38,013 nucleotides of DNA from a virus, in IMG/VR virus record IMGVR_UViG_3300015202_000002, positions 1 through 38,013 of that record; one strand, given 5' to 3'. The first letter of the stretch is position 1, and the number at the start of each line of letters is the position of its first letter. The notes under the pieces were generated by a model. It worked only from the letters and a program-made list of their open reading frames with translations. It ran no database searches and was not told where the DNA came from. The translations under genes and the position numbers were made by a program. Below are positions 1-38,013 of the stretch, piece after piece.

Positions 1-127
1 ACAACCTGTTGGCCGTGAATCGCATCATATTACGATTTGTCGCGCATTAAGTGAAGCATCTCGTCTTGAGATTCCAGACCATCGATTGCTTGTTAATATT
101 AGCCCAGGCTCAGGCAAGTCAACATTG
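1..127. repeat. Terminal direct repeat, copy 1 (identical to 37887-38013)
   Basis: Base-by-base comparison of the first and last 127 nt shows identity. The repeat lies inside one continuous ORF (TerL). Confidence 0.97.
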
Positions 128-1435
128 CTGGCCATGTGGGTTGCTTGGACGCTGGCAAAGTGGCCTGATTCACGATTTCTGTATATTTCATATTCCAAAG
201 TATTGGCCGCAAAACACACTGAAACCATCAAACGTATTATGCAATTAGCACATTACGTTTATCTATTTGACGTAAGGATTAGACATGATTCTAAAGCAAG
301 AGAATATTTTCAAACCACTGCTGGTGGAGCTGTCGCGGCTTTCGGAAGCGGTGGCGCGATTACTGGGCAAGATGCCGGGTTACCAGGTCTCGGACGATTC
401 AGCGGAGCTGTCATTATTGATGACGCTCATAAGCCTGATGAAGTCCACTCAGATACAATTAGAATGTCTGTCATCGATAATTACAGAGAGACAATCCAGC
501 AACGTGCTCGCGGAATCAATGTCCCCTATATCTTCATTGGGCAACGACTCCACGAAGACGACCTCGCGGCCTATTTGTTAGCTGGCAAGGATGGCTATAC
601 CTGGACAACGGTTATTCTCAAAAGTATCGATGAAGCAGGAAACGCACTTTACCCCGAAGTAAATACAAAAGAATCGCTGTTAATCAAGCAAGAACGTGAC
701 CCTTATGTGTTCTCATCCCAGTATCAGCAAGACCCAATCCCAGCGGGCGGCGCATTATTTAAGCCTGAATGGTTTGTCATGATGGAAGATGAACCCACAG
801 TATTATACAGCTTCATTACAGCCGACACCGCAGAAACATCAAAAAGTTACAATGATGCTACTGTATTTTCATTCTGGGGAATCTATGAGATTGAGTCTTA
901 CGGTGTAAAAACTGGACAATATGGGCTACACTGGATAGATACATTAGAGTGTCGAATTGAACCGAAAGATTTGAAGCCCGTATTTCTGGATTTTTGGCAA
1001 CAATGTATGAGGTATGCTAAACCTCCACAAATGGTAGCCATTGAGAAGAAGTCAACTGGTGGAACATTACTAAGCTTATTGGATGAGATAAGAACTATAA
1101 AGATGATGGATATTCCAAGAACAAGAGAACAGGGTAATAAAACCAAACGATTCTTAGAGGCACAACCGTATCTGGCTGAACGGCGTGTATCATTCCCGCT
1201 TTTTGGAAAACATGTAAAGCTATGTATAGACCACATGAGTAAGATTACAGCAAATGAAACACACCGATGGGATGATATAGCAGACACAGCAGCAGACGCA
1301 ATAAAAATAGCTTTGATAGATAAAACAATTATATCATCCCAAGTAAATGCGGTAGATTATACCCAAATGGCAAAATCAATGACTGGACAACAGAATAAGG
1401 TGAACCGATTAAGGCAAAGTGCTTATACACGATAA
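2..1435 (+). CDS. terL: Terminase large subunit, continuation of 37777-38013 across the circular junction
   Basis: Same frame as 37777-38013 through the 127-nt overlap, giving about 514 aa joined. Walker A SPGSGKST, Walker B-like VIIDDAHK, C-terminal acidic nuclease-type motifs (ITADTAET, DDIADTAADA). The portal gene follows directly. Confidence 0.93.
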   Translation, partial: QPVGRESHHITICRALSEASRLEIPDHRLLVNISPGSGKSTLLAMWVAWTLAKWPDSRFLYISYSKVLAAKHTETIKRIMQLAHYVYLFDVRIRHDSKAREYFQTTAGGAVAAFGSGGAITGQDAGLPGLGRFSGAVIIDDAHKPDEVHSDTIRMSVIDNYRETIQQRARGINVPYIFIGQRLHEDDLAAYLLAGKDGYTWTTVILKSIDEAGNALYPEVNTKESLLIKQERDPYVFSSQYQQDPIPAGGALFKPEWFVMMEDEPTVLYSFITADTAETSKSYNDATVFSFWGIYEIESYGVKTGQYGLHWIDTLECRIEPKDLKPVFLDFWQQCMRYAKPPQMVAIEKKSTGGTLLSLLDEIRTIKMMDIPRTREQGNKTKRFLEAQPYLAERRVSFPLFGKHVKLCIDHMSKITANETHRWDDIADTAADAIKIALIDKTIISSQVNAVDYTQMAKSMTGQQNKVNRLRQSAYTR

Positions 1436-1495
1436 TTAAATTAGATACAATTAAAAATAAGCAGGGAAAGGATTTCTCTACAAGGAGCTACAACA

Positions 1496-3595
1496 ATGAA
1501 GGACGTAGCAAAACGCTATCAAGATAATCTTGCGCGTATTAAGAAAAAAGTTCGTAATGCGCATGACTATTTTAAAGATAATTACGACCGCTACAATGAG
1601 TTCAGACGCTTTGTTTTCGATTCTTCACTGAAAGAAGATGAAATCACTTTACTTCAAACCATTGGACGACCGCAACTAGAATTCAACGTACTCGAAGCAT
1701 ATATTAGCAGACTTCTTGGTGAGTTTTCAAAGCAAGAGCCTGACATTGAGGTTAATGCGTATGACCAAGATAAAGCTGACCCTATCACCATTAAGATTGT
1801 TGAGCAACATCTAAAGCATATGTTCATGGATGATAATAACGAACATACTCGTTATGAAGTCTACAAAGATTTGCTATCAGGTGGTTTCAGTACAATCAAA
1901 GTGTTCACTGATTATGAACACCCAATGTCTATGAATCAGGTAATCCGAATTGAACGCCAAGAACCTACACTTACAGGATTTGACAAACTCGCACGATTCT
2001 CACATAAGGGTGATGGTCAATTCTGTTTCCAATTATTCCCCAAAGATAAAGAAGAATTCTTAGAAGAAAATCCCGATATTAAACTTGAGAATTTAAGTTT
2101 CAGACGTGACTTTGCAGGATTCAATTGGTCATATCTTAACGATAACTCACAAATAATCGTGGTCGCTGATTACTATGAGAAGAAACGCAAAGAGGAAACA
2201 ATAGTTCAAGTGCGTGATGGACGTGTGATGACCTCAAGTCAATATCGAAAGATGGTTGATACGTGGAATGATATTACTATTCCCCCTTCAATCATTGGTA
2301 AACCAAGGAAAACCTTAATTGATACCATATGCCGTTATAGAGTAATCGAAAATCAGGTATTGGAGTACGAAGAAACAGACTTTTCACATTTGCCCTTAGT
2401 ATTTATTGACGGTCATTCGTTAATGATAAAGACACCGAAAAATGGCAACATACGACAGGTAACAAGACCCTATGTGTATCATGCGAAAGGTGCGCAACGC
2501 CTTAAAAACTATGCGGGGATTTCGCTTGCAAATGAGATTGAGAATACGGTACAGCATAAATTTATGGTGGCTAAAGAAGCCCTTCCAAAAGAGGAGGAAT
2601 TTCTACAAGCTTACAAGGACACTCAAAAAGAATCTGTGCTGGTTTATAATTCCGTTCATGAGTCCAACCCTGACATGCCAATTAGCAATCCAATCCGTGA
2701 AGTCAATAGGATTCCTTGTCCTCCTGAAATTGCACAGGCTTTCACTGGAGCTGACTCGCTTATTCAGAATGTACTGGGTTCCTATGATGCTAGTCTTGGT
2801 ATTAATAACAATCAGCTATCTGGTATTGCAATCGTGGAAGCTGCTAGCCAGTCAAATGCTACTGCTATGCCTTACATTGTGGGTTGTCTCCAAGGGTTCC
2901 AAAGGGTAGCTGAAATATATGTAAACTTAATGCCTAAATACTTTACTACACCACGAACACTTCCGATATTAGATGATGATGGTAAGCGACATTTTGTTAA
3001 AATCAATCAACCTAATGGACTTCCGATGGATTTTGATACTAACTCACTCAATGTGACATTGAAGGCTGGAGCAAGCTTCCAAGTTCAGAAATCAAGAACC
3101 ATTATGATGGTGAAGGAAATGATGGGCATGTCGCCATTGTTCGCTCAATTTATTGCTGAGAAAGGATTGAACTTTGTACTAGATAACATGGAAGGCAAAG
3201 GTGTTGAGCAACTTAAAGGATTAACTGATGAGTGGCTAAAAGAATATCAACAAGAAAAGCAAGCAGCACAACAAGCACAACAACAAAATCCTGCGATGAT
3301 GAAAGCACAAGTTGATATGGCTAAAGTTCAACAGAAAGGGCAGATTGACCAAGCTAAGTTACAAATCGATATGGCTAAATTGCAACAAGACCAGCAAAAA
3401 GTGATGGCTGATTTACATCTAGGCCAGCAAGCTGCTACTGTTCAATTAGTGAAAGCACAAACTGAAAAATACAAAATACATTCTGATTTGCAAATGCAAA
3501 GTCATGATATGCGACATCGGCATGTAAAGGAAGCTTTAGAGTTTCATCACAAGGCAAAACATGGCTCACAAGGAAGGAGAGCAAATGCAAACTAG
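1496..3595 (+). CDS. Portal protein
   Basis: 699 aa, immediately after TerL, AGGAG SD. Long Gln/Lys/Ala-rich helical C-terminal tail like P22-type portal barrels. Call is by size and synteny. Confidence 0.8.
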   Translation: MKDVAKRYQDNLARIKKKVRNAHDYFKDNYDRYNEFRRFVFDSSLKEDEITLLQTIGRPQLEFNVLEAYISRLLGEFSKQEPDIEVNAYDQDKADPITIKIVEQHLKHMFMDDNNEHTRYEVYKDLLSGGFSTIKVFTDYEHPMSMNQVIRIERQEPTLTGFDKLARFSHKGDGQFCFQLFPKDKEEFLEENPDIKLENLSFRRDFAGFNWSYLNDNSQIIVVADYYEKKRKEETIVQVRDGRVMTSSQYRKMVDTWNDITIPPSIIGKPRKTLIDTICRYRVIENQVLEYEETDFSHLPLVFIDGHSLMIKTPKNGNIRQVTRPYVYHAKGAQRLKNYAGISLANEIENTVQHKFMVAKEALPKEEEFLQAYKDTQKESVLVYNSVHESNPDMPISNPIREVNRIPCPPEIAQAFTGADSLIQNVLGSYDASLGINNNQLSGIAIVEAASQSNATAMPYIVGCLQGFQRVAEIYVNLMPKYFTTPRTLPILDDDGKRHFVKINQPNGLPMDFDTNSLNVTLKAGASFQVQKSRTIMMVKEMMGMSPLFAQFIAEKGLNFVLDNMEGKGVEQLKGLTDEWLKEYQQEKQAAQQAQQQNPAMMKAQVDMAKVQQKGQIDQAKLQIDMAKLQQDQQKVMADLHLGQQAATVQLVKAQTEKYKIHSDLQMQSHDMRHRHVKEALEFHHKAKHGSQGRRANAN

Positions 3596-3809
3596 GACGT
3601 TAGTTACAATAGGTAAGCCTATTGAGAAAGATGAATGGGTTATATGTGTTAGCAATGATTCAAGTCGATTCGTCATCCCATGCGCTCGCGTAGAATGGTC
3701 TGTTCCATGCTACGGTAAAGAATTACATGATGAAGAAATCAAAGAATTGATAGGATTTTTAAAACAAACATTAGAAGGAGGCAATAATGAGCAAAGTAAC
3801 TTGGAATGA
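3585..3809 (+). CDS. Hypothetical small protein (74 aa)
   Basis: ATG at 3585 preceded by GGAAGGAGA. Overlaps the portal stop by 11 nt. Confidence 0.6.
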   Translation: MQTRTLVTIGKPIEKDEWVICVSNDSSRFVIPCARVEWSVPCYGKELHDEEIKELIGFLKQTLEGGNNEQSNLE

Positions 3810-3957
3810 TTTGAAGAACGCAACACCTACTGAGCTTAAGAAAACCTATAAACTTAATGATCGTCAACTTGAGAATCAAGTACGCAAACATATGGATGGT
3901 GCGAATCCTTCTGAGCGTAGAGGATTATATGAATCTGTTTGGGCTAACAAGAAATAG
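3787..3957 (+). CDS. Hypothetical small protein (56 aa, below ORF-track cutoff)
   Basis: ATG 3787 after GGAGG. Translation MSKVTWNDLKNATPTELKK...VWANKK. Fills an otherwise empty gap. Confidence 0.55.
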   Translation: MSKVTWNDLKNATPTELKKTYKLNDRQLENQVRKHMDGANPSERRGLYESVWANKK

Positions 3958-3965
3958 GAACTGCT

Positions 3966-4112
3966 ATGCCATTAAATAAAGGTGCTAAACCAGGCACTAA
4001 AAAGTTTGGTGCTAATATTGCCACTGAGATTAAAGCTGACAAACCAAAAAATCAGGCGATTGCAATTGCCTGCAGTGAAGCTAAATCAAAAAAGAAGGGG
4101 AAGAAGAAATGA
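3966..4112 (+). CDS. Lys-rich small protein (48 aa, below cutoff)
   Basis: MPLNKGAKPGTKKFGANIATEIKADKPKNQAIAIACSEAKSKKKGKKK. Stop overlaps the next start (ATGA). Confidence 0.55.
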   Translation: MPLNKGAKPGTKKFGANIATEIKADKPKNQAIAIACSEAKSKKKGKKK

Positions 4113-4225
4113 AAATGAAAGCCAAGGACATTAAGCAACGTGCCAAGAAAATGGACAAACACATGGATGCTAAAGAAGATAAAAAACTTGTCAAGAAAAT
4201 GGTCAAGAAGGATTGCATGAAATGA
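4109..4225 (+). CDS. Lys-rich small protein (38 aa, below cutoff)
   Basis: MKMKAKDIKQRAKKMDKHMDAKEDKKLVKKMVKKDCMK. ATGA coupling at both ends. Confidence 0.45.
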   Translation: MKMKAKDIKQRAKKMDKHMDAKEDKKLVKKMVKKDCMK

Positions 4226-4398
4226 TTGAAGATTTAGAGAAACGATTAGACGCAGTATGTGAGTCAATGGAATCTGCTGCCGCTGAATACAATCAGTCAA
4301 CGCAGTGTTTGGTAGAAGCCCTTACGGGGATTCATGAACGATTGGAGCGTATAGAAAAATGGATAGAGAGCCAAGAAAAGGTGCTGGCAAAGGACTAG
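4222..4398 (+). CDS. Hypothetical acidic helical protein (58 aa)
   Basis: ATG 4222 lies within track ORF 4213-4398. Start overlaps the previous stop. Confidence 0.55.
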   Translation: MIEDLEKRLDAVCESMESAAAEYNQSTQCLVEALTGIHERLERIEKWIESQEKVLAKD

Positions 4399-4607
4399 AT
4401 AAGAGTCCTTATAAGCGCGAAGAAGAGAAGGTCACTAAAAAGGCTTTCAAGTCAGTAGAGAAATCCGTTAAGCCTGTTGCCAAGGACACCAATAAAACAC
4501 GCAGAAAGGAAACTAAAGCGCGGATTGTAGGTGATACGGTACCAGCGGTAAAACCTAAATCGAACCTTAAAAAGGACATGAAAAAGTCCATGAAAGGTAA
4601 GTGTTAA
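4359..4607 (+). CDS. Highly basic Lys-rich protein (82 aa), histone-H1-like composition
   Basis: Track ORF. KK/KxK-rich throughout. No clear SD, and it overlaps the previous ORF by 40 nt. Confidence 0.45.
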   Translation: MDREPRKGAGKGLDKSPYKREEEKVTKKAFKSVEKSVKPVAKDTNKTRRKETKARIVGDTVPAVKPKSNLKKDMKKSMKGKC

Positions 4608-4627
4608 CTCATCACAAGGAGCGTGTT

Positions 4628-4891
4628 ATGCAAATGCTTTTGACATTTATTGCTAGTCATTTATTAACTATTCTTGAAAATTTATTGGTTCAAGAAGAGC
4701 CCGCTATTGTAGCTCAGGTTGAAAAAGAAGCTCAATTATTAATTTTAAAAATTGAATCTCTTTTAAAATCCAAATCACCTGCTGCGGCTGCGGCTTTAAA
4801 TCCCGCAATTAACCTGGTTGGTACTTTGGCAAACGATGCGGTAGAGGCAGCGGGAAACGCGGTTGTTCAAGATGTTGCCAAGGCATCATAA
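4628..4891 (+). CDS. Hypothetical protein (87 aa), hydrophobic N-terminus, Ala-rich C-terminus
   Basis: ATG 4628 after AAGGAG, inside track ORF 4601-4891. Confidence 0.6.
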   Translation: MQMLLTFIASHLLTILENLLVQEEPAIVAQVEKEAQLLILKIESLLKSKSPAAAAALNPAINLVGTLANDAVEAAGNAVVQDVAKAS

Positions 4892-4901
4892 GGGGACTAA
4901 A

Positions 4902-5081
4902 ATGGCTGAGAAATGGATTAAAGGCGCTATCAAGCACCCTGGAAAACTTCACAGAGAGCTTGGGGTTCCCGAAGGCAAAAAGATTCCTGCGAAGAAAATG
5001 GCTAAAGCGGCTAAAAGCAAAAATCCAACTATTCGCAAGGAAGTGGCTCTTGCAAAGACCTTGAAGAAAATGAAGAAATAA
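4902..5081 (+). CDS. Lys-rich small protein (59 aa)
   Basis: ATG 4902 after TAAGGGGA. MAEKWIKGAIKHPGKLHRELGVPEGKKIPAKKMAKAAKSKNP... Confidence 0.6.
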   Translation: MAEKWIKGAIKHPGKLHRELGVPEGKKIPAKKMAKAAKSKNPTIRKEVALAKTLKKMKK

Positions 5082-5117
5082 ACATACAATAATTGACTCT
5101 TTAATAAGGACATTAAA

Positions 5118-5312
5118 ATGAGCGAATATAAGTGCAAAGAGGGGATGATTGATAACCGTATGGTTAAAGACGATCATCAGCAAGGTATCAAACGTGTTCT
5201 TCAACGAAAAGAAGACCGCAATGATGTTGAAGGTCATCACGGCAAAATGGGTATGGGCGACAAAGCTCATTGGAGCCGTAAAGGTGATTCACTAACCCCA
5301 AGAAAAGCATAA
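5118..5312 (+). CDS. Hypothetical charged protein (64 aa)
   Basis: Track ORF. TAAGGA SD 7 nt upstream. Confidence 0.6.
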   Translation: MSEYKCKEGMIDNRMVKDDHQQGIKRVLQRKEDRNDVEGHHGKMGMGDKAHWSRKGDSLTPRKA

Positions 5313-5327
5313 TTATAAGGATATAAC

Positions 5328-6158
5328 ATGCCTACTATTTATCAATTGCCCACTCAGCAACCAGCAATGGTGGGTGTGTTCCCTAATCAGAAATTTGCCT
5401 TATTTGGTGATAATCTGGCCACAATTACCGCTGCTGGTTATCTTAATTCGGTTAATCTTGAAAGCAACCCGATTTCTAAGACTGACATACTCCAAGTCTT
5501 ATATTCGTTTAATCCCGTAACTCAATCAGGAACTTATGGTGTTTTTACGGTCACTATTAGCAATAGGGGAGTAATCACTCTAGTGGCGGCTGTGAGTCCA
5601 GGTGATGTATTATTGCCCGTGGTTTCAGGTGATTTTGCTGTATTTAATGGCACCACAGGTCAGATTAAAGACGCAGGATATTTGCCATCCAATGCCGCAA
5701 AAACAAATGTGGTCATGCTCTCTGCGGCTCCTACTATTGGGCATTTAGCAAGCTTTTCTGATGTCGCAGGAACCGTTCAAGATGCTGGAATTGCTTCAAC
5801 TGCTGTAATGCTTAATAACGCTGCAAACGTGATGACTGGAGCGGGTCAAATTACCTTAGCAAAAGCTAATGGTACAGAAGCCGCAAACGCAGTTACGGCA
5901 AGTGGTAATGCTGGGGTAATTACAACTTCTGCGTTAACTACTGCTGGCGGTGCTACCTATGTTATTACTTGGACTAATACTTTAATCACGGCAACATCCG
6001 TTGTAGGCTTAACAATCCAAGGCGGAACTAACAGTGCTACCAATAACATCACTTTTAAATGCGTTGTCGGTGCTGGTTCCGCTACATTAACAATTTATAA
6101 TAATACTGCCGCTACTGCTTTAAACGGTACACTGCTTATTGGTTATTCTGTGTTGTAA
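5328..6158 (+). CDS. Fibre-like / Ig-like virion protein (276 aa) inside the head module
   Basis: TAAGGATATA SD. Thr/Ala/Gly/Asn-rich beta-type sequence with repeats ending in DAG (GQIKDAGY, GTVQDAGI), as in fibre shafts. Followed by a strong hairpin. Confidence 0.6.
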   Translation: MPTIYQLPTQQPAMVGVFPNQKFALFGDNLATITAAGYLNSVNLESNPISKTDILQVLYSFNPVTQSGTYGVFTVTISNRGVITLVAAVSPGDVLLPVVSGDFAVFNGTTGQIKDAGYLPSNAAKTNVVMLSAAPTIGHLASFSDVAGTVQDAGIASTAVMLNNAANVMTGAGQITLAKANGTEAANAVTASGNAGVITTSALTTAGGATYVITWTNTLITATSVVGLTIQGGTNSATNNITFKCVVGAGSATLTIYNNTAATALNGTLLIGYSVL

Positions 6159-6169
6159 CACCCCTGTTT

Positions 6170-6209
6170 GGGCTTAATTTTTCTTCCTTTTAGTTAAGCC
6201 CAACTTTTT
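6170..6209 (+). terminator. Rho-independent terminator after the fibre-like gene
   Basis: GGGCTTAA (6170-6177) pairs with TTAAGCCC (6194-6201): 8-bp stem, 16-nt loop, then AACTTTTT. Confidence 0.65.
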
Positions 6210-6402
6210 AATGAACTGCCTTCAAATTATCTTTAAACCACTTATCGACATTTTCAGCCGTATAGTAGACCTTGCCATTGAGTTTGTAATATTGAGGGCT
6301 ATTCCCTTCGTATCGAGCTTTTCTAAACCAATGAATGGATAAACCATATCGTGCCGATACTTCTTTTTCTACTAAATATTGAACACCATCCAACAATAAC
6401 AT
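6208..6402 (-). CDS. AlpA/Xis-type (MerR-like HTH_17) DNA-binding protein, antisense to the structural genes
   Basis: 64 aa. VSARYGLSIHWFRKARYEGNSPQYYKLNGKVYYTAENVDKWF fits the excisionase/AlpA winged-HTH pattern. TAAGGATA SD on the minus strand. Confidence 0.7.
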   Translation of the reverse strand: MLLLDGVQYLVEKEVSARYGLSIHWFRKARYEGNSPQYYKLNGKVYYTAENVDKWFKDNLKAVH

Positions 6403-6438
6403 AATTATCCTTAATTAAGTTCAAAAGTTTATATAATC

Positions 6439-6467
6439 ATCATATTTCATTCTATTTCATTAGTTAA
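6439..6467 (-). promoter_or_regulatory. Candidate sigma70-type promoter for the AlpA-like gene
   Basis: Minus strand reads TTAACT (6467-6462), 17-nt spacer, TATGAT (6444-6439). Confidence 0.4.
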
Positions 6468-6605
6468 CCTTGTTTACGTCATATTCATTCAGCAAACCTA
6501 ATATTAAGTCATACCACTGTATATAGCTCATTGTTGGCAATCCCTTACTTGAATACCCTTAGAGTGTGAATTTCGCAAATGGTGCAATGGACTGCAACTT
6601 TCTCA

Positions 6606-6709
6606 CGAGACCCGTGCGTAATGCGGGGATGATTTTTATTCAGCGTGGCGGCGTAATAGCTCGAGACCTGTTCGATAGGCAGAGGAATTACCGTGGCGGG
6701 GAAATAGCT
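6606..6709 (+). repeat. Imperfect tandem duplication (56-nt and 48-nt units) in a G+C-rich leader upstream of the scaffold gene
   Basis: Both units start CGAGACC (6606, 6662) and end CGTGGCGG-NNN-AATAGCT (6644-6661, 6692-6709). Confidence 0.8.
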
Positions 6710-6722
6710 AGAAGGGAATGTT

Positions 6723-7430
6723 ATGGATAATAGTGTTATGGATAACGTGTCTGATACAACTCAGGCTCAGGGGCAAGAGACTGCTCAGCAAGCACAAGAG
6801 CGTCTTTTTAAGCAATCCGAGTTAAATGAGATTGTAGGGCGAGCCAAGCATGATGCGGTTGAAAGCTTTAAACGGCAACAACAAACGCAATCTGCGCAAC
6901 AAGCACCGCAGTCTAGTCAAGCTCAAAGCTCTAAATCATTATCGGAAGATGATGTTAAGCGGTTAACAGGCGAAGAGTTAGCACGCCAACGCGATCAATG
7001 GACTCGTGAAGCCCAAGAGAAAGCGGACGCAGAAATAGCTCAACGTATTGTAAGCAGCTACAAAGAGAAAATTGCGCCTGGGAAAGAGAAGTACGAGGAT
7101 TTCGAGGCCGTCACTAATAATGTCGATATGAGATATTATCCAAATGTCGTTCAGCTTTTAGCCGAGTACGTGGATAATTCCCATGATGTTATTTATGAAC
7201 TAGCAAAGAACAGAACAAAACTGTATCAGCTAGAATCAACGTGCGGTCACAACCCTCAAGATGCCATCTACGAGATTAAGCGTTTGTCAGATTCCATCAA
7301 AGCAAACGAATCAACATCTCAGATGAAACATGCCAATAGCCCTTTATCACAACAACGACCTTCTAACACCGGAACGGATTCGGGTAATTCTCTGTCGATG
7401 CGTGATTTAAAAGCCAAGTATCGAGGATAA
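6723..7430 (+). CDS. Scaffolding protein
   Basis: 235 aa, Gln/Glu/Lys-rich helical low-complexity sequence, immediately upstream of the coat gene. Confidence 0.7.
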   Translation: MDNSVMDNVSDTTQAQGQETAQQAQERLFKQSELNEIVGRAKHDAVESFKRQQQTQSAQQAPQSSQAQSSKSLSEDDVKRLTGEELARQRDQWTREAQEKADAEIAQRIVSSYKEKIAPGKEKYEDFEAVTNNVDMRYYPNVVQLLAEYVDNSHDVIYELAKNRTKLYQLESTCGHNPQDAIYEIKRLSDSIKANESTSQMKHANSPLSQQRPSNTGTDSGNSLSMRDLKAKYRG

Positions 7431-7473
7431 GCTCTGAATTCTAACTTAAGGATTAAAGTTAGGAGTAACTAAC

Positions 7474-8790
7474 ATGGCTGTTTTCCCAAATAATATTTTA
7501 CAAACCGTCCAAACCTATCAAAGGTCAGGACTTGCGCTGTTACAGAACTTATGTTGTCATATTTCTACAGCTAGTACAAAATTTAAAGATTTTGATAAAA
7601 TTCAGGCCAACTTGGGTTCTGCTGTTACCTTCGATTTGCCGCCTCGTGCGACTACAACTGCTGGTCTTGTTGCGTCATTCCAACCTGCTGTACAACGTGT
7701 ACAACAATTGATTTGTGACCAAGCAAACAACAGTTCATTCGCTGTTACATCTCAACAACGTATCTTCAACTTGGAAAAAGGCGAAGAAGATTACATGCGT
7801 GTGTTTGGTAAGTCATTCATCGCTGAATTGGCTACACAAGTTGAAGGCAACGTTGCTCTTAACTGGGCATCGGCTGTTCAAAGTCAATTAGATGGAACTC
7901 TAAATACATTTTCAGGCCCATATCGTTATTTCGGTAATGGTTCTACTGCTCTAACCTCTTACCAACAATTAGCGCAAGCTATTATGTTCTTCAAGAACTA
8001 CGGCTCTGTAGCAGAGGGTATTAAGGTTTACCTTCCTGATACTGTAGTTCCTGCTGTCGTGGGTAATGGACTTAACCAATTTGTACCACATCGTAACGAT
8101 GAAATCGCTATGTCTTGGGAAATTGGGGATTTCGGTACTCCATTAGTAAGCTACTATCAGTCAAACTTAATGCCGATTCACGTATCTGGTGACACTGGTG
8201 TTAATCAGCAAACATTGACTGTTGTAAGCACTAACGATCCAACAGGACAAAACGTAACTCAAATCACTGTAAGTGGTGCGACTGCGAGCGATGCTAATGC
8301 CGTGTTCTCTGGTGACTTGTTTAGCTTCCAAGACGGTGTTTCTGGTCAGCCTAACATGCGCTACTTAACGTTCATTGGTCACTTCCCAAGTGCTAACCAA
8401 GTTCAGTTCCGAGCAACTGCTAACGCTGCTGCTAACTCTGGTGGTGTTGTAACAATTAACATTACTCCTGCGCTTAACTGGGCTGGCGGTCAAAATCAAA
8501 ACTTGAATAACCCAATCGCGGCTGGAATGCAAATCCTCGGAGTTGCTTCTCACAGATGCGGCGGTATTTTGGGTGGCGATGCGTTTTATTTGGCAATGCC
8601 TCAATTACCAGAACAACGTCCTTATGACACTGCAAATGAGTATGACGATGACACTGGTGTGTCTATGCGTTTGACCTACGGTTCTTTATTCGGTCAAAAC
8701 GAGACAGGCATGATTTATGACGAAACACATGGTTCTGTAATCGTTCCTGAATACTCCATGCGCTATGTCATTCCATTGTCTCAAGGTTAA
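7474..8790 (+). CDS. Major capsid (coat) protein, P22-coat-like
   Basis: 438 aa, AGGAG SD, follows the scaffold gene, followed by a hairpin. Size and layout, including an inserted-domain-like segment, resemble P22 gp5 by eye. Confidence 0.82.
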   Translation: MAVFPNNILQTVQTYQRSGLALLQNLCCHISTASTKFKDFDKIQANLGSAVTFDLPPRATTTAGLVASFQPAVQRVQQLICDQANNSSFAVTSQQRIFNLEKGEEDYMRVFGKSFIAELATQVEGNVALNWASAVQSQLDGTLNTFSGPYRYFGNGSTALTSYQQLAQAIMFFKNYGSVAEGIKVYLPDTVVPAVVGNGLNQFVPHRNDEIAMSWEIGDFGTPLVSYYQSNLMPIHVSGDTGVNQQTLTVVSTNDPTGQNVTQITVSGATASDANAVFSGDLFSFQDGVSGQPNMRYLTFIGHFPSANQVQFRATANAAANSGGVVTINITPALNWAGGQNQNLNNPIAAGMQILGVASHRCGGILGGDAFYLAMPQLPEQRPYDTANEYDDDTGVSMRLTYGSLFGQNETGMIYDETHGSVIVPEYSMRYVIPLSQG

Positions 8791-8795
8791 TTGTC

Positions 8796-8834
8796 GAGTA
8801 GGTGACTAATCATCACCTACTTAAACTCATTTTA
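8796..8834 (+). terminator. Hairpin / partial terminator after the coat gene
   Basis: GTAGGTGA (8798-8805) pairs with TCACCTAC (8813-8820), 7-nt loop, then TTAAACTCATTTT. Confidence 0.5.
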
Positions 8835-8848
8835 AGAGGATTAATAAA

Positions 8849-9715
8849 ATGCCTACAGCTCAAATACAAAATGAAACCATATATGCGTTACCTCGCTTAT
8901 ATATTCAAGGCTTGCAATTGTCAGCCGCTACACCTACTGCTGCTACTGTAGTTTGTGTTGCCCCTGGTGCTGCAAGAGATTCTACTAACAGTATCGATAT
9001 GGTCGTAGGGCTACAAAACTACTTCGGAATTGATAATCCAGCTCAATTGTTTAATGGCTACCAACCTGGATTATTCATCAATTCAGCGGTTAATGGTACT
9101 AATGGATTGGACACTGGAACAATTGCTGCTAGTACTCAATACGCTGTGTATTTAATTGGTGATTCACGTAATTATCAAAATACTGCTGCTGTATTAAGTT
9201 TAACCAGCAATACCGCTCCTCTGTTACCAGCAGGCTATGACTCCTATCGTTTGATTGGATTCTGGGCAACTGATGGTTCCAGTCACTTTGTGTACGCAAC
9301 TGTTAAGCCACAAAACATTGGCGGATTGTTGACTTATTTCAACTCTCCAGCGGTTTCTGTCTTGTCTGGTGGTACTGCCACTTCTTTCACTGCGATTGAC
9401 CTGACTACTAACAGTGCAATTCCTACTACTACACTTCAGAACATAATCGTTACTTTGTTAGTAACTTTTACACCCGTAGCAATTGGCGACACTGTTCAGT
9501 TTAGACCTACAGGTTCCAGTGCTACTGGTGGGTTACCAATAATTACAGGTGCGGTAGCAGGAATTGCTCAAAGCCAATACATCCAAGTAATAGCTGGTGT
9601 TGGTTCATCTAAACCTGAAATTGACTACAAAGTAACTTCTGGTTCTGATGCTGTGAGTGTCTCTGTAGTTGAATGGGCTGGTGTATCTAACAGCGCTTAC
9701 CCTGCTCTAGTTTAA
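8849..9715 (+). CDS. Virion structural protein (288 aa), function unknown
   Basis: Track ORF between the coat and adaptor-like genes. Thr/Ala/Gly-rich beta-type sequence. Confidence 0.7.
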   Translation: MPTAQIQNETIYALPRLYIQGLQLSAATPTAATVVCVAPGAARDSTNSIDMVVGLQNYFGIDNPAQLFNGYQPGLFINSAVNGTNGLDTGTIAASTQYAVYLIGDSRNYQNTAAVLSLTSNTAPLLPAGYDSYRLIGFWATDGSSHFVYATVKPQNIGGLLTYFNSPAVSVLSGGTATSFTAIDLTTNSAIPTTTLQNIIVTLLVTFTPVAIGDTVQFRPTGSSATGGLPIITGAVAGIAQSQYIQVIAGVGSSKPEIDYKVTSGSDAVSVSVVEWAGVSNSAYPALV

Positions 9716-9736
9716 TAACTTAAGGAGTGAGTTGTT

Positions 9737-10486
9737 ATGCCATATTTAGCTCAGGACTTAATAACTCGCTCCTGGTTTTTATCAGGGATTGTTGCTCGTA
9801 ATTTGCAAATACCTACAGGCGATCAAATCTATGATGGCTTGCAGATGCTTAATGATTTGCTCAATTTTAAACAGATTGAGACCGATTTAATTCCATATTG
9901 GACTTATATCGAGTTACCTCTTGTGGCCAATCAAGAGTACTATTTTCTTCCTTATGTAGCTGCGATTGAGTCGGCCACCTTTAATATTGATGTTGTGCGT
10001 TACCCTATGGATTATGTCAGCAGACGTAACTATTACGGTTCATCACGAGTTGATAATATTTCAACACTACCTTTTAGCTGGAACTATAATCGGGCATTAG
10101 GTGGCGGCAATATGGCTTTATATTTTAAGCCTGAGTCAAATTACCCCATGAAGATGATGGTTAAGTTATTTCTAGTGGATGTAACGTTAACCACAGACTT
10201 AACTAATATTTCTGAAATCGTTCCATATACCTTTGTTAATAGCGCAAATCAAGGTCTTGATACTGCGTATATAGAATATCTGCGATACGCTTTAGCACAG
10301 TACATGTGTAGCGAATACGGTGTTCTATTTAATCCAGAATCTGAAAAGATACTTACAAAATACATGCGAAAACTTATGTGGGAAAGCCCACCAGACCTAT
10401 CAAGTATCAAGACAAGTATCTTAACTGAATGCCAAGGATTGAACTGGGGTGATATCAATATTGGTAAGGGCTGGCGACCCTCATAG
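9737..10486 (+). CDS. Putative head-to-tail adaptor (P22 gp4 position)
   Basis: 249 aa. Call is by synteny (coat ... adaptor ... gp10-like hub) only. Confidence 0.55.
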   Translation: MPYLAQDLITRSWFLSGIVARNLQIPTGDQIYDGLQMLNDLLNFKQIETDLIPYWTYIELPLVANQEYYFLPYVAAIESATFNIDVVRYPMDYVSRRNYYGSSRVDNISTLPFSWNYNRALGGGNMALYFKPESNYPMKMMVKLFLVDVTLTTDLTNISEIVPYTFVNSANQGLDTAYIEYLRYALAQYMCSEYGVLFNPESEKILTKYMRKLMWESPPDLSSIKTSILTECQGLNWGDINIGKGWRPS

Positions 10487-10530
10487 GAAAGGGTTGGCGC
10501 CCTAATATTAATTTGTTACTATTCCTCTGA
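10486..10530 (+). pseudogene. Relic second copy of the 3' end of the upstream gene (GKGWRP NINLLLFL stop), out of frame
   Basis: 10486-10503 (gga aag ggt tgg cgc cct) versus 10463-10480 (ggt aag ggc tgg cga ccc): 14/18 identical, and all 4 differences fall at codon third positions. Confidence 0.45.
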
Positions 10531-10546
10531 ATTAATTAAAGAGGAA
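10522..10546 (+). promoter_or_regulatory. Hairpin sequestering the Shine-Dalgarno of the nuclease gene
   Basis: TTCCTCT (10522-10528) pairs with AGAGGAA (10540-10546). The right arm is the only SD for ATG 10551. Confidence 0.55.
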
Positions 10547-10550
10547 GAAA

Positions 10551-11156
10551 ATGATTGTAAAAATATGCGCGGAACATGGTGAGTTAACTGAAAATTTAGC
10601 CCATCAAGAAAAAAACAAAAAATGTAAATCTGGTTTTATGTGGCGTTGCAATCAATGTAAACTAGAAAAAGACAGGCGATGGAAAGAATTAAATTGGGAG
10701 CAACACAAAGAGTCAGCAGGAAAGGCTCGCTCTAAGGCAAGAGAAAATTATAGAAATGGATTTATTACTGAAGAGCCAAAGGCAAATGTTTGGGGCCGCC
10801 AATACAGGAAAGATAATCCAGAATTGCATAGTGAATGGGCAAGAAGAGGAAGAGAGAGGCTTGGCCCGTTAAGAAATATTAGAGAAATTACCCGTGTCAG
10901 AGGCATTACTCTAGATGAATATTATGCGATTGAAGGGAAGCAAAATGGTAAATGTTCTATTTGTAATTGCGAAGAAACTAGAAATAATAGAAGTGGGTCT
11001 ACTGCTAGATTATGTTTAGACCATAATCATACTACTGGACAAGTGCGCGAGTTATTATGTCATGCTTGCAATCAAGTTATAGGGCATAGCAGAGAATCTA
11101 TTGAAATACTAAAAAACGCGATAAGCTATTTAGAAAGACAAAAGCACATAGATTAA
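10551..11156 (+). CDS. Endonuclease VII-family (HNH-like) nuclease with N-terminal Cys-rich region
   Basis: C-terminal KCSICN...LCLDHNHTTGQVRELLCHACNQVIG matches the T4 gp49/Endonuclease_7 signature (DHxH-TG-VRGLLC-xCN). Located inside the tail module. Confidence 0.8.
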   Translation: MIVKICAEHGELTENLAHQEKNKKCKSGFMWRCNQCKLEKDRRWKELNWEQHKESAGKARSKARENYRNGFITEEPKANVWGRQYRKDNPELHSEWARRGRERLGPLRNIREITRVRGITLDEYYAIEGKQNGKCSICNCEETRNNRSGSTARLCLDHNHTTGQVRELLCHACNQVIGHSRESIEILKNAISYLERQKHID

Positions 11157-11171
11157 CCCCATTAACCAAGG

Positions 11172-11366
11172 ATGGTTACTATGAGTGATAGACCTAATTT
11201 GATTGACCATGAGGTCAGATTAAGACTTATAGAAAAAAGACTTGATGATTGCGATAAAAAAGACAAATCGCATCAAGATACATTGAAAGGACAATTTACA
11301 TGGATAATTGGCACAGTAATCACATCCATAAGCGGACTGATACTTCATGCTATTAAGTTAATTTAA
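11172..11366 (+). CDS. Small tail-anchored membrane protein (XhlA-like architecture)
   Basis: 64 aa: charged helical N-terminus, then W-IIGTVITSISGLILHAI transmembrane segment. The start may be ATG 11181, which has better SD spacing. Confidence 0.6.
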   Translation: MVTMSDRPNLIDHEVRLRLIEKRLDDCDKKDKSHQDTLKGQFTWIIGTVITSISGLILHAIKLI

Positions 11367-11375
11367 GGATGATTG

Positions 11376-13094
11376 ATGGTTGCTCGCGGGCAGAATTTCA
11401 GACAATTTCCAGTGAATGTAGTAGGTTCAAGCATCTTCGGGCGTTATCCGAAAATCAGCATTGAAAAAACCTACAATATGTTCATGTCTGATAAATTCAT
11501 GGTTCCTTATGCGGGCTATAATATTGGAATAACATCAGCCGACTTTGCAAATGCCATTCAGGGCAGAGCTATCTTTACCAGTACAAAATTCGATGAATTA
11601 GTGGTAGTCGAAGGTAACGGTGTCTACCTTGTGAACATTGTTTACAATCAACGTAGAGAAGAAATAACCTTTTTTCAAGTTTTTAAAATTGGAACATTAC
11701 AAACTCAAACGGGTGTTGTTTATATTGCTGAAAACAATAAACCTCAGATTGGAATTTCTGACGGTACAGCTTTTTATATTTACGATCCAACTCTCGACCC
11801 AGTATTTCAAGCCGTTCCATTAAATTTTAAACCTGGATATCTAACTTTCCATGATACCTATTTTATTTTAGCGGCTTCTCAGGATAATACCTATACTCCT
11901 CGTGCTAATAATACGTGGCGTTTATCAGGACAAAATGATGGACTAACATGGAGTTCAAATAGTGCCAGCGTAGGATTATTACAAACTAAACCTGATAATG
12001 TTCAAGCTGTGGTGCGCTTCCCCTCTAAAGGTAATATGATATTTGTAATGGGAAGCATTGTAACCGAAGCATGGTTTGATACCGGAGCACAGTTATTCCC
12101 CTATCAACGTAACAACCAATTTAATATCGACTATGGTTGTCTACAACCTGCCACAGTTGCCTATATGGATGAATTTGTAGTCTGGTTGGCTCAAAATGAG
12201 AGAAGTGGTCCAATTATTGTATATTCTGACGGTGGTATGCCCAAAAAGATTACTACTGACGGTATTGATTATCTGTTCTCAACGCTACAAGACCCTGAGG
12301 ATTCACAAGCTTTCCTTTATCGACAAGATGGACATTTGTTTTATCATATTAATTTTTATACCGATAATCTTTCATTGGTTTATGATTTTTCTACCGAAAA
12401 GTTTTACCACGCTTGTGACCAGAATCTTAATTATTTCATAGCCTCAGAAGTAGCATTTTTCAACAATCAATATTATTTCATATCAAAAAACAATGGTAAT
12501 TTATTTGTATTTGATACCACCATTACCACCTATCAAGATATAGACAGCTTAGGCAATAAAGTCACGCATGAAATCCCACGCATCAGAGCGTGTGCCAATA
12601 TTCGTACTCCAGACCAAAATTATCAGATTATTAATGATATTGGGTTTACGATTGAGTCAGGCGAAACGGATTATGAACAGCAGTCATTAGGCGAAATCAT
12701 CTTGATTACTCAAGATGGGAATATTTTGATTACTCAAGGTGGCATCCCTGAGTTAATTACGCAATCAGGGAACCCAATATTATCTCAAGATGGCACAATA
12801 TTTATCATGCAACAAAATCCAGGTGGCACCAACACCGCTGAATTAATTGCTCAGCAAGACGCTAACACTGGATTTAGCAATCTATCTTTACCGCACGTTG
12901 ATTTATCTATATCAACTGATGGCGGCGCATCATTTGGTAATGAATGGGCATATTACTTGCCAGCTATAGGACATCGAAAGAATAGATTGATGTGGTGGCA
13001 GATTGGAATTGCCAATGATTTTGTACCTCAATTTAAATTCTGGGGAATGGGTAGATTTGTGGTAACGGATGGCATAGCAAACACAAGGGTATAG
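11376..13094 (+). CDS. Tail hub / DNA-stabilisation protein (P22 gp10-like)
   Basis: 572 aa from ATG 11376 (TAAGGA SD). The C-terminus LSISTDGGASFGNEW...RKNRLMWWQIG...FVVTDG resembles the P22 gp10 C-terminus (SATTDGINYGRE...RVLWKRVG) as I recall it. Confidence 0.7.
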   Translation: MVARGQNFRQFPVNVVGSSIFGRYPKISIEKTYNMFMSDKFMVPYAGYNIGITSADFANAIQGRAIFTSTKFDELVVVEGNGVYLVNIVYNQRREEITFFQVFKIGTLQTQTGVVYIAENNKPQIGISDGTAFYIYDPTLDPVFQAVPLNFKPGYLTFHDTYFILAASQDNTYTPRANNTWRLSGQNDGLTWSSNSASVGLLQTKPDNVQAVVRFPSKGNMIFVMGSIVTEAWFDTGAQLFPYQRNNQFNIDYGCLQPATVAYMDEFVVWLAQNERSGPIIVYSDGGMPKKITTDGIDYLFSTLQDPEDSQAFLYRQDGHLFYHINFYTDNLSLVYDFSTEKFYHACDQNLNYFIASEVAFFNNQYYFISKNNGNLFVFDTTITTYQDIDSLGNKVTHEIPRIRACANIRTPDQNYQIINDIGFTIESGETDYEQQSLGEIILITQDGNILITQGGIPELITQSGNPILSQDGTIFIMQQNPGGTNTAELIAQQDANTGFSNLSLPHVDLSISTDGGASFGNEWAYYLPAIGHRKNRLMWWQIGIANDFVPQFKFWGMGRFVVTDGIANTRV

Positions 13095-13095
13095 A

Positions 13096-13467
13096 ATGGC
13101 AACGCAACAACCAATATTACAGGCGATATTTCCAGACTTACCAAGAGAAACACCGGTCATCGATAAAAACGGTGATTTTAATCCATTGTGGAGTTTAGGA
13201 CTTTCGGCTTTATTTCAAGCATTACAAGCGAATTATAAGAATGAAGGCATCATTTTCCCGCGATTAAGTGCTGCCAATATTGCAACAATTCAGGCAATTT
13301 ATACACCATTAATTGGTGCGCCTTTACCACAAAACATACCTGATATCAGTGGGCAAACCGTATTCGATACGACTAACCGAGTTTCAAAACAATTTGTTAT
13401 CACGTATGATGGAGCTACGCCGCCGAATATTTTAACGGCTACGTGGAGGACGTTTGTTTATCTATGA
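13096..13467 (+). CDS. Virion protein (123 aa), possibly plug/needle-associated
   Basis: Track ORF. Call is by position after the hub gene only. Confidence 0.5.
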   Translation: MATQQPILQAIFPDLPRETPVIDKNGDFNPLWSLGLSALFQALQANYKNEGIIFPRLSAANIATIQAIYTPLIGAPLPQNIPDISGQTVFDTTNRVSKQFVITYDGATPPNILTATWRTFVYL

Positions 13468-13481
13468 TTCAAGGATGAATT

Positions 13482-14087
13482 ATGAGCTGGCTAAGTAATT
13501 TTTTTGGCGGTGGAAAAAACCCCGCAGACGCAGCAATGCCCTATCTTAATCAGATTCCAGGGCAAACACAACAATATCAACAACCTTGGTTTGAAGCTGG
13601 AAAAAATCAATTGTCTGGACTTCAAGATCAATATGGTCAGTTGATGAATGATCCAGGTGGCAAGATGAATAAGATTGGAGAATCTTTTCAACAATCACCT
13701 GGCTTTAAATTTGCTATGGATCAAGCAATGCAAGGTGGAAACCATGCGGCGGCGGCTGGTGGGATGGCGGGTAGTCCACAACACGAACAACAAAACATGC
13801 AAATGGCAACAGATTTGGGCAACCAAGATTACAATAATTGGATGCAAAATGCGCTGGGTATGTATGGTCAAGGATTACAAGGTTCTCAAGGAATGGCTAA
13901 TCAAGGACAACAAGCAGGAAAAAGCATGGCTGATATGATAGCCCAAACCTTAGCACAACAAGCCAACCTACAATTTCAAGGTCAAAGACAACAAAATCAA
14001 AATAAAAATGATTTATGGGGTGGTATCGCTAAAGGTATTGGCTCTGTTGCTTCTTTCAATCCTTGGGGTGCTTTTGGCAACATTTAA
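13482..14087 (+). CDS. Ejection/internal virion protein 1 (Gln/Gly/Met/Asn-rich)
   Basis: 201 aa. First of three consecutive genes in the position of P22 gp7/gp20/gp16. Strong low-complexity composition. Confidence 0.6.
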   Translation: MSWLSNFFGGGKNPADAAMPYLNQIPGQTQQYQQPWFEAGKNQLSGLQDQYGQLMNDPGGKMNKIGESFQQSPGFKFAMDQAMQGGNHAAAAGGMAGSPQHEQQNMQMATDLGNQDYNNWMQNALGMYGQGLQGSQGMANQGQQAGKSMADMIAQTLAQQANLQFQGQRQQNQNKNDLWGGIAKGIGSVASFNPWGAFGNI

Positions 14088-14096
14088 GGATTAATC

Positions 14097-15206
14097 ATGT
14101 CATTTACTTTTACAAATTATGCTGGCATCGAACCCCAAGCTTCTCCTTGGCAAGATATGATTGGAAAAATGTTAAGTGGTTATACTGATATGACCAAAGC
14201 TAAGTTTTTAAAACCAGGTCTTGAGGAAGCCCTTAAAAAAGAGCAATTATTTAATCAATATTATGGACGAGACAAAGAATCTCAAATTGGTCTTCGTGGT
14301 GCTCAAGCTGGACATTTAGGCTCTCTTACAACAGGTCAGAATATTACTAATCAATATATGCCTGAACAATTAAAAGCAGAAATGGAAGCAAAGCAACAAG
14401 CAGCACAACAAGCTCATATGTTTAATCAAATGCTACAACAACGCCTACAAGGTAATGGTCAAGGAGGAATGCCAAATATGGGTGGTCAAATGGGTGGTGG
14501 CCAAGAACAAGGATATAATCCAGGTCAAGGAAGCGCTCCTTTTGCTCAAGGTGAACCTATGCCTCAACATCCACAAGTTCAGCAACCACAAAATCAATTT
14601 ATGCAAGAACCACAACTTTCAAATGATGATATTGTTAATAAAAAATTCTTTGGAATGGATACATTTACACCAAAATATAAAGCTTATGTTGATGCCATGA
14701 CAAGCGGTATGAAAAAGAAAGAAGCAGAAAAATATAAATTAGAAGCTAAAAAAGATTTTGAAGATTTCAAAACAGCCGATATTGCTCAAAAAGACGTTCC
14801 TGTTCTTGAAAATGCGCTTGAGTCTGCGAACAAGATGAAAGAAATTATTCAAAATAGACCTGCTCTTTCTGGTCATACTTGGTTTCCAGGTTATTTTGCA
14901 AAGACTGCAACTGATCCAGAGGCCGGAGTATTTCAATCTAAACTAATTCCACAAATGGCAGCTTTAGAAAGTCAATTAAGCAGCAAAGGAAATCAGCTTG
15001 CTCTTAAAATAGCCGCTTCTAAATTACCAGGATTTGAAAATTCTCAGGCTGTTAACTTAGGTAGAATTGATGGCCTCATTGATGAGATCCAAAAGCGTCT
15101 CAAAGTAAGTGGTGAACTGGGTGGTGGCATGATTAAACGTATCGGTAATAAGCGATACAAGAAAATCGATGGTGAATGGCATGAGATTGAGAAAGGTGAC
15201 TTATAA
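14097..15206 (+). CDS. Ejection/internal virion protein 2 (Gln/Gly/Met-rich centre)
   Basis: 369 aa. Call is by synteny, as above. Confidence 0.6.
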   Translation: MSFTFTNYAGIEPQASPWQDMIGKMLSGYTDMTKAKFLKPGLEEALKKEQLFNQYYGRDKESQIGLRGAQAGHLGSLTTGQNITNQYMPEQLKAEMEAKQQAAQQAHMFNQMLQQRLQGNGQGGMPNMGGQMGGGQEQGYNPGQGSAPFAQGEPMPQHPQVQQPQNQFMQEPQLSNDDIVNKKFFGMDTFTPKYKAYVDAMTSGMKKKEAEKYKLEAKKDFEDFKTADIAQKDVPVLENALESANKMKEIIQNRPALSGHTWFPGYFAKTATDPEAGVFQSKLIPQMAALESQLSSKGNQLALKIAASKLPGFENSQAVNLGRIDGLIDEIQKRLKVSGELGGGMIKRIGNKRYKKIDGEWHEIEKGDL

Positions 15207-17200
15207 TGAGAAAAGTAACCGATAAAGATTTATTAGCTCAACTTAATGGTTCTGGAAATGAAGATCTCAAAAGCCCATTAGGAAAAGTAAAGCCATTACC
15301 AAAACCATCAGGCGCATTAGAAACTTTTGGGAAATCAGCATTCAGAGCAGCACCCGAAGCAATCGGTAATCTAATGATGAAGTTTGGATTAACCAATCCA
15401 GAGATTATGGAAGAAGCGCTTAATGGCAAGCGTAATGGTAAAATATTACATGATGATGCCTATGAGCAAGGAAAAATGCAACATCCAATTGCTAATATTT
15501 TAGGCGAAATGGCAGGTTTTGGACCAGTCGGCATAGGCACATCTGCTGGTTTACGAGCAATTCCTGGTGTAAGTCGGGCAATAAAAGCGGCTTCTTCATC
15601 ATTGTTAAAGCGCACGGCTGTTCATGGCGCGGAAGGTGCGACAATTGGCGGTCTATATTCTCCTGAAGGACAAGAAGGTGAGGGGATGCTGCTGGGAGGA
15701 TTATTGGGTGGTGGTTTAGGGGGCATAGGAAAATCAGCAGTTCAAGCAATTCCACGTTTACGTCAGAGCGGTAAAAACATTGCCAACATTGAAGAATTAT
15801 CTGCTCAACGTAACAACGCGCATGGTTCCAATGAACAACAACAAGCACTGATTGAGGCTATAAAACGTCAAAATCAAGAGCAAGGTGCAGGAATGACTTC
15901 GCCTGAGGCTATGACACGTCAGATAAACGCCAAACAAGGACAAATGAATGAGCTTGAACCACAGGCTAATATTCCTCATGAAAACACAGAAAATTTATTG
16001 AATTGGCCAGAAGGTCAAGACCTTATTCCTAATGCTATGAAGCAAAAAGATATGGGCATAAAAGAAATGGAACATTATCTTGGTAAACATTCTCCAAAGA
16101 CTTTGGATGTGGAAGCAGCAGAAGAAATAAAAGGTTCTATCAAGGCCATGAAACAGCATATCCAAAAAAACTATTATGAACCCGTTGAAGAATATACAAC
16201 TAAGAATTATGTTCAATTACCACGTACTGCGGATATTAAAAGTATCGAAGAACAACTTTCTAAAATTAGTTCAGATCCAGAGTTTAAAAAATCGTATGGT
16301 TTTGAAAGACTCAAACAGGAAATGCTTAAACAAAGTCACGGGCATGATTTAGTTCCTGCCAATGATTTTGTTAAACAATGGAAAGAAACAAAACAAGCTG
16401 CTGCAAAAGCAAGAAGAAAAGGCTATCAAGAAGGCGGGGAAGACCAAGCTTATTGGCAAGACCAAGCAGCTAATCTAAAAGGAATAGCTGATAAACAGTT
16501 AGAAGTTTTAGAGAATCATCTTCCAAAGGAGTATTTTAATAAACTTATCCAAGCCGACAGATTATGGAAAGAAGATGTTGCTCCTTTTTATGGCAATAAA
16601 ATATATGAACAAGTAAAAAAACTTGGCAGAATAGATGTACCTAATATTATGAAAGAATTGCGCGGCACTGGTATGGGTCAAGAGAAAATGAAACAATTGT
16701 TTCTTGCAAATCCAAAACTAACTCGAATTGCTGTGGGTCATTCTTATGCGAAGGCTCCAGAAAAGTTGTTAAATGCTATGCCTCATGAACATGAATTTAT
16801 TAATAAATTGCCCTCTCTTCAAGGCATGATGTCTCGTCTTCATGGACATAATAGAAATATAGAAATAGCAAAAGCCCAGCATCAACATTTACAGGCGAAT
16901 CGTTCCAGAGTAGAAGAAGGTCACAAAGAATTAGTTGAAAAGCAAATTCAAAGACAAAAAGCAGTTCATGAAACTGAAAAACTTAAAAAAGAAATTAGTT
17001 CATTGACCAAAAAAAGACGAGAATTAAGAGATGAACTAGAAAAAGGCGAAATTAACAAAAAAGAATTTGAACGCTTGGATAAGGCTCATACAGAAGCATT
17101 AAAAGCAAAAAATTCGTTATACAATAAATTACTTAAGGTAGGAAAAGTAGGGGCGGTAGCATTTGGAACGGGCGAACTTATTAAAAACCTGTTACGATAA
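15206..17200 (+). CDS. Ejection/internal virion protein 3 (Gly-zipper segments, Lys/Glu coiled coil)
   Basis: 664 aa, TAATG coupling to the previous gene. GGLLGGGLGGIG glycine-zipper segment, long charged helical C-terminus. Confidence 0.6.
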   Translation: MRKVTDKDLLAQLNGSGNEDLKSPLGKVKPLPKPSGALETFGKSAFRAAPEAIGNLMMKFGLTNPEIMEEALNGKRNGKILHDDAYEQGKMQHPIANILGEMAGFGPVGIGTSAGLRAIPGVSRAIKAASSSLLKRTAVHGAEGATIGGLYSPEGQEGEGMLLGGLLGGGLGGIGKSAVQAIPRLRQSGKNIANIEELSAQRNNAHGSNEQQQALIEAIKRQNQEQGAGMTSPEAMTRQINAKQGQMNELEPQANIPHENTENLLNWPEGQDLIPNAMKQKDMGIKEMEHYLGKHSPKTLDVEAAEEIKGSIKAMKQHIQKNYYEPVEEYTTKNYVQLPRTADIKSIEEQLSKISSDPEFKKSYGFERLKQEMLKQSHGHDLVPANDFVKQWKETKQAAAKARRKGYQEGGEDQAYWQDQAANLKGIADKQLEVLENHLPKEYFNKLIQADRLWKEDVAPFYGNKIYEQVKKLGRIDVPNIMKELRGTGMGQEKMKQLFLANPKLTRIAVGHSYAKAPEKLLNAMPHEHEFINKLPSLQGMMSRLHGHNRNIEIAKAQHQHLQANRSRVEEGHKELVEKQIQRQKAVHETEKLKKEISSLTKKRRELRDELEKGEINKKEFERLDKAHTEALKAKNSLYNKLLKVGKVGAVAFGTGELIKNLLR

Positions 17201-17339
17201 ATGTATTTATTTTTCTCAAATGAGTTATTATTACCCATTTCATAGGGGAATAAAGATGTATTTACCTACGGCTTATGTGATTTTTGTATTAATATTGTTG
17301 GTATTAGATTTGTAAAATAAATAATTCAAAGGATTGATT

Positions 17340-19202
17340 ATGCCAATTAACGTGGATTTGTTAATAGCCGCACCGATGCTTCAAGATTATCTTGTCGACA
17401 AAGACGGCACGCCAATGGCTGGCGGAACAATCACTTGCTACCAAGACAACAGCCGTACTACGCTCAAAAACTGGTATTATCAATCGGGTACACCTGGTAA
17501 TTACACATACATACGATTACCAAATCCTTTGACATTAAGTGCTGCTGGAACTATTTGCGATCTTAATGGTGTAGATACTATCCCTTTCTTTTATCCTTAT
17601 AGTGAATTGGATCAATCTGTTTTTCAGCCTTATTACATAACGATTGTCAATCATGCGATGACCAATCAAATAACAAGAGCTAACTTTCCATTTGTTCCTA
17701 ATGGTGGAACGAATCCGAGTACTAACTCTTCATTTGATAATATCATTGTAAATAATGAATTCTGGAGAAATATAGGCTCCATGAATTTAACAAATGTGAC
17801 TGATACTACAGTTTGTCCTAGTCAACATGATGGATTTAGTGGTCCAGATATTACATTCTCAAAAAATGTTACGGGCGGCCAAGATACCGTAACTTTTACA
17901 AAATTTCCTTTAACCAAAGACCCTATATTAACCGGAGATATTACTCCTGAATATTATTTGAATCATACTTGTAGTAACACTCCTACAGGGGAAAATAGAA
18001 AAAACTATTTATTTCCAATCTCATTACACGTAAATACATTAGCCAGTGTTCCATTTACAGTAACGATTCAAGGTCAAAATACAGGTGGAACAGGTGCTGG
18101 CCAAAATACCATTAATCTATTCATTTTCCAAAATACAGGAACCGGCACAACACCGCCCCTTCCTTTTTTAATTGGGTCGATTAGTTTATCCAGCGCATGG
18201 ACAAAATATGATTTCACGTCTGTATTCCCTGCAACTGCTGGACTAACTCTTGGTACTGGACAAGATGATGCGTTGTATTTAGTGGTTCAAATGCCATTAA
18301 ATGTGAACTGCTCAATCAATTTTTGTAAGCCATCGATTTATCTAAGTACTACTGTTCCTACAAACAATTTCCAAAGTTATGATGAAATTGATTCAATCAT
18401 TAATAGTCCTAGAACAGGTGATATAAGAACCAGTTTGAACGCATTTATACCGTGGGGATGGGTTCCATTAAATGGCGGAACGATTGGATATAATCCAGGC
18501 TCACCAACTTATGCGCCGACTACCAGAAACAATCAAGATACTTGGCAGCTTTATAATTTGATTTGGAGTTTATTCAAACCATTTAATTCAGGTTCTACTA
18601 ATATTCTAGCTCAAATGTATTTGCCATCCTCTGCGGCAACTGCCTATGGAGCTACAGCCTATGCGGACTTTACAGCAGGAAATCCTATAGCCCTAACTCA
18701 AGCAATGGGAAAAGTTATTTTAGGTGGTGCTCCACCATCAGTATTAATATCCAATTATTTATCTACATTTACTGGTGCGGCTACCACAATCACACCTACC
18801 TTTACCATGAATTTATTCAATGGAATGCCCATATATTTTACAGGAACAGCTACATTAACTGCGAATCTTATTTATTATGTAGGCAACTTTAATGGAACAA
18901 CATTCCAAGTATTTACTACATTTAATAATGCTATTACACAAACATCTCCAAAAACTGTTGATGCTACTGGTACAATAATTTCATGCTTTAATGGTTCATT
19001 TGAAGGTGAATATCAACATACTCAACTATTGGTTGAACTTGCGGCTCATAACCATACTGTAATTGGTGCTGCAGCCAGTGCGGTTGCGGGTGCGGGCGCA
19101 ACTGCGTTAGGTGGAACAACTACAACCAGTACAACAGGTTCAAGTAGACCATTTAACGTGACTCAGCCTGGAGTATTTTATAATATGTATATGAAACTGT
19201 AG
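17340..19202 (+). CDS. Tail fibre with phage tail-collar-type C-terminal region
   Basis: 620 aa from ATG 17340 (AAAGGA SD). GDIRTS...IPWGWVPLNGGTIG and ...ELAAHNHT fit the tail-collar domain pattern. Confidence 0.75.
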   Translation: MPINVDLLIAAPMLQDYLVDKDGTPMAGGTITCYQDNSRTTLKNWYYQSGTPGNYTYIRLPNPLTLSAAGTICDLNGVDTIPFFYPYSELDQSVFQPYYITIVNHAMTNQITRANFPFVPNGGTNPSTNSSFDNIIVNNEFWRNIGSMNLTNVTDTTVCPSQHDGFSGPDITFSKNVTGGQDTVTFTKFPLTKDPILTGDITPEYYLNHTCSNTPTGENRKNYLFPISLHVNTLASVPFTVTIQGQNTGGTGAGQNTINLFIFQNTGTGTTPPLPFLIGSISLSSAWTKYDFTSVFPATAGLTLGTGQDDALYLVVQMPLNVNCSINFCKPSIYLSTTVPTNNFQSYDEIDSIINSPRTGDIRTSLNAFIPWGWVPLNGGTIGYNPGSPTYAPTTRNNQDTWQLYNLIWSLFKPFNSGSTNILAQMYLPSSAATAYGATAYADFTAGNPIALTQAMGKVILGGAPPSVLISNYLSTFTGAATTITPTFTMNLFNGMPIYFTGTATLTANLIYYVGNFNGTTFQVFTTFNNAITQTSPKTVDATGTIISCFNGSFEGEYQHTQLLVELAAHNHTVIGAAASAVAGAGATALGGTTTTSTTGSSRPFNVTQPGVFYNMYMKL

Positions 19203-19278
19203 TATTATAGGTCGATACGATGTACATGAAGTAATATTGTGTCGAAAATTATGCGATTTTTAAACATGAGGACATGGA

Positions 19279-19629
19279 ATGTCTACACTATTAAGCTTTG
19301 GCAGGGATGTTCAAGGGTATAATGCCTACGCCCCACAACCATCTACGAATAAATGGTCGGCAACTATTACTACTGGAAGTGCTACCAGTATCACAGTTCC
19401 ATCTAATTTTCAAACATGGGTAGTATCATTTAGATACTATCCTAATGATGTTTGGGTTGATGTTACTGGAGCGACAGCCGCAATCCCAGTTGGAGCCACA
19501 TTAGCTTCCTCTACAGCCGAATTAAATCCTGCGTCACTCACCTTGCAAGCAGGAACTAATATTAGCATGATTACGGGTCTTACATCAGCAGATGTGAGTG
19601 TCGTTATGTGGCCTGTGAGTTATCCATAA
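19279..19629 (+). CDS. Small beta-rich virion-associated protein (116 aa)
   Basis: Track ORF within the fibre block. Confidence 0.6.
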   Translation: MSTLLSFGRDVQGYNAYAPQPSTNKWSATITTGSATSITVPSNFQTWVVSFRYYPNDVWVDVTGATAAIPVGATLASSTAELNPASLTLQAGTNISMITGLTSADVSVVMWPVSYP

Positions 19630-19808
19630 TGCCAGCATTAGAACATGAATTTATGTTTGACCCAAACTATGCTCTGGGAACAGAAAGCGTATTTACACTG
19701 GTTGACCATGAAGAAATCGCGCCATTTCCACCCATTGTAGGATACTTTTTGTTATTGAATGGCGGTAATTTTTTGCTCCTTAATGGGCAAAATCTAACTC
19801 TATTATAG
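19629..19808 (+). CDS. Small protein (59 aa) ending in FLLLNGGNFLLLNGQNLTLL repeats
   Basis: ATG 19629 overlaps the previous stop (TAATG). Lies inside track ORF 19608-19808. Confidence 0.55.
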   Translation: MPALEHEFMFDPNYALGTESVFTLVDHEEIAPFPPIVGYFLLLNGGNFLLLNGQNLTLL

Positions 19809-19817
19809 GGATATACG

Positions 19818-20486
19818 ATGTCAGAGAATATTAATCAGGTCTTTATAGCTAACCCTATAACATCCAACGCATCAACTGACTTAATGTATTTTGGTCAATC
19901 ACCATATGGTGCTGGAAATGATGCCGCCATGACTTATGGTAATTTTAAGTTACAGTTTCTTGCTTCCAACCCAACAAATCACGGTGTATTAATTGGTGCC
20001 GGAACTAATGTGGCTACATCCACTATATTAGCTGCTGGACAAGTCTTAATAGGAACCACTGCTAGCAATCCAGTCGCCGCCGCATTAACAGCGGGCACAA
20101 ATATTAGCATCACTTCTGCCACAGGATCCATAACAATTAATGCTAGCGGAATTGCATCGTTCGCGTGGAATGATGTAGCAAGTGGCACCCAAGCAATGGC
20201 AGTGAATCAAGGTTATATTACTGATAATGGCGCATCATTGGTCACTTATACGCTGCCCGCTGTAGCTGCTTTAGGTACTGTTGTTAGAGTGTGCGGTAAA
20301 AGTAGTGGTGGTTGGACAATTGTTCAAAATGCTGGACAGTCTATTATTATAGGAAGCAAGCAAACCACGGTGACAAGTGGAAGCTTATCAAGTGCTAATG
20401 CTAATGACACGGTGGAGCTGCTTTGTACGGTAGCAAATACCACCTTTACCGTATTAAGTACGGTAGGTAACTTAACTTACGTATAA
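19818..20486 (+). CDS. Fibre paralog A (222 aa)
   Basis: Shares a C-terminal domain of about 95 aa (N-GY-TDNGASLVTYTLP...GKSSGGW...QNAGQSI...ANTT) with the next two genes. Confidence 0.75.
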   Translation: MSENINQVFIANPITSNASTDLMYFGQSPYGAGNDAAMTYGNFKLQFLASNPTNHGVLIGAGTNVATSTILAAGQVLIGTTASNPVAAALTAGTNISITSATGSITINASGIASFAWNDVASGTQAMAVNQGYITDNGASLVTYTLPAVAALGTVVRVCGKSSGGWTIVQNAGQSIIIGSKQTTVTSGSLSSANANDTVELLCTVANTTFTVLSTVGNLTYV

Positions 20487-20497
20487 GGATATAGGTA

Positions 20498-21133
20498 ATG
20501 GCCATTGAGGAAAGATTTACAGATTTACCCACCGTATCGTCATCAACGATGTCTGATATTATTTGTGCAGTACAAGGTTATGTTAGCCCGTCAAACTTAG
20601 GGCTATCAACCCAGCAAACATTGCAATCTGTTTATAATTTGTTCCAAGCCAGTGTGATATTAACCAATGCTGGTAATCCCAATGGTGTAGTTGCTGGTAA
20701 TGTATATCAATTATGCTGGGATTCTCTTGAAGATATATTATGGGTCTGTACTACTTCTGGAACTGCGACCACTGCTGTTTGGCAACAATGTATTAGCCAA
20801 AAAAGTAGTTGGGTTGGCGTACAATCCACTCCAGTAAATTTATTGGTCAATAGAAATTATGTAACCGATAATGGAGCGACTCTTGTTACTTTCACATTAC
20901 CACCAGTAGCAGAATTTGGAGCTACCATTGAAATATCCGGCAAGTCATCTGGTGGATGGTTGCTTGCTCAAAATGCTGGGCAGTCTATCAATTTTGGTAA
21001 CATATCTACTACTGTTGGAGTAGGAGGAAGTCTGGCATCAACCAATCAATACGACTTTGTTAAAGTGGTATGTGTTGTTGCTAATACTACCTGGAATGTA
21101 ATTGGATCAATGGGAATGATAACCATCGTATAA
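20498..21133 (+). CDS. Fibre paralog B (211 aa)
   Basis: Same C-terminal domain. The junction CGTATAAGGATATA is identical to the next junction. Confidence 0.75.
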   Translation: MAIEERFTDLPTVSSSTMSDIICAVQGYVSPSNLGLSTQQTLQSVYNLFQASVILTNAGNPNGVVAGNVYQLCWDSLEDILWVCTTSGTATTAVWQQCISQKSSWVGVQSTPVNLLVNRNYVTDNGATLVTFTLPPVAEFGATIEISGKSSGGWLLAQNAGQSINFGNISTTVGVGGSLASTNQYDFVKVVCVVANTTWNVIGSMGMITIV

Positions 21134-21145
21134 GGATATACTGAA

Positions 21146-21637
21146 ATGGCTACAAATAATGCTACTAATACTCCACAATTGACCGTAAATGGTCAAACAT
21201 TTATCGGTTCAGCAGGGAATAATCCCGTTGCAGCGACAATTACTGCTGGAACTGGTATATCCGTTACCAATGGCGCAGGTTCGATTACCATTTCTTCTTC
21301 TGGAAGTGCTGGATGGGTTGACCAAACCACAGCTTCGGTAACAATGGCTGTTAATACTGGCTATACCTCAGATGATGGTGCTTCACTTGTTACCTTCACG
21401 CTTCCTGCCACAGCTTCCATAGGTGATTTTGTAGAAATCAATGGCAAAGGATCAGGTCTATTTACAATTGCTCAAGCATCAGGACAAATAATCCATTTTG
21501 GCAATTTGGCAAGTACAAGTGGGGCTGGTGGATCTGTATCATCTACATTGCAATTTGATTGTATCAGGCTTCGTTGTATTACGGCTAACACCACATGGTC
21601 AGTGGTATCTTCTGTAGGTAATTTTACAGTAGTTTAA
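21146..21637 (+). CDS. Fibre paralog C (163 aa)
   Basis: Same C-terminal domain. Its N-terminus MATNN is shared with the next gene. Confidence 0.75.
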   Translation: MATNNATNTPQLTVNGQTFIGSAGNNPVAATITAGTGISVTNGAGSITISSSGSAGWVDQTTASVTMAVNTGYTSDDGASLVTFTLPATASIGDFVEINGKGSGLFTIAQASGQIIHFGNLASTSGAGGSVSSTLQFDCIRLRCITANTTWSVVSSVGNFTVV

Positions 21638-21655
21638 ACTTAAGGGATTAAAAAC

Positions 21656-22891
21656 ATGGCTACTAATAATTCAGTAAATGCAAACTCAACCACTCCATTA
21701 CCAATCGTTGACGGTGGAACAGGGGTTACAGTTGTAACCACCAATCCTGTAGCGTCTGCGTTTGTTGGCTGGGATGGTAATAAAAATATGGCGGCTAACA
21801 ATGTTATCTCGGCTTATACTACGACTGCTACGGCTGCTGGAACTACAACTTTAACCTCATCTAGCACCTATCAGCAGTTCTTTACAGGAAGTACCACTCA
21901 AACCGTATTATTACCTGTAACATCAACTTTAGTTTTAGGTCAGGCATTTCTTGTAGTTAACAATTCTTCTGGTGTGGTTACAGTTCAATCTTCTGGTTCT
22001 AATACAATCACTGCGATGGCTGCGAGTACAGTTGCATTATTTACCTGTATTTTAACGTCTGGAACAACTGCCGCTAGTTGGAATTCTGATTATTCATCAA
22101 ACGTAGCTGGTGTAACTTCCATTACAGGAACCGCCAATCAGGTTATAGCGTCAGCTGCTACAGGAGCTGTAACTTTAAGCACTCCTCAATCCATTGGTAC
22201 AGGAAGTTCTCCAACTTTTGCAGGACTTACATTAACTAACCCTTATATTGCTGGTGCTGGTGGCTTACATAGTTTTCAGATTTTCACATCAGGAAGTGCA
22301 GCTACTTATACACGACCCGCTAACGTCACCTCAATTCTAGTTGAAGTAATCGGTGGTGGTGGTGCTGGTGGTGGTAGTGTGGGGAATGCTACTGGAAATG
22401 CTGGTGGCGCTGGTGGTGGTGCTGGTGGTTATGCCAGATTATTTGTTGCTTCTGCGGCTTCTACCTATACCTACACGGTAGGTGCTGGCGGTACAGGTGT
22501 TTCAGGGGCGGGTGGTAATACTGGTGGAACAACTACATTTAGTGCTTCATCATTACAAGCTACAGGTGGTGTTGGTGGCTCACTAATGTCATCTATTGCG
22601 GCAGCAGCAGCAGGTCAATCTCTTCCAGGAGATGGTGGAGTAGGGTCTAACGGTGGATTTAATTCCAAAGGCGCACCTGGATTTTCAGGACTAGCTATTT
22701 TAGGATCAACTATTTCTGGAAATGGTGGCTCTAGTATTTATGGTGGTGGTGCAATAGGACAGACTTCTGCAGGTGCTGGTATCGCTGCCGGAAATTATGG
22801 CTCTGGTGGTTCTGGTGGTTTGTCTACAACGGTAAGTGCCGCAGGTGGTGCTGGTTCTGCCGGACTCATTATAGTTTGGGAATTTGCCTAA
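21656..22891 (+). CDS. Fibre paralog D with C-terminal glycine-rich domain (411 aa)
   Basis: Carries PIVDGGTG, an internal copy of the shared domain (TQTVLLPV...NNSSGVVTVQSSGSNTI...FTCIL...ASW), then long GGxGG repeats ending GLIIVWEF. Confidence 0.75.
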   Translation: MATNNSVNANSTTPLPIVDGGTGVTVVTTNPVASAFVGWDGNKNMAANNVISAYTTTATAAGTTTLTSSSTYQQFFTGSTTQTVLLPVTSTLVLGQAFLVVNNSSGVVTVQSSGSNTITAMAASTVALFTCILTSGTTAASWNSDYSSNVAGVTSITGTANQVIASAATGAVTLSTPQSIGTGSSPTFAGLTLTNPYIAGAGGLHSFQIFTSGSAATYTRPANVTSILVEVIGGGGAGGGSVGNATGNAGGAGGGAGGYARLFVASAASTYTYTVGAGGTGVSGAGGNTGGTTTFSASSLQATGGVGGSLMSSIAAAAAGQSLPGDGGVGSNGGFNSKGAPGFSGLAILGSTISGNGGSSIYGGGAIGQTSAGAGIAAGNYGSGGSGGLSTTVSAAGGAGSAGLIIVWEFA

Positions 22892-22892
22892 G

Positions 22893-23441
22893 ATGGATGA
22901 TACATTAACACCTCTAGGTCGATTCAATTATGCCGTCAATATTGTTCTAGGACATGAAGGCGGCTATTCCAATGATTCAGATGATCCAGGTGGTGAAACT
23001 AATTTTGGTATCACTGAGAAAGACCTACAAGAACATGCTAGGGAACTTAACTTACCCTTAGATGTCAAAGAATTAGGTCAAGTAGAGGCTGAATATTTCT
23101 ATAAAAAAGTATATTGGGATAAATACCATTATGATGCCATTAATTCATTGCCGATTGCCACAAAGATATTTGATATGTCAGTCAACATGGGTGCTCATGA
23201 AGCGCATGAGTTAGTTCAACGTGCTTTGGGATATTGTGGTTACAGTAATCTTGCTGTTGATGGCATTCTTGGCGGTCACACTCTAGCCGCTATTAATGAA
23301 ACCTGCTTACATGGTCGTGAATCTGATTTGATGGATGAAATTATTAATGAATCCAAATGGTTTTACGAACATCTTGTTGAAGAAAAGCCAGTTCTTAAGA
23401 AGTTCTTAAATGGATGGCTGGCAAGAGCTTCATGGTCATAG
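22893..23441 (+). CDS. Endolysin, glycoside hydrolase family 108 with C-terminal peptidoglycan-binding region
   Basis: GHEGGYSNDSDDPGGETNFGIT is the GH108 signature. ATG 22893 is 1 nt after the previous stop. Confidence 0.85.
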   Translation: MDDTLTPLGRFNYAVNIVLGHEGGYSNDSDDPGGETNFGITEKDLQEHARELNLPLDVKELGQVEAEYFYKKVYWDKYHYDAINSLPIATKIFDMSVNMGAHEAHELVQRALGYCGYSNLAVDGILGGHTLAAINETCLHGRESDLMDEIINESKWFYEHLVEEKPVLKKFLNGWLARASWS

Positions 23442-23776
23442 AATTGCCTTGGCCACCAAGTGTGAATCATTACTGGAGAAGGCAAGGAAACACCTATTTT
23501 GTGAGTTCAGAAGGGAAAGCATACAGAGATGAGCTTTATTACCGATGTGCTCAATATAGGGGTTTATTTGCGCCCGAACAGCGGCTTTCAGTAGCCATTG
23601 AAGCTTATCCACCTGATAAGCGAAGACGTGACTTAGATAACATATTAAAAAGCCTTCTTGATTCCCTTCAATATGCGGGTGTATATGCTGATGATAGCCA
23701 GATTGATTTTCTGGCCATCAAAAGGAATGCTTCACGAGAAAAGAAAATAATCGTTGAAGTGACCGAACTGAATTAA
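23432..23776 (+). CDS. rusA: RusA-family Holliday junction resolvase
   Basis: ELPWPPSVNHYW...RRRDLDNILKSLLDSL...ADDSQI fits RusA. The start at 23432 overlaps the endolysin stop; the alternative start is 23414. Confidence 0.8.
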   Translation: MVIELPWPPSVNHYWRRQGNTYFVSSEGKAYRDELYYRCAQYRGLFAPEQRLSVAIEAYPPDKRRRDLDNILKSLLDSLQYAGVYADDSQIDFLAIKRNASREKKIIVEVTELN

Positions 23777-24180
23777 AAAGGAATTTCAGAATCATCAAAA
23801 TCATTATAAGATGGTTTCTTTTTTTCTTGTGCGGGTTTTGATTCCGTGGTCTGTTTTTTACCACCTGGTAGAAATTTTATATCCTGAGCAGTCACTGAAT
23901 AGATGTATTGGCCAGCACGTTCACCCTGTTCAATCTTCTTGTTGTTAATCTCACCACGTACATAAATAATATCACCAACATGAACATATTTAGCGGCAAT
24001 TTCTGCAAGTTTACTAAAGCAGTTGATATTATGCCAAGTGGTACGAACCTGTTTTTCTCCGCTAGAGTCCTTATACTTCGTGGTGGTAGCAATAGAAATG
24101 ACGGTTATTTCACCGCCATTATTCAGAGTCTTGGTGTCCTTCTTTCCAACGTGTCCTACAAGAATGGCTTCATTAATCAT
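23773..24180 (-). CDS. ssb: Single-stranded DNA-binding protein
   Basis: OB-fold N-terminus (ILVGHVGK...) and acidic tail DFDDSEIPF. Confidence 0.9.
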   Translation of the reverse strand: MINEAILVGHVGKKDTKTLNNGGEITVISIATTTKYKDSSGEKQVRTTWHNINCFSKLAEIAAKYVHVGDIIYVRGEINNKKIEQGERAGQYIYSVTAQDIKFLPGGKKQTTESKPAQEKKKPSYNDFDDSEIPF

Positions 24181-25068
24181 TTATGCTTTCTCCAACTGTA
24201 ATAAAAATATTCGTGCTTGCGCATCGGTTAATTGGTCTAATTCCGTGACTTTATGATAAGCCAAAGCTTTCTTGATTCGTTCTTGACTGAACTCTTTCTC
24301 AGTCATCAAAGATGATATTTTATCCATCTGTTCTTGACTGATTTCTACATCATCACGACCTGTATTATGAACTTGTTTCTCTTGTTCAATGACTTCACCT
24401 GTTTGAACATCAATCACATTTTCATTCAAAATGTTCTTAAGCTTCTCTGTTTGGGTATTGCCATGAATAACACGAAGATTTTGATTATCTATTTGGCTAT
24501 TAGCCATTTCTTCCTCACCATAGGTTCCACCAAGTAAATCTTGGAAGCACGCACGAAGACATTGACTTTCAGCGACTTTCTTAATCATTGTTGCTGGCTT
24601 TCCTGTAGAACTATTCCATAGACTTTTACCAGTGGAGTATTCTTTCAGTTCTGCAAATACATAAATAGGTCTTGATGATTTATGCCGTTTGGCGATACAG
24701 TACGCACCAACTAAAGCCCCACGATTAACCAGCTTATAGGAATGTTTTACTTCTCCATTATGAACTTCAAACAAATCATTCTCATACACTGCGTCACATT
24801 GATGATAATCATATTCACTATGCGCCTGTGCTGCCTTTCTGTAGCCATCTCGGCCTATGAAGACTTGCGCTGGCGCACTGTCTTGGTATTTAACACACCA
24901 TATTTCACGAGTAAAGGGGTTAAGGTTAGTAGCTTTTCCCAACCCTACGAAAAATTGAAATTCCATTTCCGTCAATTTAGGTGCGAATAATTTTCGAATT
25001 TCATTTAATTTAGCTGAGTCTTCCCACATGGTCATATTCGTATTTAATTGTGCTAATGCTGTGCTCAT
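24181..25068 (-). CDS. recT: RecT/Red-beta-family single-strand annealing protein
   Basis: 295 aa. LNPFTREIW...IGRDGYRKAA pattern. Sits between the exonuclease and SSB genes. Confidence 0.85.
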   Translation of the reverse strand: MSTALAQLNTNMTMWEDSAKLNEIRKLFAPKLTEMEFQFFVGLGKATNLNPFTREIWCVKYQDSAPAQVFIGRDGYRKAAQAHSEYDYHQCDAVYENDLFEVHNGEVKHSYKLVNRGALVGAYCIAKRHKSSRPIYVFAELKEYSTGKSLWNSSTGKPATMIKKVAESQCLRACFQDLLGGTYGEEEMANSQIDNQNLRVIHGNTQTEKLKNILNENVIDVQTGEVIEQEKQVHNTGRDDVEISQEQMDKISSLMTEKEFSQERIKKALAYHKVTELDQLTDAQARIFLLQLEKA

Positions 25069-25235
25069 GATTCACCTCTTGCGAATTTAATGCCTTGTAT
25101 AAATGCGTTTGCTGCTATGGTTGCTTCTTTTTCAGTAGCGAACTCTCCAAGACCAACAAGAAAATCACTGTTGGCACGAATATCAGCTAACCATAAATCC
25201 TGAACTTCCCATACATTGAAATGATAATTAATCAT
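25065..25235 (-). CDS. Hypothetical protein (56 aa, below cutoff) between exo and recT
   Basis: MINYHFNVWEVQDLWLADIRANSDFLVGLGEFATEKEATIAANAFIQGIKFARGES. ATGA overlaps at both ends. Confidence 0.6.
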   Translation of the reverse strand: MINYHFNVWEVQDLWLADIRANSDFLVGLGEFATEKEATIAANAFIQGIKFARGES

Positions 25236-26074
25236 TGTGACATTCCTTTCATTAAGAAGGTGCGTGTTCCTCTTTTGTTAGCCTTCCATGAAACGATTGG
25301 TCGTCCTGTTTGGTCTGTAAGACATTCTGCATCTTTCATAAATTGCATGATGTTAAATTTGTACTTTTCTTCAACCTCACTCAAGGCCTTTATTTTAAAG
25401 CGTGTATCGACCAAAGTTGTTAATTGTTCTGCTACCTCTGGTTCAATTGTTATGGTCTTTTCTGGATCATGTTTTGGGTACATGAGCTTCAAATCAATTT
25501 GATTAATTGGTTCAGGAGGTGTGCGAGTTTGTACACATTCCCAGAACTTTTTAGCAGCATCAATTACTTTTGATTCAAGGTCTAAATCACGAGTATATTT
25601 ATACTCACGGTAATCATTGCCACCGATGAGAACGGCGATGTAGGCGCAATCTGCGTTCATTACAGCGCAATAGTGAGCGACTTGAACGAGGTAAGGCATA
25701 GGTATGATATCCGACCCATCTTCACCCCATTGGGAAGACATGAACTGAGCGGAACATTTAACTTCAAGCACGGCATTCCATTCAGGTATAAAACCATCAA
25801 CATTCCCCCGCAAGAAATCGTGGAAAGGATGAGTAATACTATCAGGACATTCGACTTTAACGTTGTTGCGTTTAGAAAATTCTTCACGTATAACGCCTTC
25901 TAATTGATGACCCCAATATTGAAACGGTGTCATTTCGTCATCAGTTTCGGCTTCACCAATCTTTTCAAGATATAATTGATATGGGGTTTTATAGGTTGAC
26001 AGACCCAGGATGATTGGCATATCACTACCACCAATACCTAATTTACGTTCTTCACGTTGTGCTTCTGTAATCAT
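25232..26074 (-). CDS. YqaJ-type (lambda Exo-like) recombination exonuclease
   Basis: IGGSDMPIILGLSTYKTPYQLY...NVDGF...LEVKC...YLVQVAHY fits the PD-(D/E)xK YqaJ domain. Confidence 0.88.
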   Translation of the reverse strand: MITEAQREERKLGIGGSDMPIILGLSTYKTPYQLYLEKIGEAETDDEMTPFQYWGHQLEGVIREEFSKRNNVKVECPDSITHPFHDFLRGNVDGFIPEWNAVLEVKCSAQFMSSQWGEDGSDIIPMPYLVQVAHYCAVMNADCAYIAVLIGGNDYREYKYTRDLDLESKVIDAAKKFWECVQTRTPPEPINQIDLKLMYPKHDPEKTITIEPEVAEQLTTLVDTRFKIKALSEVEEKYKFNIMQFMKDAECLTDQTGRPIVSWKANKRGTRTFLMKGMSQ

Positions 26075-26089
26075 AATAGTTGCTCTCTC

Positions 26090-26115
26090 TGGTTAAAGTT
26101 ATTATCTATGGTTAA
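26090..26115 (-). promoter_or_regulatory. Leader direct repeats TGGTTAA x2 (plus-strand reading) in the 5' UTR of the exo operon
   Basis: TGGTTAA at 26090-26096 and 26109-26115. The same pair occurs at 34002-34008 and 34024-34030. Confidence 0.5.
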
Positions 26116-26167
26116 ATAAACAAGTCCGTTGTTCATGTTACCTTCCTTAGTTGCCTAATCACTGGCA

Positions 26168-26203
26168 TTGACACATCATGACAAATAGAATATCATTTGT
26201 CAA
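26168..26203. promoter_or_regulatory. Overlapping divergent promoters sharing a 24-bp palindromic operator
   Basis: Rightward: TTGACA 26168-73, N17, TATCAT 26191-96. Leftward (minus strand): TTGACA 26203-26198, N17, CATGAT 26180-26175. Palindrome TGACAAAT-N8-ATTTGTCA at 26179-26202. Confidence 0.7.
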
Positions 26204-26232
26204 TACCAATTACATTATGTTAGAGGTTATTT

Positions 26233-26412
26233 ATGAAGTTCTGCGAAGTCATGATCTATTATGATTATAACATGAGTGCTATCGCTAGAGCTTTGGAGAC
26301 AAGTAGACAGTACGTAGCCTTATGGCACAAAAACGACAAGATACCTTATCCAAAGCAATGCGAGCTTGAGGTATTAACGAAAGGTGAGTTGAAAGCTAAC
26401 AAAGGGGATTAA
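26233..26412 (+). CDS. Cro/YdaS-like HTH regulator (59 aa, below cutoff)
   Basis: MKFCEVMIYYDYNMSAIARALETSRQYVALWHKNDKIPYPKQCELEVLTKGELKANKGD. First gene downstream of the rightward promoter. Confidence 0.7.
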   Translation: MKFCEVMIYYDYNMSAIARALETSRQYVALWHKNDKIPYPKQCELEVLTKGELKANKGD

Positions 26413-26414
26413 TT

Positions 26415-26621
26415 ATGAGTAGTGCTGCGAAGTACACACAAGAACAATTGGATATTGCGATTTTAAAGAACACCAACGAAGGGATTTTGAGAACTCTATC
26501 TCGCATAGAATCAGAGATTAAAAGTCATTTTCATTGGACTATGGGTCTTATATTTGGACTATATACCATCGGAATAGGTGGATTAATAAGTGCTGTTGGT
26601 AAAGCTTATGGGGTGTTTTAA
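26415..26621 (+). CDS. Small tail-anchored membrane protein (XhlA-like architecture)
   Basis: 68 aa: helical N-terminus, then HW-TMGLIFGLYTIGIGGLISAV transmembrane segment. Same layout as 11172-11366. Confidence 0.65.
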   Translation: MSSAAKYTQEQLDIAILKNTNEGILRTLSRIESEIKSHFHWTMGLIFGLYTIGIGGLISAVGKAYGVF

Positions 26622-26707
26622 TGACAGGCGATTTCACAGCAGCAGTATTGTTTATATGCGTGGCAGCCGTAGTAATCACATACATAATTTGCAATAGGGA
26701 TAGATAA
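26621..26707 (+). CDS. Tiny hydrophobic peptide (28 aa, below cutoff)
   Basis: MTGDFTAAVLFICVAAVVITYIICNRDR. TAATG overlap with the previous gene. Confidence 0.45.
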   Translation: MTGDFTAAVLFICVAAVVITYIICNRDR

Positions 26708-26708
26708 C

Positions 26709-27251
26709 ATGAGCTGTATTACAGAAATATTGAAGCTAAAGGGTGACAAGGAAGTTTTAGTACCGGATGGCAAGTGGATTGCTGTAGAAGGCGGTGGAAC
26801 TTACAAAGACCATGAATACCTTATTGTCTTAAACACTAATGGTCATCGTTGCGGTTATATAGCCATACCTTCCGATCACCCATACAGTCAAACGCCCGAA
26901 GAGACACGAGAATTATGCGGTAGACCCTATCAGCATTACGACTATGACAGTCTGAATATTGACGTACATGGCGGCCTTACCTTTATGTCACCTGACCACG
27001 GGTTAAAGGATTTGCTACCCATCCCGTGTACTGATATGTGGATAGGGTTTGATTGCGGCCATTACTTAGATAAATGCGATGTGAAAATGTTTAGAAAATA
27101 TTTTGGTGAAGAAGAGGTAGAGAAAAAACAATCATTTTTTAATGCCATAAACCATGACGACATTGAAACAGGGCAAACCGTAAAAGATTTTAATTATGTT
27201 GAACAGCAGTGCCATAACGTAATCGACCAGCTCATACAGGTGGCCGCATGA
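26709..27251 (+). CDS. Conserved-looking phage protein with His/Asp/Cys motifs (180 aa)
   Basis: CGYIAIPSDHPY ... DVHGGLTF ... WIGFDCGHYLD. Confidence 0.7.
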   Translation: MSCITEILKLKGDKEVLVPDGKWIAVEGGGTYKDHEYLIVLNTNGHRCGYIAIPSDHPYSQTPEETRELCGRPYQHYDYDSLNIDVHGGLTFMSPDHGLKDLLPIPCTDMWIGFDCGHYLDKCDVKMFRKYFGEEEVEKKQSFFNAINHDDIETGQTVKDFNYVEQQCHNVIDQLIQVAA

Positions 27252-27433
27252 CATTATTTCAATGTTTGCCCTCCATATTATTAGCCATAAATTGTATATG
27301 GATGTCAGTTTGGATCAGTAAATTAAGTTCTCGTATAAATAATTTAGAACATACATTGCAAATGAGGGAATGGTTAGAGGGCATTAATAATGGTGAATCA
27401 CCATCTGATATGGATTATTTATTTAAAAAATAA
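27248..27433 (+). CDS. Small N-terminally membrane-anchored protein (61 aa)
   Basis: Track ORF, ATGA coupling, hydrophobic residues 5-25. Confidence 0.6.
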   Translation: MTLFQCLPSILLAINCIWMSVWISKLSSRINNLEHTLQMREWLEGINNGESPSDMDYLFKK

Positions 27434-27445
27434 TGGAGAACGAGA

Positions 27446-28291
27446 ATGAAAGGGAATTTGAAGAAAAAAATAGTATTAAGCGCATTGGCTTTAGGATTAT
27501 CTGGCTTGACCTTTGGATATTATAGTCCATCAATTCGTCATGGCGCATACGCAGCTTTTGCAATGGCAGCTCCATTACCTATCGTTGATATTGAACGCAT
27601 GAAAGTACTTGCTATTGAAGACTTGTCAGTAAACAACAACGAAGAATGGTTTGATAGGTCATTTTTAGATGAAATACCGATAAAAACTGATGATGAATTA
27701 TACAATGCCGTCATGTATCAATTCTCTATTTATGGTGATGATGTGCGTAGAGCATGGAACATTAACGACCATGATTTATTGGTGACGTTGTACATTATGA
27801 ATGTGACAGCGCATATGTGGGGTTATGGTAATCCTCACAAAATTAAGGAGACAGGTTGTGTTTTTAAGAACGAAGACCATCCTGGAGGAATATTTAATCC
27901 AGAAGAACCCATCAGTAAGCATATCCCTCAAATGGTAGCTGCAAGGATAGGTTGTTGTGTTGATCATGCCAACATGATGAATATGTTATTGACTAAAGCA
28001 GGAATTAAAAATCGCTTCATGTTGAACCCAGGACATGTTTTTAATGAAGCCTTCATCGGTGGTAAATGGCAAGCATTTGATGCGACTACTAATATGTGGT
28101 GGCATGATAGTTGGGAAAATATTCAAAACGCCCCATTAACATCTCCGATATTTGTAACGTTCTTTCCTCATGTAGGAACTGTTTATACTCATGCTTACTA
28201 TAGACCATTCATTGGAGTATTTAGAAATTACATGTTGCTTGAAGCGGTTTATAAGATGGCAAAGGATATTAAACATCCAGAAAGGATATAG
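27446..28291 (+). CDS. Secreted/periplasmic transglutaminase-like cysteine peptidase-fold protein
   Basis: N-terminal signal-like MKGNLKKKIVLSALALGLSGLTFG...AFA. Core GCCVDHANMMNMLLTKAGIKNRF...GHVFNEAF..GKWQAFDAT gives Cys-His-Asp spacing typical of the transglutaminase core. Confidence 0.65.
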   Translation: MKGNLKKKIVLSALALGLSGLTFGYYSPSIRHGAYAAFAMAAPLPIVDIERMKVLAIEDLSVNNNEEWFDRSFLDEIPIKTDDELYNAVMYQFSIYGDDVRRAWNINDHDLLVTLYIMNVTAHMWGYGNPHKIKETGCVFKNEDHPGGIFNPEEPISKHIPQMVAARIGCCVDHANMMNMLLTKAGIKNRFMLNPGHVFNEAFIGGKWQAFDATTNMWWHDSWENIQNAPLTSPIFVTFFPHVGTVYTHAYYRPFIGVFRNYMLLEAVYKMAKDIKHPERI

Positions 28292-28294
28292 AGC

Positions 28295-28531
28295 ATGAGT
28301 AATGATAATGTGAATCATCCAGTACATTATAGTTCGAGCAATGTACGCTGTGATTGTGGACGACAAATTGAGTGTATTGATGTAACGCGTCATAAAAATT
28401 TTAATATTGGAAATTCGATTAAATATCTTTGGAGATATGAGCTTAAGAATGGGATCGAAGACTTGAAAAAAGCACAATGGTATATCAATGATGAAATTCA
28501 AAGAATGGAGTTAGAGCGTGAGCGTAGCTAA
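28295..28531 (+). CDS. DUF3310-family protein
   Basis: HPVHY...IECIDV...GNSIKYLWRY..KNG.EDLKKAQWYI matches the DUF3310 pattern. Confidence 0.75.
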   Translation: MSNDNVNHPVHYSSSNVRCDCGRQIECIDVTRHKNFNIGNSIKYLWRYELKNGIEDLKKAQWYINDEIQRMELERERS

Positions 28532-28796
28532 ATATTTAAAATTGGATATGGAAAAGTACATTTATGTGGGTTGCATTCCTGTTTATGCGTGCTCAGAACA
28601 CCCAGAAGACCAATCGCCTTGTGTTAAAATAGATTGCCGGCATTGTAAACGTCCTATGTGGTTCAGCGAGAAAAAAAGAAAAATTAGAGATTCTTGTCCA
28701 AAAAAGGTAAAAGTATATTGTCTCGAATGTTTAGCAATTGGAGCTTTCAGTCAAGGATATGAACCGGAATTATTTGATATAAGTGGGATTAAATGA
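28518..28796 (+). CDS. Cys-rich (zinc-ribbon-like) small protein
   Basis: GTG start after GGAG. CxxHxxxxxxC, CRHC and CLEC pairs. Confidence 0.55.
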   Translation: MSVAKYLKLDMEKYIYVGCIPVYACSEHPEDQSPCVKIDCRHCKRPMWFSEKKRKIRDSCPKKVKVYCLECLAIGAFSQGYEPELFDISGIK

Positions 28797-28981
28797 ACAA
28801 ATTAACATTAACGGAACGATTAACGAAGCAGAGTATATTTTTAGGCATTGTGTTTACAAAAGTAGATTTTTTAGAAAAGAAATGTCTTACTGAATATCCT
28901 GATTTATACCCAGAGATTTTTAAACTCTATGGTTTCATGAAAGATAATATTGATGATCTCTATTATGGGAAAGAAAAATGA
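28793..28981 (+). CDS. Hypothetical protein (62 aa)
   Basis: Track ORF, ATGA coupling at both ends. Confidence 0.6.
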   Translation: MNKLTLTERLTKQSIFLGIVFTKVDFLEKKCLTEYPDLYPEIFKLYGFMKDNIDDLYYGKEK

Positions 28982-29268
28982 GCAAATATTTATGTTTTTG
29001 CGGAAGAACTTTTGGTCGTAAAAAACACGCTGATAAACATGTTGAATTATTTAAAGATAATGAAATAGATAGTGCTTATCATGTTATAGGCAAAAAGTTA
29101 TGGCGTGCTCGATTACTTGATATATATTTTGATTATCCTTGGAGTAGATTGTTTCGATTTGTAGGCGGTTTTATGGTTCTCATGGTGATAGAGCATCATT
29201 TTCAAATAACCTTTAGTATATGGGAATCAACATTTTTGGGCTTAGGCTTAGGATTATATATTGACTAG
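28978..29268 (+). CDS. Membrane protein with N-terminal C2H2-like motif (96 aa)
   Basis: CFCGRTFGRKKHADKH, followed by two hydrophobic segments. Confidence 0.6.
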   Translation: MSKYLCFCGRTFGRKKHADKHVELFKDNEIDSAYHVIGKKLWRARLLDIYFDYPWSRLFRFVGGFMVLMVIEHHFQITFSIWESTFLGLGLGLYID

Positions 29269-29278
29269 CGGAATTTAT

Positions 29279-29476
29279 ATGGAATGGCTCACGGATGAGC
29301 GGCATACATGGCGCACTGAAATTGAACAAGGTTTATGGTATGAGCCACATGTGTTACAACAGTACAGAGCGAACAGAGAATCAAATCTCTGGCGTTCCAC
29401 TAGAGAGGTGGAAAAATTGTGCGAATATGTTTTGTACTTGGAAGAAAAACTATCTAAACAAACGGAAACTAAATAA
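29279..29476 (+). CDS. Hypothetical protein (65 aa)
   Basis: ATG 29279 inside track ORF 29261-29476. Confidence 0.55.
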   Translation: MEWLTDERHTWRTEIEQGLWYEPHVLQQYRANRESNLWRSTREVEKLCEYVLYLEEKLSKQTETK

Positions 29477-29488
29477 AAGGAATTTATT

Positions 29489-29824
29489 TTGGACTATAAA
29501 ACATCACATTTCGTTTTAGGCGAAACTGAACCGGACACACAACCTCAGAAAGCATTATCAGACATTGTATTCATGGTTAAAGAACGAATTGCTGATGCTC
29601 TTCACAATGACACTATAGGCCTAACAGACATTCATCCACGGATTCTCATATCAATGGTAGTAACCAATATCCTTGTTAATCTTCTCTTCAATTCTATTGC
29701 TGTATCAGAAGTCGGCAGGCGTTTGGATATGGTTAATGACAGTCTGGAAGAAATCCGAGAGATGACGCTTAATCTATGGAAAGCTATGGAAGCCAGTAGA
29801 GCCGATACTAAAACAGCACATTAA
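29489..29824 (+). CDS. Hypothetical protein (111 aa)
   Basis: TTG start 7 nt after AAAGGA. An internal ATG is the alternative start. Confidence 0.55.
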   Translation: MDYKTSHFVLGETEPDTQPQKALSDIVFMVKERIADALHNDTIGLTDIHPRILISMVVTNILVNLLFNSIAVSEVGRRLDMVNDSLEEIREMTLNLWKAMEASRADTKTAH

Positions 29825-29837
29825 CTTAGAGGTAATT

Positions 29838-30065
29838 ATGACGCATCATATTGTCGAGCCATTTGGTACGCTTACACTGCCATCAACCAACATAAAAGAC
29901 TTGGTGAGGATAAAATTAAATACCGAAAGTTTGACTACTTTATTACGATCAAATATTTCTTGTCATATGAATAAAACTCTGAATCAGGAGCTTATGGAGC
30001 AACTTACTGCCCAAATAATTGAATCTATTGATTATTTTATAAACAAAGGTGATGAGAGTTTGTAA
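29838..30065 (+). CDS. Hypothetical protein (75 aa)
   Basis: Track ORF with GAGG SD. Confidence 0.6.
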   Translation: MTHHIVEPFGTLTLPSTNIKDLVRIKLNTESLTTLLRSNISCHMNKTLNQELMEQLTAQIIESIDYFINKGDESL

Positions 30066-30280
30066 ATCCAATTCCAATTTGAAGTAAATTAAGATAGGAT
30101 ATTTAGGAAGTTTGAAAGGCTTCCTGCCTTTACAACTTTTACAACAAAGGTTTGAATCACTCCGCCAAGATTGCATTCAAAACTATACTAATAACCAAAC
30201 AACGCCAAGGGCTTTGGCTTACCTTGGTCACTCAGGTTTTTTTACGTCCATAAAAATCTGAACAACGCAGGGATTATAAC

Positions 30281-31147
30281 ATGATAAATCATTTCAATTC
30301 AAACATTGCTGTAGCGTATGGTGTTAACGCATCGATTTTCATTCAAGCTCTTTCTCAATGGACATTTAATAATCTAGCTAATAAACGACATCTTCATGAC
30401 GGTTATTGTTGGTCATATAATACACTCGAAGCTTATGAGACTATTTTCCCATGGTGGAGTAAACGGCAGCTTGAAACACTCATTAATGGCCTTGTCAAAG
30501 AGGGATTAATCGTAAAAGGCAACTATAATAAACATAGGTACGATCGGACGTGCTGGTACGCATTATCGTATATGGCAATGGAATTTTACCCAGAATTAAT
30601 AACGCAAGATAACCTAAAAGCCTTACTGGGAACCATTTCCCCGAAATGGGAAATGGAAACCCCAGATTTCTGTGGCAACACAATTATGGAAAACCATTTC
30701 ACCAAAATGAGAAATGGTATTCACCAAAATGTGACACCTATACCAACTATAAACACAACTAAAGATAATATATCTAAAGATATATTAGAAAATGATAAAG
30801 AAGGTGCCCCTTTGTCCAAACAGACAATACCCTCAAAATCCAGCAAAATACGCAGTACCGATTCTTTTGACCTTTCAAAACTAATGGCTGATAACCCACA
30901 TGATATTAGTGAACAAATGCTATTGGATTGGCTGGAAGTGAGAAAAACTAAGAAAAATAAAGTTACTAAAACAGCTTGGACACGAATAAACCGCACATTA
31001 ATCCTCATAGAAAAAGAAGTGGGTGTTAGCCCGAAGGTAGCATTTGAAACTATGGTCGCTAATGCGTGGCAATCACTTGAAGTAAGTTATTTTTTAAAGA
31101 AAGACAACCATGTTGTAAAAGGTAGCGACTTTCCATCGTATGAATAA
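30281..31147 (+). CDS. Replication initiation / helicase-loading protein (winged-HTH N-terminus, DnaT-like C-terminus)
   Basis: The N-terminal pattern ...YNTLEAYETIFPWWSKRQLETLINGLVKEGLI..GNYNKHRYDRTCWY is typical of phage replication initiators. Directly precedes the primase-helicase gene. Confidence 0.65.
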   Translation: MINHFNSNIAVAYGVNASIFIQALSQWTFNNLANKRHLHDGYCWSYNTLEAYETIFPWWSKRQLETLINGLVKEGLIVKGNYNKHRYDRTCWYALSYMAMEFYPELITQDNLKALLGTISPKWEMETPDFCGNTIMENHFTKMRNGIHQNVTPIPTINTTKDNISKDILENDKEGAPLSKQTIPSKSSKIRSTDSFDLSKLMADNPHDISEQMLLDWLEVRKTKKNKVTKTAWTRINRTLILIEKEVGVSPKVAFETMVANAWQSLEVSYFLKKDNHVVKGSDFPSYE

Positions 31148-31156
31148 GGGGAAATA

Positions 31157-32977
31157 ATGCAAGCTAAAGAAGTATCGCAACAATTGGCACAACGTGCTGA
31201 GGATATAGCAAGGAGACTTTATCCTGATGGTAAGCGACATGGAAGCGAATGGTGTGTAGGCAATCTTTCTGGAGAAACGGGAAATTCATTAAAAATTAAC
31301 ATAAAAGGCACGAAAGCAGGTGTTTGGTGTGATTTCGCAACAGGTGAAGGCGGTGATTTGCTGGATTTATGGGCTAAGAAAAATAATCTCTCAATCGGGC
31401 AAGCATTGAAAGAAGCATGTGACCATCTTGGAATTAAAAAACAGCATTTTGAATTTCATAAGCCTAAACAGTTTTCAAAACCTAAGATACAGGAATTTGA
31501 TTTAATACCTAAAATATCGAATGTTGTTCAGTATTTAACCGAAGAACGTCATTTGAGTATTGAAACAATCAATGCGTTCAAAGTGAACCAAATGGGGCAA
31601 GATATTGTATTTCCGTATATTCGTGATGGCGAAGTGGTTTTTATCAAGTATCTAAATCTTGAACGAAAAGACGGTAAGAAGATTGTAAGAGTGGAAGCCA
31701 ATTGCGAACCTTGTTTATTCGGGTGGCATTTGATACCCCAAACCGCTAGAGCTGTGACCATATGTGAAGGCGAAATTGATGCTATGACACTATACCAATT
31801 GGGAATCCCAGCTTTGTCGGTTCCATTTGGAGCAGGAAAAGGGAAAAAACACGAGTGGCTTGAGTATGAATATGACAGATTAGCAATATTCGATGAAATT
31901 TATATTTGTATGGATAACGATAGTGAAGGCGAAGTGGCTACAAAGGACATAATAGGCCGTCTAGGCGCTCATCGCTGCAAGATGGTATCCTTACCCCTAA
32001 AAGACCCAAATGAATGCCTTCAAGAGGGTTTAAATGCGGAAATGGTGCAAGGGTATTTCAAAGAAGCTAAAACTCTTGATCCAGAAGAATTAAAGAAGCT
32101 TGGATTTTTCTTTGATGTAACGATTAATGAAATGTACCCGTTGGATGGTGTCATTGTCGGCTATGAACCTCCTTGGGATAAATGCAAAAATAAAATTTTA
32201 TTCAGGCCATCCGAATTATCTGTTTGGAGCGGCATAAATGGACATGGTAAAAGTCAGTTCTTAGGTCAGGTAATGTTAGGCATTATGAATCAAGGGGCAA
32301 AGATTTGTATGGCGAGCCTTGAATTAAAACCAAGTAAGCTTATTGCTCGTCTAGTCAAGCAAGCTTCGGCTATGTCATTACCTAGTCAAGATTATTTAAA
32401 ATCAGTAATAGCTCATTACAATGACAATATGTGGTTATTCAATCTGATTGGTAATGCAAAATCAGGTCGATTGCTTGAAGTGTTCAAGTACGCAAGACAA
32501 CGATATGGGGTTGATGTTTTTGTGATAGATTCGTTCATGATGATGGATATAGCCGAAGATGATTACAAAGCTCAAAAATCATTTATGGAAAAATTGTGCG
32601 AATTTAAAAATCAATACGATTGTCATGTTCACATTGTTGTTCATCCTAGAAAAGGCACCGATGAAGCCACAGCACCAAATAAAATGGATTACAAGGGGAC
32701 TGGAGCAATTAGCGATTTAGCAGATAATTGCTTTTCAGTTTGGAGAAATAAAGCCAAAGAACACGCAGTACAAAAACAAAGCCAAGGCTATTCATTAACC
32801 GAAAAAGAAGCTTTGAATTTAGACAAACCAGATGGTTTGTGGATTTGCGACAAGCAAAGACATGGTGATTGGGAAGGCGGTTTAGCATTTTGGTTTGATT
32901 TGCCTACCTATCAATATCTAGAAAGCGAAGGTAGGAAGCCTAAGCCTTTTGTGAATTATTCATGCTTACAAGACTAA
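31157..32977 (+). CDS. Bifunctional primase-helicase (zinc-binding + Toprim + DnaB/RecA-type NTPase)
   Basis: WCVGNLSGETGNSLKINIKGTKAGVWCDFATGEGGDLLDLW; Toprim ICEGEIDAMT...MDND.EG; Walker A GINGHGKSQF; Walker B VFVIDS. Confidence 0.88.
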   Translation: MQAKEVSQQLAQRAEDIARRLYPDGKRHGSEWCVGNLSGETGNSLKINIKGTKAGVWCDFATGEGGDLLDLWAKKNNLSIGQALKEACDHLGIKKQHFEFHKPKQFSKPKIQEFDLIPKISNVVQYLTEERHLSIETINAFKVNQMGQDIVFPYIRDGEVVFIKYLNLERKDGKKIVRVEANCEPCLFGWHLIPQTARAVTICEGEIDAMTLYQLGIPALSVPFGAGKGKKHEWLEYEYDRLAIFDEIYICMDNDSEGEVATKDIIGRLGAHRCKMVSLPLKDPNECLQEGLNAEMVQGYFKEAKTLDPEELKKLGFFFDVTINEMYPLDGVIVGYEPPWDKCKNKILFRPSELSVWSGINGHGKSQFLGQVMLGIMNQGAKICMASLELKPSKLIARLVKQASAMSLPSQDYLKSVIAHYNDNMWLFNLIGNAKSGRLLEVFKYARQRYGVDVFVIDSFMMMDIAEDDYKAQKSFMEKLCEFKNQYDCHVHIVVHPRKGTDEATAPNKMDYKGTGAISDLADNCFSVWRNKAKEHAVQKQSQGYSLTEKEALNLDKPDGLWICDKQRHGDWEGGLAFWFDLPTYQYLESEGRKPKPFVNYSCLQD

Positions 32978-33213
32978 CGGACAAAGCTTGTAAAGCAATT
33001 ATTATTCAAATAGCAAAAGAACTGGATGTAGAGGCCAGATTGATTACTACGCGATTAATGAGTGAAGACGATAAGAATGATATGCGTAATGGGGATTTAC
33101 CGAAAGACGCGCTTAAACTACATATTCAAGTGTGGAAGCAATCAGTTTATCCCGATTACGCGCATGGAAAAACAATACCGCTTGCAGAGGAACAACAAGC
33201 GGTATTAATCTAA
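32962..33213 (+). CDS. Hypothetical protein (83 aa)
   Basis: Track ORF overlapping the helicase end. Converges on the leftward operon. Confidence 0.55.
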   Translation: MLTRLTDKACKAIIIQIAKELDVEARLITTRLMSEDDKNDMRNGDLPKDALKLHIQVWKQSVYPDYAHGKTIPLAEEQQAVLI

Positions 33214-33401
33214 GCAGCAAGAAAGTTTTCTAACTGCTCTAAAAGAATATTATCATTAGGATGTGAAAACACTTTTCTTCTACGACCCAACAAAATACTA
33301 ACTATCAATTCATCTTCTATCGTAGTAACATTCACAGCACACTTCTTTTTCTTTTCTACAATCTTCCAAATCACTGGCATTATCTTATTTATAAAGTCCA
33401 T
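33210..33401 (-). CDS. Hypothetical protein (63 aa)
   Basis: Last gene of the leftward 4-gene operon. Confidence 0.55.
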   Translation of the reverse strand: MDFINKIMPVIWKIVEKKKKCAVNVTTIEDELIVSILLGRRRKVFSHPNDNILLEQLENFLAA

Positions 33402-33599
33402 TTATCCTTCTCCATTTTCCAATAGCCCGATATGGCCTATTGCTGCAAATCTAGCTTGAATCTCTGTATCAAACCATTCATCAGATTCCCTTATGACTTC
33501 ATCTTTGTAAAAGGAATCATAAATACGATACAACCAATGGTCAGGACAATCCACATCATGAAAGACTTCAAATTCATAATAACTGTATTTTTCTATCAT
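33402..33599 (-). CDS. Strongly acidic small protein (65 aa)
   Basis: Track ORF with many Asp/Glu and aromatic residues. Confidence 0.6.
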   Translation of the reverse strand: MIEKYSYYEFEVFHDVDCPDHWLYRIYDSFYKDEVIRESDEWFDTEIQARFAAIGHIGLLENGEG

Positions 33600-33745
33600 G
33601 CTGCTAACTCCTCATCACGCCAAGACTCATAGGCTTCATCACAAGATTGGTAATAACGATTATCGCAATCATCACATAACCCACAACTTCCGTGGCACTC
33701 ATTTTCATCACCATGCCAACCGTCCATCATTCCTCGATAACTCAT
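33596..33745 (-). CDS. Cys-rich acidic small protein (49 aa, below cutoff)
   Basis: MSYRGMMDGWHGDENECHGSCGLCDDCDNRYYQSCDEAYESWRDEELAA. ATGA overlaps at both ends. Confidence 0.55.
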   Translation of the reverse strand: MSYRGMMDGWHGDENECHGSCGLCDDCDNRYYQSCDEAYESWRDEELAA

Positions 33746-33984
33746 GCTGCAACCTCCATGTTTAATTCACAGTATTGTTTGAATTTGGGAATCATTCCCA
33801 CTAGTTCATCTAAGCATTTACTTGATTTATGTATAAGGCCATCAACCCAGAATCGATACTCAATGGATTCATCACCAGAACAAGTATGACACCAGATATT
33901 TATTTCTACGTTAGCTGATTTACCGACATTGACACGAACCCAGTTAGCTAATTCGCGTAATTGATTGATTTGTTCATTCATCAT
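33742..33984 (-). CDS. Hypothetical protein (80 aa), first gene of the leftward operon
   Basis: Track ORF with an AGGAG SD 7 nt upstream on the minus strand. Confidence 0.65.
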   Translation of the reverse strand: MMNEQINQLRELANWVRVNVGKSANVEINIWCHTCSGDESIEYRFWVDGLIHKSSKCLDELVGMIPKFKQYCELNMEVAA

Positions 33985-34001
33985 TATAAAACTCCTATCT
34001 C

Positions 34002-34030
34002 TGGTTAAAATTAAATCTTTCTTTGGTTAA
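34002..34030 (-). promoter_or_regulatory. Leader direct repeats TGGTTAA x2 (plus-strand reading)
   Basis: TGGTTAA at 34002-34008 and 34024-34030. CTCTGGTTAAA is shared with 26087-26097. Confidence 0.5.
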
Positions 34031-34037
34031 CGAGACT

Positions 34038-34066
34038 ATTATGACAATGTTAATAACGTTTGTCAA
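34038..34066 (-). promoter_or_regulatory. Leftward sigma70-type promoter with a 24-bp palindromic operator (paralog of 26175-26203)
   Basis: Minus strand: TTGACA (34066-34061), N17, CATAAT (34043-34038). Palindrome TGACAA-N12-TTGTCA at 34042-34065, with the same geometry as the first site. Confidence 0.7.
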
Positions 34067-34155
34067 ATACAATTTACAATAATAATAATTATTACTTTCT
34101 GTAGCGTTAAGCTTGTGTTAGTATTTAATGATTGATTAAGCTAAGGATAGCTATA

Positions 34156-34386
34156 ATGAAGTTATGTATTCGATGTGGTGGTACAGGACGATATTTAGGT
34201 AATGGAATGATGATGACGGATTGCAAGTTATGTGACGATAAAGGTGACCCAATCCCTACTATTAATAAGATTGACCGTAAATCAAGTTCATACCAGAAGG
34301 CTATAAAAGATATTATGGCTATAAACCCTACTATATCCCGTTCCGAGGCTGTTAAGATGTTTGATAAGGCTTATGACAAAGTTTGA
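34156..34386 (+). CDS. Small protein with DnaJ-type CxxCxGxG zinc motif (76 aa)
   Basis: ATG 34156 after TAAGGATA. CIRCGGTG...CKLCDDKG. Confidence 0.6.
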   Translation: MKLCIRCGGTGRYLGNGMMMTDCKLCDDKGDPIPTINKIDRKSSSYQKAIKDIMAINPTISRSEAVKMFDKAYDKV

Positions 34387-34394
34387 GGTCAAGG

Positions 34395-34928
34395 ATGACT
34401 AAGAAAACAGAGGAAAAGTTGACAAAGCCAAAAGCTAAAGTTGACAAAGTACCTAAGAAAATGGGAAGACCCACTGATTATACGCCTGAATTGGCAGAGC
34501 GTATTTGTGAATTGGTTGCTATACATGATATGGGATTAGCTCGATTGACCGCTGAGTTCCCCGATTTGCCTGATAAGTCGAATATCAATAGATGGCGTAG
34601 GAGATATGATGACTTTCGCGTCAAGTACGCACAGGCTAAATGCCAACAGCTTGAATTTATGACCGAAGATATTCTCGAAATCGCTGATGATGGTAAGAAT
34701 GATTGGATGGAAAGTTATGATAAAAATACTGGTTGTGTTAGCTGGCGTGTAAACGGTGAACACATTCAACGCTCAAGAGTGCGAATCGATACACGTAAAT
34801 GGTTAGCCGCAAAACTAGCTCCAAAGATTTATGGTGATGCGCTTACACAAGAGAATCATAACCCCATTCATGAAGATGTGGTTAAACGTAAGCATGAACT
34901 TGATGAGAAGAACAAAAAGGAATTTTGA
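34395..34928 (+). CDS. terS: Terminase small subunit (HTH type)
   Basis: GRPTDYTPELAERICELVA...INRWRR...FRVKYAQAK...DILEIADD...RVRIDTRKWLAAKLAPKIYGD matches a common phage TerS family pattern as I recall it. Confidence 0.7.
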   Translation: MTKKTEEKLTKPKAKVDKVPKKMGRPTDYTPELAERICELVAIHDMGLARLTAEFPDLPDKSNINRWRRRYDDFRVKYAQAKCQQLEFMTEDILEIADDGKNDWMESYDKNTGCVSWRVNGEHIQRSRVRIDTRKWLAAKLAPKIYGDALTQENHNPIHEDVVKRKHELDEKNKKEF

Positions 34929-35179
34929 TGAGCAAAGCCAAATACATCCATAAACGAGTGGTTGATGATTACATCACCCTCCAAAATTGGTTAATGTCTC
35001 GTAAGCTTGAATCACGAGATGAATGGGATTTGCGCTGCCATGAAATGGATTCACACGAAATGGCAGAGCATCATGGTTATGCTCGAGCCATTGAGAGCAC
35101 AATAGAATTTATGGGTAGTTTAATGAAGTCATGGCCAGACTTAAACACTCATAGAGATAGCTCATCTACCATGACGTAG
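34928..35179 (+). CDS. Hypothetical protein (83 aa)
   Basis: ATG 34928 overlaps the TerS stop (TGATG). Confidence 0.6.
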   Translation: MSKAKYIHKRVVDDYITLQNWLMSRKLESRDEWDLRCHEMDSHEMAEHHGYARAIESTIEFMGSLMKSWPDLNTHRDSSSTMT

Positions 35180-35347
35180 AAGGAGTACTCGGGTTTGTTA
35201 CGGCATTCCCAGCAAGGACGCAGCGTGACTCCATCATGTTTATTGCTAGCAGCCCTCTAGTGCGTGAAATGGGCATTATCTTATCTACCCATGGTAGAAA
35301 AAGCTGAGTAACGGTTATGCCCGCACTCGGGGCTTGCCCCACCTTTT
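35180..35347 (+). ncRNA. Candidate structured non-coding RNA / packaging-site island (G+C-rich)
   Basis: No convincing ORF. Several mutually exclusive helices, and a terminal GGGG-CTTG-CCCC hairpin (35329-35340) followed by ACCTTTT. Confidence 0.3.
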
Positions 35348-35357
35348 ACTTGGTGTC

Positions 35358-35594
35358 ATGAAAATGGTTTATGAGGATTGTATGGAAGAAGATTTTGAAG
35401 CGTTTACATATGTAATTCAGCCGTCATTGCAAGGCGATACAATTCATTTGATATTAGTTTGTTGTCATAATATTACTCAAAAAAACACCAACGCATTGAT
35501 TGACCCTGATAGGCTAAGAGGTGAAGGCAATGGCTATATATTTGGCTTAATGCAGACTTTGACACATATATTAAAAACACAACTGGGATTATAG
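35358..35594 (+). CDS. Hypothetical protein (78 aa)
   Basis: First ATG in track ORF 35334-35594. Weak SD. Confidence 0.5.
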   Translation: MKMVYEDCMEEDFEAFTYVIQPSLQGDTIHLILVCCHNITQKNTNALIDPDRLRGEGNGYIFGLMQTLTHILKTQLGL

Positions 35595-35631
35595 TTCCTT
35601 ACCCAGCGGTAAAGAATAACTAGAGGCCAAC

Positions 35632-35655
35632 ACCGATTCGCTACACTGAATCGGT
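35632..35655 (+). promoter_or_regulatory. Perfect 8-bp hairpin (ACCGATTC / GAATCGGT) in a non-coding gap
   Basis: Stem 35632-35639 with 35648-35655, 8-nt loop, no U-tract after it. Confidence 0.4.
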
Positions 35656-35672
35656 TAGACAATATAGAGGAT

Positions 35673-35888
35673 GTGCGCGGAAAGGGTATAGAGTTTGAAA
35701 TAACTTTACAAGGTCATGACTGGGAAAATGATTTGCATTTTAATCATAGAATCTCAACAAATATGTCTTTGTTTAAAGCGATACCCGAATCTTTACTACA
35801 ACGAATAGAAATTAGTAGAGAAGGTATTGAGCGTGAATATAAAGATATGATTATTAAAAAGGGCAAACACATTAAAAGAGTGAAATAG
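35673..35888 (+). CDS. Hypothetical protein (71 aa), start uncertain
   Basis: The only in-frame start near the 5' end is GTG 35673, 2 nt after GAGG (too close). The next ATG lies far inside. Confidence 0.4.
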   Translation: MRGKGIEFEITLQGHDWENDLHFNHRISTNMSLFKAIPESLLQRIEISREGIEREYKDMIIKKGKHIKRVK

Positions 35889-35891
35889 TTA

Positions 35892-35920
35892 AAGTGTACG
35901 ACCATTAAAATACCAATTTA
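35892..35920 (+). repeat. Conserved intergenic box AAGTGTAC-N11-TACCAATTTA, copy 1
   Basis: Starts 4 nt after a TAG stop. Same spacing and flanks as 37043-37071. Confidence 0.7.
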
Positions 35921-35957
35921 TTTTGTTTTAGTAGATTTTCAGTAATAAGGATATTAC

Positions 35958-36143
35958 ATGACCTTACAAGAATGGATAGACAGTAAATTTGCATTGATAG
36001 CAGAAAATCTACCAACATTGGTTCATGCCGAACCCGCAAGCTTCTCATGTGGATTTAATACTGGATATAAGCAAGCTATGTTGGATTTAGATAGATTTTT
36101 AGAAGATGATTTATTGTTGAATTTACCAGAGGATGAACAATGA
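35958..36143 (+). CDS. Hypothetical acidic protein (61 aa)
   Basis: TAAGGATAT SD. Track ORF. Confidence 0.65.
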   Translation: MTLQEWIDSKFALIAENLPTLVHAEPASFSCGFNTGYKQAMLDLDRFLEDDLLLNLPEDEQ

Positions 36144-36349
36144 GTAATCAACCCTGGGAATGCCCACGATGCAAACGGATTAACGCACCTTTTAACCCAA
36201 CATGCTTTTGTAATCCTGAATCAAATAATTACTCAACAATTGCTGGTGTTTGTCAGGAGTGCGGTGGGTTTTATGGAACATTGAATGGACAAATAAAAAG
36301 ATGTCATTGTGGAAAATGTCTTGGTTGTACCTGTGAGGTGGTGAGTTAA
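36140..36349 (+). CDS. Cys-rich zinc-ribbon protein (69 aa)
   Basis: WECPRCKRINAPFNPTCFC (RanBP2-like spacing) plus CQEC and CHCGKCLGCTC. Confidence 0.6.
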   Translation: MSNQPWECPRCKRINAPFNPTCFCNPESNNYSTIAGVCQECGGFYGTLNGQIKRCHCGKCLGCTCEVVS

Positions 36350-36612
36350 TGAGCTACTTAGACAAAACATTCTGTGCTAGCCCTCAATGTAAAAACGATT
36401 GCGGTAGACGTATGACAGACAGAGAACGCGAACAACTTACTTATGCTCAATCTCAATATGTTAGTTACGGTTACTTTTGCGGTGAGCATGAGCTAATACC
36501 TACAGACACCAATGAAGACTTGATGCCTAAAGGAACCATAACAATAGATTTAACACCGCCATTACCCGAAGGCATGACAATACTTAACGGTGTACAAGAA
36601 TTAGCTAAATGA
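36349..36612 (+). CDS. Hypothetical Cys-containing protein (87 aa)
   Basis: Track ORF with TAATG coupling. Confidence 0.6.
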   Translation: MSYLDKTFCASPQCKNDCGRRMTDREREQLTYAQSQYVSYGYFCGEHELIPTDTNEDLMPKGTITIDLTPPLPEGMTILNGVQELAK

Positions 36613-36848
36613 AAGACATTAACAAAATGCGCTTAGGCGTATTGCGTGAGCTAAAAGGGATCATCAGGTTCTTTGAAGACATGGAGAAAGGAGTAAAAAG
36701 CCGAGACCCATCACGCATTTATCCGGCGTATATTTTTATTAGTACGCTAGCCTATCACATGAACGAAGGGGATTTAAGCCCGTTGGACATTGAGTTGAAG
36801 CAAGCTTTGTTACATGACGATCATATGAGAAGTTTATTGGAGAGTTAA
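36609..36848 (+). CDS. Hypothetical protein (79 aa)
   Basis: Track ORF with ATGA coupling. Confidence 0.6.
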   Translation: MKDINKMRLGVLRELKGIIRFFEDMEKGVKSRDPSRIYPAYIFISTLAYHMNEGDLSPLDIELKQALLHDDHMRSLLES

Positions 36849-36850
36849 TT

Positions 36851-37039
36851 ATGTACAAGTGTTTATATTGTGATAATCCAGCAATACATACTAAATACAT
36901 GGTCATACCAGGGCATATAATTGTTCCAAATGCGTATGATTTATGTGATGACCATGAGCATAAAGAGATTGGTTATTATCATATTTATAATGATGACGGC
37001 ACAAAAAAGTCGGATAATTTAAAAGATATTCTCCCTTAG
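36851..37039 (+). CDS. Hypothetical Cys/His protein (62 aa)
   Basis: Track ORF. CLYC...CDDHEH. Confidence 0.6.
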   Translation: MYKCLYCDNPAIHTKYMVIPGHIIVPNAYDLCDDHEHKEIGYYHIYNDDGTKKSDNLKDILP

Positions 37040-37042
37040 CTC

Positions 37043-37071
37043 AAGTGTACTTTAACTAAAGTACCAATTTA
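37043..37071 (+). repeat. Conserved intergenic box AAGTGTAC-N11-TACCAATTTA, copy 2
   Basis: Starts 4 nt after a TAG stop. Here it also forms the hairpin GTACTTTA-AC-TAAAGTAC (37047-37064). Confidence 0.7.
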
Positions 37072-37094
37072 GTTTGAATTAATAGGTTTTTAGT

Positions 37095-37406
37095 ATGAAT
37101 GAGTGGATTAGTGTTAAAGAAAGATTGCCTTCAAAAAACTATAAAGTTCTATTCCACTGGGTTTGTCCAGATGACAATAAAAACGTATCTATGGGCTATT
37201 TATGTAATGAAGGCTGGGACATTTATTTGCCTTATCATTCATTCAAGATGTGTCCAGAGAAATTAAAAGTCACTCATTGGATGGAATTACCCGATTATCC
37301 AAAAGATGTACCCAAAAAAATGGAAATGGATGAACGAACAAAAGAGTTTGCTAAACGATTTATAGATGAGAACGCAGATTTACTTAAGAGGCTAGCTGAT
37401 CGATGA
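37095..37406 (+). CDS. DUF551-family protein
   Basis: EWISVKERLP...VTHWMELPDYP matches the DUF551 pattern. Confidence 0.7.
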   Translation: MNEWISVKERLPSKNYKVLFHWVCPDDNKNVSMGYLCNEGWDIYLPYHSFKMCPEKLKVTHWMELPDYPKDVPKKMEMDERTKEFAKRFIDENADLLKRLADR

Positions 37407-37780
37407 AGAAAAAATCAATAGAAAAGCTTGAAGCATTATATAAACGAATTCCTGAGATTGAATGTAAAGGACTTTGTCATCCAAGTTGTTCTATTGTTCC
37501 AGCCGAAGATATTGAAATAAAAAGAGCTCGAAAAAAGATGAGTTACAATCCTTTTCGAGTCTCGAATAAAGACCTCGAAGAAGCCAAAACCACTGGGAAA
37601 ATACCAAGTTGTGGTGCGTTGAAGAATAATAGATGTACAATCTATAGCGAAAGACCCGCAATATGCCGACTCTATGGCTCTGCGGAAGGATTAGAGTGTC
37701 CTTTTGGATGTGAACCTAAGAAACCAAAACTCAGTAAGCAGGAAGCTTACTCCATAATAAGGGAAATAAGAGACGTATGA
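37403..37780 (+). CDS. YkgJ-family (CxxCxxCC-type) cysteine-cluster protein
   Basis: CKGLCHPSC ... SCGALKNNRCTIYSERPAICRLYG fits the zinc/iron-chelating YkgJ domain. Its stop overlaps the TerL start (ATGA). Confidence 0.65.
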   Translation: MKKKSIEKLEALYKRIPEIECKGLCHPSCSIVPAEDIEIKRARKKMSYNPFRVSNKDLEEAKTTGKIPSCGALKNNRCTIYSERPAICRLYGSAEGLECPFGCEPKKPKLSKQEAYSIIREIRDV

Positions 37781-38013
37781 TTCTAAGTGAGGACAAGGAC
37801 GAACTCGCATCACAATTAAGGTCAAGTTTATTAGAGTTTACACAATTCTTCTATCCTTTACTTACAGGAAGGCAATTCATTGTCTCACAACCTGTTGGCC
37901 GTGAATCGCATCATATTACGATTTGTCGCGCATTAAGTGAAGCATCTCGTCTTGAGATTCCAGACCATCGATTGCTTGTTAATATTAGCCCAGGCTCAGG
38001 CAAGTCAACATTG
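37777..38013 (+). CDS. terL: Terminase large subunit, N-terminal part (continues at nt 128 via the circular junction)
   Basis: ATG 37777. MILSEDKDELASQL...LVNISPGSGKSTL runs into the terminal repeat in the same frame as 2-1435. Confidence 0.92.
   Translation, partial: MILSEDKDELASQLRSSLLEFTQFFYPLLTGRQFIVSQPVGRESHHITICRALSEASRLEIPDHRLLVNISPGSGKSTL
37887..38013. repeat. Terminal direct repeat, copy 2 (identical to 1-127)
   Basis: See copy 1. Confidence 0.97.

Follow-up and report, generated by a model that had tools for sequence, protein, structure and literature searches.

Autoregulation of the scaffold gene of phage P22 has been known since 1985; we know of no RNA operator that has been defined for that gene. 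Several other leaders and untranslated regions offer points of comparison. The put element of HK022 consists of two plain stem-loops one nucleotide apart and has no fixed link with a ribosome site. In the E. coli rpsO mRNA (S15), a pseudoknot beside the ribosome site can be locked by a protein, and serial or duplicated pseudoknots occur in viral UTRs, as in the upstream pseudoknot domain of TMV and the duplicated xrRNAs of flaviviruses. The leader of T4 gene 32 carries an H-type pseudoknot and works as an autogenous translational operator (PMC10690425). For the P22 scaffold gene, post-transcriptional autoregulation is attributed to Casjens & Adams 1985 and Wyckoff & Casjens 1985, as cited in PMC5529062. 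How the dosage of scaffold and coat is controlled in tailed phages is largely unknown at the RNA level, and the leader described here, which precedes the scaffold gene of an uncultured podophage family present in metagenomes from many samples, makes this question testable.

Genomic setting of the leader

The window, by which we mean the whole stretch of 38,013 nt that was analysed (IMG/VR record IMGVR_UViG_3300015202_000002), is an apparently complete ~38-kb podophage genome. The genes and signals that frame the leader are:

86-1435, large terminase
1496-3595, P22-type portal
5328-6158, + strand, upstream gene with its 3' end at a strong bidirectional hairpin
6168-6205, strong bidirectional hairpin with a T-run, closing gene 5328-6158
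6208-6402, minus strand, 64-aa HTH protein with weak resemblance to excisionase/regulator HTH proteins
6723-7430, + strand, 235-aa protein in the scaffold position
7474-8790, 438-aa capsid protein
8796-8822, strong hairpin directly after the capsid stop, without an adjacent U-run
6723-23776, + strand, late operon of ~17 kb headed by the scaffold gene
34383-34928, small terminase TerS, Sf6-type

In resemblance to P22, this is a podophage with a P22-type portal and an Sf6-type small terminase, in which the scaffold gene directly precedes the coat gene. The likeness is one of gene content, gene order and proposed level of control, control in P22 being post-transcriptional, and does not extend to RNA structure. 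Further genes in the window encode SSB, RecT, YqaJ, a primase-helicase and endonuclease VII, and the scaffold protein has no recognised domain. A scan of 29 ORFs recognised no RNA polymerase, sigma factor, antiterminator (Q/N-like) or RNA-binding domain; the phage probably uses the host polymerase. A search of the window with an approximate CsrA query sequence brought up no similar ORF.

The best cultured matches to the capsid protein by tblastn were coats of Vibrio and Shewanella podophages at only 23% identity, so there is no cultured close relative, and blastn of nt 6150-7450 against 50,697 phage records gave no DNA match. The MAGs that contain the relatives from species genomes belong to at least five unrelated lineages and so point to no single host.

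Two tandem units precede the scaffold gene

The G+C content rises from 0.21-0.29 at 6360-6519 to 0.45-0.54 at 6560-6719, and two repeat units lie within the G+C-rich part:

6606-6661, + strand, unit A, 56 nt; 5' end CGAGACC, 3' end CGTGGCGGCGTAATAGCT
6662-6709, + strand, unit B, 48 nt; 5' end CGAGACC, 3' end CGTGGCGGGGAAATAGCT

The units are head-to-tail imperfect copies with ~73% identity, counted on an alignment of 87 distinct units (alignment A1), and a repeat search gave their common ends as CGAGACC(C/T)GT and CGTGGCGG(C/G)G(T/A)AATAGCT. An 8-nt indel in the linker hides the repeat from Tandem Repeats Finder. Unit A carries a hairpin formed by CCCG 6611-6614 with CGGG 6624-6627, followed by ATGATTTTTATT, and unit B one formed by CCTG 6667-6670 with CAG(A)G 6680-6684. 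One pair is exchanged between the two, C6613:G6625 in unit A standing against T6669:A6681 in unit B. The rise in G+C, the bounds and ends of the units, the hairpins and the pair exchange had all been described in an earlier note made from the letters of this DNA, and each is present where it had been placed.

When the window was searched on both strands, a covariance model of the unit matched unit A with 63.0 bits and unit B with 61.2 bits (E ~1e-16). There is no third copy, as the next-best match in the 38-kb window, with filters off and both strands included, reached 7 bits. The repeat is more than chance. The single-sequence MFE fold of the leader is less stable than its shuffles (z = +1.96), a value that is uninformative here since a high z is expected for pseudoknots.

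The units are conserved in position and confined to one gene context

Relatives were collected through the capsid protein; 80 of 187 IMG/VR relatives were kept and, together with six in species genomes, gave 86 loci. The earlier note had tied its case to the conservation of units and hairpins in related phages, and both are kept: the 86 loci (646 kb) contain 147 copies, every one of them on the + strand and immediately ahead of the scaffold start, and a locus usually has two. In the window the units adjoin the following signals:

6712-6717, + strand, Shine-Dalgarno AAGGGA, 2 nt after unit B, in a conserved AGAAGG(R)A block
6723-6725, + strand, scaffold start codon ATG

The distance from the end of unit B to the scaffold ATG is 10-17 nt in all parsed loci, despite insertions elsewhere in the leader. 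Blastn of the intergenic region detects the G+C-rich part (~6580-6722) in over 50 loci and the AT-rich part only in the closest ones. Mean nucleotide identity to the window is 79% for the two units, 72% for the scaffold gene and 65% for the upstream spacer. The scaffold protein diverges fast, at 30-60% identity, with the RNA loops staying invariant.

A strict unit pattern gave 30 matches in 185,579 species genomes, three of which the model accepts, all from this phage family; the 27 others score at most 18 bits by the model and were rejected as chance. The same pattern occurs in 66 IMG/VR contigs, and 65 of them have a scaffold and/or capsid homologue downstream on the same strand; in one (L156) neither homologue was detected. 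Distant pattern-bearing relatives have capsid identities of 58% (L147, L159) and 47% (L172). The element is found only in one uncultured podophage family and in one gene context.

Each unit folds into two miniature pseudoknots

Covariation across the family resolves each unit into two miniature H-type pseudoknots, giving four in series in the leader, with short stems of 2-5 bp. In the window they are arranged as follows (S1 and S2, the two stems of a pseudoknot):

6606-6628, + strand, unit A pseudoknot 1; S1 C6606-G6618 and G6607-C6617; S2 6612-6615 with 6623-6626, plus C6611-G6627; then GG
6629-6641, + strand, unit A linker, U-rich and variable, AUGAUUUUUAUUC; 4-14 nt among relatives
6642-6661, + strand, unit A pseudoknot 2, AGCGUGGCGGCGUAAUAGCU; S1 G6643-C6652 and C6644-G6651; S2 G6647·U6661, G6648-C6660 and C6649-G6659
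6662-6685, + strand, unit B pseudoknot 1; S1 C6662-G6674, G6663-C6673 and A6664-U6672; S2 6668-6671 with 6679-6682; A6683 bulged, then GG
6690-6709, + strand, unit B pseudoknot 2, ACCGUGGCGGGGAAAUAGCU; S1 C6691-G6700 and C6692-G6699; S2 G6695·U6709, G6696-C6708 and C6697-G6707

A pair U6694-A6710 is also possible in pseudoknot 2 of unit B, where RNAalifold adds a U-A (UA 29, UG 3). The consensus of the unit reads CGAGAC, a 4-5 bp stem around the loop NCGNNAN, GG, a variable linker, A(C/G)CGU, RRY, GG(G/C)G, NAAUA and RYY. Its near-invariant unpaired nucleotides are GAC, GG, A-CGU, GG-G and AAUA, ~20 nt in all.

In pseudoknot 1, the S2 pairs covary (CG/UA/UG and GC/AU, plus a conserved U·G) and take the forms CCCGU/GCGGG, CUCGU/GCGAG, CCCAC/GUGGG and CUCAU/GUGAG; the compensatory change noticed earlier between the two units is one case of this family-wide covariation. 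S1 is formed by the first dinucleotide of the unit with loop nucleotides 2-3, which match in 103 of 109 distinct units (CG/CG in 89, GU/AC in 8, AG/CU in 6; 6 exceptions). This count was defined by position, since MAFFT misregisters the GUAGAC...GAC variants and a column count understates S1. Extended forms of the stem are CGAU/AUCG and, in L172, the 4-bp GAGU/ACUC.

In pseudoknot 2, S2 pairs RRY with RYY through the pair types GC/AU/GU, GC/AU and CG/UA/UG, and the forms GAU/AUC, GAC/GUC, AGC/GCU, GGC/GCU, UGC/GCA and AAC/GUU are found. S1 pairs (C/G)C with G(G/C), as either ACCG...GGGG or AGCG...GGCG, two types that trade places between unit A and unit B across clades; in L147 the stem is CGG/CCG. 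On an alignment of the 147 model matches (alignment A2), an S1 pair of pseudoknot 2 counts CG 59 / GC 50 / UA 1 and a further pseudoknot pair CG 108 / GC 3, and these are unfitted counts, as the model held only two nested stems and not the pseudoknot pairs. An RNAalifold alternative for pseudoknot 2 (CGU with GCG) was rejected because it fails in the ACCG...GGGG type.

Over all pairs, 94.4% of the cells in alignment A1 can pair, against 28-56% in controls with one partner slid along by 1-3 columns, and the corresponding values for A2 are 95.1% and 12-50%. On A1, changes occur on both sides in 10 of the 11 pairs and not one of 500 shuffles has a covariation score as high as the real alignment, although the shuffle figures are not probabilities and overstate independence, the sequences being related. 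More weight rests on the slid controls and on the large number of different pair types. A total of 81 cells on A1 hold G·U pairs, including the U·G at 6615·6623 that is kept in most units. Such frequent G·U pairs would be A·C on the other strand, so the folded molecule is + strand RNA in the mRNA sense. Variant relatives (L172, L147) keep the fold with different sequences. We hold it to be very highly probable that this is a real structured mRNA leader, and the case for a functional RNA is exceptionally strong. By eye, a possible fifth pseudoknot-like module was seen between the units in some relatives (L077, L079).

The linker of unit A bears on the idea of a transcription attenuator, in which hairpin A and the U-run after it would be a regulated intrinsic terminator. 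A loose scan does flag 6611-6627 with GATGATTTTT as terminator-like. The U-run is not conserved, however, and the linker varies in length and sequence among relatives: in many of them the U-rich linker is short or missing (GGAACTTAG, GGTATAAG, GGCATTAG), and those that have a long U-run place several nucleotides between it and the stem (e.g. GGGGAATGTTTTTT). The stem itself has only 5-6 pairs and is part of a covarying pseudoknot, and attenuation is in our judgement very improbable.

Compact pseudoknots with invariant loop nucleotides that adjoin a ribosome site could also be expected of a tandem riboswitch, each unit being an aptamer for a small molecule or ion whose cooperative binding gates translation; the tandem glycine, preQ1-I and NAD+-I aptamers have a comparable arrangement. 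An Rfam search, which the earlier note had proposed, was run on the whole window and gave no family match at the gathering thresholds of Rfam 15. At E up to 10, positions 6100-6900 matched none of 4227 families apart from irrelevant eukaryotic or chance matches of at most 22 bits, and ARAGORN found no tRNA or tmRNA. RNAalifold found neither a covarying alternative pairing that masks the Shine-Dalgarno nor a covarying expression platform that alternates with its exposure; a 3-bp pairing of YCC with the Shine-Dalgarno GGA, which the program offered, showed too little covariation and was not accepted. Riboswitch classes normally span several genes and organisms, whereas this element keeps to one gene context in one phage family, and a metabolite rationale for capsid genes is lacking. 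A riboswitch is thus quite improbable.

A predicted promoter and a 5'-terminal domain upstream of the units

The earlier note had found no good sigma70 promoter on the + strand. This holds for a strict consensus scan, for which the hexamers of the window are too weak, but not for a comparison of relatives, which points to a promoter at 6531-6559:

6531-6536, + strand, putative -35 hexamer TTGTTG, sigma70-like by comparison with relatives
6554-6559, + strand, putative -10 hexamer TACCCT, sigma70-like by comparison with relatives

Of 43 related leaders, 29 carry the arrangement TTGNNN-17-TANNNT at a constant position, compared with 10% of shuffles, and 27 of these 29 have a spacer of 17 nt; in L172 the promoter reads TTGACA-17-TATATA. 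Transcription is predicted to start at ~6565-6567. Since the conserved promoter places the start near 6565, the units, at least 46 nt downstream of the -10 hexamer, lie in a 5' UTR of ~155 nt. The earlier proposal of an RNA leader is strongly supported by this position downstream of the promoter, by the covariation with + strand G·U pairs and by the contact with the scaffold ribosome site. An inverted repeat, 6538-6546 with 6712-6720, was considered as a mask of the Shine-Dalgarno and rejected, its first arm being upstream of the predicted start.

Direct repeats near an HTH gene had also suggested functions at the DNA level, namely a packaging (pac) signal or binding sites for the HTH protein as an activator. 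What the units keep is their pairing and not their sequence, their G·U pairs are valid on one strand only and they are located downstream of the conserved promoter, all of which argues that they are not a DNA operator. Some relatives (e.g. L056, L061, L069) keep the units, apparently without an HTH gene directly upstream (by eye). A separate conserved DNA motif, ATATTNNNTNANA, lies near 6501-6513, ~60 nt upstream of the predicted start, and would be a better candidate for an HTH-protein site than 6606-6709, where activator sites find no support. Nor is there support for a packaging signal; the terminase genes occupy other parts of the genome (TerS at 34383-34928). A 54-aa ORF at 6566-6730, which might have encoded a small protein, was rejected because just 4 of 65 leaders keep its frame open; it has no family match, and leader lengths modulo 3 (25, 15, 22) show no 3-nt periodicity. 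Taken together, we give the DNA-level functions and the small protein very little probability.

Between the predicted start and unit A lies a structured domain:

6565-6605, + strand, 5'-terminal domain closed by helix P0; UGUGAA 6565-6570 with UUCUCA 6600-6605, 5 of 6 pairs and one mismatch
6583-6596, + strand, ANGGAN-hexaloop hairpin UGCA-AUGGAC-UGCA, with a Shine-Dalgarno-like and CsrA-site-like loop

P0 abuts unit A, covaries across the family and encloses one or two hairpins with A(N)GGA(N) loops, and in relatives its 5' strand begins 5-7 nt past the -10 hexamer, at the predicted +1. When the strands of P0 were exchanged between 32 loci, a helix of at least 6 bp formed in 31% of the exchanged combinations, against 91% of the loci with their own strands. 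At least 12 sequence types of the helix occur, such as TGTGGG/CCCACA, GTGAGCA/TGCTCAC and ATGGATG/CATCCAT. A single-sequence helix-length test did not discriminate for P0, and an earlier version of the swap test was frame-sensitive. The GGA hairpin was found independently by RNAalifold, with covariation (pair 36-43: AU 17, CG 10, UA 3, UG 2); the GGA of its loop is invariant in alignment A3, and the hairpin is kept in the distant L172 and L147.

These features at the 5' end are what a constitutive mRNA stabiliser and translation enhancer without a dedicated regulator might look like. P0, the Shine-Dalgarno-like loop and the compact pseudoknot array would keep 5'-end-dependent nucleases off the leader as far as the ribosome site and yield a long-lived, highly translated scaffold-capsid message. 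P0 begins at the predicted +1, the ANGGAN loop is near the 5' end and ~130 nt before the ATG, the hairpin 8796-8822 after the capsid stop could delimit a stable two-gene mRNA on its 3' side, no partner protein came to light among the ORFs scanned, and scaffold and capsid are the proteins needed most abundantly. A stabiliser would, however, need neither exact duplication nor exact abutment on the Shine-Dalgarno, and ~20 unpaired nucleotides that stay invariant down to 47% capsid identity are unusual for simple stabilisers. The linker of unit A is moreover single-stranded and AU-rich, a typical RNase E target. We consider such a stabiliser possible but doubtful.

Proposed function of the leader

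Transcription would be the level of control if the leader worked like put, the nascent RNA binding the host RNA polymerase and allowing read-through of the ~17-kb late operon. The leader is promoter-proximal and heads a long operon, the scanned ORFs include no recognisable phage RNA polymerase, sigma factor or Q/N-like protein, and loops that do not vary would be accounted for by a highly conserved host partner. The capsid gene is followed by a strong hairpin, but this has no adjacent U-run, and terminator-like sites in the operon (14, against 11.8 in shuffles) show no excess. Antitermination would also leave the fixed contact with the Shine-Dalgarno unexplained, and the likeness to put-type elements that the earlier note had raised fails on anatomy, four pseudoknots standing here in place of two plain stem-loops. 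We regard put-like antitermination as unlikely, and translation or mRNA stability, not transcription, is probably what the leader acts upon.

Within this range we tentatively favour, at somewhat less than even confidence, a protein-bound translational operator for scaffold and capsid, because a structured 5' UTR, near-invariant loops, duplication, abutment on the ribosome site and restriction to a single gene resemble autogenous or protein-operated leaders, such as those of ribosomal-protein genes and of T4 gene 32. Autogenous leaders are typically restricted to one gene. On this view nt 6565-6722, the predicted 5' UTR of the scaffold/major-capsid mRNA, would act in cis and post-transcriptionally. 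The two near-identical units would receive a conserved partner that acts in trans, most likely a protein that is dimeric or binds cooperatively. This partner could be free scaffold or coat protein, in line with the autogenous control known for the P22 scaffold gene, or else a host factor. Once docked, it would obstruct the 30S subunit, or trap it, at the adjoining ribosome site, with the outcome that scaffold and capsid synthesis is matched to assembly, and the 5' helix and the Shine-Dalgarno-like loop may additionally protect the 5' end.

The ORFs scanned yielded no partner protein for the leader and no recognised RNA-binding domain. To judge from the sequences, the invariant loops would fit a conserved partner (coat protein, ribosome or RNA polymerase) better than the scaffold protein, which is disfavoured, since its sequence changes far more quickly than the RNA loops do and shows no recognisable RNA-binding domain. 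Conservation of the loops could also reflect intramolecular triplex contacts needed by the short stems. There is, finally, a modest chance that the units are an RNA device sufficient in itself and acting directly on host machinery, either by docking the 30S subunit (as a bacterial IRES-like or standby module) or, as a new put-like class, by modifying RNA polymerase, or that they are the first defined RNA operator for feedback by an assembly protein of a dsDNA phage (scaffold or coat) on its own translation.

Under the operator that we favour as under the others, the leader is a well-constrained RNA of ~155 nt whose four pseudoknots covary and whose loops are invariant, placed before genes at the heart of phage assembly. 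Minimal H-type pseudoknots in tandem array are an unusual architecture, which makes the motif attractive to structural study and for use as a compact regulatory part. No description of the motif was found in the literature searched; it may be among the 8,495 anonymous IMG/VR structured-RNA candidates of PMC10690425.

Comparison with known systems

The serial arrangement of pseudoknots recalls the TMV and flavivirus arrays, which belong to the 3' UTRs of eukaryotic RNA viruses and have no sequence or Rfam relationship with the leader. In rpsO, which is likewise unrelated to the leader by sequence or Rfam, a single pseudoknot includes the start region, against four pseudoknots in the leader here.

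The 5' domain has likenesses of its own. Its ANGGAN hexaloop (6583-6596; C-AAGGAU-G in relatives) and a second GGA in the Shine-Dalgarno resemble CsrA/RsmE targets, and by sequence the leader would qualify for CsrA/RsmA, which look for an ANGGAN hexaloop together with a GGA at the Shine-Dalgarno; this likeness is limited to the 5' domain and does not extend to the repeats, and the two GGA sites are ~125 nt apart. A Shine-Dalgarno-like sequence near the 5' end and far from the start codon is also a feature of the cryIIIA STAB-SD.

With HK022 put the leader shares a proposed action in cis, a promoter-proximal phage RNA of two structured modules, a long operon and a phage in which no antiterminator was recognised. 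It differs from put in that the modules are pseudoknotted, measure ~50 nt each and are fixed beside the Shine-Dalgarno, with no excess of terminators downstream.

T4 gene 32 has, like this locus, a gene-specific phage 5' leader in which an H-type pseudoknot precedes the ribosome site; in T4, translation is regulated through the binding of a protein. The T4 leader combines one pseudoknot with an unstructured tract for gp32 polymerisation, whereas here four pseudoknots extend up to the Shine-Dalgarno; an A/U-rich unstructured tract before the start codon is absent, the units ending 2 nt from the Shine-Dalgarno. The T4 product binds single-stranded nucleic acid, and the gene downstream of the present leader encodes a scaffold protein without a recognised domain. 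The leader is thus of an already known kind, a structured cis-acting phage mRNA leader with pseudoknots, and what is new, and absent from Rfam 15, is the motif and its architecture of two tandem double-pseudoknot units capped by a GGA-loop domain.

A conserved DNA motif and hairpins flanking the genes

In 19 of 36 loci, a DNA motif outside the G+C-rich units, ATATTNNNTNANA (e.g. AATATTAAGTCATAC), is conserved about 60 nt 5' of the point where transcription is predicted to start. Its density across these loci is 0.72 sites per locus, compared to 0.06 in shuffled sequences. The motif lies 101–112 nt upstream of unit A in the related loci, and repeated copies are phased by 20 nt in L029 and L050 and by 10-nt steps in L013. 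As a candidate site for binding by a regulator, for instance the neighbouring 64-aa HTH protein, the motif is more convincing than the G+C-rich units.

The earlier note assumed that the upstream operon ends at a terminator, and a suitable structure was found there: a 12-bp hairpin (TTGGGCTTAATT / AGTTAAGCCCAA) located between the convergent 276-aa and HTH genes, with T-runs flanking the stem on both strands, is likely a bidirectional terminator. A second strong hairpin directly follows the capsid stop codon. Its segment (8785-8855) has a folding energy of -18 kcal/mol, and a U-run appears only after an 8-nt gap. This hairpin may form the 3' end or a stabiliser of an abundant scaffold-capsid mRNA, or act as a partial terminator.

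Motif copies and gene-flanking hairpins in the window
6481-6493, ATATTNNNTNANA motif
6501-6513, ATATTNNNTNANA motif
6168-6205, 12-bp hairpin between the 276-aa and HTH genes
8796-8822, 10-bp hairpin 3' of the capsid gene

A series of small, very lysine-rich ORFs (48–96 aa) occupies positions 3966-5312, the interval that separates the portal gene from the 276-aa gene. A family search with these ORFs gave no significant match; they may encode internal or ejection proteins, or nucleic-acid-binding proteins.

Possible additional modules in the phage leaders

Some relatives carry an additional insert of about 28–31 nt that separates units A and B (L077, about 3083-3111; L079, about 3107-3137). Read by eye in these two loci, the insert forms an H-type pseudoknot of its own, combining the stems CAGU/ACUG and CCUAU/AUAGG, or AACGCA/UGCGUU and CUAG/CUAG. 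The leader appears to grow by addition of pseudoknot modules.

At the scaffold start, TGTTATGGATAA occurs twice, 15 nt apart (6719-6745), creating two in-frame ATGs and the peptide MDNSVMDN. Pseudoknot 2 is the 3' pseudoknot of each unit, and the first copy (GU-UAU-GGAU-AAUA-GUG) looks like a degenerate third module of this kind, in which the AUG would be embedded if folded. In relatives, the middle pair of this putative module is broken by synonymous changes, so a third module embedding the scaffold AUG is unproven.

Whole-phage-sized contigs of this family from a species-genome collection (L081-L086 and L111) were assigned to MAGs that carry the labels Bacteroidetes, Rhabdochlamydiaceae, Parvularculaceae, Sulfuricurvum, Legionellaceae and a betaproteobacterium. 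These assignments are probably mis-binning, and the labels do not reliably give the host.

Shine-Dalgarno sequences in small hairpin loops

Many genes in the window have their Shine-Dalgarno sequence inside a small hairpin loop (an ANGGAN hexaloop with a closing stem of at least 4 bp).

Examples of such hairpins in the window
5100-5117
5313-5326
6402-6417, minus strand
11163-11178
13463-13484
21128-21141
34139-34152
35942-35957
7448-7470, further hairpin
9718-9738, further hairpin

Sixteen of the 186 ANGGAN sites on the window's plus strand lie in such hairpins, where permuted flanks predict 4.2 ± 2.0, and at least 7 of the 16 are placed 6–9 nt upstream of a start codon. The leader hairpin at 6583-6596 belongs to this type too, but no start codon follows it. 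These hairpins have the textbook form of a CsrA/RsmE site, or of a Shine-Dalgarno-presenting hairpin.

Follow-up and report, generated by a model that had tools for sequence, protein, structure and literature searches.

A duplicated gene end at the left edge of a phage HNH endonuclease cassette, probably kept as part of the cassette's promoter

T4-type homing endonuclease genes have a promoter inside a hairpin that covers the ribosome-binding site (RBS), and a homing-site-like sequence overlapping the promoter (PMC2988022). The hairpin type of control, in which a dedicated promoter yields an own transcript without the 5' arm, is described for I-TevI, I-TevII, I-TevIII, segB, and mobE of Aeh1 (PMC2988022). 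In phage T4, the I-TevI operator lies across the late promoter and agrees with the homing site in 15 of 20 positions (Edgell et al. 2004, as reviewed in PMC2988022), and similar operator arrangements have been proposed for I-TevII and the HNH enzyme I-TevIII (PMC2988022). In fungal mitochondria, partial C-terminal duplications of atp6 and cob lie beside free-standing homing endonuclease genes (PMC6279837).

The locus described here lies in a 38,013-nt stretch of viral DNA (IMG/VR record IMGVR_UViG_3300015202_000002), the whole of which is called the window; all features are on the + strand. As with the I-TevI operator, a sequence resembling the putative target is found just upstream of an endonuclease ORF, overlapping its predicted promoter, and matches at 14 of 18 positions (15 of 20 for I-TevI). 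Unlike the intron-encoded I-TevI, the endonuclease of the window is free-standing and of the Endonuclease VII/HNH type, its promoter is sigma-70-like in appearance and not T4-late, and the target-like box abuts the putative target as a tandem repeat. The predicted dedicated promoter and an own transcript free of the hairpin 5' arm resemble the T4-type hairpin control, although the lineage is an uncultivated, podovirus-like one with -35/-10 promoters, and the arrangement was predicted from the sequences of 36–37 distinct cassettes. Like the T-even free-standing HNH (mob) genes, which move by intronless homing with co-conversion, the gene is intergenic and present or absent between close relatives, its flank is mosaic, and a conserved neighboring gene is the likely target. 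The likeness to the fungal duplications is that a second, non-functional host-gene 3' end accompanies the insertion of an endonuclease at the gene's end. However, the fungal duplicates measure hundreds of bases, are separated from the host gene by the endonuclease ORFs, and look like decaying relics, whereas the duplicate in the window is 18 nt long, lies between gene and endonuclease, and appears to be conserved as regulatory DNA. The comparison would extend the regulatory logic of T4 homing endonucleases (a promoter in an RBS hairpin and a target-like box) to a different phage lineage and promoter type.

The repeat, the cassette, and its flank

Copy 1 (10463–10480, ggtaagggctggcgaccc) comprises the six final sense codons (GKGWRP) ahead of the Ser codon and TAG stop (10481–10486) of a 249-aa structural gene (9737–10486). 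Copy 2 (10486–10503, ggaaagggttggcgccct) takes the last base of the TAG stop as its first G and is therefore in the -1 frame relative to the gene. Both copies had been pointed out in an earlier note on this DNA; upon re-reading the sequence, its coordinates and sequences were exact. The copies share 14 of 18 bases, all four differences (10465, 10471, 10477, and 10480 in copy 1) fall at third codon positions as the note had claimed, its arithmetic for such a placement at random (15/3060) is correct, and the copy-2 frame, which translates as GKGWRPNINLLLFL, does run to a stop ending at 10530. We built a position weight matrix on 67 distinct native gene ends, in which the motif GGNNNNGGNTGGCGNCC is near-invariant at the non-wobble positions. 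When both strands of the whole 38-kb window were scanned with it, the top two matches were copy 1 (26.2 bits) and copy 2 (24.4 bits), and the next best match reached 12.8 bits; for random 152-nt stretches taken from related loci, the best scores had a 99.9th percentile of 13.5 bits. Homology between copy 2 and the 3' end of the 249-aa gene, as the note had supposed, is supported. The repeat is just 18 nt long, which would leave room for a chance resemblance, but a margin of more than 11 bits and the recurrence of the same arrangement across many independent contigs make the probability of chance negligible, and we reject it.

The neighbors of the 249-aa gene are a 288-aa gene on one side and the gene of a 573-aa protein on the other. 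The 573-aa protein matches the PHROG 'head closure Hc3', and its relatives match Pfam Phage_stabilise. The 249-aa protein itself found no match in Pfam or in a PDB sequence search and matched only a PHROG of unknown function, and DNA and protein searches with the gene region against 50,697 GenBank phage records gave no match; the label 'adaptor' in the earlier note is thus a positional one. Downstream of the 249-aa gene, the sole HNH gene of the window (10551–11156) encodes a 201-aa homing endonuclease of the Endonuclease VII type (Pfam PF02945 Endonuclease_7, E = 2.8e-20; PHROG 'endonuclease VII' families), which belongs to the HNH homing-endonuclease family. The protein consists of an N-terminal Cys/His-rich region and an Endonuclease_7-type nuclease domain, and its PDB matches, Hpy99I and T4 endonuclease VII, cover the nuclease domain only. 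A scan of viral contigs with the HNH protein as the query gave no match, and a metagenome scan with the HNH alignment yielded relatives up to 64% identical only; closer relatives were obtained from the protein database together with the contigs carrying them.

The HNH gene is part of an inserted cassette of about 650 bp, whose approximate extent (10487–11140) was derived from homology break-points against relatives. On the left, homology to L003 (95% nucleotide identity over 7001–10489) and to the HNH-less L001 and L002 ceases at 10488–10489. On the right, homology returns at 11135–11142 to L017 and L004, which carry other cassettes, and at 11179 to L001. L001 and L002, whose 249-aa protein is 96% identical, lack the HNH gene and pass by TCATAG-gaggcatct-ATG directly into a small gene of 61–64 aa with a hydrophobic C-terminal segment (11181–11366 in the window); this L001-type HNH-less junction carries GGTTGGAGACCTTCATAGGAGGCATCTATG. 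L003 holds a different insert at the same point. Among 77 distinct junctions, 40 contain an HNH gene, so that the gene is present or absent at one site among close relatives, as the earlier note had supposed in calling it inserted, with the flanking genes undisrupted. Since homology to near-identical relatives ends exactly at the stop codon, copy 2, as judged by this comparison, is the first 18 nt of a free-standing HNH cassette placed directly after the stop of the 249-aa gene; it lies exactly at the left joint, in agreement with the note's recombination joint. The region between the 249-aa gene and the Hc3/gp10-like gene is a hot spot in a widespread group of metagenomic phages of about 38–40 kb, where at least four cassette subfamilies come and go, leaving recognizable footprints.

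The 249-aa gene is also the cassette's left homology arm. Where L003 and L083 differ from each other, the window is L003-like up to 10285 and L083-like over 10352–10486, the switch lying between 10285 and 10352. Mismatches to L003 rise at this switch from 0–4 to 15–18 per 50 nt, and identity to L083 peaks at 94–100% over the junction. The sharpest version of the tract, from about 10463, comes from the comparison with L081, whose HNH protein is 94% identical: one mismatch was found in the final 24 nt and 15 in the 46 nt before. The gene has other mosaic patches too. These comparisons indicate that the co-conversion is real, the final ~100–135 nt of the 249-aa gene sharing the ancestry of the cassette donor, and the co-conversion of flanking sequence put forward in the note fits a gene that is L083-like at its 3' end and L003-like in the remainder. 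The free-standing enzymes of T4 usually cut hundreds of base pairs from their own gene. Here, in contrast, the shortest exchanged tract, seen against L081, begins just 24 nt away from the insertion, a hint that the enzyme may cut close by. The Endonuclease_7-type nuclease domain, combined with a Cys/His-rich N-terminal region, also sets this enzyme apart from them.

A conserved box and a predicted promoter

Copy 2 recurs as a box, GGAnnnGGTTGRCGnCC, in 11 distinct relatives of the window's cassette, whose HNH proteins are ~40–94% identical to that of the window. In all the closer HNH relatives retrieved, a gene end reading G-x-G-W-R-P-(S) with its stop, the box, 17 nt, and TAYYAT follow one another. 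Box positions 1–3, 7–11, 13–14, 16–17, and 19 are invariant or nearly so across the 11 cassettes, whereas positions 5–6, 15, 18, and 20–31 are free to vary. The information content reaches the maximum of 2.0 bits at box positions 2, 8–11, 14, 16–17, and 19 and at positions 32, 33, and 37 of the -10 element, and is 0.2–0.7 bits at positions 5–6, 15, and 18 and over most of the spacer. The high information in the box and the low information in the spacer show that neutral sites have been randomized but the box has not; a relic evolving without constraint would not be expected to stay invariant beside a randomized spacer. Because the derived bases A3 and T9 are shared by the box in all 11 cassettes, the spacers of which are randomized, the box is old and under selection and not the product of an event in this genome.

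The wobble-only differences between the copies are likewise a property of the family: 52 of 55 differences outside the variable codon 2 fall at third positions (13 loci). The pattern arises because a non-coding element has kept its non-wobble bases, and does not record a coding history. In 8 of the 11 cassettes, TGA replaces the TGG of the window in the relic frame, and several contain further stops. The earlier idea of relic coding sequence thus did not hold, copy 2 being neither coding nor recently so. A box that resembles the gene end and scores significantly after the stop was found at 14 of 40 distinct HNH-bearing junctions but at only 2 of 37 HNH-less ones (Fisher p = 0.0016). In L034, the resident gene ends in GYTPG, yet the box reads ggatggcgcac; the boxes of L096 and L079 still have a stop codon, after GHGWRP and GRGWRPV, respectively. 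On this sequence evidence, the box is foreign to the resident gene.

The core of the box provides a predicted -35 hexamer, TTGGCG (10494–10499), which is TTGACG in 7 of the 11 cassettes and TTGAAG in one. Exactly 17 nt downstream is the predicted -10 hexamer TACTAT (10517–10522), preceded by a TG extension (10514–10515). T32, A33, and T37 of the -10 element are invariant, and the spacing between the hexamers is constant in all 11 cassettes. More widely, promoters scoring at least 9/12 occur in 24 of the 37 distinct cassettes at this site, and the spacer is 17 nt in every one of the 24; hexamers 17 ± 1 nt apart at a conserved position around a variable spacer are the geometry of a sigma-70-type promoter. 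The window's own promoter match is weak: TTGGCG/TACTAT reaches 8/12 and is rescued by the TG extension only, while its relatives reach 10/12. At 8/12, it was not called in a generic promoter scan of the window.

Downstream of the promoter, TTCCTCT (10522–10528) is predicted to pair with AGAGGAA (10540–10546), the Shine-Dalgarno sequence of the HNH gene, in a hairpin spanning 10522–10546. Of 36 distinct cassettes, with quite different stem sequences, 33 have a Shine-Dalgarno sequence whose pairing probability exceeds 0.6. The mean z of the hairpin is -3.2; among the controls, three genes fell between -0.6 and +0.2, and the fourth, the capsid gene start, gave -2.65. Across distinct cassettes, 26–32 nt separate the end of the -10 element from the ATG, and the element adjoins or overlaps the hairpin's 5' arm. 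A paired Shine-Dalgarno sequence with a -10 element abutting the 5' arm is the arrangement of the T4 I-TevI/mobE type.

We consider it probable that copy 2 is an old, non-coding duplicate of the end of the target gene, kept by selection as part of the cassette's own promoter. Copy 2 would have arisen when the conserved end of the 249-aa gene was duplicated, the source probably being a donor allele whose end was brought in through an illegitimate left join, a mode of duplication that we infer. It would since have been carried along with the cassette as non-coding DNA and have persisted through its role in the regulatory region, the box core TTG(G/A)CG acting as the -35 element and the TG-preceded TACTAT as the -10. 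If this promoter is active, transcription would start at about 10529, just beyond the 5' arm of the RBS-hiding hairpin. In the read-through late mRNA, the hairpin would form and the nuclease would not be expressed; the cassette's own transcript, which starts past the 5' arm, would allow expression. A short "pseudo-coding" repeat beside a mobile nuclease gene could thus be selected regulatory DNA and not debris. The -35 hexamer accounts for box positions 9–14 only and leaves GGA (1–3), GG (7–8), CC (16–17), and A19 unexplained, so that a further constraint acts on the box as well.

Other readings of copy 2

The earlier note had read copy 2 as a neutral relic: when a recombination brought the nuclease gene into this genome, the 3' end of a diverged allele would have been displaced and left behind. 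Several observations are in line with such a relic: copy 2, which is situated at the joint, has homology to the gene end, the differences are at wobble positions only, the flank is co-converted, the boxes of L096 and L079 that retain a stop codon look fresh, and the fungal mitochondrial genes offer a parallel in their partial C-terminal duplications beside free-standing homing endonuclease genes (PMC6279837). However, the same box, with A3 and T9, sits at the same place in 11 distinct cassettes despite their randomized spacers, which is not what a recombination in this genome would leave. Both copies are inside the L083-like tract, and therefore neither is the displaced end of the resident gene. 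The relic frame is broken by TGA in 8 of the 11 cassettes, and the note's own check, a comparison with the gene ends of relatives, revealed nothing like the NINLLLFL extension: among 77 distinct native ends, the G[WYF]xx motif (mostly GWRP) is followed by nothing in 31, by S in 33, and by 1–2 residues in the others. As it was put, this reading is largely refuted, and we regard it as very improbable. The nucleotides read as NINLLLFL are those of the predicted promoter spacer, the -10 element, and the hairpin's 5' arm, and the frame GKGWRPNINLLLFL with its stop would be an accident by which box, spacer, -10 element, and hairpin arm run together in this window. Translation of copy 2 by a -1 frameshift or stop-codon read-through, giving the 249-aa protein an alternative C-terminus, is scarcely credible: the -1 frame is open for 14 codons in the window and in L083, but there is no slippery heptamer ahead of the stop, in-frame read-through does not yield GKGWRP, and codon 4 of the -1 frame is TGA in 8 of 11 relatives, several of which have further stops. 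An annotation of this locus should list no gene for the 14-codon frame and no "pseudogene" at copy 2.

Two further readings are compatible with a promoter role of copy 2. In one, which we regard as a tentative possibility, an RNA stem-loop is predicted at 10456–10515: the Asn-Ile-Gly-(Arg/Lys) codons, which precede copy 1 and reach into its start, would provide the 5' arm, copy 2 with its tail would provide the 3' arm, and the stop codon would lie in the loop. On the read-through late mRNA, such a stem could be a processing, stability, or insulating structure. The fold of 10455–10550 has a predicted energy of -32.9 kcal/mol (z = -4.5), and none of 200 shuffles was as stable. In the 11 cassettes, the outer helix is 72.7% paired compared to 29–43% in slid controls, with five pairs changed on both sides; the covariation score of 0.152 (control, 0.068) was reached by 1 of 500 shuffles, and arms of the same locus pair better than arms of different loci (-8.9 versus -6.9 kcal/mol, permutation p = 0.005). 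Pairing with invariant coding bases would also explain the conservation of CC (16–17) and A19. On the other hand, the stem is weak or absent in 4–5 relatives, including L081, L084, L172, and L092 (z about 0), alleles with Lys at codon 2 pair in another register than those with Arg, any sequence coding for G-R-G-W-R-P tends to be self-complementary (GGNCG/CGNCC), and the covariation counts are inflated by the relatedness of the sequences. The tail of copy 2 is the reverse complement of the codons preceding copy 1, and may have come from fold-back repair synthesis at GGNCG/CGNCC or from selection for pairing.

No U-tract follows the stem, which is thus not a classic terminator, and an intrinsic terminator called with a 5-bp stem at 10490–10503 was discarded on the grounds that this stem is lost in the TTGACG relatives and the larger one lacks a U-tract. 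A search of Rfam with 10200–11400 gave no credible match. A DNA cruciform as the substrate of an Endonuclease VII-like enzyme was also discarded, as the inverted repeat occurs only in genomes that already have the cassette. The downstream RBS region ccAAGGATGGtta (11163–11175) was considered as the source of copy 2 and rejected, the match being far poorer than that to the gene end.

In the other compatible reading, copy 2 mimics the homing site and acts as an operator over the cassette promoter, where the HNH protein would bind and repress its own gene, as I-TevI does; by this analogy it would add to the promoter role, and we think it rather doubtful. The box resembles the conserved gene end beside the insertion site, which is a putative homing site only, and covers the predicted -35. 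Diverse HNH genes (30–94% identical) all lie directly after this stop codon in phages with differing downstream sequence, and for this reason the conserved gene end would be the only plausible recognition sequence. The invariant bases of copy 2 are those invariant in the natural targets (GG, GG, TG, CG, and CC), while variation occurs at the wobble positions 15 and 18 and throughout codon 2, the pattern expected of a second site for a protein that reads the non-wobble bases. The I-TevI operator, matching its homing site at 15 of 20 positions over a late promoter, is a precedent (PMC2988022). Nevertheless, a need for copy 2 to base-pair with copy 1, itself under coding constraint, would produce conservation of the same periodicity, and in an intergenic region of 64 nt only, overlap with a promoter is almost unavoidable. 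If an operator does exist here, the codon-periodic conservation GG-n-nnn-GG-n-TG-n-CG-n-CC would be a natural read-out of the target bases recognized by the HNH protein, homing sites would be predictable from promoter-proximal boxes, and autorepression of the I-TevI style would extend to free-standing Endonuclease VII-type enzymes in an unrelated, uncultivated phage group. The box offers a concrete and cheap experimental handle on the recognition sequence of an uncharacterized HNH homing endonuclease family.

In the other cassette subfamilies, the box takes a different register to the promoter: it lies within the spacer in L068, L060, L043, L006, and L097, abuts the -35 in L089, L171, and L055, and is upstream of the -35 in L096 and L170. 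Given this variation, a -35 role cannot be the sole reason why such boxes are kept. In every subfamily, the box lies within or beside the core promoter (it covers the -35, falls within the spacer, or adjoins the -35), which is consistent with an operator, but in the subfamily with the box in the spacer it is visibly decaying, which speaks against one. As a separate observation, the GWRP codons in L042, L052/L053, and L080 serve as, or resemble, the RBS region of the next gene.

The repeated gene end and the insertion joint

The 249-aa ORF (9737–10486) ends in ggt aag ggc tgg cga ccc tca TAG, and its GKGWRP codons (copy 1, 10463–10480) are repeated at 10486–10503 as gga aag ggt tgg cgc cct (copy 2, the box), the first base of which is the G of the TAG. 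Fourteen of the 18 bases are identical, all four mismatches are at third codon positions, and the frame of copy 2 extends as NINLLLFL-stop up to 10530. A weight matrix was derived from 67 distinct native gene ends and run over both strands of the window; it gave the two copies 26.2 and 24.4 bits, and no other site exceeded 12.8. The repeat with its third-position-only differences, as described in an earlier note, is therefore real, and chance resemblance is ruled out.

The DNA of the related contig L003 is 95% identical over 7001–10489 and carries a different insert beyond. In L001 and L002, relatives lacking the HNH gene, alignment runs to 10488 and resumes at 11179; in them, gaggcatctATG of the small gene comes after the 249-aa stop. 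Copy 2 thus makes up the opening 18 nt of a ~650-bp insert and lies, as the earlier note had proposed, at the joint of the nuclease gene. This gene (10551–11156), the next ORF after the 249-aa gene, encodes an Endonuclease VII-type HNH nuclease (Pfam E = 2.8e-20; also PHROG and PDB), with PDB matches to Hpy99I and T4 endonuclease VII in the nuclease domain only. Upstream of the 249-aa gene lie a 438-aa gene (putative capsid; 7474–8790) and a 288-aa gene; downstream are the small gene, after the HNH gene, and the gene of a 573-aa protein matching PHROG 'head closure Hc3', whose relatives match Pfam Phage_stabilise. The 249-aa protein had no informative family or structure match in Pfam, PHROG or PDB, so the label 'adaptor' is a guess from position. 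DNA and protein searches found no GenBank phage record matching its gene region; in IMG/VR, 108 contigs encode a relative, of which 80 (57–96% identical) were retained.

Among close relatives the HNH gene varies between presence and absence. It directly follows the 249-aa stop at 40 of 77 distinct junctions, with proteins only 30–94% identical to that of the window; homing endonuclease cassettes have a hot spot directly after this stop. The cassette's right border has ATTAACC as a direct repeat (11152–11158 and 11161–11167), and L017 and L004, which carry other cassettes, share the sequence that holds the final ~5 codons of the HNH ORF (cacatagattaa). Cassettes or inserts of other subfamilies carry (g/t)(a/c)CAAT(t/a)TGTAT directly after the stop, within the first ~15 nt (L003, L017, L022, L026, L049, L004, L046, and L036); it loosely resembles native gtCAATATTGGT (Val-Asn-Ile-Gly codons). 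A tandem pair of HNH-like ORFs, the second with the nuclease domain only, follows the stop in L034:3879–4794 and L035:1505–2420.

Mismatches between the window and L003 number 0–4 per 50 nt over most of the 249-aa gene and 15–18 from about 10287. At sites distinguishing L003 from another relative, L083, the window is L003-like up to 10285 and L083-like from 10352 to the stop, and its identity to L083 reaches its maximum (94–100%) across the junction. A tract in common with L081 begins sharply at about 10463: the final 24 nt contain a single mismatch, the 46 nt before them 15. The ancestry switch and these identities bear out the general idea of flank co-conversion, and copies 1 and 2 are both inside the imported tract. 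The gene is mosaic beyond the nuclease-gene flank as well: 9787–9836 and 9987–10036 have 17 and 9 mismatches per 50 nt to L003, against 0–1 around them.

A conserved box with a predicted promoter and hairpin

Contigs were identified for the closest HNH proteins, whose identity ranges from 94% to 51%, and a metagenome scan added one relative at ~40%. Most of these relatives have the same layout: functional gene end, stop, GGAnnnGGTTG(A/G)CGnCC, 17 variable bases, TA(T/C)(T/C)AT, pyrimidine run, loop, Shine-Dalgarno sequence, and ATG. Among 11 distinct cassettes, box positions 2, 8–11, 14, 16–17, and 19 are invariant and 1, 3, 7, and 13 nearly so, while 5–6, 15, 18, and the spacer are near-random. 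Eight of the 11 have TGA in place of the window's TGG, and several have further stops. The invariant positions together with these TGA codons indicate that the box is old, non-coding, and under purifying selection. The intact GKGWRP reading in the window is an accident of TTGGCG instead of TTGACG, together with AAG at the second codon, which varies freely.

Over 13 loci, the two copies differ 11, 5, and 63 times at codon positions 1, 2, and 3 (3, 0, and 52 without the variable second codon), so the wobble-only pattern belongs to the whole family; the non-coding box retains exactly the bases that coding retains in copy 1. What follows the G[WYF]xx motif (mostly GWRP) in 77 distinct native ends is a stop in 31, S in 33, and one or two other residues in the rest; none has a longer tail such as NINLLLFL, and no allele ends in GKGWRPNINLLLFL. 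Thus, of the earlier interpretation, the position at the joint and co-conversion of the flank stand, but copy 2 is not a relic coding end. The feature duplicates the end of the target gene in conserved, non-coding form and makes up the promoter-proximal edge of a mobile HNH cassette, with predicted regulation following the known T4 pattern.

As a sigma-70-type promoter, the family pattern TTGACG, 17 nt, TATTAT comes close to consensus. The 11 cassettes show no variation in the bases that best identify such promoters (TTG; T, A, and the last T of the -10) or in the spacing, while the spacer sequence varies. In the window, the predicted -35 is TTGGCG (10494–10499), the TG extension lies at 10514–10515, and the predicted -10 is TACTAT (10517–10522); this 8/12 match is under the threshold of a generic promoter scanner. 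At least 9/12 with a 17-nt spacer was found in 24 of 37 distinct cassettes at the site, and in these 24 the -10 ends 26–32 nt before the ATG, abutting or overlapping the 5' arm of a hairpin. The strongest sigma-70-like match in the window (TTGACA, 17 nt, TATCAT; 11/12) is at 26168–26196, in the gap 26075–26708 between divergent gene blocks, and suggests that the phage uses host-type -35/-10 promoters.

The hairpin (10522–10546) pairs TTCCTCT (10522–10528) with AGAGGAA (10540–10546), the Shine-Dalgarno sequence of the HNH gene, and its pyrimidine run begins at the end of the -10 box. The stretch read as NINLLLFL-stop is spacer, -10, and hairpin arm. Of 36 distinct cassettes at the site, 33 have such a hairpin over the Shine-Dalgarno sequence (L081–L088, L169–L172, L055, L060, L068, L079, L089, L096, L097, and others), and their stems differ greatly in sequence; examples are GCUUCUCUUU/AAAGAGAAGC in L170 and AAUAUUCCUU/AAGGAAUAUU in L079. 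The mean z of the hairpin is -3.2, versus -0.6 to +0.2 in three control genes; a fourth control, the capsid gene start, is also structured (mean z = -2.65). The latter structure lies in the 40 nt upstream of the 438-aa gene (about 7430–7476 in the window) across relatives. If a cassette transcript starts ~7 nt past the -10, it would be without the 5' arm and could be translated, whereas read-through late mRNA would contain the arm and leave HNH untranslatable. The promoter and hairpin resemble those of T4-type homing endonucleases; the same arrangement has been described for I-TevI, I-TevII, I-TevIII, segB, and mobE (PMC2988022).

Possible additional roles of the box

Since the -35 role covers box positions 9–14 only, an operator or an RNA stem could explain the others, and neither excludes the other or the -35. 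I-TevI binds an operator that shares 15 of 20 positions with its homing site and lies across its promoter (PMC2988022); by analogy, the box could mimic the homing site and serve the HNH protein as a candidate operator. The bases without variation in the box are the same ones that are invariant in the natural target population, and other subfamilies have the box inside the spacer or directly beside the -35. Alternatively or additionally, the box end and tail could form an RNA stem with the codons where copy 1 begins, to which they are complementary. For the window, the fold has a z of -4.5; pairing in the outer helix is 72.7%, versus 29–43% in slid controls, with five pairs changed on both sides, and two arms of one locus pair better than arms taken from different loci (p = 0.005). 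However, four or five relatives have only a weak stem, and GRGWRP coding sequence is self-complementary by nature.

Probable origin and loss of the box

A gene-end box was found at 14 of 40 HNH junctions but only 2 of 37 HNH-less ones (Fisher p = 0.0016). The box type can differ from the resident end, as in L034 (GYTPG versus ggatggcgcac), and the boxes of L096 and L079 retain a stop codon (GHGWRP* and GRGWRPV*), differing from the resident ends only synonymously, bar one codon in L079. These facts fit a carry-in, in which a donor allele's gene end would have been brought in just past the resident stop when the cassette first joined a new genome; we infer this step. A box or -35 remnant follows the stop in HNH-less loci (L042:4756–4775, L030:4750–4850 with L031 and L033, L018:4491–4530, and L051:1465–1500), and L025:4750–4860 has a box and a truncated HNH gene of only the C-terminal ~26 codons; the boxes at all these loci are likely footprints of cassette loss.

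In L052:4770–4790, L053:3080–3100, L080:4690–4710, and L042:4756–4778, the 249-aa stop overlaps the start of the 573-aa gene (ggatggcgtccATGAtaacc), so that the GWRP codons occupy the necessary position of its ribosome-binding site; in L042 a second copy (gaaaaggatggagtccgcATG) holds this role.
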